NCBI GenBank assembly: GCA_900542525.1
Contig: UQNZ01000003.1
Coordinates: 48,440-112,439, forward strand
Source: an uncultured Eggerthella sp.
GTDB taxonomy: Bacteria; Actinomycetota; Coriobacteriia; Coriobacteriales; Eggerthellaceae
DNA: 64,000 nucleotides
Direction: 5' to 3'
Shown: positions 1-64,000 of the stretch, piece after piece
How positions within the stretch are numbered: position 1 is the first letter of the stretch
Layout of the letters: every line of letters starts with the position of its first letter
Made by a program: the position numbers and the translations under genes
The notes under the pieces: generated by a model
Database searches by the model: none
Told to the model about the DNA's origin: nothing
The model's input: the letters and a program-made list of their open reading frames with translations, nothing else

Positions 1-718
1 TGCCCGCTTCGCCATAACCGCTCAAACGCAGCTGCTGACCATCGTGAATGCCCACGGGGATATCGACCGATAAGCGCTGACGATCGGGAACTCTTCCCTG
101 CCCATCGCATTCTGAGCAAGGATTCTCGATCACCACGCCAGCGCCCTGACAGTTAGAACAGGTAGAAGCTGCTTGCATATCGCCAAGGAAGGTGTGCTGA
201 ACCGTGACCACGCGACCGCGACCATGGCACTCAGGACAGGTGATCTCTTCGCCATCTTCGCCAAGCCCTGTTCCGTCACATTCAGGACAGGGAGAAAGGC
301 GATCGTAGATGATCTCCTTCTTCACGCCAGCGGCAACTTCTTCAAGCGTTACACGCAGGCCAACACCCATATCGCGCCCTTCACGCTTGACTGTTGCAGA
401 GCGTCCAGCACCGCCGCTGAAGAACGAGCTGAATAGATCTCCCATGCCGAACCCGCCGCCGAAGAGATCTTCAAGATCCACATATCCACTTCCTGCGCCT
501 GCCCCAGGAATCGCGCCATAGCGATCATAATGATTGCGTTTCGCAGGATCGCTCAACACATCGTAGGCTTCGTTAAGCTCTTTGAAGCGCTCTTCTGCAT
601 CAGGATCCTTATTCACGTCTGGATGAAGCGTACGTGCTTTTTTACGGAATGCCTTCTTCACTTCATCTTCGGTTGCAGTCTTGTCCACGCCGAGAATTTC
701 ATAGAGATCTTGAGCCAT
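1..718 (-). CDS. dnaJ: Molecular chaperone DnaJ (N-terminal part; gene runs off window start)
   Basis: Minus-strand translation starts [11 protein letters not shown] (J-domain with HPD motif), followed by a G/F-rich linker and CxxCxGxG zinc-finger repeats. Sits immediately downstream of hrcA. Confidence 0.85.
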
Positions 719-741
719 GCTGTTCGTTCACTTTCTTCGTA

Positions 742-1767
742 TTAAGAATCTTGTAAAAGCGACTGGGCAGCGCGTACTGCCTTGATCGCGTGTTCATAAT
801 CCATACGGGTCGGGCCTATGACCGCGATGATGCCGCGATCATCCTTTGCGCCATAAGGTGCCGCCACCACAGAAACATCCGCGAGCTCTTCGCTCACATT
901 CTCGTGTCCGATACGCACGAGCGGTAGATCGCCTGAGGTGGGTTCGTTGAAAAGATGGAAGAGAATCGTTTCATCTTCAAGCTTTTCGATGATGGGCACA
1001 AGACGTGTTGCGTCGGAGAATTCTGGCTGATCGAGCAAACGGGCAATGCCGAGCGTGTGCGGTCTTTCGGTTCTTCGATGTGCGCAGCAATCATAGAGTT
1101 CTTCTTCGATAAGAAGCGTAAGCGGATCGTTCAGCACTTCAGCTCGTGCGCTCAATTCACGTACTGCATCGTTATCGCTTACGCTCTGTCCTGCCTTTAT
1201 CGTTGAACCTGCATAGATATCATTCAGAGCGGCTTCGATGGCGCTAAGGCGTTCTAAGCTCAGCTCTTCCTTCGATTCGATCTGGCGTTGGAAGACCGAT
1301 CCGTCTTCACTGACGATAACAGCAAGAAGGCGGTTCGTTCCAAGCTGCACCAGCGTGATACGTGCGATCTGAACGCTCACGAGCCCGCGCGGAACCACCA
1401 TAGCGAGGCAATTCGTGAAACGAGCCAAGGCTTGCGAGGTTCGATCCAGCAGATCGTCGAGCTCGGAGGCCTCTTCGCGCAATTCATCCAGAATGTCAGG
1501 CTTAGGAGCATCAGAAAGATTATCGAGCAACTCATCCACGAACGTGCGATACCCGAAATCGGTCGGTACGCGCCCAGCAGAAGTATGCGGCGAGGTAAGA
1601 TATCCGGCTTCTTCAAGATGAGAAAGCTCATTGCGCACCGTGGCGGAGCTGATGCCAAGATGATAACGGTCGATCAGCGTGCGCGAGCCGATCGGGAGCG
1701 CATGAGCGATGTACTCATTGATGAGCATCCTGAGAACGTATTGTCTTCTATCTGAGAGCACGCGCAA
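742..1767 (-). CDS. hrcA: Heat-inducible transcription repressor HrcA
   Basis: 341 aa. N-terminal winged-helix region and overall length are typical of HrcA. A CIRCE operator lies directly upstream. Confidence 0.85.
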   Translation of the reverse strand: MRVLSDRRQYVLRMLINEYIAHALPIGSRTLIDRYHLGISSATVRNELSHLEEAGYLTSPHTSAGRVPTDFGYRTFVDELLDNLSDAPKPDILDELREEASELDDLLDRTSQALARFTNCLAMVVPRGLVSVQIARITLVQLGTNRLLAVIVSEDGSVFQRQIESKEELSLERLSAIEAALNDIYAGSTIKAGQSVSDNDAVRELSARAEVLNDPLTLLIEEELYDCCAHRRTERPHTLGIARLLDQPEFSDATRLVPIIEKLEDETILFHLFNEPTSGDLPLVRIGHENVSEELADVSVVAAPYGAKDDRGIIAVIGPTRMDYEHAIKAVRAAQSLLQDS

Positions 1768-1786
1768 CCTTTCGACTCAACGCATT

Positions 1787-1813
1787 TTAGCAATCTGAGG
1801 ATGAGAGTGCTAA
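1787..1813. promoter_or_regulatory. CIRCE operator (TTAGCAATC-N9-GAGTGCTAA) in the hrcA-dnaJ promoter region
   Basis: Matches the CIRCE consensus TTAGCACTC-N9-GAGTGCTAA with one mismatch. Located 20 bp upstream of the hrcA start. Confidence 0.8.
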
Positions 1814-1896
1814 AACTCCATGAAACAATACTGTTATCGGCAGGTTATACGCAGGGGCGGTGGCAATCTTCTGCAAACTATGAAGAAAATTCGCAT

Positions 1897-3042
1897 TCAG
1901 GCAAGTTCGAGCAAAGTCGCGAATACCTCGTTGCCATAGAGCCAGCCTTTTTCGCTCGGAATGAAACGTCCGGCTCGCTCGAGCACAAGGCCCTTTTCTT
2001 CGAGGGCTGCAAACGCTGAGCGCGTATTCGGCACGAGCGCTTCTACCGCCTGCACCTTCTCTGCGCTCACTCCCCTGCTCATGCGCATGCCAAGCATGAG
2101 ATCCTCGACGAGCGCCTGCTCATGCGTGAGCGTTTCCTGAACTTGTCCATCACTGAAACGTACGCGGCTTATATCGTTCTGCTTCATGGAAACCGCTGCA
2201 TGCCCGACGCCAAGGTAAGATTTTCCTGTCCAATACATCTTATTGTGCTCGCATTCAAACCCTGCGCGTGCATAGCTCGCCACTTCATAGCGATGAAATC
2301 CGTGCGCCGTGAGCAGCTCCTCCGCGCACACCATCATCTCCGCTGCAGCGTCAGAGAGATCATCTTCGCTCTCCACGAATGCAGATCTATCCATAAGATC
2401 GCGCAGGCACGTGCCCTCTTCGATCGTGAGCGGATAGATGCTCACATGCACCACCCCAAGAGAAAGAGCCTCTTCCACCGATGAACGAAATGAATCGATA
2501 CTTTGCCCAGGAATACCACACATAAGATCGAGACTGATATTCTCGAAGCGCAGTTGGGCAAGTTCGATCGCCTTGCGGGCTTGCTCGGCATCATGCGCGC
2601 GACCAAGCGTTGCCAAAACCGCATTGTCGAACGATTGCACGCCGAACGAAAGGCGGGTCACACCAAGGGCGAATAGATCCTTCACCATAGCCTCAGTAAG
2701 GCTCTCGGGATTCACCTCGAGCGTGCACTCCACTTCAGGGGTAAGATGCATCGAGAGCGAGAGCGCATAGAGTAAGCGCGAAAGCTGCTTGTTTCCGATA
2801 TGGGTGGGCGTCCCTCCGCCGATATAGACCGTTTTAAGATCCCCGAGCAGATCAGCGCGCGAAGCTGCACGGATCGACAGGATGAGTTCATCGATATAGG
2901 CTTCGATGCGCGGATCATCAGGCAAGATCGCTTCGCTCGCGAAATCACAATACGAACATTTGCTCTTGCAGAAGGGTATATGAATATAAAGCGCTTCATA
3001 GGGTTGCTGACCTTCAAGCACCTCGCCGCCAGGAAGATTCAT
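1897..3042 (-). CDS. hemW: Radical SAM heme chaperone HemW / HemN-like oxygen-independent coproporphyrinogen oxidase family
   Basis: Has the CxxxCxxC radical-SAM motif (CKSKCSYCDF) followed by a HemN-like C-terminal domain. Conserved position next to lepA. Confidence 0.75.
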   Translation of the reverse strand: MNLPGGEVLEGQQPYEALYIHIPFCKSKCSYCDFASEAILPDDPRIEAYIDELILSIRAASRADLLGDLKTVYIGGGTPTHIGNKQLSRLLYALSLSMHLTPEVECTLEVNPESLTEAMVKDLFALGVTRLSFGVQSFDNAVLATLGRAHDAEQARKAIELAQLRFENISLDLMCGIPGQSIDSFRSSVEEALSLGVVHVSIYPLTIEEGTCLRDLMDRSAFVESEDDLSDAAAEMMVCAEELLTAHGFHRYEVASYARAGFECEHNKMYWTGKSYLGVGHAAVSMKQNDISRVRFSDGQVQETLTHEQALVEDLMLGMRMSRGVSAEKVQAVEALVPNTRSAFAALEEKGLVLERAGRFIPSEKGWLYGNEVFATLLELA

Positions 3043-3047
3043 CGCGC

Positions 3048-4022
3048 TTACTCCTCCCTGTCCTTCTGAAGTGCTGCAACTTCATGGAATATGGTGGCGA
3101 AATCGTTGAAGGTTACGGCATCGTTGATGGCACGACGCGCCGCCGTGGCTCCCCTCATACCTTTCAAATACCACATTGCATGCTTGCGCATCTTCACGAT
3201 ATGATCATCGAAGCGCTCTGAGAGCATACGCGCGTGGCGAAGCGCCACTTCGATGCGCTCATCCGTGCTTGGCGCTGGCGCAGCAATGCCATTCTCAAGA
3301 TAGAATCCGATCTCAGAGAATATCCAAGGATTGCCTTCAGCTGCGCGGCCGATCATCAGCGCATCGCACCCTGTTTCATCGAGCATGGCGCGCGCACGCT
3401 CCCCTGAAGTGATGTCGCCATTGCCGATCACGGGAATCTTCACGACCTCTTTCACACGGCGAATCGTTTCCCAGCAAGCATCACCTTGGTAGAACTGCTG
3501 AGCATAACGTCCATGGATCGCGACCGCAGAAGCGCCTGACTCCTGAACGATGCGAGCAAGTTCAGGAGCGGTCTCTTCACCGAAAGCGAAACCTCGGCGC
3601 ATCTTCACCGTAACAGGATGCTCGACCTTGTTCGCCATTGCCTCGACGATACGGCTTGCGAGCGCCGGGTCGCGCATGAGCGCAGCTCCATCGCCCTTGC
3701 CCGCGATCTTGCGCGCCGGGCAGCCCATGTTCACATCGAAGGAGAAGACCGCGCTGCCGAGCACCTGTTCGAGCTCATAGGCTTCCTGCGCCATCGTTTC
3801 TGGCTCATGGCCGAAGATCTGAACAGCCACGTGCTTCTCAGAGGGAGCCAACACGAGCAGATCGCGCGTCTTGCCACTACCGTAGCTAAGCGCCTTCGCG
3901 GAGACCATTTCGGTATAGGTAAGCTGCGCACCAGCTTCGATGCAGAGTTCGCGAAACACCTCATCGGTCACACCGGCCATCGGCGCAAGAATAAGGCCTC
4001 TATCCTTGAACAGGTCTTCCAT
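3048..4022 (-). CDS. dusB: tRNA-dihydrouridine synthase
   Basis: Dus family TIM-barrel motifs (LAPMAGVTD, FMN-binding region). Confidence 0.8.
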   Translation of the reverse strand: MEDLFKDRGLILAPMAGVTDEVFRELCIEAGAQLTYTEMVSAKALSYGSGKTRDLLVLAPSEKHVAVQIFGHEPETMAQEAYELEQVLGSAVFSFDVNMGCPARKIAGKGDGAALMRDPALASRIVEAMANKVEHPVTVKMRRGFAFGEETAPELARIVQESGASAVAIHGRYAQQFYQGDACWETIRRVKEVVKIPVIGNGDITSGERARAMLDETGCDALMIGRAAEGNPWIFSEIGFYLENGIAAPAPSTDERIEVALRHARMLSERFDDHIVKMRKHAMWYLKGMRGATAARRAINDAVTFNDFATIFHEVAALQKDREE

Positions 4023-4039
4023 CTGACAAAACCGCTGAG

Positions 4040-5887
4040 TTATTCATCGACCTTGAGAATAGCCATGAAGGCTTCTTGGGGCACCTCGACGCTCCCGATG
4101 CTCTTCATGCGCTTCTTGCCTTGCTTCTGCTTCTCAAGCAGCTTGCGCTTACGCGTGATGTCGCCTCCATAGCATTTGGCTAATACGTCCTTGCGCATCG
4201 CACGAACGGTCTGGCGTGAGAGCACGCGCGAACCGACCGCAGCCTGAATGGGGATCTCGAACATCTGACGCGGAATGATGCCCTTGAGCTTTTCGACCAA
4301 CACCTTGCCGCGGGCATAGGCCTTATCGTTATGTACGATGAAAGAGAGTGCATCGATGGGCTTACCTGCGAGAAGGATATCGAGTTTCACAAGCTTCGAA
4401 GTTTTATATTCATCGAAATCATAGTCGAGCGAGGCATAGCCTTTCGTGCGGCTCTTAAGCTGATCGAAGTAGTCCATGATCAGCTCCGAAAGCGGGATCT
4501 CCCAAAGCATCTCGACCGTAGTGGTTGAAAGATAGTTCATCGTGATGAAATTCCCGCGGCGCGCAACGGTAAGATCCATGACCGCACCCACGTAATCGGG
4601 CGGAATGAGGATCTTCGCTTTAAGGTAAGGTTCTTCGATATGATCGATCTCGGAAGCGTCGGGCATGTCTTGCGGCGAATGAAGAGAGAGCATCTCACCG
4701 TTGCTCTTGAACACGTGATATTCCACAGAAGGCGCTGTCGCGAGCAGGTCGAGGTCGAATTCGCGTTCAAGACGCTCCTTGATGACCTCCATATGGAGCA
4801 ATCCCAAGAAACCAACACGGAAGCCGAACCCGAGCGCATGCGACGTTTCTGGTTCATAGACAAGAGCTGGGTCGTTCAATGAGAGCTTTTCAAGCGCATC
4901 TTTCAGCGGTTCGTATTGATCGCCATCGATCGGGAACAACCCCGTATAGACCATCGGTTTCACATCACGATATCCAGGGAGCGGTTCAGAACAACCACCG
5001 GTGGCATTCGTGATCGTATCACCCACTTTCACCTGCGCAGGATCCTTAAGGCCCGTAACCAAATAGCCTACTTCACCAACGCCCAGCTCGTCGACGGGCA
5101 CCTCAGTGGGCTTGCGTACACCAGCTTCCTCAACGAGCGTGGTGGTGTTGGTGGCCATCATGCGAATCTCTTGACCTTTTTTGAGCGACCCGTCAACGAT
5201 GCGAACGAGCGCGACTACGCCTCGATACGCATCGAAATAGGAGTCAAAGATGAGCGCGCGCAGTGGGGCGTCCTTCTCTCCTACCGGGGCTGGGATCGTA
5301 TAGACGATCGATTCGAGCAGATCCTCGATACCCGCACCAGTCTTACCGCTTGCAAGGATGGCGTCATCGGCAGGAAGGGCAAGTGAGTCCTCGATCTCAG
5401 CGCGTACCCGTTCAGGATCGGCTGCTGGAAGGTCGATCTTATTGATGAGCGGGATGATCTCAAGGTTGGCATTCATCGCCATCATAGCGTTCGCAACCGT
5501 TTGTGCTTCAACGCCTTGTGTGGCATCGACTACGAGCACCGCTCCTTCGCATGCTGCAAGGGAACGTGAAACCTCATAGGTGAAGTCAACATGCCCAGGA
5601 GTATCGATCAGATTGAAATGATACAGCTCACCGTCTTCGGCGCGATAATCGACGCGCACCGCCTGGCTTTTGATCGTAATGCCACGTTCGCGCTCAATAT
5701 CCATCGAATCGAGCAGCTGCTCTTTCATATCGCGCGAAGAGACCGTTTCGGTAAGTTCGAGAATACGGTCAGAAAGCGTCGATTTACCATGATCGATATG
5801 GGCGATGATCGAGAAATTGCGGATATACTTCGGGTCGATGGGCATGGATCGTTCAATCCTTCTCTTATCGGAAAAACGGAGGGTCAT
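4040..5887 (-). CDS. lepA: Elongation factor 4 (LepA)
   Basis: [17 protein letters not shown]1 motif and the LepA C-terminal domain. The true start may be the internal Met at about 5845 ([11 protein letters not shown]). Confidence 0.9.
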
Positions 5888-6151
5888 TCATTCATCGCCA
5901 AGCGCCTGCTCGCCTGCGTTCAGCGCAGCATGGCCGCCGAAGGCACTTCGTGATTCTATCAAGCACTGCTAGGATTCAGAACGCGCAAACACTCATTCTT
6001 CGCTAAAAGCGCAAGAAACGCCTGCGACCTCTTCCCTAGCCCGATCAAGCACTGACAAACATTTTAGCGAAGCGCACTACACGGCTTTGGAAAGTTGTGA
6101 TACGATTCTAGGGCTTTCGTCTACAACTTGTAATTCAATGGAGGATAAAAC

Positions 6152-6709
6152 GTGGCGAACATTAAAAGTCAAAAGAAGCGAATCATCACCAACGAAAAAG
6201 CTCGTCTGCGCAACCGTGCAGTACGCTCTGAGCTCAAGACCGCAACGCGTGCCGTTCATGATGCTGTAGAAGCAAAGAATGGTGCAGAGGCATATGCTGC
6301 TGCACTCGCTGCTTGCCGTCTGCTCGACCGCGCTGTCACCAAAGGCGTTATCCATAAGAACCAGGCTGCTAACCGCAAGTCTGGCATCATGAAGCTTGCT
6401 AACACGGTCGTCACTGCTGAAGACATCGCCGCATACAAGCCTGCAGAGAAGAAAGCTCCTGCAAAGACTGGTTCCAAGAAGGCTGCTGCGAAGGCTGCTC
6501 GCAAAGAGGCTCAGGCTGCTGCTGAAAAGGAAAAGGATAAGCGCCGCAAGAAGACGCAAAAGGAGCAAGCTGCTGCTGCCAAGAAAAAGAAGGAAGCCGA
6601 AGAGGCTGGCGCAGCTGAAGAAGCAGCTGCTGCTGAAGCTGAAGCAGAAGAAGGAGTCAAAGAAGAGGCTGAAGCTGCTGCTGAAGAAGAAGCGACTGAC
6701 GAAGCATAA
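6152..6709 (+). CDS. rpsT: 30S ribosomal protein S20 with long C-terminal Lys/Ala/Glu-rich extension
   Basis: GTG start preceded by a GGAGG ribosome-binding site. The first ~88 aa (MANIKSQKKRI...) are canonical S20. The remaining ~95 aa are a low-complexity AKE-rich tail. Confidence 0.85.
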   Translation: MANIKSQKKRIITNEKARLRNRAVRSELKTATRAVHDAVEAKNGAEAYAAALAACRLLDRAVTKGVIHKNQAANRKSGIMKLANTVVTAEDIAAYKPAEKKAPAKTGSKKAAAKAARKEAQAAAEKEKDKRRKKTQKEQAAAAKKKKEAEEAGAAEEAAAAEAEAEEGVKEEAEAAAEEEATDEA

Positions 6710-6749
6710 TCTCGCCACTCTATCTCGGATTCGTCCGCATATCGAAAAA

Positions 6750-6779
6750 GATGCCCGGCTCAATGCCGGGTTTCTTTTT
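6750..6779 (+). terminator. Rho-independent terminator after rpsT
   Basis: GC hairpin cccggc-tcaat-gccggg followed by a T tract. Confidence 0.6.
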
Positions 6780-6939
6780 GCACTGAAAGGATGCATTCAA
6801 CTATCCGTACAAAAGCTGACTCATAGAGATAACTATCGTTTTGGTCCTTTTGCGCCTATCTCTAGAGATATGTAAGACGTCCGCTCTATAAGATTTGATA
6901 GAATAGTTCCACATCGAACAAGAGCAAAACGAGGTATAC

Positions 6940-7755
6940 ATGAAAGCGCTCATTCCTGCTGCAGGTCTTGGAAGCCGATTCCTCCCTGCCACCAAAGCAC
7001 AACCAAAAGAAATGCTGCTCGTTGTTGACAAGCCAGCTATCCAATATGTTGTCGAAGAAGGACTCGCTTCTGGTGCCGATGAAGTGATAATCATCAACAG
7101 TCGCGATAAGAAGTCGATCGAAGAGCACTTCACCCCTGATCCAGAACTGGAAGCAGAACTGCGTAGTCGCGGCAAAGATAGCTATGCCGATAAGGTGGCT
7201 CACGCAGGCAGCTTGAATGTCTCCTACGTCTATCAAGATGAACCGCTCGGTCTTGGTCATGCCGTTCATTGCGCTGCGGACAGGATCGAAAGTGAACCGT
7301 TCTTCGTTCTTCTCGGTGATGTACTCGTTCCCGAGAACAACATGCTCACACGCATGAAGGAAATCTCAGATGAGCATAACGGTGCCAACGTGATCGCAGT
7401 GCTTCCTGTTCCTGAAGCAGAAGTTGATCGTTTTGGCGTGATTGCAGGTGAAGAGATTGCAGGTGACGTCTGGAAGGTTTCAGCACTCTGTGAAAAGCCT
7501 ACCCCTGAAGAGGCGCCGAGCAATCTTGCCGTATTTGGACGCTACCTCCTCTCCCCACGCGTGATGGAGCTCCTTGCTGAAGTCAAACCTGGTGCAGGCG
7601 GAGAGATTCAGCTCACCGATGCACTCGACGAGGTGCTCAAAGAGGAAGAGATGTATGCGCTCGTTATCAACGAGGAAGATGGCTTCGACACTGGCACGGT
7701 AGAAAGCTGGCTCGATACCAATAATCGCCTCTTCGCGCGCCTGAAGAACGCCTAA
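6940..7755 (+). CDS. galU: UTP--glucose-1-phosphate uridylyltransferase
   Basis: N-terminal nucleotide-binding motif KALIPAAGLGSRFLPATKAQPKEML. Confidence 0.85.
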   Translation: MKALIPAAGLGSRFLPATKAQPKEMLLVVDKPAIQYVVEEGLASGADEVIIINSRDKKSIEEHFTPDPELEAELRSRGKDSYADKVAHAGSLNVSYVYQDEPLGLGHAVHCAADRIESEPFFVLLGDVLVPENNMLTRMKEISDEHNGANVIAVLPVPEAEVDRFGVIAGEEIAGDVWKVSALCEKPTPEEAPSNLAVFGRYLLSPRVMELLAEVKPGAGGEIQLTDALDEVLKEEEMYALVINEEDGFDTGTVESWLDTNNRLFARLKNA

Positions 7756-7789
7756 AGATGACAAACTACCCGGTCGTTCGACATCTTTT
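7756..7789. repeat. Left arm of a perfect 34-bp inverted repeat enclosing RNA-like element copy A
   Basis: agatgacaaactacccggtcgttcgacatctttt is the exact reverse complement of 8147-8180. Begins immediately after the galU stop codon. Confidence 0.9.
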
Positions 7790-7800
7790 TTGATTCGACC

Positions 7801-8131
7801 AGTGAAGAGGGTAAGGCACGAGGTTCCCCGCTTCCCTGCTCAAGAACCTGCATTCTGCAGGTTCTTTCGTGCGTCGCTGCTTTGCTCGGGTTTTATTACT
7901 AACGAATTTAGTCGGTAAAGAGTCACCTCGTTGCCTCACCCTCTCCGCTGATCGAGCTAGATGTTTCCGGTCGAGCAAGCAGCTGAGCCCATGGGGTGCT
8001 TGAATTACTCTGAGTCCACATACTTCAATATAAATAGGTTGTCCGAAGGAGCGAAGCGCATGAGCTTGCCTGATTAGGCAAGCGAACAGCGAAAGCGGGT
8101 AATCACAAGTGCCCCATAGGTGTGCTGCTTG
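7801..8131. ncRNA. Unclassified structured-RNA-like repeat element, copy A (inverted relative to copy B)
   Basis: About 90% identical to 53932-54271 in reverse orientation. Substitutions between the copies preserve hairpins (compensatory). No conserved ORF. Confidence 0.55.
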
Positions 8132-8146
8132 CTTGGGATAGATGGG

Positions 8147-8180
8147 AAAAGATGTCGAACGACCGGGTAGTTTGTCATCT
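8147..8180. repeat. Right arm of the perfect 34-bp inverted repeat
   Basis: Exact reverse complement of 7756-7789. Confidence 0.9.
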
Positions 8181-8255
8181 GCTTGCCTAGAGAAGAAAGA
8201 CCCCACAACCAGTATGGTACGGGGTCTTCGATTAATGAGAATCGTAGATGATGAG

Positions 8256-8624
8256 CTAGATCATCGAAATTGGCTGCAATTCGGATTCAGATGCTTCCTG
8301 CTGGCCTTCAGCAATAACAGGAATAAGCTCATCTTCTGCTTCGATCTCCTCGATGAAGGGGCCGAAGAGCGCTTCACCGTTCTGGCTCAGTTCGACCATG
8401 CCGGTAAGGATATCAACATACTGATAGGACTGACGAGCCGCAACACCACGCTTACGCTTGACCTCCATGATGAACAGCTTAGGATGCACCTGCATGAGGA
8501 CTCCTTCGCTCTCAACGATCTTAGAACGACCCATATTCGCGCGAACACGAAGCTTTTGGCCAACAAAATCGCTTAAGGTATCATGAATGCTATCGACGAT
8601 CTGTGCTTGCTTTGCTAAATCCAT
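8256..8624 (-). CDS. veg: Veg family protein (DUF1021)
   Basis: Resembles B. subtilis Veg (KLRVRANMGRSKIVESEGVL...YVDILTG). Sits downstream of rsmA, as in Firmicutes and Actinobacteria. Confidence 0.65.
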   Translation of the reverse strand: MDLAKQAQIVDSIHDTLSDFVGQKLRVRANMGRSKIVESEGVLMQVHPKLFIMEVKRKRGVAARQSYQYVDILTGMVELSQNGEALFGPFIEEIEAEDELIPVIAEGQQEASESELQPISMI

Positions 8625-8768
8625 AAACACTTCCTCAAAAAGGCATAGTAAAACCCGTTTATAATAACACGCTCCCAAATCTAGGTATAACAACTACGTT
8701 TGTTTTTTCACCAACGGCACTTTTTATTCGTTGAGAAACTACTCTTAGATTCAATAGCGAGCGCGCGA

Positions 8769-9647
8769 TCAACCGCAAATCAGTGCGATATATGCTTCGC
8801 CAAGCTTAAGGAAGTCTGAGACCGCAAGCACCTCACCGCGCACCTTCGGATCGATGCCGCTCCTCTCGAAGAGCTCAGGAAGAAGCGATGATGCATCGAA
8901 CAAAGAATCTGTTCGTTCAAAGTAGCGCTTCATCGAGTTCGCAATAGTCTTACGACGATTCTCAAAGGCAGCATCGGCCATGAGCATCGTTGCATACGTC
9001 AGTTCACTGCTGCGCGCTTCGGTAACGCGGTCAAGACGAATAACCGTGCTCTTCACGCGAGGTGGTGGGAAGAAATTGCTCTCTGCCACTGAGAACTTGC
9101 CAACAGGCTTAGCAAAAAGACGCAACTTGACCGTGTATGCACCATAGTTCTTCGATCCAGGAGCTGCACTCATGCGATCAGCCACTTCGGCTTGCACCAT
9201 GATCGTTGCGCTCTCAAGGCTCTCAAAACGCTCGAAGAAATCGAGCACGATCGTTGCAGCGACCGCATAAGGAAGATTGGATACCAGTTTATTCGGAGCG
9301 AAAGGAAGGTTGTCTGTCTGCACATCCAAGGCATCAGCTGAGATGAGCGAAAACGTATCGGAAAACGGTGCACAAGTCTCTTCGAGCACTTCTATAAGGT
9401 CAGTATCGCGCTCAATCGAGACTACCTCCCCACTGCGCTTCAAGAGCGCTTCGGTAAGCGTTCCGATCCCTGGACCAACTTCTACCACGCGATCTTCTGC
9501 CGAAAGCTCTGCAAGATTGCAGATACGCTCGACCACCCCATCGTTGATAAGGAAATGCTGTCCGAGCGATTTCTTCGTGCTCAATCCGAAGCGATCGAGC
9601 ACCGCCCTAGTATCTGCAACAGAAGCGAGTGAAGAGAGCCGCGTCAT
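8769..9647 (-). CDS. rsmA: 16S rRNA (adenine1518/1519-N6)-dimethyltransferase
   Basis: KsgA motifs GQHFL and VVEVGPGIGTLT. Confidence 0.9.
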   Translation of the reverse strand: MTRLSSLASVADTRAVLDRFGLSTKKSLGQHFLINDGVVERICNLAELSAEDRVVEVGPGIGTLTEALLKRSGEVVSIERDTDLIEVLEETCAPFSDTFSLISADALDVQTDNLPFAPNKLVSNLPYAVAATIVLDFFERFESLESATIMVQAEVADRMSAAPGSKNYGAYTVKLRLFAKPVGKFSVAESNFFPPPRVKSTVIRLDRVTEARSSELTYATMLMADAAFENRRKTIANSMKRYFERTDSLFDASSLLPELFERSGIDPKVRGEVLAVSDFLKLGEAYIALICG

Positions 9648-10207
9648 GTTCGTTGCTCCCCTCTTCCCTGCTCGATCATCTGCAATGCTTCAGAGACGAT
9701 CCCATCTTCATCAAAGGCGATAAGATCGCGCGCATCTGCCACTGAAAAATCCGCGAGAGCAAAAGGAGACGCAACCTGCGCCTGCGCAGGAGCGGTACCG
9801 TACGGGTCTCCGCCCTCGCCAACGAGCGCTACATACAGCGCGCGTTTAGGAGGAAGCGCTCTTCCCTGCTCGATCTGTTGCTGACGCTTCCAAAAGTAAG
9901 GCTGAAAACGATCGAGTAACGCCTTGAACTGCGAAGGAACGCCCGCAAAATAGATAGGGCTTACCACGAGAACAGCATCTGCTTCATCGAGTGCAGAAGA
10001 GATGCACGTAAAATCGTCGGAGTAGATGCAGGTGAAGCTCTCTTTGCAGCGATCGCAACCGATGCAGCCGTGCACAGCAATGCGAGCACATGAGAAGAGC
10101 GCAACACAGCTGCCATGCTCCCGAAGTGCGTCTGCGATCCTTCTTGCAGCATTGCTGCATTTTCCCTGATCGTAGGGAGAGCCTACCAGTATTACCCAAT
10201 TTGCCAT
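9644..10207 (-). CDS. Flavodoxin-like / NADPH-dependent FMN reductase family protein with Cys cluster
   Basis: Flavodoxin-fold motifs (ILVGSPY, SPIYFAGVP) plus a CIGCDRC cysteine motif. Overlaps both neighbouring genes by 4 nt. Confidence 0.6.
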   Translation of the reverse strand: MANWVILVGSPYDQGKCSNAARRIADALREHGSCVALFSCARIAVHGCIGCDRCKESFTCIYSDDFTCISSALDEADAVLVVSPIYFAGVPSQFKALLDRFQPYFWKRQQQIEQGRALPPKRALYVALVGEGGDPYGTAPAQAQVASPFALADFSVADARDLIAFDEDGIVSEALQMIEQGRGEQRT

Positions 10208-11208
10208 GGAGTAAGCTCCCTATCGAGCAGCGAACAGGCATTGCTGAAGAGTTGCTCGAGAAAACCGCGCTGCTCATCGAGCGTGGAACACCCATACAGT
10301 TCGCACAGTTTAGCCGCTGTGAAGATCGTGAATTCTGGCCCGCATTCGCTACCGCGCAGCGGTTCAGGGGTCATAAAAGGTGAATCGGTTTCTGTGAGCA
10401 AGCGATCGAGAGGCACCTGGAGCGCACTTTCACCCACCTCAGGAGACTTCTTGAAGGTAACGGGTCCTCCGAACGCCACATAACAGCCAGCCTCTACCCA
10501 CGGCTCAATGATGGTTGGGGCGAGGTTGAAGCAGTGGAGCAATACCCCTGCTTCAGGAAAGCCTTCTTCTTGCAAGATAGCAAAACCATCATCGTGTGCT
10601 TCACGCATGTGCAAAAGGAGCGGCAGCCCGGCCTTGTGAGCAAGGCGAATCTGACGCCTGAAAGCTTCACGTTGTTCAGGGCGCGGCGAATGATCGTAAT
10701 GATAGTCGAGCCCTACTTCACCGATCGCATCGACCCGCGGATCACGCAAGTCCTGCAGTAGCTTTTCTTCAAGCGCATCATCATAGAACTTCGCATTGTG
10801 AGGATGGCAACCGATCCCAACTCGCACCTTTGGTCTGGCGAACTCGAAACCAGGAAGTTCATAAGATTCGTAGATACGCTTCGCCTCTTCGAACCAAAAA
10901 TCAAGCTGTTCGAAGGTGGTGCGGTCATCTTCCTGCACATCAACGATCGTACAGATGAACTTGACGCCATAGAACGCACTTCGAGCGAGTGCGAGCGCAG
11001 GATTACCAAGCATATCGAGATGCGCGTGCGTATCAGCGATAGGCGCATCGAATTTCGGTGGAGAGACAAGCCGGCACTTTTCCTTCTTGCGCTTCTGATA
11101 GAAGAGCATATCGTGCGCAAACGGAGCAAGATCCGCAAGCGGCATGCTCTCTCCAAAGGAATAAGAAAGCAGATCGGTTTGATTATTCGAGGGAGAAGTC
11201 GATTGCAT
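10192..11208 (-). CDS. tatD: TatD family metal-dependent DNase/hydrolase
   Basis: DTHAHLD and GEVGLDYHY motifs. Conserved partner of metG. Confidence 0.85.
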   Translation of the reverse strand: MQSTSPSNNQTDLLSYSFGESMPLADLAPFAHDMLFYQKRKKEKCRLVSPPKFDAPIADTHAHLDMLGNPALALARSAFYGVKFICTIVDVQEDDRTTFEQLDFWFEEAKRIYESYELPGFEFARPKVRVGIGCHPHNAKFYDDALEEKLLQDLRDPRVDAIGEVGLDYHYDHSPRPEQREAFRRQIRLAHKAGLPLLLHMREAHDDGFAILQEEGFPEAGVLLHCFNLAPTIIEPWVEAGCYVAFGGPVTFKKSPEVGESALQVPLDRLLTETDSPFMTPEPLRGSECGPEFTIFTAAKLCELYGCSTLDEQRGFLEQLFSNACSLLDRELTPWQIG

Positions 11209-12799
11209 CTACATCCAATCGTGGATAGAGCGGCGTACCAGTCTCTACTGGAAGACCAGGCGCAAGCTGCCCCCAAACGCTCGCAGCTTCGATATCGGTG
11301 ATATCGGTGATATCTCCAAGGCCCATGCGATTGAAGACCTCATTTGAAGTGGTAGGCATGAACGGCGCCATGAACAGCGCAATGATACGAATCGCTTCGA
11401 GCGCGTTGTAGATGACCGCAGCAAGCTCATCAGCGGTTTCCTCGCTCTTGGCAAGGTTCCAGGGAGCAGAATCTTCCACATAGAGGTTCACACGACTCGC
11501 AAGCTTCTGCACCGCAGCTGCCGCCGCAGAAAAATCGACGTTCGCCATGGCTTCATCGTATTCCTTGTACAGGTCAGCAGCTATCTCAGCGAGTGGATTA
11601 TCTTCTGCACCCGCAGGAGGTGTAGGCACCACGCCATCGAAATACTTGTTCGTCATGTTGAATACGCGCGATACGAGGTTACCCCAGGTATTCGCAAGAT
11701 CGGCATTGTAGACCTGCACCATGCGCTCGATCGAGATGGAGCCATCGTGACCGAACTGCACATCGGAAAGGAAATAGTAGCGATATGGATCCACGCCGAA
11801 CACCTTAACCAGATCTGCAGGCTTCAAGGCGTTACCACGTGATTTCGACATCTTCTCACCCTTGGTGAGCAAGAATCCATGACCGAAGACCGTGTGTGTG
11901 ATGGGCATACCAGCCGCCATGAGCATGGCTGGCCAAATTACGCAGTGGAAACGGATGATATCCTTGCCCACGAAGTGATACTGCATCGGCCACGCAGCTT
12001 CATATTCTGCAGCGCGTTCAGGGTCGCTATAGCCGATGCCGGTCAAGTATGCCAGAAGCGCATCTGCCCACACATAAGCTACGTGCCCTTCGTCAAAGGG
12101 CAGCGGAACGCCCCAATCGAAGGTCGAACGTGAAATGGAGAGATCCTTCAGTCCGCTCTTCACAAACGAGATGATCTCGTTTCTGCGCGTGACCGGACGG
12201 ATGAAATCAGGGTTCTCCTCATAGAATTCAAGCAGCTTGTCTTCGAAATCGGAAAGCTTGAAGAACCAGTTCTCTTCCCCGCTCGTCTTCTGCACGGGAC
12301 GCTTGCAATCGGGGCAAACGTATTCGCCCTCCTCGTTCTTCTCGAGGTCAGATTCAGCGTAGTAGGTCTCTTCGTGAACGCAGTACCAGCCTTCATAAGC
12401 GCCCTTATACAAAAAGCCTTTTTCGTACAGGTCGTTCCAGAACTTGCGCACGGTCTCAGCGTGACGCGGTTCGGTGGTGCGCACGAAATCGGTGTAGGTG
12501 ATATCGAGCATGTCCCAGGCATCACGAAATGCGGGCTCCATAGAATCACACCACTCCTGTGGCTCCATATCGTGAGCAGCAGCCGTATCTGCGACCTTTT
12601 GGCCGTGCTCGTCCATGCCGGTAACGAACGAGACATCATAGCCATTCATACGCTCATAACGTGCGAGCGCATCAGCTGCGATCGTAGTATAGGCGGTTCC
12701 CAGGTGCGGAGCTGCATTTACATAGTAGATAGGCGTAGTGAGTGCATAAGCGCCTTTTGACATTGGAACGACTCGCTTTCTGATCAGGTAGGAGCACAT
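11183..12799 (-). CDS. metG: Methionine--tRNA ligase
   Basis: Class I HIGH-like motif (YVNAAPHLGTAY) and KMSKS. The true start is likely MSKGAYALTTPIYY at about 12763. Confidence 0.9.
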   Translation of the reverse strand: MCSYLIRKRVVPMSKGAYALTTPIYYVNAAPHLGTAYTTIAADALARYERMNGYDVSFVTGMDEHGQKVADTAAAHDMEPQEWCDSMEPAFRDAWDMLDITYTDFVRTTEPRHAETVRKFWNDLYEKGFLYKGAYEGWYCVHEETYYAESDLEKNEEGEYVCPDCKRPVQKTSGEENWFFKLSDFEDKLLEFYEENPDFIRPVTRRNEIISFVKSGLKDLSISRSTFDWGVPLPFDEGHVAYVWADALLAYLTGIGYSDPERAAEYEAAWPMQYHFVGKDIIRFHCVIWPAMLMAAGMPITHTVFGHGFLLTKGEKMSKSRGNALKPADLVKVFGVDPYRYYFLSDVQFGHDGSISIERMVQVYNADLANTWGNLVSRVFNMTNKYFDGVVPTPPAGAEDNPLAEIAADLYKEYDEAMANVDFSAAAAAVQKLASRVNLYVEDSAPWNLAKSEETADELAAVIYNALEAIRIIALFMAPFMPTTSNEVFNRMGLGDITDITDIEAASVWGQLAPGLPVETGTPLYPRLDVDAIDFSLE

Positions 12800-12862
12800 G
12801 ATGCTCGCCCGATCGCTCGTTTAGTGCACACTGCTTTGATAAAAGATGAATACCCGAAAGGT

Positions 12863-14113
12863 TTAGCGCTCCTCAGTACTGAATTCATCCTGAACAGATG
12901 AAACAGGGATGATCTGCGAAGCTTCGTGCACGATCTCATACGTATCGCGCGCGATCATGTATTCCTCATCGGTCGGGATGACGATGATGGTCACATCTGA
13001 ATTGTCGGTCGAGATGATACGCTCGAAACCACGCTGCTTGTTCTTTTCGGGATCGAGGATGATGCCGAGAGGCTGAAAACCAGAGAAGATCATGCGTCGC
13101 ATCTTCTGGCAATTCTCCCCTACGCCTGCGGAAAGTACGATCGCATCTGCGCCCGACATGAGCGCTAGATACTGCCCGATATATTTCTTGCAGATCGATG
13201 AATACATCTCGTAAGCAAGGATCGCACGTTCATCGCCCGCATTCGAAGCGTCACGCACCATACGAAGGTCATTGCTGATACCGGAAACACCCAAAAGGCC
13301 CGATTTCTTGTTGAGCACATCGTTGACCTCTTCCGTAGAGAGTCCTTCGTGCTCCATCAAAAACGTTACAATCGCCGGGTCGATCGAACCTGAGCGCGTA
13401 CCCATCATAAGGCCATCGAGCGGCGTGAAACCCATCGAAGTATCGACGGGAATACCGTGGTCGACTGCCGTTATCGAGCAGCCATTACCCAAATGGCAAG
13501 TGATGATGCGCAGATCGCTCAAGTCTTCGCCAAGGATCGCAGCAGCACGTTCAGAAAGATACCGATGAGATGTGCCATGGAACCCATATTTGCGAATGCC
13601 GTACTTCTCATAGTATTCATACGGGATCGGATACATATAGGCTTTTGCAGGCATGGTCTGGAAGAAGGCGGTATCGAACACAGCCACTTGCGGAGTATCC
13701 GGCATCAGCTCTTGGCATGCTCTGATGCCGGCGACCGCTGCTTTGTTGTGGAGCGGAGCGAGCTCTGCCAGCTCTTCGATCTTCGCTATGACCTCATCGT
13801 CGATGAAGGCGGAGCGATCGAAGTATTCGCCACCATGCACGACACGGTGACCGACCGAACTGATCTCGTCAAGCGATGCGATGACTGGTTCGTCTCCAGA
13901 AAGAAGGGAATCTATGACGAGTTTGAGTGCTTCAGTGTGATCTTTCAGAGGCTCCTCGATCAGGACCTCATTATCGTCAACACGATGCTTGCGGAAAGCA
14001 TCGGGAGAACCAACACGCTCACACAAACCACGCGCAAGCACCTTATTAGAATTGAGATCGACGAGTTGATACTTGAGCGACGAAGATCCTGCATTGATAA
14101 CGAGGGTTTTCAA
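12863..14113 (-). CDS. ackA: Acetate kinase
   Basis: N-terminal MKTLVINAGSSSLKYQL and the conserved acetate/propionate kinase fold throughout. Confidence 0.9.
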   Translation of the reverse strand: MKTLVINAGSSSLKYQLVDLNSNKVLARGLCERVGSPDAFRKHRVDDNEVLIEEPLKDHTEALKLVIDSLLSGDEPVIASLDEISSVGHRVVHGGEYFDRSAFIDDEVIAKIEELAELAPLHNKAAVAGIRACQELMPDTPQVAVFDTAFFQTMPAKAYMYPIPYEYYEKYGIRKYGFHGTSHRYLSERAAAILGEDLSDLRIITCHLGNGCSITAVDHGIPVDTSMGFTPLDGLMMGTRSGSIDPAIVTFLMEHEGLSTEEVNDVLNKKSGLLGVSGISNDLRMVRDASNAGDERAILAYEMYSSICKKYIGQYLALMSGADAIVLSAGVGENCQKMRRMIFSGFQPLGIILDPEKNKQRGFERIISTDNSDVTIIVIPTDEEYMIARDTYEIVHEASQIIPVSSVQDEFSTEER

Positions 14114-14253
14114 CGAAACTCCTTCCGAAAGCCTTTGAACAATTATACGTTCTGACCTTGGAGGGCTTCTTAACGTACGATAGCTTTATCGGTGACTGGG
14201 TGGACGGCTGCGCACGCAGCCCGAACGGAACACCCTGCACCTATCAGGCAGGA

Positions 14254-14502
14254 TTAAGCTTTGGAAAGTTCTGTGTCAGTTTGCGCATCGTCGATGTTCG
14301 TATCAAGCTCACCCATGAGCACCTCGACCTTTTGCTGCGCATCAGCAAGGCTCGATTTCAGATAACGCAAAAGCGCAACACCACGTTCGTACTTCACCAG
14401 ACTCTCTTCAAGTTCAAGCGTATTGCTCTCAAGCGCCTCTACGATCGCAGAAAGCTCATTCATCGCTTCACGGAACGTGAGGGTGATCTCTTCGTTTGCC
14501 AT
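14254..14502 (-). CDS. xseB: Exodeoxyribonuclease VII small subunit
   Basis: 82-aa helical protein with the FEEAMxELE-type motif. Adjacent to xseA. Confidence 0.8.
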   Translation of the reverse strand: MANEEITLTFREAMNELSAIVEALESNTLELEESLVKYERGVALLRYLKSSLADAQQKVEVLMGELDTNIDDAQTDTELSKA

Positions 14503-14543
14503 AATCTCTCCTTACCGGGCCAAACCTTACGAATCAAAACGGA

Positions 14544-16028
14544 TCAGTCAGTCTCTTCAAATTCGATGATGACCTCTTCATGCGTAGCGGAAACCGCGCA
14601 ATCGATAACGCCATCCGACACTTGGATCGACAGCCTATCATTCGGCTTAACGTTCTCGATGCTCTTCACCAACGCGCCTGAATCATCCTTCGTGATCGAC
14701 CAGCCACGCGCCAGCGCACCAAGCGGCGAAAGATCGTTCAGGCGAGCGCTCGCGAGGGCTGCTTGGGTAAAGAAGCACTCGAGCACGGTCTTGCCCGTAT
14801 TCGCCATAGCAAGATCGTAGAGCGACAGATCGTGGTTACGTGCAGTGAACTGAGCATCAAGGCTTGTAGCAAAGGTGCTCGCTAGATGATCGAGCGATTG
14901 TTGCTGCGAGGCGATCATATGAGGAAGCGCGCTCGTAAGACGCAACCCCACACCTTCAAGCTTCGCCTTATCCGCTTCTCCAAAGCGCGCTAAAGCACCT
15001 TCCAAACGCGCCTGTGTGTGATCGAGCCACTGAAGATCGTTCGCATAGAGATAATGTACATCTCGAAAGAGCGGACGGTTCTCAAAAGCATTCACATAGT
15101 TGATCGAGCGCTCGATGCGATGCAAGAAGACCTGGCTCATGCGCGCGCCGAACGAATCGAGCGCTTCCAAGAGCTCAAAGCGACTCGGGCTGACTGCTTC
15201 AGCTGCCGCTGTTGGTGTCGAAGCACGCACGTCGGCGACCATGTCAGCGATCGAGGTGTCGGGCTCGTGCCCAATGCCCGTGATGATCGGCACGGGGCTT
15301 TGCGCAATGTAGCGAGCGAGTGCCTCATCGTTGAACGGCATGAGATCTTCGAAGGACCCTCCACCACGCACGAGGAGCACTTCTTCAGCCCCCGCACGAA
15401 TGACCGTCTCGAGTCCCGAGATCAGATCGGCAACAGCTTGCTTGCCTTCTACGGGAACACCAGCGAAAAGGATCTTCACCATCGGATAGCGACGGCGCAG
15501 GGTGCGTAGAACATCGTGAACAGCAGCTCCGCGCGGTGAGGTAACCAGGCCGATCGCAGAAGGGTACGGGACTACGCTTCGCTTACGCGCAGGATCCATC
15601 AGGCCTTCGTTCTTCAGCATGAGCGCACGTTTTGCAACTTGCGCACGCAGATCGCCTTCACCGGCAAGTTTGAGCGAAGACACATCGAAATTCATACGCC
15701 CCTTCGGCGTGAATATCGTGAACTTGCCCACCACTTCAACACGCGCGCCTAAGCGAAGTGGAACCCCGGCGCTCTTGTAGCGATTCATCCACATAAGACA
15801 CGGCAATGCCGAGTTCTCATCTTTGATCGTGAAGTAAACCGCCTTGTAGCCAGGCTTTTGATTGAGTTCGCTCACCTCGCCCACGATATGGAAGGTGTTT
15901 TCGGAGATGATCGATTTAGCGATATTGAGCGCTGCTGAAACACTGAGCGCCTTATGTTCGTTAACAGGACGCTCTTCGGTTGGCACGCTCGATGTATGAT
16001 CGAAGCGATCGTTCGACGAAAAGGTCAT
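14544..16028 (-). CDS. xseA: Exodeoxyribonuclease VII large subunit
   Basis: OB-fold N-terminus (GEVSELNQKPGYKAVYFTIKD) and the XseA catalytic domain. Confidence 0.85.
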   Translation of the reverse strand: MTFSSNDRFDHTSSVPTEERPVNEHKALSVSAALNIAKSIISENTFHIVGEVSELNQKPGYKAVYFTIKDENSALPCLMWMNRYKSAGVPLRLGARVEVVGKFTIFTPKGRMNFDVSSLKLAGEGDLRAQVAKRALMLKNEGLMDPARKRSVVPYPSAIGLVTSPRGAAVHDVLRTLRRRYPMVKILFAGVPVEGKQAVADLISGLETVIRAGAEEVLLVRGGGSFEDLMPFNDEALARYIAQSPVPIITGIGHEPDTSIADMVADVRASTPTAAAEAVSPSRFELLEALDSFGARMSQVFLHRIERSINYVNAFENRPLFRDVHYLYANDLQWLDHTQARLEGALARFGEADKAKLEGVGLRLTSALPHMIASQQQSLDHLASTFATSLDAQFTARNHDLSLYDLAMANTGKTVLECFFTQAALASARLNDLSPLGALARGWSITKDDSGALVKSIENVKPNDRLSIQVSDGVIDCAVSATHEEVIIEFEETD

Positions 16029-16037
16029 TGCAAATGC

Positions 16038-16703
16038 CTAGTTATCTCGCGCGGAAAGCAAATAGAGCAACTGCAGGATGGAAATGAGCGCCGCTGCCAA
16101 ATAGGTGAAAGCACAAGCGCGCAATACGCTGGCTGCACCCGCTTGTTCGCCACCCGGAATACCGGTCGATTGCATATAGGCGAGCGCACGGCGGCTTGCA
16201 TCGAATTCTACGGGCAACGTAACGATCTGGAAAAGGACCGCGACCGCATAGAGCGCGATCGCAACATCAACGAGACCGATCACGTTCAGGATAATGCCAG
16301 CGAGCAGGATGAAGATCCAGGTGTTCGAGGCGAGATTCACCACAGGCACGAGCGCAGAGCGCACCTTCATAGGCGTGTAGTCTTGTGCGAACTGGCACGC
16401 ATGCCCCACCTCATGACAAGCAGTTGCGGTTGCTGTGATCGAACGACCGTTGTACGAATCGGGTCCGAGTGTGATCGAGTTATCCTTCGGATTGAAGAAG
16501 TCTTGTCCTTCTCTTCCCATGCGCACTTCAACGCCCTGGATGCCGTAGTAGTTGAGCATGCCAACGGCAACATCACGGCCAGTCATTTGACTGGTGTTAG
16601 GCACATGAGAGTACTTATTGAGTTGATGATTCACATACCCTTGCGCGCCGAAACCGATCGCAAAGGTAACGAGTATGAGCAAAAGATAGGTCACGTGGAT
16701 CAT
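16038..16703 (-). CDS. Zinc metallopeptidase (membrane-anchored, HExxH; COG2738-like)
   Basis: N-terminal transmembrane helix, HEVGH zinc-binding motif and C-terminal transmembrane segments. Confidence 0.7.
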   Translation of the reverse strand: MIHVTYLLLILVTFAIGFGAQGYVNHQLNKYSHVPNTSQMTGRDVAVGMLNYYGIQGVEVRMGREGQDFFNPKDNSITLGPDSYNGRSITATATACHEVGHACQFAQDYTPMKVRSALVPVVNLASNTWIFILLAGIILNVIGLVDVAIALYAVAVLFQIVTLPVEFDASRRALAYMQSTGIPGGEQAGAASVLRACAFTYLAAALISILQLLYLLSARDN

Positions 16704-16807
16704 TCCTTATACCGATTGAGTGGCCACAACAGAGCCGTGCCTCGTTGCAAGAACAGCACGATTCTTTTCTTGCATAGTACTTTATCGCGAGAGTGAAGCA
16801 CAAAGCG

Positions 16808-17962
16808 TTATGAGCGTGTAATCTCCAGATTTCCCTCAGCAATACAAAGCGTGCACTTTCCTTCCATGAAAGCAGCGAGCTCTTCGCCGAGCATATGTCT
16901 ACGCCAACCTTTCATGAGCTCGCATTCATCCCAATGACCGCGTGCGAGTGCCACTAGTTCACTGTGGGGCGCGAGCGTCTGAGGAGCGATATCGTTCTCA
17001 CGAGCGATCTTGCGCGCTATTCCAGAGAGCACATCGACGATCGCATCGACATTCTGCTCACTCTTCGACTTCTTCTGAATATGCGGCAGCTCATCTTCAG
17101 GGCAGTTCAGACCCTTCTTGATGCATTCGAGCACCTTGCGCGCCTGGTTCGTGCGCAGCGATTCGCGCATTCCACGCACCATATAAAGCTCATCGAGCGT
17201 CGTAGCTTCCCTACGACATGCTTCAACGATCTGCTCATCGGAAAGAATCCATTTACGAGGGATGTTACGACTCTGAGCTTCGAGTTCACGCCATGCAGCC
17301 ACTTCACGCGCGGCAGCAAGCTGATGATTCTTGAGCTGATTAACGCGCTTGAGTTTGAGGAAGCGCGTATAAGGATCGCTTATATAGCGACTGGGCTCAC
17401 TCAGCTCCTCAAACGATTCAGTGAGCCATGCAAGGCGATCCTTGCTCTTGAGCGCCTCGACCATCTTCTCGTAGATCTCAGGCAGATAGAGCACATCTTC
17501 AGCCGCGTAGCGAATCTGAGACGGAGAAAGCGGTCGGTGCGACCAGTCAGTGAACGAATCCTTCTTCGCAAGCTCAACATCGCAGTACTGGGAGACCAAT
17601 AGCGCATACGAAGGCTGCTGATTCTTGCCGAGCAGCGTTGCTGCGATCTGCGTATCGAACACCGGAGCAGGTAGTACGCCCGTCTCGCGCAAGAGTATCT
17701 CCATGTCTTGGCTGCACGCATGGAAAATCTTCAAGATGCTCGGATTCGTGAAGGGCCGCGCCAGCGGTTTCAAGCTCTTGAGTGCAAGCGGGTCGATGAT
17801 CGCGATCATACCTTCGATGCCGATCTGCACCAAACAGGTCTTCGGATAGTAGGTTTTCTCGCGAAGGAATTCGGTATCGATCGCCATATAGGGGCTCGCC
17901 TCACAAGCTTCGACGAAAGCCTGGAACGCGGATTTGGTGTCTATGAGTTGCTTCGTTGTCAT
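16808..17962 (-). CDS. rnd: Ribonuclease D
   Basis: DEDDy 3'-5' exonuclease motifs (IDTEF, YAAEDV) plus a C-terminal HRDC-like region. Confidence 0.8.
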   Translation of the reverse strand: MTTKQLIDTKSAFQAFVEACEASPYMAIDTEFLREKTYYPKTCLVQIGIEGMIAIIDPLALKSLKPLARPFTNPSILKIFHACSQDMEILLRETGVLPAPVFDTQIAATLLGKNQQPSYALLVSQYCDVELAKKDSFTDWSHRPLSPSQIRYAAEDVLYLPEIYEKMVEALKSKDRLAWLTESFEELSEPSRYISDPYTRFLKLKRVNQLKNHQLAAAREVAAWRELEAQSRNIPRKWILSDEQIVEACRREATTLDELYMVRGMRESLRTNQARKVLECIKKGLNCPEDELPHIQKKSKSEQNVDAIVDVLSGIARKIARENDIAPQTLAPHSELVALARGHWDECELMKGWRRHMLGEELAAFMEGKCTLCIAEGNLEITRS

Positions 17963-18023
17963 CGTTTATATAAACCAGTTCTCGATCAGGACATCGAACT
18001 ACTATAATGCATTAGTGAGCATC

Positions 18024-18980
18024 ATGAAGGAGCGCGAAGGGGCGACGGTGAAAGTTCTTGTAATTCATAACATCGGCTCAGGCCATGGAGCCGGAGCGAT
18101 CTACGACTTCATCCGTTCCTATGCCGAAGATGGCGATACGATCACGCTGCGCATCTTCAATGGACACACCCCTTTTGCGACCCTGCTCGAAGATGCACGC
18201 GATTACGACTTCGTGGTCGCAAGCGGCGGAGATGGCACGATCGCTGCAGTCACCTACGAGTTGCGCTATTCAGATATTCCCATTCTCCCCTTCCCTTCAG
18301 GAACCGCAAATTTGCTCGCTATGAATCTTTCTTCACCTAATGAACCTCATGCGCTCTGCAAAGTAGCAGACCAAGGGCAGACGATGTACTTCGATTTGGG
18401 CGAGATCGAAACCCCTGAAGCTTCGATCGGTTTCACGATCATGGCAGGTTGTGGTTATGACGAGATCATCATGCGTCTCGCCGCACAGCATAAACAGGTA
18501 CTCGGTCCGATTGCCTATTTCCATGCAGCCTTCACCAACCCCACTCCCCCGCATTCACAGTTCGTGCTCAATATCGATGGGAAGCGTATCGAAAGCAGCG
18601 GCATCGCTGTCGTGTTCACTAATTTTTCGCGCATTCAATTCGATCTGATGGTCTCGGACATGAACTTACCACAAGACGGATTGATCGACGTGGTTATCAT
18701 CAAAACGAAGACCGCGCTCGAATTGCTGCCTACGCTGGTTGCAAAGGCAGTGGATCATAGTGGCAATCTTGCCAAGAAGATCGGCAGCTTAGAGGTGTAT
18801 CGCGGGCGTGAAATCACGATCGAAGCAACACCTGAGATGTATATGGAATACGATGGTGAACCAACACGCCTTCACACACCTTTTACGGTGCGTTGCCTGC
18901 CGAAGGCGGCACGTTACATCGTTTCTGATGATTGCATTCGCTACTTTGAAGAGCTCAAAACAGCTGAACGACCTGCTTAA
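18024..18980 (+). CDS. Diacylglycerol/lipid kinase family protein (YegS/DagK-like), paralog 1
   Basis: DAGK catalytic-domain motifs (VASGGDGTI, GTANLLA). Confidence 0.75.
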   Translation: MKEREGATVKVLVIHNIGSGHGAGAIYDFIRSYAEDGDTITLRIFNGHTPFATLLEDARDYDFVVASGGDGTIAAVTYELRYSDIPILPFPSGTANLLAMNLSSPNEPHALCKVADQGQTMYFDLGEIETPEASIGFTIMAGCGYDEIIMRLAAQHKQVLGPIAYFHAAFTNPTPPHSQFVLNIDGKRIESSGIAVVFTNFSRIQFDLMVSDMNLPQDGLIDVVIIKTKTALELLPTLVAKAVDHSGNLAKKIGSLEVYRGREITIEATPEMYMEYDGEPTRLHTPFTVRCLPKAARYIVSDDCIRYFEELKTAERPA

Positions 18981-19822
18981 AGCTGATCTTTTGTTGAATT
19001 GATCTCGCGATTCTTGCGAGCGACCCACATCTGATAGTTTTTCTTGTACTTCATCTGAATGAGCTCAAGAATAATCGAGAATACCATGGCGAAGTACACC
19101 ATGAGCTTTTCAAGGTGCATGTCAAGGATCTCGATTCCCGAATTGATGCCCAGGCCATCGAGCGTGAGTAGAATACCGATCATCACGATGAATACGAGCG
19201 CAAGGATCTTTATCTCGGTATGTTGATTGATGAAGCTCGAGATCGCATCGATGAAGACCATCATGAGCACGACCGCGATGATAACTGCCAAGATCATGAT
19301 GATAAGATGCTGAGCAAGACCGACCGCCGTGATGACTGAATCGATCGAGAACACTAGGTCCATGACCATGATCGTGATGACCGCTTGAGGCAATGCGATC
19401 GTGCTTCTGTGCACTTCAGGTTCGTGCTGCTCTTTTTCTTCGGTCAAGTTGAGCACGCTTCTTATCTCATCGATCCCTTTGTAGATCAGATAGATTCCGC
19501 CAGCCAACAGCACAAGATCGCGCACGGAAAAGCCCATTGGTTCGCCGTGAATCTCTATGAACGGGATCGAGAAGAGCGGTGTGGTCATGTGCACGAGAAA
19601 CGATGCAAAGCATAAGAAAAGGATGCGCATGAAAAGCGCACCCAAAAGGCCGATCTTACGACCAAGATGCTGCTTTTCTGCAGGGAGCCGATCAGTGGTG
19701 ATAGCGATGAAGACAAGGTTATCGACCCCTAACACGATCTCCAGGAACAGAAGCGTGATAAGACTGATCCATGCCTCTGGTGTGGTGAAGATCGAAAGGT
19801 CGAACATGGGCATAAATGCCAT
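18977..19822 (-). CDS. TerC family integral membrane protein
   Basis: Multiple transmembrane helices and the TerC signature (LEIVLGVDNLVFIA). Confidence 0.75.
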   Translation of the reverse strand: MAFMPMFDLSIFTTPEAWISLITLLFLEIVLGVDNLVFIAITTDRLPAEKQHLGRKIGLLGALFMRILFLCFASFLVHMTTPLFSIPFIEIHGEPMGFSVRDLVLLAGGIYLIYKGIDEIRSVLNLTEEKEQHEPEVHRSTIALPQAVITIMVMDLVFSIDSVITAVGLAQHLIIMILAVIIAVVLMMVFIDAISSFINQHTEIKILALVFIVMIGILLTLDGLGINSGIEILDMHLEKLMVYFAMVFSIILELIQMKYKKNYQMWVARKNREINSTKDQL

Positions 19823-19861
19823 CCTTTACAAAAAAGACCGCTGAGCGGTCTTGAACTTGTA

Positions 19862-19935
19862 TGGAGGCGACGCCCGGATTCGAACCGGGGGTAAAGGCTT
19901 TGCAGGCCTCTGCCTTACCACTTGGCCACGTCGCC
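19862..19935 (-). tRNA. tRNA-Cys (GCA)
   Basis: Cloverleaf with 7-bp acceptor stem ggcgacg/cgtcgcc, T-loop GGTTCGAATCC and anticodon GCA. Genomically encoded CCA. Confidence 0.85.
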
Positions 19936-19977
19936 ATAAAAGCCGTTACGAACAATTCGAACGACTGAAAGGTGCAC

Positions 19978-20053
19978 TGGAGCGGACGACGGGGTTCGAA
20001 CCCGCGACCCTCACCTTGGCAAGGTGATGCTCTACCAACTGAGCCACGTCCGC
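19978..20053 (-). tRNA. tRNA-Gly (GCC)
   Basis: Acceptor gcggacg/cgtccgc, anticodon loop ttGCCaa, T-loop GGTTCGAACCC. Confidence 0.85.
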
Positions 20054-20069
20054 ATGTTCTCTGTTTAAA

Positions 20070-20144
20070 TGGTGGGCGATACTGGGATCGAACCAGTGGC
20101 CCCCACCGTGTCGAGGTGATGCTCTCCCGCTGAGCTAATCGCCC
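20070..20144 (-). tRNA. tRNA-Val (GAC)
   Basis: Acceptor gggcgat/atcgccc, anticodon loop tcGACac, T-loop GGTTCGATCCC. Confidence 0.8.
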
Positions 20145-20212
20145 ACTTAAACAGAATGCCTTTCAGCGGTTGATTAGTATACCTGAATCACGAAGGCCGT
20201 CAAGCCCTCTGG

Positions 20213-20974
20213 TTAAAAATATCCATAATAGGGCGTTTGTACAACAGCGGAATGCGCCCATTTGATGAGCGTGATGAAGTCGAATACCGGCAATTCAGTC
20301 GCAGCTTGGATAGCGCAGGCGTACGGCGGCAGATCGCTGCATTCAAGCAAGATAGCACCGATCTCGGGATGCTGTTCAACCAGGTTATGGGCGGCTTTTT
20401 CGAGATCTTCGGTAAGCCATTTGTTATCGAGCGTCTCTTCACCCCAGCGGATAGGCGCGAAGCTCTCCATCGAGCCCACATCTTGAATGACAAGATCATC
20501 CAACTGCGACCCAACCCCGCTCAATATCTCATCATCGATATTGTCTGCGCTCGCCGCGAACACCGCGATCTTCTGCTCTTGCTTCAAACCAAGCTTGATG
20601 AGCGGAAGCTGGCAGAGGCTCGAAAGGAAAACAGGAACATTCACCGCATCAGCAACCTGTTTTTGGAAGTGTGCGAAATAGCCGCATGCCCCCACGATCG
20701 CACGCACGCCTTCGGCCTCCAGTTCCTTGGCGGCCTCAACAACGATCATCTCAAGCTCAGGAGCTCCTTCGAAGAGCAATTCGATATCGAATTCGACCTT
20801 CTTATAGAGCACTGGAAAATCGAACGTGGTCGCGTTCACCACATTTCCTGGGAGCTTCGGATACTTCAGGTCGACAGCGATCACTCCGATCGCATGACCT
20901 GAAGTAAAGTGAGCGGGAACCGAGAAGGTTCCCGCAAGGTCTTGAGAGTTTACGATCGAACGTTGCCACGTCAT
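20213..20974 (-). CDS. Asp/Glu/hydantoin racemase superfamily protein
   Basis: Two Cys-containing motifs (IVGACGYF and ILLECSDLPP) spaced as in Asp/Glu racemase, arylmalonate decarboxylase and maleate isomerase family members. 253 aa. Confidence 0.55.
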   Translation of the reverse strand: MTWQRSIVNSQDLAGTFSVPAHFTSGHAIGVIAVDLKYPKLPGNVVNATTFDFPVLYKKVEFDIELLFEGAPELEMIVVEAAKELEAEGVRAIVGACGYFAHFQKQVADAVNVPVFLSSLCQLPLIKLGLKQEQKIAVFAASADNIDDEILSGVGSQLDDLVIQDVGSMESFAPIRWGEETLDNKWLTEDLEKAAHNLVEQHPEIGAILLECSDLPPYACAIQAATELPVFDFITLIKWAHSAVVQTPYYGYF

Positions 20975-21007
20975 ACTATGACTCCTAACGTAAGTTGAAA
21001 TGCGTTG

Positions 21008-22237
21008 TTATTCGGTATAGACACCATCATTCAAATATGTGAGCAGCGCTTCTTTGTCCATATGACCGATGCCCAAGTCTTCGAGCGTAAGACCACTTTC
21101 GAAATAATTGGTCTTGTTCATAACGCCACCGAGCACGATCATCGAGTCGATGATCGGCGTTGGAACACCGAACTTCTTACCCAGTTCGTGATAGACATGG
21201 CAACCGACAGGCACATCTTCCGTTACGTAGCGATTCTGGATCGTGAACGGACCGGTGCCATAGCCTACTTCCCATTCCTCGTCGAACGGAACATCGCAGC
21301 CTTCACCCATGTATTCCTGACCCAGCACGCTCGTCCGCTGATAAAAGACCTCTTTATCGAAAGGCTGGATGCCAACACCGATCGCATTAGCAAGTGCGAT
21401 CTCTTCGTTATAGAACTGATACTGGACCTCAGAGATAGAAGGACAGAAGCTGTGGCTATAGATGCTGTAGTCGTGCTTGTTCATATGAAGCACCGTGTTG
21501 AAGTTTTCCATCGTGGAAACACCCAAAAGCGTGCCAGGGACATGGATAACTGGATTCACGTTCGAAAAACCAATATCGAGCACAGTCTCGCCGCTTACTG
21601 CACCATCACCCTGGGTTATAGCGTCGAAGCAACCGAGTGCCTTAGAGCTTTCAAGGAAGTCTTCCTGATCGGTCATCGGCAAGGCTGCACCACGTAAAGT
21701 GATCGCACGATAGACCAAGCTCACATGCGCGTTCATGATGCCGCCTTCGGTATCGACGCGTGTGCCATAAGGAGCACTCGACCAACCGCCTACGATGACC
21801 TTCTTCGTGCAGCCTGCCTCGCGCATCATCTTGCGCAGTTTCAGCGTGCCGTAGTTGTCCGGAATGATGTGGATGATCTGACCATCCTCAAGACACGGAA
21901 TGAGCGCGCTGAAGAACACCTCGTGAGCAATAGAAGGGATACCAACGATGATGAGCTTTGCGCCCTTCACTGCTTCAGCAACTGAATTGGTGACCTTCGC
22001 GAATTCTGCGCGACCATAACGAGCGAACCCGTATTTCGTCTGCGTACCAGGAAGTTTCTGACCGATAGTGATGCCAGTCCGCTCGACCGTACCAAGGCTT
22101 GATTCGAAGAATGGATCAAGGTCGCAGATGCGAACTTCTTGCCCTGCAAGCGCGCAATCTGCACCACAAGTCTTACCAACTGCACCGCCGCCAAGGACAG
22201 CTATGGGTGCGCTTCGTAATTCTTCTACATCGATCAT
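21008..22237 (-). CDS. Opine dehydrogenase family NAD(P)-dependent oxidoreductase (octopine/nopaline DH-like)
   Basis: N-terminal Rossmann GxGxxG (IAVLGGGAVG) followed by the long C-terminal opine-dehydrogenase-type domain. 409 aa. Confidence 0.6.
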   Translation of the reverse strand: MIDVEELRSAPIAVLGGGAVGKTCGADCALAGQEVRICDLDPFFESSLGTVERTGITIGQKLPGTQTKYGFARYGRAEFAKVTNSVAEAVKGAKLIIVGIPSIAHEVFFSALIPCLEDGQIIHIIPDNYGTLKLRKMMREAGCTKKVIVGGWSSAPYGTRVDTEGGIMNAHVSLVYRAITLRGAALPMTDQEDFLESSKALGCFDAITQGDGAVSGETVLDIGFSNVNPVIHVPGTLLGVSTMENFNTVLHMNKHDYSIYSHSFCPSISEVQYQFYNEEIALANAIGVGIQPFDKEVFYQRTSVLGQEYMGEGCDVPFDEEWEVGYGTGPFTIQNRYVTEDVPVGCHVYHELGKKFGVPTPIIDSMIVLGGVMNKTNYFESGLTLEDLGIGHMDKEALLTYLNDGVYTE

Positions 22238-22573
22238 GAGATAACCTTTCTTAAAGAAGACTTAATCAATAGCGTATGAAACGTTTCTATGATACGCCAA
22301 AAGGCAGTAAGGGGTAAGAGTAGGTTATAAGGACGCTCTGCATACATGAGCACGAGCGGGAAGGCCAATCTCCCCTGTTCACCTGCGATGCAAAGACGGT
22401 ATCTAGCCCTGAGCATTCGTTTTCTATAACCAGTTAGAAGAACTGCTGATAACAAGAAGGATTGTACTTGGAAAACGCAATGTTTAGACTAATCACCATT
22501 GAATTCTAACTTGATCGTTCGTGGAGCAGAAAGATGCCACGCGACAAGAAAGACACAGAAAGGAACTCATTCA

Positions 22574-23410
22574 ATGGAAAAAGCAAAACGATTCCCCCAG
22601 CTACTTGTTGCAGTAGTGGCTGCACTCGCGCTCTCCCTTTTGGCGCTCACTGGCTGCTCAGGTGGAAATTCTTCCTCTGAAGACAAGACCATCACCATCG
22701 CCGCAGTGCCCACTCCGCATGCTGAGATCTTGAATGACGTTGTGAAACCCGCGCTTGAGAAAGAGGGCTACACCCTTGAGGTGAAAGAGTTCACCGACTA
22801 CGTCTTGCCCAATACGGCAACCGAGCAGGAAGAGGTCGATGCGAATTACTTCCAGCACAAGCCTTATCTTGACAACTTCAACGAAGAGCAGGGAACGCAC
22901 CTGGTAGACGTTGTTGGTGTCCATTACGAGCCCTTTGGTCTGTACTCGACCAAATACACTGATCTTTCCGAGATTCCCAATGGCGCTAAAGTTGCAGTAC
23001 CCAACGATGCCACCAATGAAGCACGCGCGCTACTGCTGCTCGAAGAGAACGGCCTCATCGAGCTCAACGATGATGCAGGCGTGACCGCAACGAAGGCAGA
23101 CATCACGAGCAACCCCAAGAATCTTGATATCGTCGAGATCGAAGCCGCAACCGTTCCAACGATCATTGACGATGTTGCGCTCGCAGGCATCAATGCGAAC
23201 TATGCTCTTGAGGGCGATCTGATCGATAAAGCGCTCGTGAAAGAGACGAGTGATTCGCTGGCTGCTCAGACCTATGCTAACCTGCTCGTAGTAAAGGATG
23301 GTAATCAGGACAAAGAGAAGATCAAAGCACTTGCTAAAGCTTTGACGAGCGACGAAGTACGCAACTACATCAATGAGAATTATTCAGGCGCGGTACTCAC
23401 CGTATTCTAA
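22574..23410 (+). CDS. MetQ/NlpA family ABC-transporter substrate-binding lipoprotein (orphan)
   Basis: Lipoprotein signal with lipobox LTGCSGG and the MetQ-like fold. No permease or ATPase gene adjacent. Confidence 0.75.
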   Translation: MEKAKRFPQLLVAVVAALALSLLALTGCSGGNSSSEDKTITIAAVPTPHAEILNDVVKPALEKEGYTLEVKEFTDYVLPNTATEQEEVDANYFQHKPYLDNFNEEQGTHLVDVVGVHYEPFGLYSTKYTDLSEIPNGAKVAVPNDATNEARALLLLEENGLIELNDDAGVTATKADITSNPKNLDIVEIEAATVPTIIDDVALAGINANYALEGDLIDKALVKETSDSLAAQTYANLLVVKDGNQDKEKIKALAKALTSDEVRNYINENYSGAVLTVF

Positions 23411-23434
23411 AAGCTCGACTCAATTGATCTACGA

Positions 23435-23465
23435 AGACCCGGCACTATGTCGGGTCTTTCTTTAT
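23435..23465 (+). terminator. Rho-independent terminator after the MetQ-like gene
   Basis: Hairpin agacccg-gcactatgt-cgggtct followed by a T tract. Confidence 0.6.
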
Positions 23466-23555
23466 TCGCCTCTTCCCTCTCAAAGCAAATAGATCCAATG
23501 CGCTACAATACGGTGTGTTCATAAACAACTCACCCTCAAGAGGCATTGAAACGCT

Positions 23556-24524
23556 ATGCAATCGAATCTGACGCTCCAACAACTGCGCTATATCACTGAA
23601 GTGGTCGAATGCGGCTCGATCAATGCCGCGAGCCAGAATCTGTATGTGTCTCAGCCAGCACTCTCTACCGCCATCAAGGACGCTGAGCAAGAGCTCGGGA
23701 TCGAGATATTCAACCGCAGTAACCGTGGGATCACGCTCACCCAAGAGGGTATTGAATTCGTGGGCTACGCCCGCCAAGTCCTAGAGCAAGTCAACCTGCT
23801 CGAAGCGCGCTACAGCGGCACGGGCAATAAAGCAGTGCAGAAGCTCTCTATCTCTTCGCAACACTATGCATTTTGCGTCAAAGCCTTCGTTGACCTCGTT
23901 GAAGAGTATGACCAGGATGAATACGAATTCACCTTGCGCGAAACACGCACCGCAGAGATCATTGAAGATGTGAAGAGTTACAGAAGTGAACTTGGCGTGC
24001 TCTATTTGAGCAACTTCAACAAACGCGTTATATCGAAAGCACTCTTGGACGCAGGGCTTGAATTCGTTGCGCTCTTTGAAGCAGAACCCCACGTCTTCGT
24101 CGGTGAGCACCATCCCCTTGCGCAAAAAGCCTCGGTCAAGCCTGAACAGCTTGAGGACTACACGCGCTACTCATTCGAGCAAGGCGCGAACAATTCTTTC
24201 TTCTTCTCAGAAGAGCCGCTCAGTCATCTTCCCCACAAGAAGCAGATCACCTATTCGGACCGCGGCACACTTTCAAATTTGCTCACCAACTTCGATGGCT
24301 ACACCATTGCGACCGGCGTGCTCTCAGACGAGATGAACGCTGGTATTGTGGCGATCCCTCTTGAAGCAGATGAGAAGATGACCGTTGGCTACATTCATCA
24401 AGCGGCGCACGACTTGAGCGAGCTGGCAAAACGCTACATCAAGAAGCTGCGCGCCTATATCGAGGCGAATCCTACGGTCAGTACCTATATCGAGCACCCT
24501 CTTGCAGCCAGCAACGAAAACTAA
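23556..24524 (+). CDS. LysR family transcriptional regulator
   Basis: N-terminal helix-turn-helix (LQQLRYITEVVECGSINAASQNLYVSQPALS) and the LysR substrate-binding domain. Confidence 0.85.
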   Translation: MQSNLTLQQLRYITEVVECGSINAASQNLYVSQPALSTAIKDAEQELGIEIFNRSNRGITLTQEGIEFVGYARQVLEQVNLLEARYSGTGNKAVQKLSISSQHYAFCVKAFVDLVEEYDQDEYEFTLRETRTAEIIEDVKSYRSELGVLYLSNFNKRVISKALLDAGLEFVALFEAEPHVFVGEHHPLAQKASVKPEQLEDYTRYSFEQGANNSFFFSEEPLSHLPHKKQITYSDRGTLSNLLTNFDGYTIATGVLSDEMNAGIVAIPLEADEKMTVGYIHQAAHDLSELAKRYIKKLRAYIEANPTVSTYIEHPLAASNEN

Positions 24525-24550
24525 CGCTATCGAAACTGAAGGAATCTTGG

Positions 24551-25504
24551 CTATTCTTCAATAGTTGTTTTATTCGTTGCCGTATTGCCGATAGAGCCCT
24601 TATCCATACGATGCTCTTCGTCGTTCGGCTCAACGTAGATGAGGATGTCTTGAACCTCAGGAAAGGTCTCTGAGAGCTTCTGCTCGATCTTTGAGACCAC
24701 CTTATGCGATGCGATGACCGTCATCTCAGGATCGACCAAAATGTGCAGATCGAGATAGATCTCGCCCTGCAGCCCGCGCGTGCGGATCTGATGAGCTTCT
24801 TGAACGCCCTCCACGCCTTCAACCACTCCACGAATCTCTGCCACAGGAATACGCGCTTCATCGGTGAAGGTAGCGAACGCGCTCTTAAAGATATCGAATG
24901 CAGTGAACAGAATAGCTACCATGACGATGAGCGCCATGATATCGTCCGCCATCTCGATCCCACAGGCGACCAAGATAAGCCCGACGATAACGCCGATCGA
25001 AACGAGACAATCTGAAAGCGTATGCGCAGCGTCAGCCTTCAGGATGTCGCTCTTAAGACGATTCCCCATTTTGCGTTCGTAGGTGGTCACGAACAGATTG
25101 ACCGCGAGCGTACCCACCATGACAACGAACGAGAAGACCGTGACTTCCGTGTGATAGCTGCCTTCGATAAGCGAAGTGACCGCGCTCGATCCAACCTGAT
25201 AGGCAGCGAAGATGAGCATGAGTCCAATCATGAGCGATGCGAAGGTCTCCAACTTGAAATGGCCATAGGGATGCTCTTTATCTGCGGGGCGAATAGCAAG
25301 ACTGATCCCGATAAGGCCAACCACGTTTCCTGCCGAGTCAAAGATCGAGTGGATACCATCGGCTTGCATCGCTGCTGAATGCGAGATCGATCCGTAAATG
25401 AATTTCGCAAGCGCCACCGCAAGATTGAGTAAGAGCACGGCAAGCAACACGCGCCTCACGGCGCTCGTTCGCTTTTCATGATTCTGTAGGCTTAAATGAG
25501 ACAT
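24551..25504 (-). CDS. Cation diffusion facilitator (CDF) family metal efflux transporter
   Basis: Six transmembrane helices with HxxxD motifs and a C-terminal cytoplasmic domain. Confidence 0.8.
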   Translation of the reverse strand: MSHLSLQNHEKRTSAVRRVLLAVLLLNLAVALAKFIYGSISHSAAMQADGIHSIFDSAGNVVGLIGISLAIRPADKEHPYGHFKLETFASLMIGLMLIFAAYQVGSSAVTSLIEGSYHTEVTVFSFVVMVGTLAVNLFVTTYERKMGNRLKSDILKADAAHTLSDCLVSIGVIVGLILVACGIEMADDIMALIVMVAILFTAFDIFKSAFATFTDEARIPVAEIRGVVEGVEGVQEAHQIRTRGLQGEIYLDLHILVDPEMTVIASHKVVSKIEQKLSETFPEVQDILIYVEPNDEEHRMDKGSIGNTATNKTTIEE

Positions 25505-25607
25505 AGCACTCCGAGATAATCCTCAACGATGCTCAAGCAGAAGACCGTACGGAACTACGGTTCCATAGTATGAAAAAGGCCCCCGTTTCCGAGGGCCTTG
25601 ATTCTTA

Positions 25608-25699
25608 GCTGGTGTCGGAGGCGGGATTTGAACCCGCACACCCGTTCAAATGGGCACTAGCACCTCAAGCTAGCGTGTCTGCCGTTCCACCACTCCGAC
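25608..25699 (-). tRNA. tRNA-Leu (GAG)
   Basis: Long variable arm and anticodon loop ctGAGgt. Terminator hairpin at 25570-25600. Confidence 0.75.
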
Positions 25700-25815
25700 G
25701 TGTTTTCAGCGTTGTCTATCTTATCAAAAGTTTACGATCTTGCAAGAAGCGATAGACAATTTCTTGCAGACGGAACCCCGAGCGGCATGAAGCGCACTCG
25801 AAGCACTCATTCATC

Positions 25816-26076
25816 CTACTGGCCAGGGTTGATCGTGCCGTGCGGGAAGATGATCATGAGCACGATGAGTGAGACCAAGAACACGGCCACCAAAATAATA
25901 GTGATACGGTCAAGATTCTTCTCAACGATGCTCGTTCCCTGATTCGTACCATATACGCTCGAAGCGATCATGTCCGAAACGCCGGTACCTTTACCAGAAT
26001 GCAAAAGGATGAAAATGATGAGCCCGATGCCCGAAAGAACGAGCAAAACGGAAAAGATGATTGCGAGTACTGACAA
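25816..26076 (-). CDS. secG: Preprotein translocase subunit SecG
   Basis: 86 aa with two transmembrane segments. Conserved position downstream of tpiA. Confidence 0.75.
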   Translation of the reverse strand: MSVLAIIFSVLLVLSGIGLIIFILLHSGKGTGVSDMIASSVYGTNQGTSIVEKNLDRITIILVAVFLVSLIVLMIIFPHGTINPGQ

Positions 26077-26137
26077 GTTGATCCCTTATCTCATACGATT
26101 TATGCCATACAAAACACTTATTATGCCAAACAGCTTA

Positions 26138-27694
26138 CTACTTTTCAAGAAGAGATTCTGCGCTCATTTCGCTCGGTAGCGGAATCCCGATCATATCGAG
26201 AAGCGTTGGAGAGATATTCGCGAGGATACCACGTGTATCTTTGAGCGTATACCCCTTATTCGCGCCATCGACCAGAATGAGCGGCACTGGAGCCGTGGTA
26301 TGCGCTGTGAAAGGCGTGCCATCTTCCGCGATCATGCGATCTGCATTGCCATGATCAGCTGTAACGAGCGCCACTCCCCCTTTGCGCTTTATCGCATCGA
26401 CGACCGCACCAACACCTGAATCGACCGCTTCCACCGCCTTGATGGCGGCATCCAACACACCCGTATGACCAACCATGTCGCAATTGGCGAAGTTCACGAT
26501 ATAGACATCCGCCTCATCGTTGTCGATCGCAGCTACAAGCGTTTCCGCAACTTCCGGTTCACTCATTTCTGGCTGAAGGTCGTACGTTGCAACTTTCGGT
26601 GAAGGAATGAGCGTACGTGTTTCAAGCGCTTTCGGCTCTTCCACGCCTCCATTGAAGAAGAAGGTCACATGTGCATACTTCTCCGTTTCAGCGATGTGAT
26701 ACTGGCGAAGCCCTTCTTCAGCAAGCACATCAGCAAGAACGTGATCGGGGCAAACCTTCGGAAACGCAATAGGTGCAGGAATGGTAGGGTCGTATTCGGT
26801 AAGGCAGACGAACATGGGTCTTTCCCAACCTAGACGAGTAAACGCATCGAATGCGGGGTCACAAAGCGCGCGCGAGATCTCTCGAGCACGATCAGGACGG
26901 AAATTGAAGAAGATGAACGCATCCTGCGCGCTCGCTGTTTCACCCGTCAAGCTGACCGGAACAACGAATTCATCGGTTACGTCTGCCGCATACGACTCTT
27001 CCATGACCTTTTGCGCACTGCATTCGGTCGCGTTCTCCCCCAACCAAATAGCTCGCCAGGCTTGTTCGATGCGATCCCAACGATTATCACGATCCATCGC
27101 ATAATAGCGACCCGAGATCACACCGATGCGCACATCAGCACTTTCAGCATCATCAAAGATCTCAGTGATCTTTTCCTCAAGCTCTTCGATATAATCGCTT
27201 CCGCTACACGGTGGCACGTCACGGCCATCCATGAAGCAGTGAACGCGAACCTTCTTCACGTCAAGACGTTTAGCCATCTCGAGCAACGCATAAAGATGAA
27301 CGTTGTTCGAATGAACACCACCATCGGAGAGGAGCCCCATCAGATGCAAGGTGGAACCATGCTCAGCGACCGACTTCATCGCAGAAACGAGCACTTCGTT
27401 CTCGAACAACTCACCGCTCTCGCAAGCATTATCGATGCGCGAAAGCTCTTGATGAACGGTCCGTCCTGCACCGATGTTTAAATGCCCAACCTCGGAATTG
27501 CCCATCTGCCCTTCAGGCAACCCAACCGGCTTTCCGGAGGCATCGAGCTCGATATGGGAACAGGTTGCGAAAAGCTCATCAAGATGAGGTGTGTTTGCCA
27601 AAGAGATAGCATTCCCATTTCCAGAACTCGCAAGTCCGAACCCATCCATGATGATGAGGCACGCAGGCAAAGTAAGTGAAGAGCGTTCGACCAT
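26138..27694 (-). CDS. gpmI: 2,3-bisphosphoglycerate-independent phosphoglycerate mutase
   Basis: iPGM motifs (LIIMDGFG, MGNSEVGHLN). Confidence 0.9.
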   Translation of the reverse strand: MVERSSLTLPACLIIMDGFGLASSGNGNAISLANTPHLDELFATCSHIELDASGKPVGLPEGQMGNSEVGHLNIGAGRTVHQELSRIDNACESGELFENEVLVSAMKSVAEHGSTLHLMGLLSDGGVHSNNVHLYALLEMAKRLDVKKVRVHCFMDGRDVPPCSGSDYIEELEEKITEIFDDAESADVRIGVISGRYYAMDRDNRWDRIEQAWRAIWLGENATECSAQKVMEESYAADVTDEFVVPVSLTGETASAQDAFIFFNFRPDRAREISRALCDPAFDAFTRLGWERPMFVCLTEYDPTIPAPIAFPKVCPDHVLADVLAEEGLRQYHIAETEKYAHVTFFFNGGVEEPKALETRTLIPSPKVATYDLQPEMSEPEVAETLVAAIDNDEADVYIVNFANCDMVGHTGVLDAAIKAVEAVDSGVGAVVDAIKRKGGVALVTADHGNADRMIAEDGTPFTAHTTAPVPLILVDGANKGYTLKDTRGILANISPTLLDMIGIPLPSEMSAESLLEK

Positions 27695-27697
27695 ACC

Positions 27698-28477
27698 TTA
27701 CTCCTCTGAAGCCTTTGCGGCAGCTTCGATGAGCTGCTTGAACGAATCAGCATCGAGCGCAGCTCCGCCGATAAGGCCACCATCGATATCGGCCATCGCG
27801 AGCAGAGAATCGACGTTGCCCGTGTTCATAGAGCCACCGTAGAGAACACGGATCGCTTCAGCTGTTTCAGGGGTGAACATATCAGCGATGGTCTGGCGAA
27901 TAGCAGCACAGACTTCCTCAGCCTGTTCAGGCGTGGCGGTGCGGCCCGTGCCGATAGCCCACACGGGCTCATAAGCAATCACAACATGTGCGAGATCTTC
28001 CGTATCAAGACCAGCGAGTGCGGCACGCACCTGCGCCACAACGAATTCGATATAGCGGTTATCATCGCGGATCGCGAGCGACTCGCCCACACACACGATC
28101 GCACCAAGGCCATCAGCAACAAGTGCCTTGACCTTCAGGTTCACCGTTTCATCAGTTTCAGCGAAGTATTCGCGGCGCTCAGAATGACCAACGATGCTGT
28201 AGGTGCAACCCGCATCCTTGATCATCGGGATCGAGATCTCGCCCGTATAAGCGCCTGAAGGCTCGAAATAAACATTCTGAGCGGCAACTTCGATATCGGT
28301 CTTGTCGAAATCGATGACCGTCTGCACGGGACGGATATCGATCGCAGGAACACAGAGAACCACTTCTACCTTGTCCCACGCGCGATTGTAATAATTGCAG
28401 AGCTGCTGAGTGAGTGCAATGGCTTCCGGGATGGTCTTATTCATCTTCCAGTTGCCTGCCATCATGTACGTACGCAT
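27698..28477 (-). CDS. tpiA: Triosephosphate isomerase
   Basis: AGNWKMN, VGHSERR and AYEPVWAIGTG motifs. Confidence 0.9.
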   Translation of the reverse strand: MRTYMMAGNWKMNKTIPEAIALTQQLCNYYNRAWDKVEVVLCVPAIDIRPVQTVIDFDKTDIEVAAQNVYFEPSGAYTGEISIPMIKDAGCTYSIVGHSERREYFAETDETVNLKVKALVADGLGAIVCVGESLAIRDDNRYIEFVVAQVRAALAGLDTEDLAHVVIAYEPVWAIGTGRTATPEQAEEVCAAIRQTIADMFTPETAEAIRVLYGGSMNTGNVDSLLAMADIDGGLIGGAALDADSFKQLIEAAAKASEE

Positions 28478-28486
28478 AGATCCCCC

Positions 28487-29701
28487 TTATTTCAGAGCTT
28501 CAACACCAGGAAGAAGCTCGCCTTGTACCAATTCCATCGAAGCGCCGCCACCCGTTGAGATAAAGGTCATTTCATCTGCGAGATCGAACTTATTCACTGC
28601 CGCAACGCTATCGCCTCCACCAATGATAGTATCTGCTGCCTTGTTGTTCGCCACCGCTTCAGCTACTGCACGCGTACCACCTTCGAATGAAGGCATTTCG
28701 AATACCCCCATCGGACCATTCCAGAACACTGTTTTCGCATCTTCGATCGCCTCAGAGTAAACGATGGCAGTAGCTGGTCCGATATCGAGACCCATCATGT
28801 TATCGGGCATCTCAGCAACCGTGCAGACTTCCTTGTGAGCATCGTTGGCGAATTCATCGGCGCAGACGACATCGAGCGGCAAGAGCATCTCAACGCCCTT
28901 TTCCTTAGCTTTTTCAAGCATTTTGCCCGCGCGCTCGACCCACTCTTCTTCCATAAGAGAAGTGCCTGTTGAGAAGCCTTGCGCCTTCAAGAACGTGAAG
29001 CACATGCCTCCGCCGATGATGAGCTTATCGCACTTATCGATGAGCGCATCGATCACCTTCACCTTGTCGGAGACCTTCGAGCCACCCAGAATGGCGACGA
29101 AAGGACGCTTAGGATCATCGAGCATGGAAGTGAGCGTATTGACCTCGTTCGCCATGAGCGCGCCCGCGTAAGCTGGCAAGAACTGCGCAACACCAGCCGT
29201 GGACGCATGAGCACGATGCGCTGCCCCGAAGGCATCATTGATATAGAGATCTGCAAGTGAAGCAAGCTCACGAGCAAATTCAGGGTCGTTCTTCTTCTCG
29301 CGCTTATCGAAACGCAGGTTCTCGAGCAGCGCAACATCGCCGTCTTCGAGCGCTGCAACCGTTTCCTTGGCTGAATCTCCAATGGTGTCGGTAGCGAATG
29401 CGACTGGTTTGCCGATGAGATCCTGCAGATACGCAGCTACAGGCGCAAGCGAGAATTCTTCTTGATAGCCCGTGCCATCAGGTCTACCCAAATGGCTCGC
29501 AAGGATAACGCGCGCGCCGCGCTCGACCAGGTATTCGATGGTAGGAAGCGCAGCGCGAATGCGCGTATCGTCTTCGACCTTGCCATCTTTGAGCGGTACA
29601 TTGAAATCTACGCGCACGAGCGCGCGTTTGCCCGAAACATCGGCATCGGTATATAACTTGAGGTCGCTCATAGTGATCCTTTCAAAATAAAAGGAGAGCA
29701 T
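28487..29701 (-). CDS. pgk: Phosphoglycerate kinase
   Basis: RVDFNVP N-terminal motif and GGGASLE-like C-terminal motif. The start is likely MSDLKLY at about 29671. Confidence 0.9.
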
Positions 29702-29744
29702 TTATGAAAATACTCTCCTTCATGTTCAAACCGTGATACCAAAC

Positions 29745-30824
<1,080 letters not shown>

Positions 30825-30993
30825 CTAGATGAACTAACGATATTCACTATACCAGAAACACGATTGCACTCAGAGCGTTCAGCGGATTCACCCCGGTAAA
30901 ACTACTCATAATCTAGAGATTGACCACATAGTACTGACCGCTGCTCGTCATAGAAATGCTCACGAACGAAATAGCATGCATGAATTGCGCACG

Positions 30994-31965
30994 TTATCCG
31001 CGCTGTTCTTTGCGGGCGATCTCTTGTGCGAGCTGATCGAGGCGGCGTACGCGGTGGTTGATCGCAGATTTTGATAGTGGTGGATCAGCAGCTTCACCAA
31101 GCTCTTTCAAGGTTGCATCAGGGTATGCGATGCGCAATTTGATGTATTCTTGAAGCGCTTGCGGAAGCGTTGCAAGGTCGCGATGTTCGAGCACATAGCG
31201 GATCGTCATGATCTGTTCGACCGAGGCAGCCGAAGCCTTCGCCTGGTTGGCAATCTCAGCGTTCACGCGACGGTTCACATCGTTGCGCACACTTTTCACC
31301 ACCCGCTCGTTCTCCATCTTGAGCGCACTTTGATGAGCGCCAACAAGCGCCAAAAACGACGAAATAGCCGTGCCGCTCTTGAGGTAGATCAAGTAGCTGT
31401 TGCGCCGCTGAATAGCCCTTGCCTTGATACCGCGTTCCTTGAGCAATTTGACGATAGCATTCGCGGTCGCTTCGGTCTCAACCTTGAGTTCGAAATGGAA
31501 ATCTCCACGTGGATTCGAGATGAACCCACTGCCCAAGAAGACGCCGCGCAAGTACGCCGCTGCGCAGCACTGCTTCGCGATGAGCGCCGGATCGATGCCG
31601 CGCTCAAGGCCATCTTCTCCAAGAATGCCGAGCTCCTTCAGCGTTTCATTGAGCCCCGGCTGCATCGGCACCTCGATGAGCCAGTTGGGTGTCTTATGGA
31701 GCACGCTGCGCCGCATGGTGAGGTCGGTCGTAAGGTGGTAGTTCTCGTGCAACGCCTTGATGATGAAGCGCGCAACCACCGGCGAATCAGTTGCGATCTC
31801 AAGAGCATATCTCCCCTGCCCTTTCATGAGCAGCGTGCCCTCGATACGAATGAGCGCCGCGAGCGTAGCATTCTCACAATGCGAGCACCCTGGTGCAACG
31901 CGTGAAAGCTCTTCTTTGACCTCCGTGGTGAACGACATGAGCCTATGCTCCACTCGAAGGCGCAT
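30994..31965 (-). CDS. whiA: DNA-binding protein WhiA
   Basis: Degenerate LAGLIDADG-like N-terminal domains plus a C-terminal HTH. Conserved rapZ-yvcK-whiA arrangement. Confidence 0.8.
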   Translation of the reverse strand: MRLRVEHRLMSFTTEVKEELSRVAPGCSHCENATLAALIRIEGTLLMKGQGRYALEIATDSPVVARFIIKALHENYHLTTDLTMRRSVLHKTPNWLIEVPMQPGLNETLKELGILGEDGLERGIDPALIAKQCCAAAYLRGVFLGSGFISNPRGDFHFELKVETEATANAIVKLLKERGIKARAIQRRNSYLIYLKSGTAISSFLALVGAHQSALKMENERVVKSVRNDVNRRVNAEIANQAKASAASVEQIMTIRYVLEHRDLATLPQALQEYIKLRIAYPDATLKELGEAADPPLSKSAINHRVRRLDQLAQEIARKEQRG

Positions 31966-33076
31966 TCAGCCTGAATACATCTGCGAACGCACGAGCGAGC
32001 GCTGGCGGATAGTGCCACGTTGGGCGTTGCGGATCGACCATATTACGCACGAGCACCACGGTGCCATCCTGCTGGATCTTCTGGATATCCTCATACGTTA
32101 CTTCTACCGAGCGAATGTTCGCGGAAAGCGGCTTGCCTTCTCTATTTTCCTGATGAGCACTCGCAAGCGCTCCTGAACCAGCAATAGCCTCGAAGCTGTC
32201 TTGCAACGGCGGACGCGGCGCGATCTTGTCCGCGCTATGAATGAGCACGTAGTCGAGATTGCGCCCGATACCGTGGCGACGCAGTGCATCGACATGTTCG
32301 ATGGCTGAAAGCCCCCAGGTCTCACCTTGCTGATCAGCAAGGCTGCATACGAAGATAGTTTTCGCTTTCGAGCGTTCGATCGCCTCAGGAATGCCAGGAA
32401 CGAGCAAGTTCGGAATGATCGAAGTGAAGAGCGAACCAGGACCGAGCACGATGAAATCTGCATCATAGATCGCCCGAATGGCCTCTACATAGGGCATCGG
32501 TTGACCAGTAGATTCGAGCCAAACGGTATCGAGCGCCGTTTCCGACTTGCAGGCAGTCGCCTGCCCGTGAAGCGTGCGCCCATCAAGCGTACGCGCATTG
32601 AGCACCACATTGTTGAGCGTGGAAGGGTAGACTCTGCCTTTGCTGCCAAGCAGCTTACCGCAAATCTTCACCGCCTCAGGAAAAGAGCCGGTTGCTTCTT
32701 CGAGTGCGGAGAGCATGAGATTGCCTAGTGTATGGTTGCGCGCGAATTCGAAGCGATACTTGAACGCTTTAGTGAAAGGATCGTCGGGGTTCTCTGCGAA
32801 TGCAGCAAGGCATTTGCGGATATCACCTGGTGGGGTGACCTTTGCTTCGGCGCGCAGGATACCTGTTGACCCGCCGTCATCCGCCATAGCCACCACCGCC
32901 GATGTTTGGATGCCCATCGAAAGCAACGTGCGGATCGAAACCGGCGCACCCGTGCCGCCACCGATCACGACTGCCTTCAGGTCGTTATAGCCATGCGGGA
33001 ATTGCGTATCGATGCGATCGATCGCTTGGAACATGAAGGTAAGCGTAGGCTCTTGTTTGAAAGCCTCGCTGCTCAT
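31943..33076 (-). CDS. yvcK: Gluconeogenesis factor YvcK (UPF0052/CofD-like)
   Basis: VVIGGGTG nucleotide-binding motif and the CofD-like fold. Confidence 0.8.
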   Translation of the reverse strand: MSSEAFKQEPTLTFMFQAIDRIDTQFPHGYNDLKAVVIGGGTGAPVSIRTLLSMGIQTSAVVAMADDGGSTGILRAEAKVTPPGDIRKCLAAFAENPDDPFTKAFKYRFEFARNHTLGNLMLSALEEATGSFPEAVKICGKLLGSKGRVYPSTLNNVVLNARTLDGRTLHGQATACKSETALDTVWLESTGQPMPYVEAIRAIYDADFIVLGPGSLFTSIIPNLLVPGIPEAIERSKAKTIFVCSLADQQGETWGLSAIEHVDALRRHGIGRNLDYVLIHSADKIAPRPPLQDSFEAIAGSGALASAHQENREGKPLSANIRSVEVTYEDIQKIQQDGTVVLVRNMVDPQRPTWHYPPALARAFADVFRLNAPSSGA

Positions 33077-34044
33077 TTGGTAGCTGCCTTTTCTGTATCA
33101 GCCAGCGCGATATCACGATGATAGACCGAAACGCTATAGTCTTCTTCTTTCAGGATCTTCGCAGTCTGTTCAGCAAGCACTACGCTGCGGTGCTGCCCAC
33201 CCGTGCAGCCTACCGCAATGGCCAAATGGTGCTTTCCTTCCGCCACATATCCCGGCATCACGCAATCGAGCAAACTTTTCCATGATGCCAAGAATGCCTC
33301 GGTTTCAGAATTGCAAAGCACGAAATCACGCACCGGCTCATCAAGGCCAGTAAGAACGCGCATCTCTGGAATGTAGAACGGGTTCGGAAGAAAACGCACA
33401 TCGATAACGATATCAGCATCGACCGGCGCACCATGCTTGAATCCGAAAGAGTAGACGACCACATTCAGCCCTTCACGCTTGGTCTCGAGCGAATAGAGCT
33501 CGCGCAAGCGCTCACGCAGCACACGCGTAGAGATCTGGGAAGTATCGATATAGGAATGAGCGATCTTCGGCAGATCCTTATTGAGCTCGCGTTCGCGTTC
33601 GATCGCCTGACCAATGGTAAGGTTATTCTCCATGCTAAGCGGATGGAGGCGACGCGAAGCTTTATAGCGCGCGATAAGTGTTTCATCAGTAGAATCAAGG
33701 AAGACAAGACGATATCCGATGCCCGCTTCGTCGAGATTGGCCAATTCTTTAACAAGCTGGTTGTAATAGCTCTGCGTACGGATCGGACAAGCAATAGCGA
33801 GCTTGCGCAACCCTTCAGTCTGCCCAGGAATACTCGCAAGGCTCACGATACTCATGATGAGCTCAGGCGGAAGATTATCGATACAGAAGAATCCAAGATC
33901 CTCGAAAGCATGGACCGCTTCCGTGCGGCCTGCCCCGCTCATACCAGTGATGATGACAACGGTAGGTTCCACGCGTTCGCCTTGTTGCTCTTCAGTACTG
34001 TCCGCTTCAAATGCTTGTTCAGCCATAGGTCTAGTCCTTATCAT
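33073..34044 (-). CDS. rapZ: RNase adapter protein RapZ (YvcJ)
   Basis: Walker A motif GMSGAGRT and the conserved RapZ C-terminal domain. Confidence 0.8.
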   Translation of the reverse strand: MIRTRPMAEQAFEADSTEEQQGERVEPTVVIITGMSGAGRTEAVHAFEDLGFFCIDNLPPELIMSIVSLASIPGQTEGLRKLAIACPIRTQSYYNQLVKELANLDEAGIGYRLVFLDSTDETLIARYKASRRLHPLSMENNLTIGQAIERERELNKDLPKIAHSYIDTSQISTRVLRERLRELYSLETKREGLNVVVYSFGFKHGAPVDADIVIDVRFLPNPFYIPEMRVLTGLDEPVRDFVLCNSETEAFLASWKSLLDCVMPGYVAEGKHHLAIAVGCTGGQHRSVVLAEQTAKILKEEDYSVSVYHRDIALADTEKAATK

Positions 34045-35968
34045 CCGGAGATGTTTCTAGCGTAACAGTTCCATATTCTGCACGAAGCACCTCATAGAGG
34101 TCTTCTGCAACACTATCAGGAACAATTCTAGCAGCTTTTATGTCGTCCAAGCTTGCCTGCTTGAGGTTTGAGAACGAACCGAAATGCTTGAGGATCTGCT
34201 TCTTGCGCTTCGGACCGATCCCGGGCACTTCATCAAGAATGGAGGTTGTCATAGCCTTGCGACGCAATTCGCGATGATAAGTGATAGCAAAACGGTGCGA
34301 TTCATCGCGCACCTGCTTGAGCAGATACAGGCTTGGAGAACCACTCGGCAGCACAACTGGGCCGCTTTCCTGCCACGGAACGAAAAGTTCCTCATCGCGC
34401 TTAGCAAGGCCTGCGATGGGAATATCGGCAGCACCAAGCTCCTCAAGCTGCCTGAGCGCTGCTGTAAGCTGAGGCTTGCCGCCATCGACCACGATAAGGT
34501 CGGGCTTCTGAGCGAATCGTTCATCCTTCATCTTCTCGGCGTTATAGTGCCGCTCGAACACCTCGCTCATCATGGCGAAATCGTTCGCTTCTTCGGTCTC
34601 GAGCCTGATCTTGAAACGACGATACTGACTCTTATCAGGCTTACCGTTCACGAATACCACCATAGAAGCAACCGAATGCTTGCCATGAATGGTGGAGATA
34701 TCAAAACACTCGATGCGCAAAGGCGGCCTATCGAGCGCAAGCGCACTCTCGAGCTGGAGCAAGGCTGCATTGATGCGTTCGTCATCATAGTTGCTCCGCG
34801 CTTTGTAGCGCATGAGCACATGGCGTGCGTTCGTGTTCGCCATCTGTAAGAGCGCCGAACGCTCCCCTCGCTTAGGCACGATGAAGTTCACCTTAGCACC
34901 ATAGGGGCTCGCCAGCTTTTCCGTGAGCCATTCTTCGATGACCGTGCTGTCTTCAGGCAGCATATCGAGAATGATCTCGTGCGGGATCGATGAGGTCTTG
35001 TCGTAATAGCGCAGGATGAACATACGCACGAGATCCTCGAAAGGAACGTCTTTACCCTTGTTGAAGATGAATTCGTTCGTATTGATAACCTTGCCACCAC
35101 GCACGTTGATGAGCGAGATGCCTGCGATCGTTTCTTCGCGGTAGATGCCGATCACATCGGAATCAAGATTGAGGGAAGAGACCGCGTGCTGCTTACTCTC
35201 AAGCGAATTGATCGTATCTATGCGACCTTTGATACGTGATGCCTGCTCAAAATCGAGCTCAGCAACGGCAGCTTGCATGCTCTCTTCGAGCTCATCGAGG
35301 AATTCCTTATGCTGACCAGAAAGAAAACGCGCCACGCGCTTTACGAGAAGTTGGTATTCCTCCGGATCGATCGCACCGCAACAAGCACCAGGACCAAGCC
35401 CTACATGCGCATCGAAGCACGGACGGTCGGAAAGCTCGAGCTCATCATACGAACAATTCTCAAGACGACGTGCAAGACGGCGCCATTCCGCGCATGAAGA
35501 CGCACAAATAGGCACGATACGGCGCGTGATATCGACAAGATCGCGTGCCGCACGCGAATCAGTATACGGGCCAAAATAGCGCGTGTTGGGCTTATGGGCT
35601 TCACGCGTGTATTTGATAGCAGGAAACACATCGCCTGTGGTAAGCGCTATGAATGGATAGCTCTTATCGTCCTTGAAATCCGCATTGAAATACGGTGAAT
35701 ACTGCTGGATGAGATTCTTTTCGAGCACGAGTGATTCATGTTCGTTCTCGACCACGATATATTCGAACGAATCAATCTGGGAAACGAGCAGTGGAATCTT
35801 CTCACGCGTATCTTGGAAATTCACATACTGGCGCATGCGAGCACGCAGCTGCTTTGCCTTGCCTACATAGATGACACGCCCTTTTTTGTCCTTCCAAAGA
35901 TATACGCCAGGAAGCGCTGGCACAGCAGTAAGCTGACGTTTGATATCTTCGAGCTTCTGATCATCCAT
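34031..35968 (-). CDS. uvrC: Excinuclease ABC subunit C
   Basis: GIY-YIG N-terminus (PGVYLWKDKKGRVIYVGKAK), UvrBC-interacting region and a C-terminal HhH. Confidence 0.9.
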   Translation of the reverse strand: MDDQKLEDIKRQLTAVPALPGVYLWKDKKGRVIYVGKAKQLRARMRQYVNFQDTREKIPLLVSQIDSFEYIVVENEHESLVLEKNLIQQYSPYFNADFKDDKSYPFIALTTGDVFPAIKYTREAHKPNTRYFGPYTDSRAARDLVDITRRIVPICASSCAEWRRLARRLENCSYDELELSDRPCFDAHVGLGPGACCGAIDPEEYQLLVKRVARFLSGQHKEFLDELEESMQAAVAELDFEQASRIKGRIDTINSLESKQHAVSSLNLDSDVIGIYREETIAGISLINVRGGKVINTNEFIFNKGKDVPFEDLVRMFILRYYDKTSSIPHEIILDMLPEDSTVIEEWLTEKLASPYGAKVNFIVPKRGERSALLQMANTNARHVLMRYKARSNYDDERINAALLQLESALALDRPPLRIECFDISTIHGKHSVASMVVFVNGKPDKSQYRRFKIRLETEEANDFAMMSEVFERHYNAEKMKDERFAQKPDLIVVDGGKPQLTAALRQLEELGAADIPIAGLAKRDEELFVPWQESGPVVLPSGSPSLYLLKQVRDESHRFAITYHRELRRKAMTTSILDEVPGIGPKRKKQILKHFGSFSNLKQASLDDIKAARIVPDSVAEDLYEVLRAEYGTVTLETSPDDKD

Positions 35969-36013
35969 CTTCTTTATTCCCGAAACGAATCGTTAGAGGC
36001 AATGCAGCACTGC

Positions 36014-38047
36014 TTAGATATGGTCATCCAAATCGAGCATCATAAGAGAAACATTATCACGAAGCTTCTTCGCTTCAGCGCGTGAGATATTTCCTGAAGC
36101 ATAGTAATCATCGATCACTTCCAACTCGATTTGGAGTGCCATACGCTGGATCGAATCGCTGTTAGCAGTAGCTTGCTCCACCACATGTTCGGCAGGTCCC
36201 GCATCGCTCTGCAAAGCTGCAAGCACGCGTTCATGAGCGATGAGCAGCTTCGCGACCACTTCGCTTGGATAATTCGGATTATCAACCAACGAATGAAGGT
36301 AGCTTATCGCTTCCTGTTCACAGATCATACGAACCTGATACTGCATCAGGTCCTCCTTCACGGATTCATAATGAAGCAATGCGAAAAAACGGTTTTTCAG
36401 CTCGCGGAAGAATCGCACGATATCCATGAGCAGCATTTGAATCGACATGAAGTGCTGTTTGGTATGCGTGAGCAAATTCTTTTGATGAAGCAGTGTACGC
36501 AAATAGGCAAAACCCTCATAGGGATCAATATTGCGGGCTTCAATGTTTTCGATAAGCGCATTGGCCTGATGATTGATCACCTGAATACGCAGCTGCGTTG
36601 AAGACGGTGGTTCAATATCGACCCAATCACGAATCGTTGCGATACGGTTGTTGTATGATGCGACCACGAACTTGGTTGCATTATCATTCTCTGGCGTCGC
36701 CTCTACGAGCAACCGTTCGATAACCGTACGCAATATCTCGATCCGCATGAGCAGATTATGCTCGCGTTCCTCTTCGTCTTCCTCAACATCCTTCGGCGCA
36801 AGCACAGGAAGCGCGAAGTTAGCCAAAAGCAAAGTGCAGAGAATAACCCCCGAAGCCAAGAAGATGATGAGCGAACGCTGCGGGAAGACTGATCCATCAG
36901 AGAGTAAGAACGGCATCGAGAAGATGATCGAGAGCGTGATCGCACCCTTTGGTCCACCGACCGTGGTAACGAGCGCATTGAGGATCGTTTTCTTGTTGAT
37001 CTTATCGCGCCGATTCGTATCGGGGTTCTTCGTAATGAGCGACATGGCGATCGCCCAAATCCAACGCAGGACCACGATGAGCACTGTTATGAGCAGAACA
37101 TACCCAATAAGTGCGAAGTTGTTGATGTAAACATCGTTCCACGTCGATTGCGTGGCCATCGGAAGCTGCATGCCCAAGAGCACGAATACGATACCATTCA
37201 GGGTGAAGCCGATCACTTTCCATACGCTTGATAAGGCGATGTTGAGGCTTGAGCGATACGGCGAGATCTTCCGCGTGTTGTACATCGACCACAGAATACC
37301 GCAAGCAACGACCGCCAAGATGCCGCTGACACCGATGATCTCGGACACCAGGAATGTGACGAAGGGCATCGAAACTTCGAAGAGCACATGGAACGTTGTG
37401 GAATCAAGACCCAGATCACGCACCTTCGACGAGATGAACAGAAACAACAGTGCAAGAAAGATACCGAACGCGATGCCGCCAACGAAACTCACCGCAAAAG
37501 AAGCGGTCGCATCCGCAAGCGAGAACGCGCCCGTAACCGCAGCAGCGATAGCGAACTGGAACGAAACAACGCCCGAAGCGTCATTCAAGAGCGCTTCACC
37601 TTGCAGAATGGCTCCTTCACGTTTACCCAGCTGTGCCTCGTTGCGTAACGACTGAACAGCAACCGCGTCCGTCGGACCGAGCGCAGCACCGAGCGCAAAC
37701 GCAGCGGCGAGCGGGATAGAAGGGATGAGCCAATTCACCATGAAGCCAACACAAAGCGTGATGATGAGCACGAGCCCGATCGCGAATGAGAGAATGGTCA
37801 CCTTGTTATCCCATAAATTCTTCTTGTTCGAGTCTTTTGCATCACTGAAGAGCAAGGGTGCGATGAACAGCACCAAGAAGAGTTCTGGTTCTATATTGAT
37901 CTCGATAGGAGAAACTGCCAAGAACGCGATGACAACGCCCAGGCCGATCTGAATGAGCGGTAGTGAGACCTTGGGAACGATCTGATCGAGGATTGAAGAC
38001 AGAAGAACCGCTACTGCAAGCAGTAATATCAGTTCGAATGTTGCCAC
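36014..38047 (-). CDS. Na+/H+ antiporter, CPA1/NhaP-like, with long cytoplasmic C-terminal domain
   Basis: N-terminal ~400 aa are polytopic membrane domain with CPA1 motifs. C-terminal ~270 aa are soluble. Confidence 0.7.
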   Translation of the reverse strand: MATFELILLLAVAVLLSSILDQIVPKVSLPLIQIGLGVVIAFLAVSPIEINIEPELFLVLFIAPLLFSDAKDSNKKNLWDNKVTILSFAIGLVLIITLCVGFMVNWLIPSIPLAAAFALGAALGPTDAVAVQSLRNEAQLGKREGAILQGEALLNDASGVVSFQFAIAAAVTGAFSLADATASFAVSFVGGIAFGIFLALLFLFISSKVRDLGLDSTTFHVLFEVSMPFVTFLVSEIIGVSGILAVVACGILWSMYNTRKISPYRSSLNIALSSVWKVIGFTLNGIVFVLLGMQLPMATQSTWNDVYINNFALIGYVLLITVLIVVLRWIWAIAMSLITKNPDTNRRDKINKKTILNALVTTVGGPKGAITLSIIFSMPFLLSDGSVFPQRSLIIFLASGVILCTLLLANFALPVLAPKDVEEDEEEREHNLLMRIEILRTVIERLLVEATPENDNATKFVVASYNNRIATIRDWVDIEPPSSTQLRIQVINHQANALIENIEARNIDPYEGFAYLRTLLHQKNLLTHTKQHFMSIQMLLMDIVRFFRELKNRFFALLHYESVKEDLMQYQVRMICEQEAISYLHSLVDNPNYPSEVVAKLLIAHERVLAALQSDAGPAEHVVEQATANSDSIQRMALQIELEVIDDYYASGNISRAEAKKLRDNVSLMMLDLDDHI

Positions 38048-38156
38048 AGATCTATCCTTCGTTGTCTCGCTTGCTCTCTATACTAACGAAATACGCCACC
38101 GATTCGCCGGTTTAGTCCGTCCGCTGCGCAAGATTCACATCTTTTCTTATCTTTGC

Positions 38157-38184
38157 TTGCATGTGAGGATTATTTCCATATAAT
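38157..38184 (+). promoter_or_regulatory. Sigma-70-like promoter (TTGCAT-16-TATAAT) for the tRNA-His/tRNA-Lys locus
   Basis: Consensus-like -35 and -10 hexamers. The -10 hexamer ends 15 bp upstream of tRNA-His. Confidence 0.5.
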
Positions 38185-38199
38185 ATTCCCTGCGCATAT

Positions 38200-38277
38200 G
38201 GTGGGTGTGGCCTAGTTGGCTAAGGCGCCAGATTGTGGCTCTGGAGATCGAGGGTTCAAGTCCCTTCATCCACCCCA
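38200..38277 (+). tRNA. tRNA-His (GTG) with encoded G-1
   Basis: Extra 5' G pairing with C73, anticodon loop ttGTGgc, encoded CCA. Confidence 0.8.
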
Positions 38278-38379
38278 GCGCGCTTTTTGAGCTTTTGTGA
38301 AGCTACCCTATTTTTTGCTTGTGCGACTTCGGTCAATAGCCTAAAATAGCAAAGCGCACAAACGCATAACATACGAAAC

Positions 38380-38455
38380 GGATCGTTAGCTTAGTTGGTA
38401 GAGCAGGGGACTCTTAATCCCAAGGTCCGGGGTTCGAGTCCCCGACGATCCACCA
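38380..38455 (+). tRNA. tRNA-Lys (CTT)
   Basis: Acceptor ggatcgt/acgatcc, anticodon loop ctCTTaa, T-loop GGTTCGAGTCC. Confidence 0.8.
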
Positions 38456-38596
38456 TGAACTTTCAGGCTGGTCTCCCCCAGCCTTTTTTATTGCTGCTAC
38501 TTTAATTCGTGCTCCAAGCACGATTCATTCGCTGCTCTTGATAAGTGATTTGCTTGCATCAAGAGCGTCCAGCAGAAAAACCCCTGATACGAAACG

Positions 38597-39790
38597 CTAG
38601 CTGCGCCAATATTCGAGCGCTCCATCCGTAGCCTCACGACGCTCAGCACGCGCACTATCATGAAGGTACTCAAGATATGAGAGCGCGATCGCAAGTCTGC
38701 GAGAACGCAGAATAGGAGGCTGTTCCTCCCAACTTGGCAAATAGGAATAGTACTTCTGTGCAAGTTCGTTCACTGTAAGCGGAGCGTCTTCGAGCATGCT
38801 CTGCATCTTGCTGATCGGACGATCGTAACTTGCAATGATCTTTTCAAGAAACGCATTGATCTCGCCTGCGCCGATGAGTGGCTCCCGATGGCACATGAAG
38901 ACACACTCAAGGTCGAGCGTTTTCAAGTAAGCAAGATTAGCCAAGAACTGTTGAAGCTGACGAATATCAGGTGTGAACGACATAAGTCCCGGAGCGGTAT
39001 CGAGCACGTGATCACCTGCAAAGAGAATGCGTTTCTCACGCTCGATCAAACATACATGAGTTGCTGTATGACCAGGAGTTTCGATCGCTTCAAAGCAGTA
39101 ATCCCCCACTTCGATAACATCGCCATTCTTCACGAAAGTGATGCGATCATTATAGCCTTCGAAACGACCATTGCGCTCGAGCAATCGCTCGATATAGAAG
39201 AAGATCTCATCATCTCCGGCGCGCTCAATACCGCATTGAATAAGAAAATTACGTGTCTGACCTTCATCGTAGGAAGGAAGCTCGCGCATATACACCCGTT
39301 GCGCGCCCTTATCAAGGCAATATTCGACATTGCCATCGTGATCATCATGAGAGTGTGTGATGAACACCGCTGCATCTTCCCAAGCAGTGCCTGTGCACGC
39401 AAGCGCTTCATCGAGAAATTCGACACCGCACATATCGTACATGCCCACATCGACAAAGAGCGCCTTATTGCCAGGATCGATAACGGCAAATTCATCGATA
39501 CGATCTGCAAAATAAAAATTATCGATCGCATAGCTCGAATGATAGATTCCCGGAAGATCTTCATGCAAAAGAAAATTTGTCACATGACTTACTTCAGGAT
39601 AGACAACTAGATGCTTCTTTTCTGAACCATCCGCTGCTTGATAGGTAAAATTGCGCGCTTCAGCAGAATCGACTTTTCCGAGTGAATCAAGTGCATTAAA
39701 ACCACTTTTGGTCGTGTTATCGATATGCAAACGCTCTTGCGCTTTACGCACGGATGTTTCTACGGATCGTTCATTGCTCATCGTAGACAT
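38597..39790 (-). CDS. MBL-fold metallo-hydrolase
   Basis: THSHDDH metal-binding motif and a downstream His/Asp set. Confidence 0.7.
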   Translation of the reverse strand: MSTMSNERSVETSVRKAQERLHIDNTTKSGFNALDSLGKVDSAEARNFTYQAADGSEKKHLVVYPEVSHVTNFLLHEDLPGIYHSSYAIDNFYFADRIDEFAVIDPGNKALFVDVGMYDMCGVEFLDEALACTGTAWEDAAVFITHSHDDHDGNVEYCLDKGAQRVYMRELPSYDEGQTRNFLIQCGIERAGDDEIFFYIERLLERNGRFEGYNDRITFVKNGDVIEVGDYCFEAIETPGHTATHVCLIEREKRILFAGDHVLDTAPGLMSFTPDIRQLQQFLANLAYLKTLDLECVFMCHREPLIGAGEINAFLEKIIASYDRPISKMQSMLEDAPLTVNELAQKYYSYLPSWEEQPPILRSRRLAIALSYLEYLHDSARAERREATDGALEYWRS

Positions 39791-40065
39791 GCTCCCTCTA
39801 GGCTCGTGATACCTCTATCTTACTCTAAATATCGGCCCGCGATCCGCTCTCCACTTGCCAACACATCTGATAGCGCTCACAGCACAAGCACACCATCAAA
39901 GAAGCGGACCATGTGCTACACAAGCAAAGAATAACAACGTGTCAATTCAGTTACCAATGCTCCTACGCTATTCAGCGCTTCATAAATCTTCTACCATTAG
40001 ATTAAAAGCGCTCTACTCACAGCAACAAGACACAAGCGAAATACCTGCGCTGAAAGGATCTTCAC

Positions 40066-40998
40066 ATGTTCGGAAATACCTTGCTTATCGTTAATCCTCA
40101 AGCGCAAAGCGGGCGCGCACGTCACGCATACCAAGAAACTGCCGATCTGCTCAAGAGCATCACCAATATTACCCGTGGCCACTATTTCGAGGTGATCGAA
40201 ACCGCCCATCCACTCGATGCGGTCATCATCACGCATGAACTAGGTGAGAACTTCGACACGATCTTCGCTCTCGGTGGAGATGGCCTCGTACATGAAGTAG
40301 TGAATGGCCTCATGCAGATCGAGGAAGAGAAGCGCCCCACGCTCGGCGTCTTCCCTGCGGGACAGGGAAATGATTTTGCCCGAAGCCTCAACCTTCCGCT
40401 CAACCCACTTAAAATGCTCGGCAAGCTTGCCAACCTTGAGAAGAAAACCATCGACATCGGTAAGGTCAACGACACCTACTTCTGCGAGACGCTCTCGTTC
40501 GGTGTGGATGCTGCTATCGCGCTTGAGACGATGGAGCGCCGCAAGAGAACGAACAAAACAGGAACGATCCTCTATATCGAAAGCGGTTTCAATCAGATCA
40601 AGAACCATCTCAATGCCATCTCTGCTCAGATCACGATCGACGGAAAAGCTTACGATGATCTCACGTTCTACACGTTCGCTGTTCAGAACGGTCAAACGTA
40701 TGGTGGTGGCTTCAAGATATGCCCGCAAACCAAGCTTGACGATGGCATGCTCGATATTTGCTATGCTGCTCCCCCACTCTCTAAACTCGCAGCAGTACGC
40801 CTGTTCATGAAGGCAAAAGATGGCAAACATATTCACGATCCCCATATCCACTTCCTTGCCGGAAAGGATATCAAGATCACCTTCAAGGATATCGTGTCGG
40901 CCCAGGTTGATGGAGAGCCGATTCCTGCTTACGAATACGATATCTCACTCATACCTGAAGCCCTTACGGTTCTTAAGCTTGAGGATGAGACAAGATAA
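40066..40998 (+). CDS. Diacylglycerol/lipid kinase family protein (YegS/BmrU-like), paralog 2
   Basis: DAGK catalytic motifs (ALGGDGLVHEV, GQGNDFARSL). Confidence 0.75.
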   Translation: MFGNTLLIVNPQAQSGRARHAYQETADLLKSITNITRGHYFEVIETAHPLDAVIITHELGENFDTIFALGGDGLVHEVVNGLMQIEEEKRPTLGVFPAGQGNDFARSLNLPLNPLKMLGKLANLEKKTIDIGKVNDTYFCETLSFGVDAAIALETMERRKRTNKTGTILYIESGFNQIKNHLNAISAQITIDGKAYDDLTFYTFAVQNGQTYGGGFKICPQTKLDDGMLDICYAAPPLSKLAAVRLFMKAKDGKHIHDPHIHFLAGKDIKITFKDIVSAQVDGEPIPAYEYDISLIPEALTVLKLEDETR

Positions 40999-41036
40999 TT
41001 CTGCACGAAATAGCCAACTCAAAACCTTTCGAGCAT

Positions 41037-41067
41037 GAATAAAGCTCCCCAAATGGGGAGCTTTATT
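41037..41067. terminator. Bidirectional rho-independent terminator between the convergent lipid kinase and gdhA genes
   Basis: Perfect hairpin aaagctcccc-aaat-ggggagcttt flanked by A/T runs on both sides. Confidence 0.65.
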
Positions 41068-41134
41068 GCAGTTACGGTAGTTAAACTTGCGCATCACACG
41101 AACAAGACACGCGTGCTTGAAGCAAGACCAAGAG

Positions 41135-42499
<1,365 letters not shown>

Positions 42500-42689
42500 T
42501 TAACCAAATGTTCAAAAGATGGAAAAGTCTGAGCTATCGAGCTTTAACATGCATGTAACAATGCAGCGGTTCAACGAAACGAACGTGCAGGCGAATGGAT
42601 ATGAATTAAGACGGTGAATCCACAAGCCTTGATTCGAGCCCGATCCGCTGCCTTAATCCGCTGCCTTACAAAGCTTTTTGTGTACGCTT

Positions 42690-44408
42690 TTACATAACTG
42701 CTGGTGCAGAAACACCGAGCAAGCCAAGCGTCTGTGCAAGGTTGATGCGTGCAGCATCCACAAGCGCCAGGCGCGCCTTAGTAAGCGCTGCCTCTTCGCC
42801 AAGCACACGACAATTGGTGTAGAACGAATGGAAGAGACCAGCAAGATCTTGCGCATAGTGCGTAAGTCTGAACGGCGCACGGTCGCGCGCAGCACCCGCC
42901 ACCAGATCGGTGAAGCCATCGATAGCCTTCATGAGCGCAAGCTCTGATTCATGGGTGAGCAGCTCGAGCTTCGCATCATCCAAGTTGAGCTTCGCAGCCA
43001 ATTCATCAGGTGAAAGCGCTTCCCAATCTTCGATGCCTGCTTCTGCTGCGGCCTTGCGCAAGATCGAGCAGATGCGCGCATGAGCATACTGCACGTAATA
43101 GACCGGGTTCGTGGCATCTTGCTTCTTTGCAACCTCGATATCGAAGTCGATCGGCTGATCGGAAGAACGTGAGAGCATGAGGTAGCGCGTTGCATCCACG
43201 CCCACCTCATCGATGAGCTCACGGAACGTGATCATCTCACCCGTGCGCTTGGACATACGAACGGCCGCGCCATCGCGATAGAGATTCACGAGCTGGCCCA
43301 GCACCACCTCAAGGTCGTTCGGATAGCCCCATGCTGCCATCATCGCTTGGCATCGCGGGATATAGCCATGGTGATCCGCGCCCCAAATATCGATCAAAAG
43401 ATCGTAACCGCGCTGCTTTTTATCGTAGTGATAGGCAACATCGCTCATGAAATAGGTAAGCTCACCGTTCTGCTTGATGAGCACACGGTCCTTTTCGTCG
43501 CCGAATTCGCTCGACTTGAAATACGTTGCGCCATCCTTTTCATAGATGTAGCCGCGCTCCTTCATAGCGTCGAAGGCATGCTGTACTTTCGTCTTGCCGT
43601 CTTCACCGGGAATGAAGAGTGAATGCTCGGAGAAATAGGTATTGAACTGGGTACCGAAGAGCTCGAGCGTGTCGCGCACCGACTCCATCATGGCTGCATA
43701 GCCACGTTCACGGAACGCCTGCCTGCGTTCATCAGGATCAACGAAGAGCCATTTATCGCCATCTGCATCGACGATGACCTGCGCAAGATCTTTCACGTAC
43801 GCGCCGCCATAGGATTGCTCGGGCATCTCGACCTCTTCGCCCAGCAACTGCTGATAGCGAACCACGAGAGAATCAGCGAAGACATTCATCTGGTTGCCTT
43901 CGTCGTTCACATAGAATTCTTCATCAACCGCATAACCCGCATGACGCATGACGCGCGCCATCGAATCGCCGAGCGCCGCCCAACGACCATGACCCACATG
44001 CATAGGACCAGTGGGATTCGCAGAAACATACTCAAGATTCACCTTGCAAGGAACAGCGAGCTGGGACTTGCCGTATTCTTCTCCAAGGCTGCGCACCTCA
44101 CGAACCACCTCTTGGAAGGAAGAGGGTTCGAGCGTGAAGTTGATGAAGCCAGGACCAGCAATATCCACGCTTTTGATGATGGCATTTTCAGGAAGATGAT
44201 CGACGATGATCTGCGCAATTTCGCGCGGGTTCTTGTGAGCAACTTTCGCAAGACGCATGGCGATCGTGCAAGCCCAGTCTCCATGTGCTTCTTCACGCGG
44301 ACGCTCAAGGCTTGGCTCAGGCACTGTTTCAAGCGCAAGGCTACCATCGTTCACGCACGCCGCAAGCGCACTGCTCACGACCTCTTCCAAAAATTCACGA
44401 ACCGTCAT
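42690..44408 (-). CDS. argS: Arginine--tRNA ligase
   Basis: Class I HIGH-like motif (PTGPMHVGH) and the DALR anticodon-binding C-terminal domain. Confidence 0.9.
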   Translation of the reverse strand: MTVREFLEEVVSSALAACVNDGSLALETVPEPSLERPREEAHGDWACTIAMRLAKVAHKNPREIAQIIVDHLPENAIIKSVDIAGPGFINFTLEPSSFQEVVREVRSLGEEYGKSQLAVPCKVNLEYVSANPTGPMHVGHGRWAALGDSMARVMRHAGYAVDEEFYVNDEGNQMNVFADSLVVRYQQLLGEEVEMPEQSYGGAYVKDLAQVIVDADGDKWLFVDPDERRQAFRERGYAAMMESVRDTLELFGTQFNTYFSEHSLFIPGEDGKTKVQHAFDAMKERGYIYEKDGATYFKSSEFGDEKDRVLIKQNGELTYFMSDVAYHYDKKQRGYDLLIDIWGADHHGYIPRCQAMMAAWGYPNDLEVVLGQLVNLYRDGAAVRMSKRTGEMITFRELIDEVGVDATRYLMLSRSSDQPIDFDIEVAKKQDATNPVYYVQYAHARICSILRKAAAEAGIEDWEALSPDELAAKLNLDDAKLELLTHESELALMKAIDGFTDLVAGAARDRAPFRLTHYAQDLAGLFHSFYTNCRVLGEEAALTKARLALVDAARINLAQTLGLLGVSAPAVM

Positions 44409-44494
44409 GCGGATCTTCCCTCTCTCTTTCCTATCGATTCGCCCGCAGGGTCACTTCCCTCTTCAGGCAATAAACTCATGTTGAACAGGACGTT

Positions 44495-45487
44495 TTAGCC
44501 CAGCGTAGCAAGCACGATCGCCTTGATCGAATGCATGCGATTCTCCGCTTCATCGAAGACCTTCGACTGAGCAGACTCGAACACCTCATCGGTCACTTCC
44601 ATTTCAGTAAGGCCAAAACGTGCCTCGATGTCTTGCGCCACCGATGTGTCAGTGTCGTGGAATGCCGGTAGGCAATGTAAGAAGATCGCATTATCAGCAG
44701 CCATAGCCATAACCTTCGCATTCACCTGATAAGGAGAAAGCAGGCGGATGCGTTCTTCCCAGAGACTCGCCGGCTCACCCATCGAGACCCAGATATCGGT
44801 ATAGATGATGTTCGCGCCCGTGCATGCCTCTTCCACATCGGAAGTGAGGCGGATCTCGCAGTTATTCTCTGCGGCGATCGCGCGACAGGTGGCCACCAGC
44901 TCATCGTTAGGCATGCTTTCTGCCGGTCCGCACGCGGTGAAGTTAATGCCCATCTTCGCACTGGCAACCATGAGCGAATTCGCTACGTTGTTCTTCGCAT
45001 CGCCCATGAAGACGAGATTGAGACCTTGGAAATCGCCGAAGTTCTCGCGGATCGTGAGCAGGTCGGCGATCATCTGCGTGGGATGAAATTCGTCGGTAAG
45101 GCCATTCCATACGGGCACGCCTGAATACTCCGCGAGCGTCTCAACGATCTCTTGCCCATAACCGCGATATTCGATGCCATCGAACATGCGTCCGAGCACG
45201 CGCGCGGTGTCCTTGATGGACTCCTTGTTGCCGATCTGAGAACCCGAAGGATCGAGATAGGTAACGCCCATGCCTAGATCGTGGCCTGCTACCTCGAACG
45301 AGCAACGCGTACGCGTAGAGGTCTTCTCGAAGATGAGGACCATGTTCTTGCCTTCAAGATAGCGATGCGGAATGCCTGCATGCTTCTTTTCCTTGAGATC
45401 TTGAGCCAGATCGACCAGCCCAACGATCTCTTCTGAAGTGAAATCGAGCAATTTGAGAAAATGCCTACCTGAAAGCGCGTACGACAT
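44495..45487 (-). CDS. argF: Ornithine carbamoyltransferase
   Basis: STRTR carbamoyl-phosphate motif and HCLP ornithine-binding motif. Confidence 0.85.
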
Positions 45488-45618
45488 GCATCCTCCTTGA
45501 AGGTTGTTTCAAACGAAAAGATTATTGTATATCTCTTCGCGCTCTTTAGCGCCCGAGGCAGGTGAAGTCTGCGATTTTCTGGGCGAAACGGCGCGTGACC
45601 ACTGAAGACAGTCTCGCA

Positions 45619-47859
45619 CTACCTGAAACGCTTCAGAAGAAGGGAGTTGCAGACAACGGTCACGCTCGAGAGTGCCATTGCAGCGCCTGCAAGTGCAGGA
45701 GCGAGGATACCCACCGCTGCAAGCGGAATCATGATGCAGTTATAAACGAGCGCCCAAAACAGATTCTGCTTGATCTTGCGCATGGTTGCTTTGGACAGGC
45801 GAAGGCTCGTGACCAGGTCATGCAAGCGATTGCGCATGAGCACGACCGAACCTGCCTCGAGTGCGACATCCGTGCCCGACGCCATTGCAACGCCAACATC
45901 TGCAGCTGCAAGCGCTGGCGCATCGTTGATGCCATCCCCCACGAAGGCAACGGTTCTCGCGCTTTGTTTCGAGCTGACGCGTGAATCGGCTGCTTCGAGT
46001 GCCGCCTTCACCGCCTCAACGCATTCTGTTTTCTCAAGCGGCTTGGCCCCCGCGAACACATTATCTGCTGCGACGCCAACCTCAGAAGCGATGCGCGCGG
46101 CCTGCGCAGCGTTATCGCCCGTAACCATATAGCTCGTAATGCCGTAGCTCTGCTTCAGCTCCTCGATCGTCTGCTGAGCGTCTGGTTTAGCTTCATCGGA
46201 AAACTCGAATCCACCCACGCTGGCACCATCAACGAACACCGAAGAGCCGATCTTCACCTGATGTCCCTCAACTTCGCCTTCGACTCCTTCACCGACAAGC
46301 GCTCGGAAGCTGCTTGGTGAAGGAAGCTCAAGCCCACGCGCTTGAGCGTATTCAACGACTGCGCGCGCAAGCGGATGCTCGCTCTTCGTTTCAAGCGCAG
46401 CAGCAAGACGAAGATTTTCGGGCGTGAGCGAGCACGAAACCACCTGGGGCTTCCCTATCGTGATCGTGCCAGTCTTGTCGAACACCGCTGCTTCGAGCTT
46501 CCCTAATCGTTCGAGCACTTCGCCGTCTTTGATAAGAATGCCAAGCTGAGCGCCTTTTCCCATGCCCACCATGAGCGCAGTTGGCGTTGCCAGACCGAGC
46601 GCACAGGGGCATGCAACAACGATGACCGCGATAGCCGGCAGGAGAGACTGTGTGAGCAGTGCGTTTGCGCCCGTAGGCGGAACAAAGAAGAACCAAATGC
46701 AGAACGTGATGAGCGAGACGCCTAAGATGCACGGCACGAAGACTGACGCGATCTTATCCGCCAAGCGCTGCACCGGAGCCTTCGATCCCTGCGCATCTTC
46801 AACGGCACGAACGATGCGCGCAAGCGTCAAATCGCTTCCCACACGCAGCGCACGCACAGTAATGGCTCCTGTTGTATTCACCGTGCCACCCGTAACGCTG
46901 TCGCCTGGCTGCTTCATCACCGGCAGCGCTTCGCCGGTGAGCATGGATTCATCGATCTCGGTCGATCCTTCGATCACTTCCCCATCGACTGCCACCTTTT
47001 CGCCTGGTCCAACGAGCACGCTATCACCCACTACCACCTGAGCAAGCGGAATCTCAACCACCGCACCGCCACGCTGCACCTGCGCCGTCGGCGGCGTAAG
47101 GTTGATGAGTGCCTCGATCGCCTGATTGGTCGCCCCCTTCGCGCGCGTCTCTAATATCTTTCCGAGCAGAACGAACGTGATGAGCATCGCACAGGTTTCG
47201 AAATAGGGCATGCCTTCATTGATAGCGAGGGCGACTTCAGCATCGCTCCAGTTGTTCGTGATAACGGGCAAGAACGTGATCCAGAGCGAAAAGACGAATG
47301 CGATCGTGGTACCAAGCGCAACGAGCACATCCATATTCGCACTTCTACTGCGCAGAGAATCGAATGCGCCTTTATAGAAACGCAATCCACAGCCGAACTG
47401 AACAGGCATCGTAAGAATAAGAAGCAAGATATTACCAGCGAACATCGCTTGCACATGCGTTACTGCACTGCCAAAGAAAGCGCTTGCGATGAAGTGACCT
47501 ACCGCCATATGCCAGCCAGGGATCATGCCGATCGAGAAGATGATCACGGTAAGAGCAGCAGACACTACGAACACCTTGAGGTCATGCTTGCGTTCGGCTG
47601 CTTCCTTCGCGCGTCGCTTCTCATCAACCAGCGGCGCATCTTCAGCGATGAGCTCCGCCGTGAAGGGCAGATCGTCGAAGACATTCAGCATATCATCCAC
47701 ACTTGCTTGCGCAGGATCGAACGTCACTCTCCCCGTGTTGTTCGCAAGATTGACCGCGACATCGATGACGCTTGGCAGGGCGCGATAATGCTTCTCGACA
47801 TTAGCTACGCAATTTGCACAATGCATACCATCGATCGCTATTCTTATTGTTTGCTCCAT
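45619..47859 (-). CDS. copA: Copper-translocating P-type ATPase with N-terminal HMA domain
   Basis: HMA metal-binding motif MHCANC, CPC transmembrane motif, DKTGT phosphorylation site, GDGIND. Confidence 0.9.
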
Positions 47860-47895
47860 ACGATTCCTCTTTACTATGGCTTTATTCTAACAGCT

Positions 47896-47922
47896 TACAT
47901 ATGAACAGATGCTCATATGTTA
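47896..47922. promoter_or_regulatory. Imperfect 9-bp inverted repeat (TACATATGA-N8-TCATATGTT) upstream of copA; candidate metalloregulator operator
   Basis: Palindrome about 40 bp upstream of the copA start, in an AT-rich promoter-like stretch. Confidence 0.35.
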
Positions 47923-48017
47923 TCAGCATTATGGGCAGTGTCAATAAAATGAAGTTTACCATGTGAAACATACATAACAAAAAAAAGAGCCTGCTCAAGG
48001 CAGGCAGGGAAATTCTA

Positions 48018-48094
48018 TGGCGCGCCCAGTAGGATTCGAACCTACGACCTTTGGATTAGAAGTCCACTGCTCTATCCAGCTGAGCTATGGGCGC
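48018..48094 (-). tRNA. tRNA-Arg (TCT)
   Basis: Acceptor gcgccca/tgggcgc, anticodon loop ctTCTaa, T-loop GGTTCGAATCC, encoded CCA. Confidence 0.75.
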
Positions 48095-48229
48095 AAAACG
48101 TGATTATTATAGCCCAGGAATTCAACCACGTCTGCTGCAAGCCATACAAGCGCGAAAAAACAACGCGAAACAGGAAAAGGCTCCCCGAAGAGAGCCTTTT
48201 CCTGCTGTATTGAAGTAAAGGAAAGTGTC

Positions 48230-49276
48230 TTAATCAATTTCGACGAGCTTGCCGGTCTCCGCTGATTCAAGGATCGCATTGATAACCTTGAGCGTTGCAA
48301 CGCCGTCTTCACCAGTACAGCGTGGCACCGTTTCTCGTCCGAGACAGAGGTCTGCAAAGTGCTCGATCTCCGCCGTCATTGGGTCGTTCTTCTCGACATC
48401 GAAGTGCTCAGTAACGAGCTTCTCTGCCCAGCCGTAATGATCGTCATCGACATAGTGGTAGAAATCCATGTTCGGGAAACCGAATGAACCCTGCGTGCCG
48501 AAGAAGCGCAGGCTATTCTCACCCGGACACCACTGGAAGAAATGGTTTTCCTCAGCAGCCAAGTCATAGTTCCACGGACCTGGCGTACCATCAGAAATGA
48601 AGTAGGTTGCCGTAACACCATTGTCGAATTCGATGACGATAGAAGCAGAATCTTCAACCTCATTACCGCGAATCGTATTGCGTGCAGCAGCATAAACGCG
48701 CGTGACCTTCATGCCGGTGGTGTAGTTCAAATCATCGATATCGTGAATCGCGTTGATGAGGAACGGGCCACCACCCTTTTTCGTGTGCCATTCCACGTCC
48801 CAATAGTTATAGGGTTTCGCGATAGCGTACGTTGCTTGAATGCCAACCAGATCGCCCAACTTGCCCGAAGCGATGAAATCGCGCAAGAACAGATACTTTG
48901 TGGAAGAACGGCGATGATGACCGATGAGCAACGTGGCATCTGCCTCCTTGCACATCGCAATGATCTCATTTGCCTCTTCAACCGTGTTGGCAATGGGCTT
49001 TTCAAGCAAGATATTACGAACACCTGCATCGAGTGTATTACGGGTCGCGCTCACATGCAAGCCATTCGGCAGCGCGATCGCTACTGCATCGAGCGGTACT
49101 TCATTGAGCAGCTCGGTGTAATCCGCATAAAGCGGTACCTCAAGTTCCGCAGCAACATCTTCAGCTTGCTGACCGAAACCAGCAACCGCCACCAAATCGT
49201 AATCGGGATTCTTCTTCGCATCACGTGCGATCTTCGAACCTTGATTCAATCCGAATACGGCAAATCTAATAGCCAT
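48230..49276 (-). CDS. Gfo/Idh/MocA family NAD(P)-dependent oxidoreductase, copy 1
   Basis: N-terminal Rossmann (IRFAVFGLNQGSKIA), EKP motif and the C-terminal alpha/beta domain. Confidence 0.8.
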   Translation of the reverse strand: MAIRFAVFGLNQGSKIARDAKKNPDYDLVAVAGFGQQAEDVAAELEVPLYADYTELLNEVPLDAVAIALPNGLHVSATRNTLDAGVRNILLEKPIANTVEEANEIIAMCKEADATLLIGHHRRSSTKYLFLRDFIASGKLGDLVGIQATYAIAKPYNYWDVEWHTKKGGGPFLINAIHDIDDLNYTTGMKVTRVYAAARNTIRGNEVEDSASIVIEFDNGVTATYFISDGTPGPWNYDLAAEENHFFQWCPGENSLRFFGTQGSFGFPNMDFYHYVDDDHYGWAEKLVTEHFDVEKNDPMTAEIEHFADLCLGRETVPRCTGEDGVATLKVINAILESAETGKLVEID

Positions 49277-49366
49277 GTTATTACCCCTCCATTTTTCCTT
49301 GCATGTGCAAATCTCTTCTGGCGCTTACCCTCGAACACCATGCGCAAGATTAAGAATAGCGCGTTT

Positions 49367-50302
49367 TTAATCGAAGAACTTATCTTGGACAAGTTTTGTA
49401 GGCATTTCCTTACCTACCCAAATATCTTCAGCAATAGCAGCCTGCCACAAAAGCATACCAAGACCATTGATGGTCTTGAGCCCTTTAGCTTCAGCATCCT
49501 CGAGCAACTTCGTCTTGCGTGGCACATAGATGACATCTGCAACAACAAGACCATCCACCAGGAATTCAGCAGGAACTACGCTTTGTCCTTCCAAATCACC
49601 CATGCCAACATTGGTTGCATTGATAAGGAGCACAGATTCAGCGATAGAGGCTTTCATCGCTTCTTTATCATCTATATCGATAAGACGCATAGCGCACCCC
49701 GTCTTATCAGCAATACCTGCGATATGCTCGGCAGCAGCATCAAAAGAATCATTCTTTCGCTTATAGACATCGATCGCAGCAACGCCATCGAGAGCCGCCT
49801 GCGTATAGATCGCCATAGCCGCGCCACCTGCGCCCATTATGGTGATCTTCTTGCCAACAACATCAACACCGTTCTCTTTGACATTACGCATGAAGCCCGC
49901 ACCATCGGTATTATGGCCAATAGCCTTACCGTCTTTGATGGCGACGGTATTAATGGCACCCATCAGCTCAGCAGCTGGAGAGACTTCGTCCAAATAGCGT
50001 GAAACAACTCTCTTATGCGGCATCGTGACGTTATACCCAAGGAAGCCAAGCTCCTTCATGCCGTTCGCAGCGGCTTCAAGTTGTTCGGGTTCGACATTAT
50101 AAGCAAGATAGACGCAATCGACACCGAGCTGCTCAAAGGAAAACGTATGCATAGCTGGTGAAAGCGAGTGCTCCACCGGTGAGCCGATCAGGCAGATTGT
50201 TTTCGTGCAACCAGAGATATTAGGCATAGCAGATCCTTTACTTCTATTGAGATATTGCAATAATGCAGTTCCACAATATCCAATATTCTCTACAAATAGC
50301 AA
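49367..50302 (-). CDS. Shikimate/quinate 5-dehydrogenase-like (AroE family), copy 1
   Basis: AroE substrate-domain motifs (LIGSPVEHSLSPAMH, NVTMPHK) and an NAD(P) Rossmann (GAGGAA). The start is probably at about 50227. Confidence 0.75.
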   Translation of the reverse strand: MLFVENIGYCGTALLQYLNRSKGSAMPNISGCTKTICLIGSPVEHSLSPAMHTFSFEQLGVDCVYLAYNVEPEQLEAAANGMKELGFLGYNVTMPHKRVVSRYLDEVSPAAELMGAINTVAIKDGKAIGHNTDGAGFMRNVKENGVDVVGKKITIMGAGGAAMAIYTQAALDGVAAIDVYKRKNDSFDAAAEHIAGIADKTGCAMRLIDIDDKEAMKASIAESVLLINATNVGMGDLEGQSVVPAEFLVDGLVVADVIYVPRKTKLLEDAEAKGLKTINGLGMLLWQAAIAEDIWVGKEMPTKLVQDKFFD

Positions 50303-50490
50303 GTTGCTTACCTACTATTTTTACCATGAAATAGAGATATGCAATAGAAGTGTTTGCCTTAATGTTGCTTTGTCTTAAGAAAACAATATTCAATTCAAAG
50401 AGTGGCTGAGGCATACCATATGATGCTTTTTACCACGGCGAAAGGCAAATGCCATTGTTCTTTTTTCTAAGTTGCTTTCTTTCCCCCCCA

Positions 50491-51408
50491 TTATTTCTGC
50501 AAAGGACGTACTGTTGCGGTTGGAAAATGGTAGTTTTTCATATAGGTAACAAAATCTGATACAACTCTTGGCTGTGTAATAGATTTATTAGAGATCAGAT
50601 AAACTTTATGAAACTCTCTAGGAGCATCTCGAAGAGGCAGATAAACAACATCGTCAAAAGCCTTGACTAAAAACGAATAGCACAATAATGCAACATCATT
50701 GGTGTCTGAGTTTACTAGAGAAGACAAAGTGATTTCATCGTTATAAGAGTATTCGACATCCAATTCGCATTCTGCCTGCTGAAGCAATTCTTTCATTTCA
50801 TCGTATACAGGTGATTCATCATGGTATGAAATGATATGAAACTCAGCTAAGTCAGCAAGCGATACAACCGATTTTTTCGCAAGAGGATGCTTCTTGTTAA
50901 CCGCAACTGCTAACTCTTGCGCCCAGCAATAGGTACAGTTGTATTTATTCGAAGTTTGAGGCTTTCCTGCGAAGATGACATCCAATTTTCCCGACTCTAG
51001 TCCCTCAAATAAAGAAGGGGTGAAACCTTGAGTTATGTTGATCGTCAGACCAGCTCCACATTCATCTTGAAAGGACTGTATCGCCTGCGACCAATCTTTA
51101 CTCTGCATCGCGTAAAGCGTGCCGAGGTTCAAGGTTCCATTTATCTTCCCTTCATATTCTTCAACAGCTTGAACTCCTTGCTCGATGATTCGCAATCCTC
51201 GAGAAACGTAATCATAGAATTCCTCTCCGCACGGTGTTAGCTCTATCTTATTGTTCGCACGATAAAACAAACGTGTATTTAATTCCTTTTCGAGCGAAGA
51301 AATAGCAGCAGAAAGCGTTGGTTGCGAAACGTAAAGCTCTGAGGCAGCTTTCGTGAAATGCTTCACTTCTGCAAGCTTTTTGAAATATGTTAGATGAGAA
51401 AAATTCAC
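50491..51408 (-). CDS. LysR family transcriptional regulator (AT-rich, likely horizontally acquired)
   Basis: LysR HTH (HFTKAASELYVSQPTLSAAIS) plus a substrate-binding domain. By eye about 40% GC versus above 55% in flanking core genes. Confidence 0.8.
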   Translation of the reverse strand: MNFSHLTYFKKLAEVKHFTKAASELYVSQPTLSAAISSLEKELNTRLFYRANNKIELTPCGEEFYDYVSRGLRIIEQGVQAVEEYEGKINGTLNLGTLYAMQSKDWSQAIQSFQDECGAGLTINITQGFTPSLFEGLESGKLDVIFAGKPQTSNKYNCTYCWAQELAVAVNKKHPLAKKSVVSLADLAEFHIISYHDESPVYDEMKELLQQAECELDVEYSYNDEITLSSLVNSDTNDVALLCYSFLVKAFDDVVYLPLRDAPREFHKVYLISNKSITQPRVVSDFVTYMKNYHFPTATVRPLQK

Positions 51409-51466
51409 TCACTGAGCTTTCTACTTAACATTGATCCGAAAAAGATCTGCCAAATAAAATCATAGC

Positions 51467-52549
51467 TTATTTGATATCAATAACTTTACATGTCTCTGCT
51501 GATTCAAGAATGGCGTTGATAACTTTGAGCGTTGCAATGCCGTCTTCACCAGTGCAACGAGGTTTAGTCTCGCGCCCCGTACACAGATCGGCAAAATGCA
51601 CGAGCTCAGCTGTCATGGGATCATTTCTTTCGATCTCGTAATGTTCGACGATCAGCTCTTCTCCCCAACCATAATGATCATCATCAGCGTAATGATAGAA
51701 GTCCATGTTCGGGAATCCGAGTGAGCCTTTTGTGCCGAAGAAACGAAGACTATTCTCGCCTGGACACCACTTGAAGAAATGATTCTCTTCTGCAGCCAAA
51801 TCGTAGTTCCAAGGACCAGGAGTGCCATCGGAAATGAAATAGGTAGCCGTGATACCGTTTTCGAATTCAATAACGATTGAAGCCGAATCTTCGATCTCGT
51901 TACCACGGATCGCGTTACGCGCTGCCGCATAGACACGGTTAGCCTTCATGCCAGTGGTGTAATTTAGGTCATCGATATCGTGAATCGCGTTGATGAGGAA
52001 CGGGCCACCACCTTTCTTGGTATGCCACTCAACATCATAATAAGCATACGGTTTCGCGATCGCATAAGAAGCCTGCACGCCAACCAGGTCACCAAGCTTG
52101 CCCGATTCGATAAAATCACGCAAGAAAAGATACTTTGACGAGGAACGGCGATGATGACCAATGAGCAGCATCGCACCTGCTTCGTTGCACATATCGATGA
52201 TCTCTTGTGCTTCTTCGACCGTATTAGCAATAGGCTTCTCTAGTAGGATGTTCTTAACCCCCGCATCCAAACATGCACGTGTTGAGCTTACATGAAGCCC
52301 ATTTGGAAGTGCGATCGCAACTGCATCAAGCGGGATCTCTTTTAAAAGATCATTAAAATCTGCATAGAGCGGCACCTCAAGCTCTGCTGAAACGTCTTCA
52401 GCTTGCTGACCAAAACCTGCAACTGCTACCAGGTCGAACTCTTCACTTGCCTTTGCATCTCGAGCTATCTTCGACCCTTGATTGAGCCCAAAAACTGCTA
52501 GCCTGATTGCCATGATAAATCCCTTTCTTTGTACCCCTTGGCAAATCAA
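51467..52549 (-). CDS. Gfo/Idh/MocA family NAD(P)-dependent oxidoreductase, copy 2
   Basis: About 85% amino-acid identity to the 48230-49276 product by eye, with the same motifs. The start is probably MAIRLAVFG at about 52513. Confidence 0.8.
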   Translation of the reverse strand: MICQGVQRKGFIMAIRLAVFGLNQGSKIARDAKASEEFDLVAVAGFGQQAEDVSAELEVPLYADFNDLLKEIPLDAVAIALPNGLHVSSTRACLDAGVKNILLEKPIANTVEEAQEIIDMCNEAGAMLLIGHHRRSSSKYLFLRDFIESGKLGDLVGVQASYAIAKPYAYYDVEWHTKKGGGPFLINAIHDIDDLNYTTGMKANRVYAAARNAIRGNEIEDSASIVIEFENGITATYFISDGTPGPWNYDLAAEENHFFKWCPGENSLRFFGTKGSLGFPNMDFYHYADDDHYGWGEELIVEHYEIERNDPMTAELVHFADLCTGRETKPRCTGEDGIATLKVINAILESAETCKVIDIK

Positions 52550-52616
52550 TGCAAGGGAAGATTCTGAACAGATAAGCCATCGAGGTCCTCTTTGAAGGAA
52601 CCTGTGACCGCAACCC

Positions 52617-53474
52617 TTAGTTGAAGAATTTCTCTTCTATGAGTTTCGTGGGCATCTCCTTACCTACCCAAATGTCTTCAGCGATCGCAGCTTGCCAGAG
52701 AAGCATACCTAGACCCGAAATTGCTTTAAGCCCCTTTGCTTCGGCATCCTGCAAAAGCTTGGTCTTGCGTGGCTCGTAAACCGTATCAGCTACTGCGATA
52801 CCATCGACAAGATAGTCTGGCAAAATAACACTCTGATCAGCTAAATCTCCCATGCCCACGCGTGTTGCATTAACGAATAATGCTGATTCAGCAATAGACT
52901 TCTTGAGTGATTCTTTGTCTTCAAGATCGATAAGGCGCATTCTGCAACCTGTCTTTTCGGCAACTTCCGCCACGCGTTCAGCAGTCACATCAAAGAACTT
53001 ATCCTTGATGTTGTAGATATCGATCGCCTCAACACCATCAAGTGCCGCTTGAGTATATATAGCCGAGCCAGCACCACCTGCGCCGACAATCGTAATCTTC
53101 TTTCCGATAACATCGACTCCGTTTTCTTTGAGATTTCTCATGAAGCCAGCCCCATCCGTATTATGACCAATGGCTTTTCCTTGCTTGATAGCAACCGTAT
53201 TTACAGCGCCCATCAATTCTGCTGCATCGGATAATTCGTCAAGATATTTCGGAATGAATGTTTTATGAGGCATAGTAACGTTATACCCTGCAAACCCCAT
53301 CTTCTTCATGCCTACAGCAGCAGACTCTAGGTCTTGTGGTTCAATATCGTATGCAAGATAAACACAATCTACGCCCAACTCATTGAACGATTGAGTATGC
53401 ATAGCTGGTGATAAAGAATGCTCAACTGGGGAACCGATTAATGCGATAGTTTGTGTATGACCCGATACTTGCAT
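52617..53474 (-). CDS. Shikimate/quinate 5-dehydrogenase-like (AroE family), copy 2
   Basis: High identity to the 49367-50302 product (IALIGSPVEHSLSPAMH, NVTMPHK). Confidence 0.75.
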   Translation of the reverse strand: MQVSGHTQTIALIGSPVEHSLSPAMHTQSFNELGVDCVYLAYDIEPQDLESAAVGMKKMGFAGYNVTMPHKTFIPKYLDELSDAAELMGAVNTVAIKQGKAIGHNTDGAGFMRNLKENGVDVIGKKITIVGAGGAGSAIYTQAALDGVEAIDIYNIKDKFFDVTAERVAEVAEKTGCRMRLIDLEDKESLKKSIAESALFVNATRVGMGDLADQSVILPDYLVDGIAVADTVYEPRKTKLLQDAEAKGLKAISGLGMLLWQAAIAEDIWVGKEMPTKLIEEKFFN

Positions 53475-53684
53475 TGCTCTTCCTTTCAGACGCGTATCAA
53501 ATAGAATACGTTTGGCTCTGTAGCTCTATTCTTTGCGGTTGCTCGGAAAACATCCAATAGTATTAATTACCAATCGGGATAGCATTATTAGAAATACCTA
53601 TATCTCCCTGTCAAAAGCGAATATTCCGCTAATAGAATAGAGAAAAATACATCGCTATTTTTGTTATAATGTTTAACGTCGCGT

Positions 53685-53761
53685 CGGGATGTGGCGCAGT
53701 TTGGTAGCGCGCCTGCTTTGGGAGCAGGATGTCGCAGGTTCGAATCCTGTCATCCCGACCA
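53685..53761 (+). tRNA. tRNA-Pro (TGG)
   Basis: Acceptor cgggatg/catcccg, anticodon loop ttTGGga, T-loop GGTTCGAATCC, encoded CCA. Confidence 0.85.
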
Positions 53762-53769
53762 TTTTTTTT

Positions 53770-53843
53770 GCGGGTGTAGTTCAATGGTAGAACTCCAGCC
53801 TTCCAAGCTGGTCACGCGGGTTCGATTCCCGTCACCCGCTCCA
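53770..53843 (+). tRNA. tRNA-Gly (TCC)
   Basis: Acceptor gcgggtg/cacccgc, anticodon loop ctTCCaa, T-loop GGTTCGATTCC, encoded CCA. Confidence 0.85.
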
Positions 53844-53855
53844 GGAAAACTTTTA

Positions 53856-53884
53856 AGCCAAGGAAACTACCTTGGCTTTTTTAT
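53856..53884 (+). terminator. Rho-independent terminator after tRNA-Gly
   Basis: Hairpin agccaagg-aaacta-ccttggct followed by a TTTTTTATT tract. Confidence 0.7.
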
Positions 53885-53931
53885 TCCAACAAGGTAGAGG
53901 GGATCGAACCAACGTCGTTCATCACCTATGA

Positions 53932-54271
53932 CAAGCAGCACGCCTATGGGGCACTTGTAATTACTCGCTTTCGCTGTTCGCTTGCCTATTCAGGCAAGCT
54001 CATGCGCTTCGCTCCTTCGGACAGCCTATTTATATTGAAGTAAGCGGACTCAGAGTAATTTAAGTACCCTATAGGCTCAGCTGCTTGCTTAGTCGGAAAC
54101 ATCTAGCTCGATCAGCGAAGAGGGTGAGGCAACAAGGTGACTCTTCGCCGGCTAAATTCATTAGTAATAAAACCCGAGAAAAGCAGCGACGCATGAGCGA
54201 ATCAGCGCAAGCTGATTCGCGAACAGGGAAGCGGGTCACCCTCGTGTCTCGCGCTCGGCGCTGATCGAGCC
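53932..54271. ncRNA. Unclassified structured-RNA-like repeat element, copy B
   Basis: About 90% identical to the reverse complement of 7801-8131. Contains GNRA- and UUCG-type hairpins. No ORF is conserved between the copies. Confidence 0.55.
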
Positions 54272-54316
54272 GTGGAAGCTGCACAGTGTCGAGAAAGTAA
54301 TTTGTTATTAAACAAA

Positions 54317-55654
54317 TTACTTTGTCAAAGCAAAATAACGTTTATAGAAAACTGCGATACAGATACCGCAAACGATCAATGAGAGCGCTTCAGCAACGGG
54401 CACCGCACACCATACGCCCGTTATGCCCCACAACGTCGAAAACGAGATCAGACAGATGAGCACGAAAACAAAACTACGCAGCGTTGAGATGAGCGCAGAA
54501 ATACCACCGTTCGAAAGCGCGGTGAACATATTCGAAGTCATAAGACTGAATCCCGCGAACAAAAAGCCTGTTGCGAAGATACGCAAACCCCCACTTGCCA
54601 TAGCGAACAATTCGGTCCCTGGCGCAACGAAGATCCCTACCAAGAATTCATTACCGAACATGCAGGCAGCATAGAGAACGACCGACGCAGCCGCAATGAA
54701 AAAATAAGCATCACGCACCACCCGACGCAGCCGCATGCGATTCTGCGCCCCGAAGTTATAGCTGATGATCGGCGCGATACCGCTTGCGAAACCATATAAC
54801 CCTGCCGTAAAGAGAAACTCAAGATAAAGAATGACCGTGATAGCAGCAACACCTGCCTCCCCTGCAAGACGAAGCATGATGAGGTTATAGGAAAGCGTAA
54901 TGATCATCGCGGCAAGATTCGAGATCATTTCCGATACCCCATTGGTGCAGCTCTTCAAGATCATGCGCGGGCGATTCATGATGCGTCCAAAATGAAGGCT
55001 GTGCTGCTTATTGAAGAAGCAGATGAGTGCGATCACCACAGGAATACAGGTTGCAAGTCCTGTTGCAAGCGCCGCTCCCTTGATCCCCATTCCTACAACC
55101 ACGATAAGAAAATAGTCGCCAACGATATTGAAGATGCCAGAACACAGCGTTGCGATAAGACCGATCTGAGGTTTTCCTGCCGTGATGAAATAGCTTGAGA
55201 ACATGAGTTCGAGCACCCATGGTGCCAAGAATCCAATGATGCAATAGCAGTAATCCTTGCAGTACGGCATCAGTATTGCAGTTGCGCCAAGCGCGCTCAA
55301 GATCGGCTCCATGAAAACGAGGATTGCGATCATGAGAACCAAACCGAGAATCGTGCCGAAGAACACGAGCGTACTCAAGTTATCGAACGCCTGCTGTTCT
55401 TCACCTTCACCGATATTCTTCGCGATAACTGCAGAACCACCAGCGCCGAGCATCACCCCGAAACCCATCACGAGCGAAAAGAGCGGATTGACGATATTGA
55501 GCGCAGAGAGGGCATCGACCGAAACGAACTGCGCAACGAACACCCCGTCGACCATCGTATAGATGGACGTGAAGAGCATCATACATACGGTAGGAAGTGC
55601 GTATTTCAGCAATCCCCAAGCGCCGAAGTTTTGAGCGATCCTATTTTCAACCAT
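54317..55654 (-). CDS. MATE family efflux transporter
   Basis: Twelve predicted transmembrane helices with the MATE duplicated 6-helix organisation. A palindromic terminator lies just downstream (54286-54325). Confidence 0.8.
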   Translation of the reverse strand: MVENRIAQNFGAWGLLKYALPTVCMMLFTSIYTMVDGVFVAQFVSVDALSALNIVNPLFSLVMGFGVMLGAGGSAVIAKNIGEGEEQQAFDNLSTLVFFGTILGLVLMIAILVFMEPILSALGATAILMPYCKDYCYCIIGFLAPWVLELMFSSYFITAGKPQIGLIATLCSGIFNIVGDYFLIVVVGMGIKGAALATGLATCIPVVIALICFFNKQHSLHFGRIMNRPRMILKSCTNGVSEMISNLAAMIITLSYNLIMLRLAGEAGVAAITVILYLEFLFTAGLYGFASGIAPIISYNFGAQNRMRLRRVVRDAYFFIAAASVVLYAACMFGNEFLVGIFVAPGTELFAMASGGLRIFATGFLFAGFSLMTSNMFTALSNGGISALISTLRSFVFVLICLISFSTLWGITGVWCAVPVAEALSLIVCGICIAVFYKRYFALTK

Positions 55655-55797
55655 ACAACAAACCCTTTAAGGACAGAGAAACGAATACCCACACCGACAA
55701 TCCCGATACTCACTTGCTGCCCTGCACCCTCTACCCACTAGCAAGAATGCAATTGGCACATGAAGCGCGTTAGCCGCCTCTCACCCTTACATCGTAG

Positions 55798-56265
55798 CTA
55801 TGCCTCAGGCTGTTCGATCTTCTTATACATTGCGTAGAGCTCGGGCATGACCTTCTTCACTGCACATGGTTTGAAGGTTTCCGTTGATACCACTGCGTGC
55901 GTGGTGTAGCCCGTGATGCGGGGCTTCGCCGTTTCCGGGTTCTCCCCCTTGGCGAAGATTCGATAGCTATAGGTAGTACGCACGGTTGTTGCTTGCGAAA
56001 TACGCGTATAAACCGTTGCGGTCTCACCGAACTTGAAAGGAACACCATACGAGATATGAGCATCGATCACGGGACACTGATAGCCATCCGCTTCGATCTG
56101 AGGATACGGAAAACCGATCTCCTCCAACAAACGGCACCGCGCCACATCGAACCAGCTGAAATAGTTCGCATGGTAGACAACGCCCATGCAATCGGTCTCC
56201 GAATAACGCACTTCGATATCTGTCACGAACTCCATCGCTACACTCCCCATCTTTTGATCTCGCAC
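55798..56265 (-). CDS. Hotdog-fold acyl-CoA thioesterase (YbgC/4HBT-like)
   Basis: 4HBT-like motif (YSETDCMGVVYHANYFSWFDVAR). Divergent from menA, which suggests a 1,4-dihydroxy-2-naphthoyl-CoA hydrolase role. Confidence 0.65.
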   Translation of the reverse strand: MRDQKMGSVAMEFVTDIEVRYSETDCMGVVYHANYFSWFDVARCRLLEEIGFPYPQIEADGYQCPVIDAHISYGVPFKFGETATVYTRISQATTVRTTYSYRIFAKGENPETAKPRITGYTTHAVVSTETFKPCAVKKVMPELYAMYKKIEQPEA

Positions 56266-56284
56266 TTAATACTAACTTATATAA

Positions 56285-57280
56285 TTGAACGCAGAAAAGA
56301 TGTTTATGGAGAGAGGTATCGTGGAACAGAGAAACAACCGCAGGTCAGTTAAAAAAGCTTTCGAGCCGCTCACGCCAAAGCTCTGCTTCCAGCTCATGGC
56401 ACCTCACACGCTTGCGCCTTCGATCCTTGCGCTTACCTTCACGCTCGTGTTCACCATGATCACGTTCTCGGGGAGCGTAAATCTCCTTCTGTTCGCGATC
56501 CTATTCATCATCTGCACGCTGATGCAAGCTGCTGCGAACACCTTGAACGATTATTTTGACTACAAAAAAGGTACCGATTCGCTTGAAAACTCCTCCGAAG
56601 ACGCCTTCGATGCGGTGCTGGTCTATCATCACCTCAATCCGAATCATGTGCTCATATTCGCCATTGCCCAGCTAGTCATCGCCGCGATCCTGGGCTGCTA
56701 TATCGTTTCTATCTCAGGGCTCACCGTGCTGGTGATCGGCATCGTCGGCGCGATCGTGGTGGTTATTTATTCCGCAGGCAAGACTCCTCTTTCCTACCTT
56801 CCGATCGGCGAAGTTGCGATCGGTTTTACCATGGGCGGGCTCATTCCCCTTGCTTGCGTCTACGTTCTTTCTGGCGTGCTTGATTGGTGGCTCATGCTCA
56901 CCGGACTTCCGCTCATGATCGGCATCGGCATGATACTCGCCACGAACAATACGTGCGACATCGAAAAAGATATCGCTTCGAAACGCCGCACTCTCGCCGT
57001 CACGCTTGGTCGCGAGCAAGCACCAATGTTCTATAAGCTTGCACTCGTCGTATGGATGGCAGTAACGCTCATCCTTGAGCTGTGCTTCTACACACCTGGC
57101 GTGATAATGGGAATCTTGATGATCTGCGCAGCCTTCCCTGTTTTGCGCGCCCTGTTCGCCAACCCTTTGAATCAAGCCTCCCGCGATGGCGCCATGGCTC
57201 AGATCATCAGCTTGAACATCATCTTCATCTCATTCTATTGTCTGGCGATCGCTATCACGCCGATCGTCTCGTTCATCTAG
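56285..57280 (+). CDS. menA: 1,4-dihydroxy-2-naphthoate polyprenyltransferase (UbiA superfamily)
   Basis: UbiA-family Asp-rich motif NTLNDYFDYKKGTD and about 8 transmembrane helices. The true start may lie downstream of the ORF-track Met. Confidence 0.7.
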   Translation: MNAEKMFMERGIVEQRNNRRSVKKAFEPLTPKLCFQLMAPHTLAPSILALTFTLVFTMITFSGSVNLLLFAILFIICTLMQAAANTLNDYFDYKKGTDSLENSSEDAFDAVLVYHHLNPNHVLIFAIAQLVIAAILGCYIVSISGLTVLVIGIVGAIVVVIYSAGKTPLSYLPIGEVAIGFTMGGLIPLACVYVLSGVLDWWLMLTGLPLMIGIGMILATNNTCDIEKDIASKRRTLAVTLGREQAPMFYKLALVVWMAVTLILELCFYTPGVIMGILMICAAFPVLRALFANPLNQASRDGAMAQIISLNIIFISFYCLAIAITPIVSFI

Positions 57281-57287
57281 GTATTAT

Positions 57288-58253
57288 CTAGACACGCGGC
57301 ATTGGTGGCTGCCAAACGATGGTGCGCTTCCCATCGAGCGCACTCAAGCATGCCTCACGTTTGAGCTCTGCGATGCTCATCGCTTCCCATCCGGGGATAA
57401 TGCCTGAGCAATACGCGAGATATCCCAAGATCGCCTCTGCACTTAAGCCCAGCTCTTCGATAAGGTAGCCAAGCGATGCATCCTTGTTGCGCTTGGAGAG
57501 CTTGCGTCCGTTTTCGTCTACGAAGATCGGTACATGACCATAAACAGGTGTGGGCAGACCAAGCAGTTGCTGAAGGTAGATCTGCTTGGGTGTTGATGTG
57601 AGCAAATCAACGCCGCGCACAACCGAATCGATGCCCGAAGCAGCATCGTCGACCACCACCGCAAGCTGATAGGCGAATACCCCATCACTGCGCTTGATGA
57701 TGAAATCCCCTGCTTCATGCACAAGATCGAAACAACTCTTACCCTGAAATGCGTCAGTAAAGCACAGCGGGCTTGGAGCAGCAGCCACATCGAGGCGCAG
57801 CGCATAGCGCTCGGTAGACATGCGCTCAGTACGCACTTCAGGCAAGATATCCTTGCAGGTGTTTTGATAGATGAACTCTTCTCCAACGTGAGGAGCACGC
57901 GCGCTATGCAAGTCAGCACGGGTGCAGAAACAGGGATACACGAGCCCTTGCGCCTCGAGCGCCTCGCATGCACGCAGATAGCGCGCCTGCTGCTCTTCGG
58001 CGCTTTGATAGACGACCGCATCTGTCCATTCGAAACCGAACCACTCAAGATCGCGCATGATCGCATCGATATGCTCCTGCTTGGAACGATCGGGGTCAAG
58101 ATCTTCGATACGCAGCACCATCTCATCGGCAACGAGCGCCGCGATAAGAGAAGCGAAGATATTGCCAATATGGAATCGCCCTGAAGGGCTTGGTGCAAAA
58201 CGACCGCGAAGGAGCGGTCGTTTCATCTCGTCAGTTTCTACGATCGGTAACAT
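57288..58253 (-). CDS. gluQ: tRNA glutamyl-Q(34) synthetase (truncated GluRS paralog)
   Basis: Class I HIGH motif (SGRFHIGN) and a GluRS catalytic domain. The anticodon-binding domain is absent. Confidence 0.75.
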   Translation of the reverse strand: MLPIVETDEMKRPLLRGRFAPSPSGRFHIGNIFASLIAALVADEMVLRIEDLDPDRSKQEHIDAIMRDLEWFGFEWTDAVVYQSAEEQQARYLRACEALEAQGLVYPCFCTRADLHSARAPHVGEEFIYQNTCKDILPEVRTERMSTERYALRLDVAAAPSPLCFTDAFQGKSCFDLVHEAGDFIIKRSDGVFAYQLAVVVDDAASGIDSVVRGVDLLTSTPKQIYLQQLLGLPTPVYGHVPIFVDENGRKLSKRNKDASLGYLIEELGLSAEAILGYLAYCSGIIPGWEAMSIAELKREACLSALDGKRTIVWQPPMPRV

Positions 58254-59550
58254 GTTTCGTCTTGCCGAAACTACGCTCGATTCCGCCTGGCTCGATGAGC
58301 TTCACATCGGACGAAACGAGCATCGTGTCCTTGAGCTTGGTCTGAATCTGCTTTCGAAAGCGATCCATCTCTTCGAAGGAATCGGTGAATGATTCTGGCA
58401 GCAGCTCAACCATGATGACCATGTGATCGAGTCCGCTATCGTTATCGACTTCGATACGATAGTGTGGGCTCACACCTTCGATGCCAGCCAAGATGTCTTC
58501 TACCTGCGAAGGGAACACATTGGTTCCGCGGATAATGAGCATATCGTCAGTGCGGGTACGCACCTTCTTCATGCGCGCGTGGGTACGTCCGCAGGCGCAC
58601 GGCTCGGTGATCACATAGCTCAGGTCGTGCGTGCGGTAACGTAATACCGGGAATGCCTGTTTATCGAGCGGCGTAAGCACCAGTTCACCTGGCACGCCTT
58701 CAGGAAGTGGCTCGCCGGTCTTCGGATCGACGATCTCCCAGAAGAAATGATCCTCAGCGATATGCTGCATATCGCGGCAGGCAAGGCATTCGCCCGAAAC
58801 ACCTGGACCCATCACCTCGGTGAGGCCGTAATTATCGGTGCAGATGATATGCATGCGACGCTCGATCTCTTCCTTGAGCGCTGGCGGACAAGGTTCACCG
58901 CCGAAGAGCCCGATGCGCAAGCTCGAGTTCTCCCAATCGAAACCATGCTTCTCGCCATATTCGCACATGTGCATCGCATAGGAAGGAGTGGCGATGAGTA
59001 CGGTGGTCTGGTAGTCGTTGATCATCATGAGGTGACGTTCGGTATTGCCTGAGCCTGCCGGGATGACCATACAACCCAGATGCTCAAGGCCATAATGCAG
59101 ACCAAAGCCACCGGTGAACATGCCATAACCGAACGCCATCTGAACGCGATCCGAAGGCACCACGCCTGCCATCTGGGCCAAGCGGGCAATGCAGTCACGC
59201 CAGACATCAAGATCGTGATCGTTGTACCCTACCACGATCGGCTTTCCCGTGGTGCCCGATGAAGCATGCAGACGCACCACATCATCGAGCGGAATAGCGA
59301 AGAGACCGAACGGATAGGTATCGCGCAGCACCGACTTATCCGTGAAGGGAAGCTTGCGGATATCTTCGAGCGTTTGGATATCGCCCGGCACCACTCCAAG
59401 TTCTCCCATCTTCTCGCGATACCAAGGCACGCGCTCATAAGTCCACGCAACCTGATCCTTGAGCTTGGCAAGCTGCAACGCACGGATCTCTTCACGAGAC
59501 ATCGTTTCGATCTCGGGCTGGAACATCGGGGTGATCACTGAATTACTCAT
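58231..59550 (-). CDS. paaK: Phenylacetate--CoA ligase family protein (PaaK / F390 synthetase-like)
   Basis: AMP-binding motif SSGTTGKP and the PaaK-type C-terminal domain. Confidence 0.8.
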   Translation of the reverse strand: MSNSVITPMFQPEIETMSREEIRALQLAKLKDQVAWTYERVPWYREKMGELGVVPGDIQTLEDIRKLPFTDKSVLRDTYPFGLFAIPLDDVVRLHASSGTTGKPIVVGYNDHDLDVWRDCIARLAQMAGVVPSDRVQMAFGYGMFTGGFGLHYGLEHLGCMVIPAGSGNTERHLMMINDYQTTVLIATPSYAMHMCEYGEKHGFDWENSSLRIGLFGGEPCPPALKEEIERRMHIICTDNYGLTEVMGPGVSGECLACRDMQHIAEDHFFWEIVDPKTGEPLPEGVPGELVLTPLDKQAFPVLRYRTHDLSYVITEPCACGRTHARMKKVRTRTDDMLIIRGTNVFPSQVEDILAGIEGVSPHYRIEVDNDSGLDHMVIMVELLPESFTDSFEEMDRFRKQIQTKLKDTMLVSSDVKLIEPGGIERSFGKTKHVTDRRN

Positions 59551-59627
59551 GGGTTCTCGATTCTGATATTGAATAGAATGGACGTAAGAAGATAGCGGAT
59601 ACTATTTGCACACAGGTAACAAGCGCA

Positions 59628-60041
59628 TTACGCTGAGAAATCAACCTGCGAAACAAGTTCGACCGGCTGTTCAGCCAATGCAGCTTCAGCGCGCGCAACG
59701 TCTTCGACGCCGACCGCGATATAGGTTGAGATGAGCGAATAAGAATACTTCACGTTCATATCTTGCTGGGCGATCACATCGAACACGCGCACCAGTTCAC
59801 CTGGTTCATCGACAAGCTTCAAGCAGAGCACATCAGCCTGCTTGACCGCCATACCTTTTGCTTCGAGCACTTCAAAAGCGCGCTGCGGCTTATCGACCAC
59901 GAACCGCGCGATGCCATAATCGCCCGTATCGCTTAACGCATAGCCTTTCACGCTGATATCGTTTTCCACGAACACTTCGAGCACGCGCTTCAGGTGACCG
60001 ACCTTGCTCTCGATGAAAACGCTTAACTGGGCAACAGCCAT
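59628..60041 (-). CDS. Tandem ACT-domain protein
   Basis: Two ACT-like beta-alpha-beta-beta-alpha-beta units in 137 aa. Typical companion of paaK and iorAB. Confidence 0.65.
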   Translation of the reverse strand: MAVAQLSVFIESKVGHLKRVLEVFVENDISVKGYALSDTGDYGIARFVVDKPQRAFEVLEAKGMAVKQADVLCLKLVDEPGELVRVFDVIAQQDMNVKYSYSLISTYIAVGVEDVARAEAALAEQPVELVSQVDFSA

Positions 60042-60043
60042 AG

Positions 60044-60778
60044 CTACTCTCCTTGCATATAGTTGGCACCCAGATGGAATGCCTCGAGGTTGATATCGAT
60101 GGTTTTGGGCGGGACATTATCACGAATGACCTCTTCCCAAAGGGAAAAATCGAACGGAAGGCTTACTGCGAGCGCACCGAGCAGCACGACATTCGCACAT
60201 TTCGCCGTTCCTGCGCTGCGCGCCAATTCGCTTGCTGGAATAAGTGTTGCTCCCAATTCATCAAGACGCTCACGCGCACGAACAGGCATCTCAGCCTTGC
60301 CCGTGAGCACGGGAAGCGGCTTGATCTCTTCATCGTCCACAACGAGCACGCCGCCTTCCTTCAGATAAGCCAGGTTGCGGAGTGCTTCTGTGGTCTCGAA
60401 TGACACGATGTTGTCGGCACAACCTTCGTCGCAGACCATCGTGGAAACGTTATCGCCAAAACGCACGACCGTGGTAACCGCGCCACCACGCTGCGCCATA
60501 CCGTGAATCTCAGAAACCTTACAGCACTTCCCTGCCGCGCTCGCAACACGCGCGAGCAACGTTGCTGCAGTGATCGTGCCCTGACCACCAACGCCACAAA
60601 GCAAAATGGTGAATGTTTTATCGCTCATATCGCGCTCCCCTCTACAGACGCTCGATCGCATCGAACGCGCAGTACTGGGCGCACTGCGAGCATCCATTGC
60701 ACATATCAGTATCGATCGACGAAAAGCCTGTTTCGCGATCGGTTGAAATTGCGGGACATCCCAGCGTGACACACACAC
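60044..60778 (-). CDS. iorB: Indolepyruvate ferredoxin oxidoreductase subunit beta
   Basis: CGVGGQG nucleotide-binding motif. The true start is probably MSDKTFTILL at about 60630, shorter than the ORF-track start. Confidence 0.8.
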   Translation of the reverse strand: MCVSRWDVPQFQPIAKQAFRRSILICAMDARSAPSTARSMRSSVCRGERDMSDKTFTILLCGVGGQGTITAATLLARVASAAGKCCKVSEIHGMAQRGGAVTTVVRFGDNVSTMVCDEGCADNIVSFETTEALRNLAYLKEGGVLVVDDEEIKPLPVLTGKAEMPVRARERLDELGATLIPASELARSAGTAKCANVVLLGALAVSLPFDFSLWEEVIRDNVPPKTIDINLEAFHLGANYMQGE

Positions 60779-62369
60779 CGCAGCCCGTGCAGTTTCCGTT
60801 CACATAGTATGGCTTGTCCTTCGTTTTTGAAAGCAATACACAAGGTCCGCGGAACACAATCACGTCGAGCTCATCGCGCCCGAGCGCATCTTTGAGCGCC
60901 GCGCGTACCGCATCACGATCGAACGCATCGACCACCTGCACGTGATCGACACCGATTGCTTCTAGGATCACCGGCAGATTGAGCTCGTTGCTTTCGCGGT
61001 TTTGCAGGGTGACGCCATTGAATGGATTGCCTTGTTGGCCGGTCATGGCAGTCGTGCGATTATCCAGGATGCAGATCGTGCCTGCACCCTTGTTATAAAC
61101 CGTATTGATAAGGCTCGAAAGACCTGAATGCGCAAACGTGGAATCGCCGATCACGCCCACGATCGGACGATGATCGCTTCCCGCCATCGCGAGTTCAAAG
61201 CCATGCGCCATCGAAACAGAGGCGCCCATGTCAAGCGTGGTGTCCATAGCTGAAAGCGGTGGCAGAGCGCCAAGCGTATAGCAACCGATATCACCCGTGA
61301 CAATGGCCTTATTGCGTGCCAGCTCGCGAAAGACGATGCGGTGCGGACAACCCGCGCAAAGAGCGGGCGGGCGATTGGGGACATCGTTGGGAGTATCAAG
61401 ATGCGCAGGGGTTTCTTTCCCGAACGCACGCAGAATATCTTCAGGATGAATCTCACCATCAGCAGGTAATGGAGTAACGAATTCATCCAGCGCAATACCG
61501 CATGAACGCACCGCGTCGGAAAGATAGGTCGAAGCCTCTTCGACCACATACACCTTATCCACGCTCTCAGCGAACTGTGCAAGTGCACCCGCAGGCAGCG
61601 GCCAGGTTACCCCCAGCTTGAAGATGTTCACATCACCCAAGGCTTCTTTCACATGCTCATAGACTGCACCAGCACAGATGATACCGATGCTCGCATCGCC
61701 CTTCTCCACACGATTGAACGGACACGTTTCCACCCAATCTTTCAGCGTTTCAGTGCGCTTAGCCACAACTTTACGACGCGGCTTCGCGAATGCAGGCATC
61801 ATGACCCATTTGGTAGGATCAGTTTCGTAAGGCTTCTTTTCAACCTCAGTACGATCCCCTACATCAACAGGTGTTTTCGTGTGAGAGATGCGTACAGTGG
61901 AGCGCATCATGAAGGGAACGTCGAACTGCTCGGAAAGATCGTAGGCGCTGCGTGCGAAATCGAGTGCTTCCTGCGAATCGGCAGGCTCAAGAATGGGCAC
62001 GAGCGAAGCCATGGCATAGTAGCGACTGTCTTGCTCGTTCTGTGAAGAGAACATGCCCGGATCGTCGGCAGCGAGCAAGAGCACACCGCCGTTAACACCA
62101 GTATAAGAAGCGGTGAAAAGCGGATCAGCGCATACATTCACGCCCACGTGCTTCATCGTAACAAGCACGCGTGCTCCCGCCGCAGAAGCGCCCATCGCAA
62201 CCTCAAGCGCGACTTTCTCGTTCGGACACCATTCCGCGTAAACACCAGGAAGCGTTGCGAAGGTTTCCATGGTCTCGGTAGAAGGTGTTCCCGGATAGGC
62301 CGTGCCAATATGACATCCTGCCTCCCATGCACCACGCGCGATCGCTTCATTACCTGATAAAAATTCCAT
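60642..62369 (-). CDS. iorA: Indolepyruvate ferredoxin oxidoreductase subunit alpha
   Basis: TPP-binding domain plus two C-terminal 4Fe-4S ferredoxin motifs (CTGCGVC, CNGCSQCAQYC). Confidence 0.85.
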   Translation of the reverse strand: MEFLSGNEAIARGAWEAGCHIGTAYPGTPSTETMETFATLPGVYAEWCPNEKVALEVAMGASAAGARVLVTMKHVGVNVCADPLFTASYTGVNGGVLLLAADDPGMFSSQNEQDSRYYAMASLVPILEPADSQEALDFARSAYDLSEQFDVPFMMRSTVRISHTKTPVDVGDRTEVEKKPYETDPTKWVMMPAFAKPRRKVVAKRTETLKDWVETCPFNRVEKGDASIGIICAGAVYEHVKEALGDVNIFKLGVTWPLPAGALAQFAESVDKVYVVEEASTYLSDAVRSCGIALDEFVTPLPADGEIHPEDILRAFGKETPAHLDTPNDVPNRPPALCAGCPHRIVFRELARNKAIVTGDIGCYTLGALPPLSAMDTTLDMGASVSMAHGFELAMAGSDHRPIVGVIGDSTFAHSGLSSLINTVYNKGAGTICILDNRTTAMTGQQGNPFNGVTLQNRESNELNLPVILEAIGVDHVQVVDAFDRDAVRAALKDALGRDELDVIVFRGPCVLLSKTKDKPYYVNGNCTGCGVCVTLGCPAISTDRETGFSSIDTDMCNGCSQCAQYCAFDAIERL

Positions 62370-62426
62370 GCGTAATCCTTGTTCGTGTTTTTAAAAGATT
62401 CAAAAGACTAGATCTTGAGGAACTGC

Positions 62427-62861
62427 TTATTCGACGAAACGAAGAACGAAACAGCCGATCTGCAGAAGGTCGCCCGGGTTCAACACGGCATTCTTGATCG
62501 CTTCATTGTTCACCCACACGCCGTTGAATGAATCGCGATCAGTGATGATCCATTCGCCGTCGATCTTCTCCATTTCAGCGTGGACACGCGAAACGGTCAT
62601 GTCGTTGAGCATCACGCCACATTGCGGAGAACGGCCGATCTCGATGAAATCGCTCTCAAGCGGAAACACCAGACCTTCCTGCTTGCCATAGCACACGCGA
62701 AGCGACGCAGGTGCCTGATCAGCAGCATGAGCACGCTCGCCTTCAGTGTCGATAGATATCGCCTCGAATGCTTGGGTAGCATCTTGGAAATGGTAACCGC
62801 ACACCGAGCAGCAATCTCCATCGTTATTCGCTTCATTCATGCACACTGGACAAGTTGTCAT
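62427..62861 (-). CDS. FHA-domain protein with N-terminal zinc-ribbon
   Basis: Starts MTTCPVCMNE, then CCSVCGYHF (zinc ribbon), followed by a canonical FHA core (GRSPQCGVMLNDMTVSRVHAEM, NGVWVN). A GAGGG ribosome-binding site lies upstream. Confidence 0.7.
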   Translation of the reverse strand: MTTCPVCMNEANNDGDCCSVCGYHFQDATQAFEAISIDTEGERAHAADQAPASLRVCYGKQEGLVFPLESDFIEIGRSPQCGVMLNDMTVSRVHAEMEKIDGEWIITDRDSFNGVWVNNEAIKNAVLNPGDLLQIGCFVLRFVE

Positions 62862-62895
62862 ATGCTTCCCTCTTACCCCTCTATACGCCTTGCGC

Positions 62896-64000
62896 TTAGC
62901 GCGTGGCATCCGCACCATAAATGATCGGCATCGAGCTGACCACTTCGCTTTCGGCTTCCTTCGCTTGATCGCCGCCAGTAAGCCTGTTCCACCAGATGCC
63001 GATACCTTCAAGGAAGTTCGGACCGGCACAGTCTTCTGCAGCAACAAGGTCGACCGTTTTGATGATCTCGTTATTCTGGTAATAGTTTACCGTACCCACC
63101 TTGTCTCCCACATGCACGGTGTTGGTAATGTCGTCGAAAACCACGTCTTGACTCACATTTCCGTTATAACGAAAGACCTCGACCGTCTCAGTTGGGTTGG
63201 CTATCGTTGCCTTGAAGGTCTTATCGAGCCAACCTTTATGGCTCACATTCGCCACGACGGGCGCTTGGACTTCCTGACCATTGAGTCGAAGCATGATCAC
63301 TTCATCCGAAGAAGCCAACGGAACATCGATCGTATTGTCGTAGACCCAATTCCACATGGTCGTACAGTCGGTGAAACGCTGCGCTTCCGTAGTTGAATGA
63401 AGCACTATAGCATAGAGGATCTCTCCATCTCGCTCACAGGCACCTGCAAAGCACTCGCCTGCTTCTTCGGTGAACCCGGTCTTGATGCCGCAAGCACCTT
63501 CATAGACGCCTACCAGAAGGTCGGTCGACTCGAGCTGAAGATCGACCCAATTCTCTCCGCGCTTGACCGAGATCGTGGTCTTTGGCGTTGCTACGACCGA
63601 ACGAAAAAGCTCGTTTTCCATAGCAGCGCGCGCCATGATGGAAACATTCTGAGCACTGCAATGCATGTCCCCACTGAACTGATCGTAATCAAGACCATGC
63701 GGATTGCTGAAATGGGCATCATTCATGCCAAGAGCAAGCGCCTTCTTGTTCATCGCATAGACGAATGCATCGTAGCCATTCTGCGGCATCTCGTTCTCGG
63801 GAATGCTCTTGTCCTTTTGAAGCTCTTCCAAGATCTTAGGCCCAAGCGATTCAGCCAAAGCTTGACCTGCATCGTTACCTGAAGGAATCATGAGTGCCTT
63901 GATCGCAGCTTCGAGCGTGAGCACATCTCCCGCTCTCAGCCCCGCAGTAGATTCACCGATGCTCGCCGCTTCTTGACTGACCGTGATCTCGGTCTGCGTA
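62896..64000 (-). CDS. dacA: D-alanyl-D-alanine carboxypeptidase (S11 serine peptidase, PBP5-like); N-terminus beyond window end
   Basis: SxN motif (PSGND) and KTG-like region. The reading frame stays open to the window edge. Confidence 0.7.
   Translation of the reverse strand, partial: TQTEITVSQEAASIGESTAGLRAGDVLTLEAAIKALMIPSGNDAGQALAESLGPKILEELQKDKSIPENEMPQNGYDAFVYAMNKKALALGMNDAHFSNPHGLDYDQFSGDMHCSAQNVSIMARAAMENELFRSVVATPKTTISVKRGENWVDLQLESTDLLVGVYEGACGIKTGFTEEAGECFAGACERDGEILYAIVLHSTTEAQRFTDCTTMWNWVYDNTIDVPLASSDEVIMLRLNGQEVQAPVVANVSHKGWLDKTFKATIANPTETVEVFRYNGNVSQDVVFDDITNTVHVGDKVGTVNYYQNNEIIKTVDLVAAEDCAGPNFLEGIGIWWNRLTGGDQAKEAESEVVSSMPIIYGADATR

What the first reader, a model, noticed from the sequence alone, without database searches (positions are those of the whole stretch)
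48095..53684. tRNA-bounded segment with a tandemly duplicated two-gene cassette (Gfo/Idh/MocA oxidoreductase plus shikimate-dehydrogenase-like gene)
Between tRNA-Arg(TCT) and tRNA-Pro/tRNA-Gly lie two copies of the same gene pair, at 48230-50302 and 51467-53474, with a LysR gene between them. The encoded proteins are roughly 85% identical by eye between copies. A pairing of an inositol-dehydrogenase-like enzyme with an AroE-like shikimate/quinate dehydrogenase is not part of the standard shikimate pathway. It suggests a dehydrogenase route acting on a cyclitol-like or hydroaromatic substrate (quinate, shikimate, inositol-type compounds) under LysR control. Duplication with divergence implies two substrate specificities or recent amplification. 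The tRNA flanks on both sides are typical of acquired islands.
Basis: partly seen in the sequence, partly recalled or inferred. Interest (0 to 1): 0.6.

Follow-up and report, generated by a model that had tools for sequence, protein, structure and literature searches.

The report
Paired dehydrogenase operons for hydroaromatic acids
A gut Eggerthellaceae bacterium carries two old, diverged copies of a two-gene operon (a quinate/shikimate-type dehydrogenase plus an uncharacterised Gfo/Idh/MocA dehydrogenase) with a QuiR-like LysR regulator, most likely for handling plant-derived quinate/shikimate-type acids, not a recently acquired island.

Summary
tRNA-Arg(TCT) and tRNA-Pro/tRNA-Gly bracket five minus-strand genes in the order SDH_B, GFO_B, LysR, SDH_A, GFO_A.

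They are old paralogs. dS between them is saturated, and each has its own single-copy ortholog at the same tRNA-bracketed site in another species (bootstrap 100%). All five genes are under strong purifying selection (omega 0.003-0.09).

- **SDH:** YdiB/Listeria Lmo0490 class, not E. coli-type AroE. All ten shikimate-contact and catalytic residues are conserved.
- **LysR:** its effector domain is closest to the shikimate sensor QuiR.
- **GFO:** a small, unnamed, largely Eggerthellaceae subfamily that lacks the canonical catalytic Asp.

The module is widespread in Eggerthellaceae. Elsewhere it often sits with aromatic-acid-type MFS transporters, a VOC protein, CoA-transferase, crotonases and an acyl-CoA dehydrogenase.

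I found no integrase and no att repeats, and the flanks are housekeeping genes. The tRNA/copA neighbourhood is conserved across genera, so the "acquired island" reading is not supported. Cassette B plus LysR does have atypically low GC3.

The most likely function is LysR-inducible redox conversion of quinate/shikimate-type hydroaromatic acids. The GFO step is unknown. This is a new variant of a known kind, of moderate interest.

The parts
47989..48005 (-). Terminator-like hairpin plus T-run just downstream of tRNA-Arg. It is the likely end of the GFO_A/tRNA-Arg transcription unit(s).
   Evidence: Consensus scan only.
48018..48094 (-). tRNA-Arg(TCT), the boundary on the copA side.
   Evidence: ARAGORN and Rfam at 71.8 bits. 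The same tRNA flanks the module in L002, L004-L010, L012, L014 and L037.
48230..49276 (-). GFO_A: Gfo/Idh/MocA-family dehydrogenase, 348 aa, cassette A.
   Evidence: Pfam. NCBIfam scores are below every equivalog cut-off. Omega is 0.003-0.007 against L002, L004 and L006. AF2 model pLDDT is 83.
49367..50227 (-). SDH_A: YdiB/Lmo0490-class shikimate/quinate dehydrogenase homolog, 286 aa, cassette A. Its cofactor loop reads KRKN, with Asn where YdiB has Asp.
   Evidence: Pfam, NCBIfam and conserved contact residues. It is orthologous to the single copy in Anaerotardibacter muris at 100% bootstrap.
50228..50490 (-). Intergenic region upstream of SDH_A. It is the presumed promoter/operator of cassette A and holds 3 copies of the hexamer TCTATT/AATAGA.
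   Evidence: Sequence and hexamer count. The hexamer was chosen post hoc, so this is a lead only.
50491..51408 (-). LysR-type regulator, 305 aa. It is co-directional with cassette B and starts 58 nt downstream of GFO_B.
   Evidence: Pfam HTH_1 plus LysR_substrate. The effector domain's best solved relative is QuiR/Lmo0488 (5TED), E = 5e-9. A control LysR in the same window gives no such hit.
51467..52513 (-). GFO_B: Gfo/Idh/MocA-family dehydrogenase, 348 aa, cassette B.
   Evidence: Pfam. It is 84% identical to GFO_A and 92.5% identical to the single copy in L008. Omega is about 0.03.
52617..53474 (-). SDH_B: YdiB/Lmo0490-class shikimate/quinate dehydrogenase homolog, 285 aa, cassette B. Its cofactor loop reads YNIKD, keeping the Asp found in YdiB.
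   Evidence: Pfam. The best solved relative is 3TNL at 298 bits. Contact residues are conserved.
53475..53684 (-). Intergenic region upstream of SDH_B. It holds 4 copies of TCTATT/AATAGA and a block (TAATACTATTGGA) conserved as far as L008. On the + strand it holds a conserved TATAAT just before tRNA-Pro.
53685..53843 (+). tRNA-Pro(TGG) and tRNA-Gly(TCC), the boundary on the MATE side. A terminator-like hairpin follows at 53855-53878.
   Evidence: The same tRNA pair flanks the module in L006-L010.

Best explanation
The segment holds two ancient paralogous copies of an Eggerthellaceae-typical operon. Each copy encodes an NAD(P)-dependent quinate/shikimate-type dehydrogenase (YdiB/Lmo0490 class) followed by a dedicated Gfo/Idh/MocA dehydrogenase. 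A single QuiR-like LysR regulator is encoded at the end of the upstream copy.

**Proposed working**
1. The LysR protein senses a hydroaromatic acid such as shikimate, quinate or a derivative, and activates both SDH-GFO operons (inferred).
2. The SDH enzyme interconverts the C3 alcohol and ketone of quinate/3-dehydroquinate and/or shikimate/3-dehydroshikimate. This is inferred from complete conservation of the catalytic and substrate-contact residues.
3. The GFO enzyme carries out a second alcohol/ketone step on the same ring or a derived ring. One option is oxidation of 3-dehydroshikimate towards an aromatic product. Another is oxidation or reduction of a dihydro-shikimate-type cyclitol acid. 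This step is speculative.

Copies A and B probably differ in cofactor use and/or exact substrate. SDH_B keeps the Asp seen in the NAD-using YdiB type. SDH_A has Asn plus extra basic residues.

**Origin.** The module is inherited at a conserved chromosomal site, not carried on a mobile island. The two-copy state comes from one of two routes:
- an old tandem duplication followed by reciprocal losses in relatives, or
- insertion of a sister lineage's version beside the resident one.
For: **Shown**
- Gene content and order.
- SDH class. The best NCBIfam models are PRK00258.2-1 and PRK12548. YdiB PRK12749 scores 229-239 bits. Solved relatives score 3TNL 298 bits, YdiB 218, E. coli AroE 87, 4K28 83, 1NPY 72 and 3PWZ 63. 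In the NJ tree the family sits beside YdiB and 3TNL, with AroE as outgroup.
- All ten AroE shikimate-contact and catalytic residues (S14, S16, N59, T61, K65, N86, T101, D102, Y215, Q244) are conserved in SDH_A, SDH_B and at least 46 of 48 family members.
- The LysR effector domain's top solved relative is QuiR (5TED), E = 5e-9. The next hit is OxyR at 1.6e-5. QuiR is the shikimate-dependent activator of the Listeria qui operons. A control LysR from the same window does not hit 5TED.
- Functional coupling. Of 90 GFO-subfamily genes in 75 loci, 40 have an adjacent co-directional SDH in either order (22 SDH-then-GFO, 18 GFO-then-SDH). 67 have a LysR within 1.6 kb.
- Sister loci add aromatic-acid/H+ symporter-type MFS transporters, a VOC protein, CoA-transferase III, crotonases and an acyl-CoA dehydrogenase.
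- All five genes are under purifying selection, omega 0.003-0.09.
- Paralogy is old. dS is saturated. Bootstrap support is 100% for A with A. muris, 100% for B with L008, and 0% for A with B exclusively.
- The site is conserved. The tRNA bracket holds one cassette in L005, L008 and L009 and two in L002, L004, L006 and L007.

**Context**
- Eggerthella lenta respires shikimate (bioRxiv 10.1101/2022.12.26.521950), so such acids are relevant substrates for this family.
Against: - No enzyme assay exists, and I found no paper on this module.
- The classical partners are absent from the cassette and the whole window: dehydroquinate dehydratase, dehydroshikimate dehydratase and a transporter.
- The SDHs fall below the curated equivalog cut-offs for YdiB and for the named shikimate dehydrogenase models. 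They pass only the generic TIGR00507 aroE domain model.
- The GFO has no informative relative. It is about 22% identical to every solved structure, and the top fold hit leads only narrowly.
- SDH-family enzymes can act on non-shikimate substrates, for example 5-ketofructose reductase 7COK.
- The LysR-QuiR similarity is modest at 39 bits.
- The LysR gene is co-directional with the operon, not divergent as is typical.
Confidence: 0.55

Rival explanations
1. Biosynthetic paralogs. One or both SDH genes are simply the organism's shikimate dehydrogenase for aromatic amino-acid and menaquinone synthesis, and the GFO gene is an unrelated neighbour.
For: - Both SDHs pass the generic aroE domain model TIGR00507 (211.6 and 214.4 bits against a cut-off of 200.2).
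- They keep all catalytic residues.
- Menaquinone-type genes, which need chorismate, lie nearby: a UbiA/MenA-like gene and a 4HBT thioesterase.
- I could not scan the rest of the genome for a separate aroE.
Against: - The SDHs are YdiB/Lmo0490-class, not AroE-class.
- They are linked to a QuiR-like LysR.
- SDH-GFO adjacency is kept in both gene orders across many genomes.
- Family members are multicopy within genomes and copy number at this site varies.
- In sister loci they sit with aromatic-acid-type transporters and CoA-pathway genes.
- No other aro genes lie in the 64 kb window.
Confidence: 0.12
2. Different substrate class. The pair acts on a non-shikimate cyclitol, keto-sugar or other alicyclic hydroxy-acid. 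Examples are inositol-type epimerisation by an oxidise/reduce pair, or keto-sugar reduction as done by the SDH-family 5-ketofructose reductase.
For: - GFO relatives include inositol dehydrogenases, 1,5-anhydrofructose reductase and glycoside 3-dehydrogenases.
- An SDH-family 5-ketofructose reductase exists (7COK).
- The nearest non-Coriobacteriia GFO relative (47% identity, Bacillaceae) sits in an alicyclic/acyl-CoA catabolic operon with no SDH.
- More than half of the GFO subfamily genes lack an adjacent SDH.
Against: - The residues that hold the shikimate carboxylate and hydroxyls are all retained.
- The associated transporters score best against the aromatic-acid/H+ symporter family, not sugar porters.
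- The LysR effector domain is closest to the shikimate sensor QuiR.
Confidence: 0.2
3. Origin rival: a tRNA-targeted acquired genomic island. A weaker form is that only cassette B plus LysR was inserted laterally beside a resident cassette A.
For: - Cassette B and LysR have atypical GC3: LysR z = -5.0, SDH_B -4.2, GFO_B -3.2 and SDH_A -2.6, against 44 window genes.
- The same offset appears in sister species L002 and L006. L008's B-type copy, by contrast, matches its own genome.
- Content between the tRNAs varies between species.
Against: - There is no integrase, transposase or att-like direct repeat.
- The flanks are housekeeping genes.
- The tRNA bracket with a cassette inside it, beside copA and OTCase, is shared by several species and by Anaerotardibacter.
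- Linkage of copA to the module extends to distant Eggerthellaceae.
- A and B with their single-copy orthologs form one clade at 100% bootstrap, so any donor was a close relative.
Confidence: 0.1

Closest known systems
Listeria qui1/qui2 system: QuiR (Lmo0488, PDB 5TED) with the Lmo0490-type quinate/shikimate dehydrogenase (PDB 3TNL)
   Same: - A LysR regulator whose effector domain is the closest solved relative of the window's LysR.
- An SDH that is the closest solved relative of SDH_B, at 298 bits.
- A LysR-controlled accessory module acting on quinate and shikimate, outside the biosynthetic pathway.
   Different: - As described in the paper read here, Listeria uses dehydroquinate dehydratase and the QuiC2 dehydroshikimate dehydratase to make protocatechuate. 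Neither is present in the window.
- A related Firmicute locus (Carnobacterium, L078) has LysR, an OYE/FAD reductase, SDH, MFS and type I DHQase, and no GFO.
- Here the constant partner is a Gfo/Idh/MocA dehydrogenase, the module is in tandem duplicate, and the LysR gene is co-directional.
E. coli YdiB (quinate/shikimate dehydrogenase, PDB 1NPD/1O9B)
   Same: - The same architectural class, at 218 bits.
- The same substrate-contact residues, and the same FNRRD-type cofactor loop in SDH_B.
   Different: - Both SDHs score below the curated YdiB equivalog cut-off (229-239 bits against 349).
- SDH_A replaces the loop Asp with Asn.
- The genomic context differs.
Gfo/Idh/MocA dehydrogenases of known function: cis-4,5-dihydrodiol phthalate dehydrogenase (7X1X/7WZD), 1,5-anhydro-D-fructose reductase (2GLX), inositol dehydrogenases, glycoside 3-dehydrogenases
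   Same: - The two-domain fold (TM about 0.78-0.80) and the EKP lysine.
- Like the phthalate dihydrodiol dehydrogenase, it lacks the Asp of the Asp-x-x-x-His motif and has an amide residue next to that position: I-N-A-I-H here against S-Q-A-A-H there.
   Different: - Only about 22% identity to any of them.
- It fails every NCBIfam equivalog cut-off.
- It has two subfamily-specific loops, 152-171 and 230-253, that carry invariant residues and are modelled with low confidence.
- The substrate is unknown.

Membership tests
Shikimate/quinate dehydrogenase superfamily, YdiB/Lmo0490 class | Shikimate_dh_N substrate domain plus a Rossmann domain and SDH_C | tested here: met
   Pfam PF08501 and PF18317 are above cut-off in both SDH_A and SDH_B.
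Shikimate/quinate dehydrogenase superfamily, YdiB/Lmo0490 class | Catalytic Lys/Asp dyad and the shikimate-contact residues. Numbering follows E. coli AroE, whose sequence I recalled from memory. | tested here: met
   S14, S16, N59, T61, K65, N86, T101, D102, Y215 and Q244 are all conserved in A, B and at least 46 of 48 relatives.
Shikimate/quinate dehydrogenase superfamily, YdiB/Lmo0490 class | Closer to YdiB-class proteins than to AroE, RifI2, SdhL or Ael1 representatives | tested here: met
   Bit scores are 3TNL 298, YdiB 218, E. coli AroE 87, 4K28 83, 1NPY 72 and 3PWZ 63. The NJ tree agrees. Assigning 4K28, 1NPY and 3PWZ to RifI2, SdhL and Ael1 rests on my memory of the literature.
Shikimate/quinate dehydrogenase superfamily, YdiB/Lmo0490 class | Reaches the curated equivalog score for YdiB (NF009390) | tested here: not met
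   239.0 and 229.3 bits against a cut-off of 349. Only the generic TIGR00507 model is passed.
Shikimate/quinate dehydrogenase superfamily, YdiB/Lmo0490 class | Measured oxidation of quinate and/or shikimate | not testable with these tools
   Needs an enzyme assay.
Gfo/Idh/MocA oxidoreductases | N-terminal Rossmann domain and C-terminal alpha/beta domain | tested here: met
   PF01408, PF22725 and PF02894 are found in both copies. The AF2 model matches family structures with TM 0.78-0.80.
Gfo/Idh/MocA oxidoreductases | EKP motif lysine together with the Asp-x-x-x-His catalytic pair | tested here: inconclusive
   K93 (EKP) and H178 are present and invariant. The Asp position is I174, followed by an invariant N175. 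The chemistry may differ from the canonical triad.
Gfo/Idh/MocA oxidoreductases | Membership of a named functional subfamily such as IolG, UDP-GlcNAc 3-dehydrogenase or glycoside 3-dehydrogenases | tested here: not met
   The best scores are 142 bits against a cut-off of 450, and 123 against 355.
LysR-type regulators, QuiR-like | HTH_1 plus LysR_substrate domains | tested here: met
LysR-type regulators, QuiR-like | Effector domain specifically related to QuiR | tested here: met
   5TED is the top hit, E = 5e-9, and the next hit is at 1.6e-5. A control LysR in the window gives no hit. The similarity is modest at 39 bits.
LysR-type regulators, QuiR-like | Binds shikimate and activates the adjacent operons | not testable with these tools
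   Only a post hoc shared hexamer (TCTATT) in both upstream regions was found.
Classical quinate/shikimate catabolic cluster (qui/qsu type) | Dehydroquinate dehydratase and dehydroshikimate dehydratase encoded alongside the dehydrogenase | tested here: not met
   Pfam on every major ORF of the window, and gene lists for the public contig, show neither. Neither was among the recurrent neighbour clusters of the 75 loci that I annotated.
tRNA-associated integrative genomic island | Integrase or recombinase gene, and direct repeats derived from the tRNA 3' end | tested here: not met
   No such gene was found. No att-like repeat was found.
tRNA-associated integrative genomic island | Absent from the same site in close relatives | tested here: not met
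   Every relative that has this tRNA bracket holds at least one cassette inside it: L002 and L004-L010.
tRNA-associated integrative genomic island | Atypical base composition | tested here: met
   GC3 z-scores run from -3.2 to -5.0 for cassette B plus LysR. SDH_A is at -2.6 and GFO_A at -0.7.

The most novel reading that the evidence does not exclude
The SDH-GFO pair is the core of a so far undescribed anaerobic gut route for dietary quinate and shikimate, for example from chlorogenic acid.

- The GFO enzyme would be an aromatising or ring-modifying dehydrogenase acting on 3-dehydroshikimate or 3-dehydroquinate, giving gallate- or protocatechuate-type products. Alternatively it acts on dihydroshikimate-type acids.
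- In sister genomes the pair would be extended by an aromatic-acid transporter, a VOC protein, CoA-transferase, crotonases and an acyl-CoA dehydrogenase into a CoA-dependent pathway towards cyclohexanecarboxylate- or benzoate-type products.

This would assign genes to the conversion of quinic acid by gut microbes that, as far as I recall from the older literature, has long been observed. I did not check that point here.
Probability: 0.15. Interest if true: 0.75.

Novelty: new variant of a known kind. Interest (0 to 1): 0.4.

Why it matters
Eggerthellaceae are asaccharolytic gut bacteria known for transforming plant phenolics and drugs. E. lenta can respire shikimate.

This work defines a conserved, strongly constrained, LysR-controlled dehydrogenase pair that is found in dozens of species-level genomes and has no assigned function. 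It is a concrete, cloneable candidate for how these bacteria handle quinate and shikimate from coffee, fruit and vegetables.

It also flags a Gfo/Idh/MocA subfamily with an altered catalytic motif that no database names.

The locus is a clean example of old paralogs kept in tandem, with reciprocal single-copy states in relatives. That is useful for studying subfunctionalisation, such as a cofactor switch in the SDH loop.

Tried and rejected
**Searches that found nothing**
- E. coli genomes: no match, so the window is not enterobacterial.
- Homologs in the window of the MFS, CoA-transferase, VOC and crotonase partners seen in sister loci: none.
- Rfam over the whole window: only tRNAs, with no riboswitch or other RNA in the intergenic regions.
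- Promoter and terminator scans: counts no higher than in shuffled sequence, so they are not informative.
- att-like repeats: none. The only repeat shared by the two boundary tRNAs is the common T-arm.
- Literature on this gene pair in Eggerthellaceae, on quinate with Eggerthellaceae, on GFO with shikimate dehydrogenase, and on dihydroshikimate in Lactobacillus: nothing relevant.
- The supplement of the E. lenta respiration paper holds no SDH or GFO entries.
- The primary QuiR paper, whose DOI I recalled from memory, is not in the library.

**Weak or inconclusive results**
- Footprinting of the two upstream regions is inconclusive. Only close species align, and one conserved block extends to L008.
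- The fold search for GFO does not discriminate between functions. The top 50 hits are all at 17-24% identity with similar E-values.

**Technical failures**
- One window protein could not be looked up by exact sequence.

**Rejected readings**
- Recent amplification, pseudogenised duplicates, and a mobile island.

Full report
**Observation**

ARAGORN finds tRNA-Arg(tct) at 48018-48094(-), tRNA-Pro(tgg) at 53685-53761(+) and tRNA-Gly(tcc) at 53770-53843(+). Rfam confirms all three.

Five minus-strand genes lie between them. In transcription order they are:
- SDH_B, 52617-53474
- GFO_B, 51467-52513
- LysR, 50491-51408
- SDH_A, 49367-50227
- GFO_A, 48230-49276

Pfam assigns Shikimate_dh_N plus SDH_C, the three Gfo/Idh/MocA domains, and HTH_1 plus LysR_substrate. 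Gene calls on an identical public contig agree.

The GFO copies are 84% identical and the SDH copies 74%. DNA identity is 72% over 1952 nt. The quoted 85% fits only the GFO pair.

**Organism and surroundings**

The window is identical or nearly so to contigs of uncultured gut Eggerthellaceae labelled Eggerthella sp. CAG:298, UMGS26 and similar. It does not match E. coli.

Every other sizeable ORF in the 64 kb is a housekeeping gene. Examples are HrcA, LepA, MetG, acetate kinase, ArgS, OTCase, a copA-type ATPase, glycolysis genes, UvrC, WhiA, IorAB and a MenA-like prenyltransferase. There are no other aro genes, no dehydroquinase, and no integrase or transposase.

**The SDH proteins**

They score best against NCBIfam PRK00258.2-1 and PRK12548, then YdiB. 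All these scores are below the equivalog cut-offs. Only the generic aroE domain model is passed.

Among solved structures the order is:
- Listeria 3TNL, 298 bits
- E. coli and Salmonella YdiB, 215-218 bits
- archaeal and Gram-positive AroE, 176-184 bits
- E. coli AroE, 87 bits
- 4K28, 1NPY and 3PWZ, 63-83 bits

An NJ tree places the whole Eggerthellaceae family next to YdiB and 3TNL, away from E. coli AroE.

I aligned the proteins to E. coli AroE, whose sequence I recalled from memory. All ten catalytic and shikimate-contact residues are conserved in both copies and in at least 46 of 48 relatives.

The dinucleotide-discriminating loop differs between the copies. SDH_B reads YNIKD, like YdiB (FNRRD) and Lmo0490 (FNRKD). 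SDH_A and the Anaerotardibacter copy read KRKN and RRNN. I take this as a possible cofactor shift. That is an inference.

**The regulator**

The effector-binding domain alone has QuiR (Lmo0488, 5TED) as its best solved relative, E = 5e-9. The next hit is OxyR at 1.6e-5. A second LysR in the window (23556-24524) does not hit 5TED at all.

QuiR is the shikimate-dependent activator of the Listeria qui1 and qui2 operons (bioRxiv 10.1101/2025.04.08.647683).

Both SDH upstream regions are the only 250-nt stretches of the window with three or more copies of TCTATT/AATAGA. They hold 7 of the 21 occurrences in the window. I chose the motif by eye, so this is only a lead.

**The GFO proteins**

They are bona fide family members in fold (AF2 pLDDT 83, TM about 0.8 to many structures). 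They match no named subfamily.

- The EKP lysine and the motif histidine are invariant. The canonical Asp is replaced by Ile, followed by an invariant Asn.
- The narrowly best fold hit is a cis-dihydrodiol phthalate dehydrogenase, which also lacks that Asp.
- Among 1.84 billion representatives only 185 reach E <= 1e-30.
- Identity falls from 61% to 47% (Bacillaceae) and then to 41% and below. At 38% there is a Collinsella cluster. All carry generic names.
- The Bacillaceae relative lies in an acyl-CoA catabolic operon.

**Comparative genomics**

A scan of species-representative genomes returned 75 loci with 61-100% GFO relatives. The informatively named records are Eggerthellaceae or Coriobacteriia. 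A set of 'cleanbin' bins carry other taxon names that I take to be mislabels.

- Of 90 GFO genes, 40 have an adjacent co-directional SDH, in both orders. 67 have a LysR within 1.6 kb.
- Recurrent further neighbours are an MFS transporter whose best model is the aromatic-acid/H+ symporter family (27 loci), CoA-transferase III (13), a VOC protein (12) and crotonases (8).
- Fuller clusters read (CsoR-CopA)-ECH-MFS-VOC-GFO-SDH-LysR, followed further along by CoA-transferase, a hydrolase, ECH and an acyl-CoA dehydrogenase.
- None of these extra genes is in the window.
- Firmicute relatives of Lmo0490 have LysR, an OYE/FAD reductase, SDH, MFS and type I DHQase, and no GFO.

**Origin of the two copies**

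The tRNA-Gly/Pro to tRNA-Arg bracket next to copA and OTCase is conserved, with different contents:
- two cassettes in L002, L004, L006 and L007
- SDH_B-GFO_B-LysR only in L008, and probably L037
- an A-type pair without LysR in Anaerotardibacter muris (L009)
- an A-type pair only in L005, whose contig is rearranged at tRNA-Pro

In bootstrapped NJ trees of the concatenated proteins, A groups with the A. muris copy (100%) and B with the L008 copy (100%). All four form one clade (100%). A and B never pair exclusively. dS between A and B is saturated.

Against sister species, omega is 0.03-0.09 for four of the genes and 0.003-0.007 for GFO_A. The latter is as constrained as OTCase.

GC3 is atypical for LysR (z = -5.0), SDH_B (-4.2) and GFO_B (-3.2), intermediate for SDH_A (-2.6) and normal for GFO_A. 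The same offset is seen in L002 and L006. In L008 the B-type genes match their host.

Either of two routes fits these data:
- an old tandem duplication followed by reciprocal losses, or
- insertion of a sister lineage's B plus LysR next to a resident A.

A mobile island is not supported, because there are no att repeats, no mobility genes, and the site is conserved.

**Mechanism proposed**

The steps are marked as shown or inferred in the best explanation. A QuiR-like LysR senses a hydroaromatic acid and switches on two SDH-GFO operons. The SDH does the C3 alcohol/ketone step on quinate/dehydroquinate or shikimate/dehydroshikimate. The GFO does a second redox step on the same or a derived ring.

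Shikimate is used as an electron acceptor by E. lenta (bioRxiv 10.1101/2022.12.26.521950).

The GFO step could aromatise 3-dehydroshikimate, or serve a dihydroshikimate branch of the kind I recall from older Lactobacillus work. Both ideas are speculative and untested here.

**Verdict**

This is a real, functional, conserved but uncharacterised module. It is a new variant of LysR-controlled quinate/shikimate dehydrogenase systems, distinguished by its obligatory-looking GFO partner and by tandem old paralogs.

The 'recent amplification' and 'acquired island' ideas are not supported. Interest is moderate at 0.4.

Noticed in passing
window 48542-50002 (+): A 486-aa ORF runs antisense across GFO_A and SDH_A. 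Equivalent antisense ORFs recur in other loci (cluster c5, 16 members). I did not run it against Pfam. It is most likely a by-product of the codon usage of the sense genes rather than a real gene.
   Followed up: partly
window 48230-49276 (GFO_A) against L002, L004 and L006: GFO_A protein is 99-100% identical across species-level genomes whose DNA is only 91-92% identical. Omega is 0.003-0.007, as low as OTCase and about ten times lower than for its SDH_A partner.
   Followed up: yes
window 38597-39790 (-), next to tRNA-His/tRNA-Lys at 38201-38455: A 397-aa metallo-beta-lactamase-fold gene has the lowest GC3 of the background genes (0.452, z = -3.1). It also lies beside a tRNA pair.
   Followed up: no
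window 20213-24524: Next to the tRNA-Cys/Gly/Val cluster lies a group of four genes: an Asp/Glu-racemase-family gene, an octopine/nopaline-dehydrogenase-family gene, an NlpA lipoprotein and a second LysR regulator. This looks like another small regulated accessory module.
   Followed up: no
window 53855-54326: The roughly 470-nt non-coding gap between tRNA-Gly and the MATE gene contains three features: a terminator-like hairpin (53855-53878), a 36-nt imperfect inverted repeat (54106-54141 / 54235-54270) and a 16-nt palindrome at the MATE stop (54291-54326). There is no Rfam match.
   Followed up: no
L010 598-4656 and L014 8592-12553: In lower-GC relatives the SDH-GFO-LysR module is still bracketed by tRNA-Arg and tRNA-Gly(/Pro). 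Its orientation relative to those tRNAs differs from the window, which implies local inversions around a persistently linked tRNA/module group.
   Followed up: partly
L005 8702-9050: In MGYG-HGUT-00616, tRNA-Pro directly abuts SDH_A. There is no tRNA-Gly, no cassette B, no LysR and no MATE gene upstream. This is either a real deletion or rearrangement, or a MAG assembly join.
   Followed up: partly
window 58231-62369: Two phenylacetate-CoA-ligase-like genes with ACT-domain proteins lie beside indolepyruvate/pyruvate ferredoxin oxidoreductase subunits. This suggests aromatic amino-acid fermentation genes next to the menaquinone-type genes.
   Followed up: no
L026-L031, L034, L069, L072 and others: Several 'cleanbin' genome records carry names such as Prevotella, Succinivibrio, Alloprevotella, Oscillibacter and Melainabacteria. 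Their GFO-SDH-LysR loci are near-identical in arrangement and sequence to those of Eggerthellaceae MAGs. The taxon labels of those bins look unreliable.
   Followed up: no

Follow-up and report, generated by a model that had tools for sequence, protein, structure and literature searches.

We analyzed a 64,000-nucleotide window of a contig from an uncultured Eggerthella sp. and focused on a structured element, copy B (53932–54271, forward strand), that lies between a tRNA operon and the end of a MatE efflux gene (Table 1). ARAGORN and Rfam agree on a tRNA-Pro/tRNA-Gly pair upstream of copy B, both genes on the forward strand, as noted in an earlier sequence-only reading, and the terminator scan identified a canonical terminator of the tRNA operon between tRNA-Gly and the copy. 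The copy was said to start about 50 nt past this terminator, which is accurate, the repeat core running from 53932, approximately 48 nt downstream. At the other end, the same reading saw a strong palindromic terminator shared with the MATE gene. A palindrome with 16-nt arms that are 94% complementary (fold of −15.9 kcal/mol) is indeed present and overlaps the MatE stop codon, but the scanner does not rate it as a typical intrinsic terminator, registering too few G–C pairs and no T-run. The region between tRNA-Arg (48.0 kb) and the tRNA pair is compositionally atypical, as stated, GC content being 0.42–0.49 at 48–54 kb vs. approximately 0.52 in the rest of the window. The ORFs scanned against Pfam from tRNA-Arg to MatE gave shikimate dehydrogenase, GFO/IDH/MocA, LysR, and MatE, plus one ORF (48542–50002) that matched no Pfam family.

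Table 1. Features of the copy B locus and of copy A (window coordinates)
Feature	Positions	Strand	Evidence and remarks
tRNA-Pro (tgg)	53685–53761	+	ARAGORN; Rfam tRNA 69.9 bits; context, outside the repeat
tRNA-Gly (tcc)	53770–53843	+	ARAGORN; Rfam tRNA 72.5 bits; context, outside the repeat
Intrinsic terminator of the tRNA operon	53855–53884	+	Terminator scanner; 9-bp stem (53855–53878) plus T-run; also in L144
Degenerate half REP-like unit plus linker (CGTCGTTCATCACCTATG)	53915–53931	+	Left edge of the copy B repeat block; alignment to L144 breaks at ~53915
Copy B unit d1, long imperfect hairpin of ~160 nt (CAAGCAGCAC...GCTGCTTGC)	53932–54091	+	BLAST and module census; covariance model R1 192.8 bits; compensatory changes in the consensus fold
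Conserved d1–d2 linker, TTAGTCGGAAACATC-type	54092–54103	+	Found after d1 at many sites
Copy B unit d2, long hairpin of ~167 nt, inverted diverged paralogue of d1	54104–54271	+	Covariance model R2 173.9 bits; fold and covariation
AT-rich palindrome over the MatE stop codon	54291–54326		Outside the repeat family; present in L105, absent from L144
MatE efflux gene, convergent with the tRNAs	54317–55654	-	Pfam PF01554, 1.4e-32; context
Copy A outer REP-like unit, left terminal inverted repeat	8147–8180	-	Perfect 34-nt inverted repeat
Copy A unit d1	7972–8131	-	Covariance model R1 187.6 bits
Copy A unit d2	7792–7959	-	Covariance model R2 190.5 bits
Copy A outer REP-like unit, inverted, right terminal inverted repeat	7756–7789	-	Perfect 34-nt inverted repeat

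The window holds a second copy of the element, as had been proposed: copy A on the minus strand (8131–7795) is 86.4% identical to copy B over 338 nt (E = 1.5e-112). Copy B folds at −154.6 kcal/mol (z = −8.0 vs. shuffles) and copy A at −146.1 kcal/mol (z = −7.2), each forming two long rod-like domains; the reverse strand of copy B folds nearly as well (z = −6.1). The internal stem described for copy B was recovered at 54106–54141/54235–54270. The suggestion that an extra cgctgatcgagc tail gives copy B a closing helix different from that of copy A is not borne out: each of the 62 unique d2 copies has this segment, which forms the usual 3′ arm of the second domain, d2. The copy B tail CGCTGATCGAGC is thus a normal d2 arm, and copy A carries the same closing helix as a common wobble variant, CACTGGTCGA. 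The two copies differ at their edges. Copy A is flanked by a perfect 34-nt inverted repeat, located outside the region common to copy B, and represents a full REP>d1>d2><REP composite, whereas the d1>d2> pair of copy B retains, of the REP-like units, only a degenerate half at its left edge. The sequence GGTCGTTCGACACCTATG before d1 is also found at three other loci (L008, L004, and L050).

We scanned metagenome contigs with an exact 20-nt block from the first domain, d1, and obtained 85 stretches, nearly all from the human gut, several of the contigs containing three to four copies of the d1 motif. Six environmental contigs matching the 20-mer were rejected as relatives and considered chance matches, because the reversed motif is a generic Shine–Dalgarno sequence plus ATG gene start. 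BLAST dissection showed that d1 and d2 are separable: approximately 35 d1>d2> pairs, joined by a conserved linker of 13–17 nt, were found together with approximately 27 cases of d1 alone and a similar number (~27) of d2 alone. At L008, d2 is inverted relative to its usual orientation with d1, and truncated forms of both units also occur, the arrangements being found with or without REP-like units. The boundaries of the units are sharp and the flanks unrelated from site to site; d1, d2, and REP are combined in more than 30 architectures that vary in order, number, and orientation across intergenic sites. The REP-like unit is a palindrome of ~30 nt (GGTGACAAACTACCCGGTCGTTCGACACC), a hairpin flanked by A- and T-runs, that often abuts d units and forms inverted pairs around them, with ~110 copies in 1.17 Mb of related clade sequence. 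The full REP>d1>d2><REP composite measures 400–430 nt and occurs at at least four unrelated sites, copy A among them; with its outer REP units it is a nested palindrome. The earlier description of a single 340-nt element is therefore right about the sequence and its second copy but not about its unity, as it comprises two separable units of ~160 nt plus the degenerate half REP-like unit.

Covariance models were built for d1 (R1) and d2 (R2), each from 62 unique copies, and a search of the window with them gave exactly two d1 and two d2. The models also recognized the other unit on its opposite strand: the d1 model scored 48 bits on the opposite strand of d2 in copy B and 26 bits in copy A, and the d2 model 46–47 bits on the opposite strand of both d1 copies. 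Comparison of the consensus centers of d1 and the reverse complement of d2 gave a score of 19 (shuffles 4.3 ± 2.2, maximum 15 in 1,000; z = 6.7), the value for the forward orientation being z = −0.6. The outer stems of d1 and d2 are wholly different in sequence yet paired, while the central blocks are conserved; the core of the d unit reads CCCGCTTyC.CTGTTCGC / variable hairpin / CTCATGCG..TCGCT.CTT / TATTA / AGAGT and sits inside a long covarying stem. A third, more divergent d1-like subfamily is present as well. As d2 is inverted relative to d1, the favored folding strand flips between the units, and folding each copy separately favored the reverse strand for d1 in 60 of 62 cases and the forward strand for d2 in 61 of 62. 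A single favored strand for both units, first hinted at by the counts of G·U vs. A·C, was discarded when the per-copy folding gave opposite strands. By these comparisons, the “340-nt element” consists of two diverged, homologous hairpin units arranged as an inverted dimer.

Within each subfamily, the helices are kept by compensatory changes. The consensus fold of d1 contains 43 pairs, 13 of them with double compensatory changes, and that of d2 contains 47, of which 11 show such changes; in the apical stem of d2 we counted 23–26 double changes at six pairs, with at least five fully compensated versions. Together with the fold z scores of −8.0 and −7.2, this upholds the claim that the element is strongly structured. 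A protein-coding reading was rejected, as none of the frames stays open in every copy and the lengths of the units differ by nonmultiples of three; an ORF of 146 amino acids over copy A had no match in Pfam.

A scan for the exact d2 motif across one genome per prokaryotic species gave 55 stretches, all in four species-level genomes labeled Eggerthella sp. CAG:298 or uncultured Eggerthella (12–16 each), although such scans need exact motifs and may therefore miss diverged relatives in other genera. No matches were found in viral contigs scanned with two motifs or in the plasmid collection searched by distant blastn. The MatE protein of the window is found in human-gut assemblies only, its nearest named relative being that of Anaerotardibacter muris (76% identity), and we found no description of such repeats in Eggerthellaceae in the literature. 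Clustering of the flanks resolved at least 47 distinct sites. The clusters are merged in part, since fragments of other repeats occur in the flanks, and the usable site comparisons are those of the window with L144 and L105 and of L067 with L048 only. With genes called simply from ORFs, 45 of the 47 sites are intergenic, and the two placed inside an ORF probably reflect spurious ORFs. Of the contexts, 14 are convergent, 6 divergent, and 16 tandem, the unit running in the direction of the genes at 7 of the tandem sites and against it at 9; the distance to a stop codon is often 0–60 nt. Only 1 of the 47, copy B itself, lies at most 300 nt from a tRNA. Adjacency to tRNAs, which had been presented as informative, therefore does not characterize the family, and the tRNA neighbor of copy B is incidental.

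The orthologous site could be compared across species. In L105, from a second species (88% nucleotide identity), d2 is in the same place beside MatE, the locus being cut inside d2. In L144, from a third species (89–94% nucleotide identity), the gene order and the tRNA pair are as in the window; the locus retains tRNA-Gly, the terminator, and ~35 nt more, after which ~300 nt of unrelated filler extends to the MatE stop. Neither BLAST nor the covariance models detected a d unit in this tRNA–MatE spacer. Within this filler, the tRNA-Gly 3′ end and terminator are partially duplicated, and a different short palindromic repeat is present. It had been suggested to check whether, in relatives without the element, the tRNA pair is followed directly by MatE. 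The outcome is mixed: the element is absent from L144, but ~300 nt of other sequence takes its place. Copy B is missing from this site in one sister species and so does not represent a terminator or attenuator region with uniform conservation. The distant relatives L145, L147, and L146 (= Anaerotardibacter muris) have MatE followed directly by dUTPase-NrdR-x-LexA-HflX, without the tRNAs, and the neighborhood is accessory, as earlier stated, in being specific to the clade. From these comparisons, the copy B block is old enough for two species to share, yet not fixed in the tRNA–MatE spacer. At the other comparable site, L067 and L048 have the left flank, the REP, and d1 in common and differ in sequence beyond.

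These results show a clade-specific, multicopy family of noncoding, modular hairpin repeats to which copy B belongs, and we consider it likely that the copy is a single insertion of this family and not a tRNA-linked RNA gene or integrative element. The family is best read as a previously undescribed group of interspersed hairpin repeats of the REP/BIME/BOX/REPIN kind and is, in that sense, an ordinary kind of thing, though its sequence is real and strongly structured. The basic unit is a hairpin of ~160 nt (d), often preceded by a REP-like palindrome of ~30 nt, with the subfamilies d1 and d2 commonly placed tail-to-tail as an inverted dimer. Such units may have spread as nonautonomous DNA, slowly and mostly long ago, through a trans-acting enzyme that would recognize folded single-stranded units in the manner of REP/REPIN–RAYT or IS200/IS605-type HUH systems, with no target duplication. 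Recognition of the folded single strand would account for covarying stems and conserved cores, for a strand preference that depends on the unit, and for the lack of target-site duplications. Effects on the host would probably be limited to stable hairpins cotranscribed at the 3′ ends of genes, and at the copy B locus the block simply occupies the gap that separates the end of MatE from the terminator of the tRNA operon. Recombination could also contribute to proliferation.

We saw no direct sign of recent transposition in the family. Its copies differ by 3–20% and the d2 of copy B is orthologous across two species, and the proliferation may therefore be ancient. Comparison of the left ends revealed no tetra- or pentanucleotide conserved as a target. 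Within 1.17 Mb of clade sequence, we found neither an HUH/Y1 transposase nor any other candidate mobilizer; tblastn of these partial genomes with IS200 TnpA and YafM (RAYT) queries, a weak and incomplete test, gave nothing below E = 0.4. The REP-dense stretches L068 and L088 contain no transposase, only PAP2, NlpC/P60, and glyoxalase genes. For L068, in which REP units alternate with small genes, we considered an integron attC array and rejected it, as the units are too short and the gene orientations mixed. That the d unit is a module recognized when folded which, with the REP-like ends, would define a new class of large hairpin-based nonautonomous mobile elements of Actinomycetota moved by a recombinase, or else is a new multicopy structured RNA, we regard as unlikely.

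The signal of structural constraint could also come from RNA genes: the d units, or the 340-nt dimer, would then be multicopy structured noncoding RNAs of an undescribed class, transcribed from their own or read-through promoters. Fold z scores of −7 to −8, helices kept by compensatory changes, and the absence of coding potential agree with this, and functional structured RNA would likewise retain the central blocks shared by d1 and d2, which are ancient paralogues, in combination with covarying stems. However, we found no sigma-70-like promoter in or before either copy, with a scan that captures actinobacterial promoters poorly, and no terminator signature within or after the d units. The orientation of the units relative to the flanking genes is random (7 vs. 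9). As d1 and d2 are inverted to each other and favor opposite strands, one transcript cannot carry both in the favored sense; this, and the terminator between the tRNAs and copy B, also counts against the earlier view of copy B as a single RNA. Units are found truncated, rearranged, and at contig breakpoints, and their presence at the same site varies between sister species. The sequence-only reading had further likened copy B to known large noncoding RNAs, but the search of the window against Rfam 15 gave nothing but tRNA at gathering score and only noise for both copies at E ≤ 10, OLE, GOLLD, ROOL, HEARO/omega-RNA, raiA, 6S, and the other models showing no significant match. Overall, we find RNA genes an improbable explanation for the family.

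The distribution around genes raises a different possibility, namely that the units are regulatory or terminator modules serving the host (mRNA-stabilizing 3′ hairpins, bidirectional terminators, or protein-binding sites), duplicated and retained for this function, which here would be to insulate the tRNA operon from MatE. The enrichment at 3′ ends, with 14 convergent vs. 6 divergent sites and many positions 0–60 nt from stops, is what such modules would show; the REP-like unit forms a hairpin between A- and T-runs, and one site with a tandem array of half-REPs resembles a protein-binding array. Purifying selection against harmful insertions of a selfish repeat would nevertheless give the same avoidance of promoters and accumulation at 3′ ends. 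The tRNA operon has a canonical terminator of its own, L144 manages without the units at this site, and the scanner detects no terminator signature either inside the d units or downstream of them. We thus assign a host-serving role a low probability.

Classical MITEs, deletion derivatives of DDE-type insertion sequences that move by cut-and-paste via terminal inverted repeats, would likewise be small, noncoding, and dispersed in intergenic DNA. The units have terminal inverted repeats, d1 ending in GCAAGCAGC...GCTGCTTGC and the composites in REP of ~30 bp. However, target-site duplications were found at none of the 50 unique d1 flank pairs and none of the 4 full composites, and no parent insertion sequence with the same ends was found in the 1.17 Mb of clade sequence, the sole one (IS110 family, at L014) having unrelated ends. 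Between subfamilies, the inverted repeats preserve pairing and not sequence, which does not fit recognition of double-stranded terminal repeats, and a MITE origin is very unlikely. The remaining explanation, that copy B is a remnant or att end of an integrative element that entered at tRNA-Gly and brought in the low-GC segment at 48–54 kb, might draw on the lower GC content, on the absence of the region beside MatE in the distant relatives, and on the partial duplicate of the tRNA-Gly 3′ end and terminator in the L144 spacer, which resembles an att scar, but it is largely refuted and highly improbable: the tRNA-Gly 3′ end (CCCGTCACCCGCTCCA) occurs once in the region, the other match in the window being a different tRNA-Gly at 19978; the five scanned ORFs contain no Pfam integrase or recombinase domain, one of them (48542–50002) having no match at all; the tRNAs stand between copy B and the low-GC genes; the units are also found at at least 46 further sites that have no tRNA in the vicinity; and the scar-like duplicate in L144 sits where the units are absent.

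With copy B taken as one insertion of a modular hairpin repeat family, known systems offer several points of comparison. The REP/BIME and REPIN–RAYT systems of Enterobacteria and Pseudomonas are dispersed extragenic palindromes that form inverted doublets and occur as singlets, doublets, clusters, and mosaics (PMC3116915). The Eggerthella family shares with them the extragenic palindromes, the inverted doublets giving long hairpins, the coexistence of singlets, doublets, and clusters, and the mosaics; as in REP and REPIN, there is no target-site duplication, and inheritance is clade-restricted and mostly vertical. The sizes differ, REPs being 20–40 nt, whereas the d units are ~160 nt and the doublet 340–430 nt. 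REP hairpins carry a conserved GTAG-type tetranucleotide at the foot; the REP-like unit here has no clear conserved foot of this type, the GTAG within it (CCGGGTAGTTTGTC) being located in the apical part. RAYT is a single-copy Y1/HUH transposase (PF01797) flanked by REPs. Unlike in REPIN–RAYT systems, no RAYT was found in the 1.17 Mb of partial genomes, the host is an actinobacterium (Coriobacteriia) and not a proteobacterium, and sequence homology is unlikely.

The BOX (boxA, boxB, boxC), RUP, and SPRITE repeats of pneumococcus are modular, have extensive secondary structure, and can mimic or fuse with structured RNAs (PMC3049150). Like them, the Eggerthella repeats are modular, structured, mostly intergenic, confined to one species group, and slow to insert anew. 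BOX modules are 45–60 nt; in the Eggerthella family, the two large modules are inverted paralogues of each other, and a sequence relationship to the pneumococcal repeats is unlikely; RUP is an IS630-type MITE with TA duplication, unlike the Eggerthella family. Drawn from organization, the comparison with BIME and BOX suggests a family that works like these repeats, not one that is a member of them, and homology to E. coli BIME or pneumococcal BOX modules is unlikely given the host phylum and the unit sizes. Imperfect palindromes of 100–160 nt, genus-specific and present in tens to hundreds of copies, are also known as ERIC/IRU, Correia (Neisseria), and bcr1 (Bacillus cereus group), and the family resembles ERIC, Correia, and bcr1 in having intergenic or 3′ UTR palindromes that would fold into long RNA hairpins if cotranscribed. 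Correia and bcr1 have defined target duplications (TA and TTTAT, respectively) and DDE-type partners; the Eggerthella family shows neither and combines two types of unit with a short REP. The palindrome-associated derivatives of IS200/IS605 use HUH single-strand transposition, in which folded hairpins are recognized. Hairpin recognition of this kind would suit the covarying stems, the conserved nonstem blocks, the strand-specific folding, and the lack of target duplications, but no TnpA, TnpB, or IscB gene was found in the 1.17 Mb of clade sequence, nor any omega-RNA or HEARO match in Rfam.

The case calls for caution in the search for RNA genes: a fold z score of approximately −8, compensatory changes, and a tRNA neighbor resemble an RNA gene but here belong to a copy of an interspersed repeat. 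The d1, d2, and REP modules can be masked in screens for noncoding RNA in gut Coriobacteriia. The REP > d > inverted d′ < REP design extends the REPIN idea to much larger units, in a family from an uncultured and little-studied gut lineage, and a cognate enzyme, if found, would be a new case of hairpin-directed DNA mobility in Actinomycetota. The modules mark rearrangement breakpoints and a natural landing site for an IS110-family element, as at L014, where d1 is interrupted by such an element with ends unrelated to d1. IS110-family elements target repeat sequences via bridge RNAs (PMC11208160). The L014 insertion would fit this habit, although guide–target matches are not above chance, the longest exact matches between the element and its d1 target being 7–8 nt and no better than in shuffles. 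The modules also help to explain where MAGs break in this clade, as many contigs end inside them.

In a sister species (L144), both d1 and d2, the hairpin units that make up copy B, are missing from the orthologous spacer between tRNA-Gly and the convergent efflux gene MatE. In their place, the 3' end of tRNA-Gly is partly duplicated along with its terminator, an arrangement resembling an att scar, and there is another short palindromic repeat, GGGGTCGTGCAATTTGACACAT / ATGTGTCAAATTACACGACCCC, found again at two further loci. The segment of the window from 48000 to 54300 has a GC content of 0.42–0.49 vs. about 0.52 outside, and encodes two paralogous oxidoreductases, a LysR regulator, a shikimate dehydrogenase and a 486-aa ORF for which a Pfam search gave no match. 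In Anaerotardibacter-like relatives, MatE is followed instead by dUTPase-NrdR-x-LexA-HflX, none of which is within the window.

Many metagenome-assembled contigs of the clade start or end within d or REP modules (REP, the REP-like palindromes often adjoining d units). Short-read assemblies appear to be broken by these repeats, and the copy numbers per genome are therefore lower bounds. Two compared loci, L067 and L048, share an orthologous gene 3' end, a REP and a d1. Rightward of these they have no sequence in common, and d2 is present in L067 only; the repeat is located at a rearrangement or recombination breakpoint. At a further locus, L014, a d1 unit is split at GAACAG^CGAAAG by an IS110-family element that carries 17-bp terminal inverted repeats of its own. 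The family of repeats is therefore used as an insertion target by an IS110-type element, much as REPs are by IS621. A simple guide–target k-mer test of this element against the interrupted d1 was not above chance.

Beside copy A, the VEG-family gene has its own G+C-rich hairpin, GAAGACCCC...GGGGTCTTTC, and the copy A block is thus unnecessary as its terminator; the hairpin was not called by the terminator scanner because its loop exceeds 8 nt.

Read in reverse, the invariant d1 core CATGCGCTTCGCTCCTTCGG gives a perfect Shine–Dalgarno sequence (AAGGAG), an 8-nt spacer and ATG, which explains why the core motif matched unrelated gene starts in environmental contigs. The mini-ORF downstream of this start (5–13 codons) is not conserved. 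With R1, the covariance model of d1, we identified a third, divergent d1-like subfamily scoring 105–138 bits vs. 180–199 bits for canonical d1, in which about 10 double compensatory changes preserve the fold. A tandem half-REP array at one locus, with five to seven units of 15–19 nt (GGTGWCGAACGNCCA), resembles an iteron-like protein-binding array.

Positions of the features discussed (plain coordinates, window; L-numbers, related loci)
Feature	Position	Remark
tRNA-Gly/MatE spacer	L144:4839-5223	orthologous to 53844-54316
Short palindromic repeat	L063:6211-6275; L106:1526-1622	
Contig or locus ends in d/REP	L092, L098, L100, L102, L120, L143	
Breakpoint comparison	L067:1422-1806; L048:1845-2002	
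GFO/IDH/MocA oxidoreductases	48230-49276; 51467-52549	77% nt identity
IS110-family insertion sequence	L014:247-1937	
Transposase ORF	L014:388-1545	PF02371 1.6e-18; PF01548 just under cut-off
VEG-family gene	8256-8693	minus strand
G+C-rich hairpin	8190-8226	minus strand; between VEG-family gene and copy A composite
d1 core	54001-54020 (copy B); 8062-8043 (copy A)	
Divergent d1-like units	L113:3790-3959; L125:2835-3004; L122:4000-4169; L097:232-392; L137:5876-5994; L103:3878-4029	
Half-REP array	L068:4383-4514
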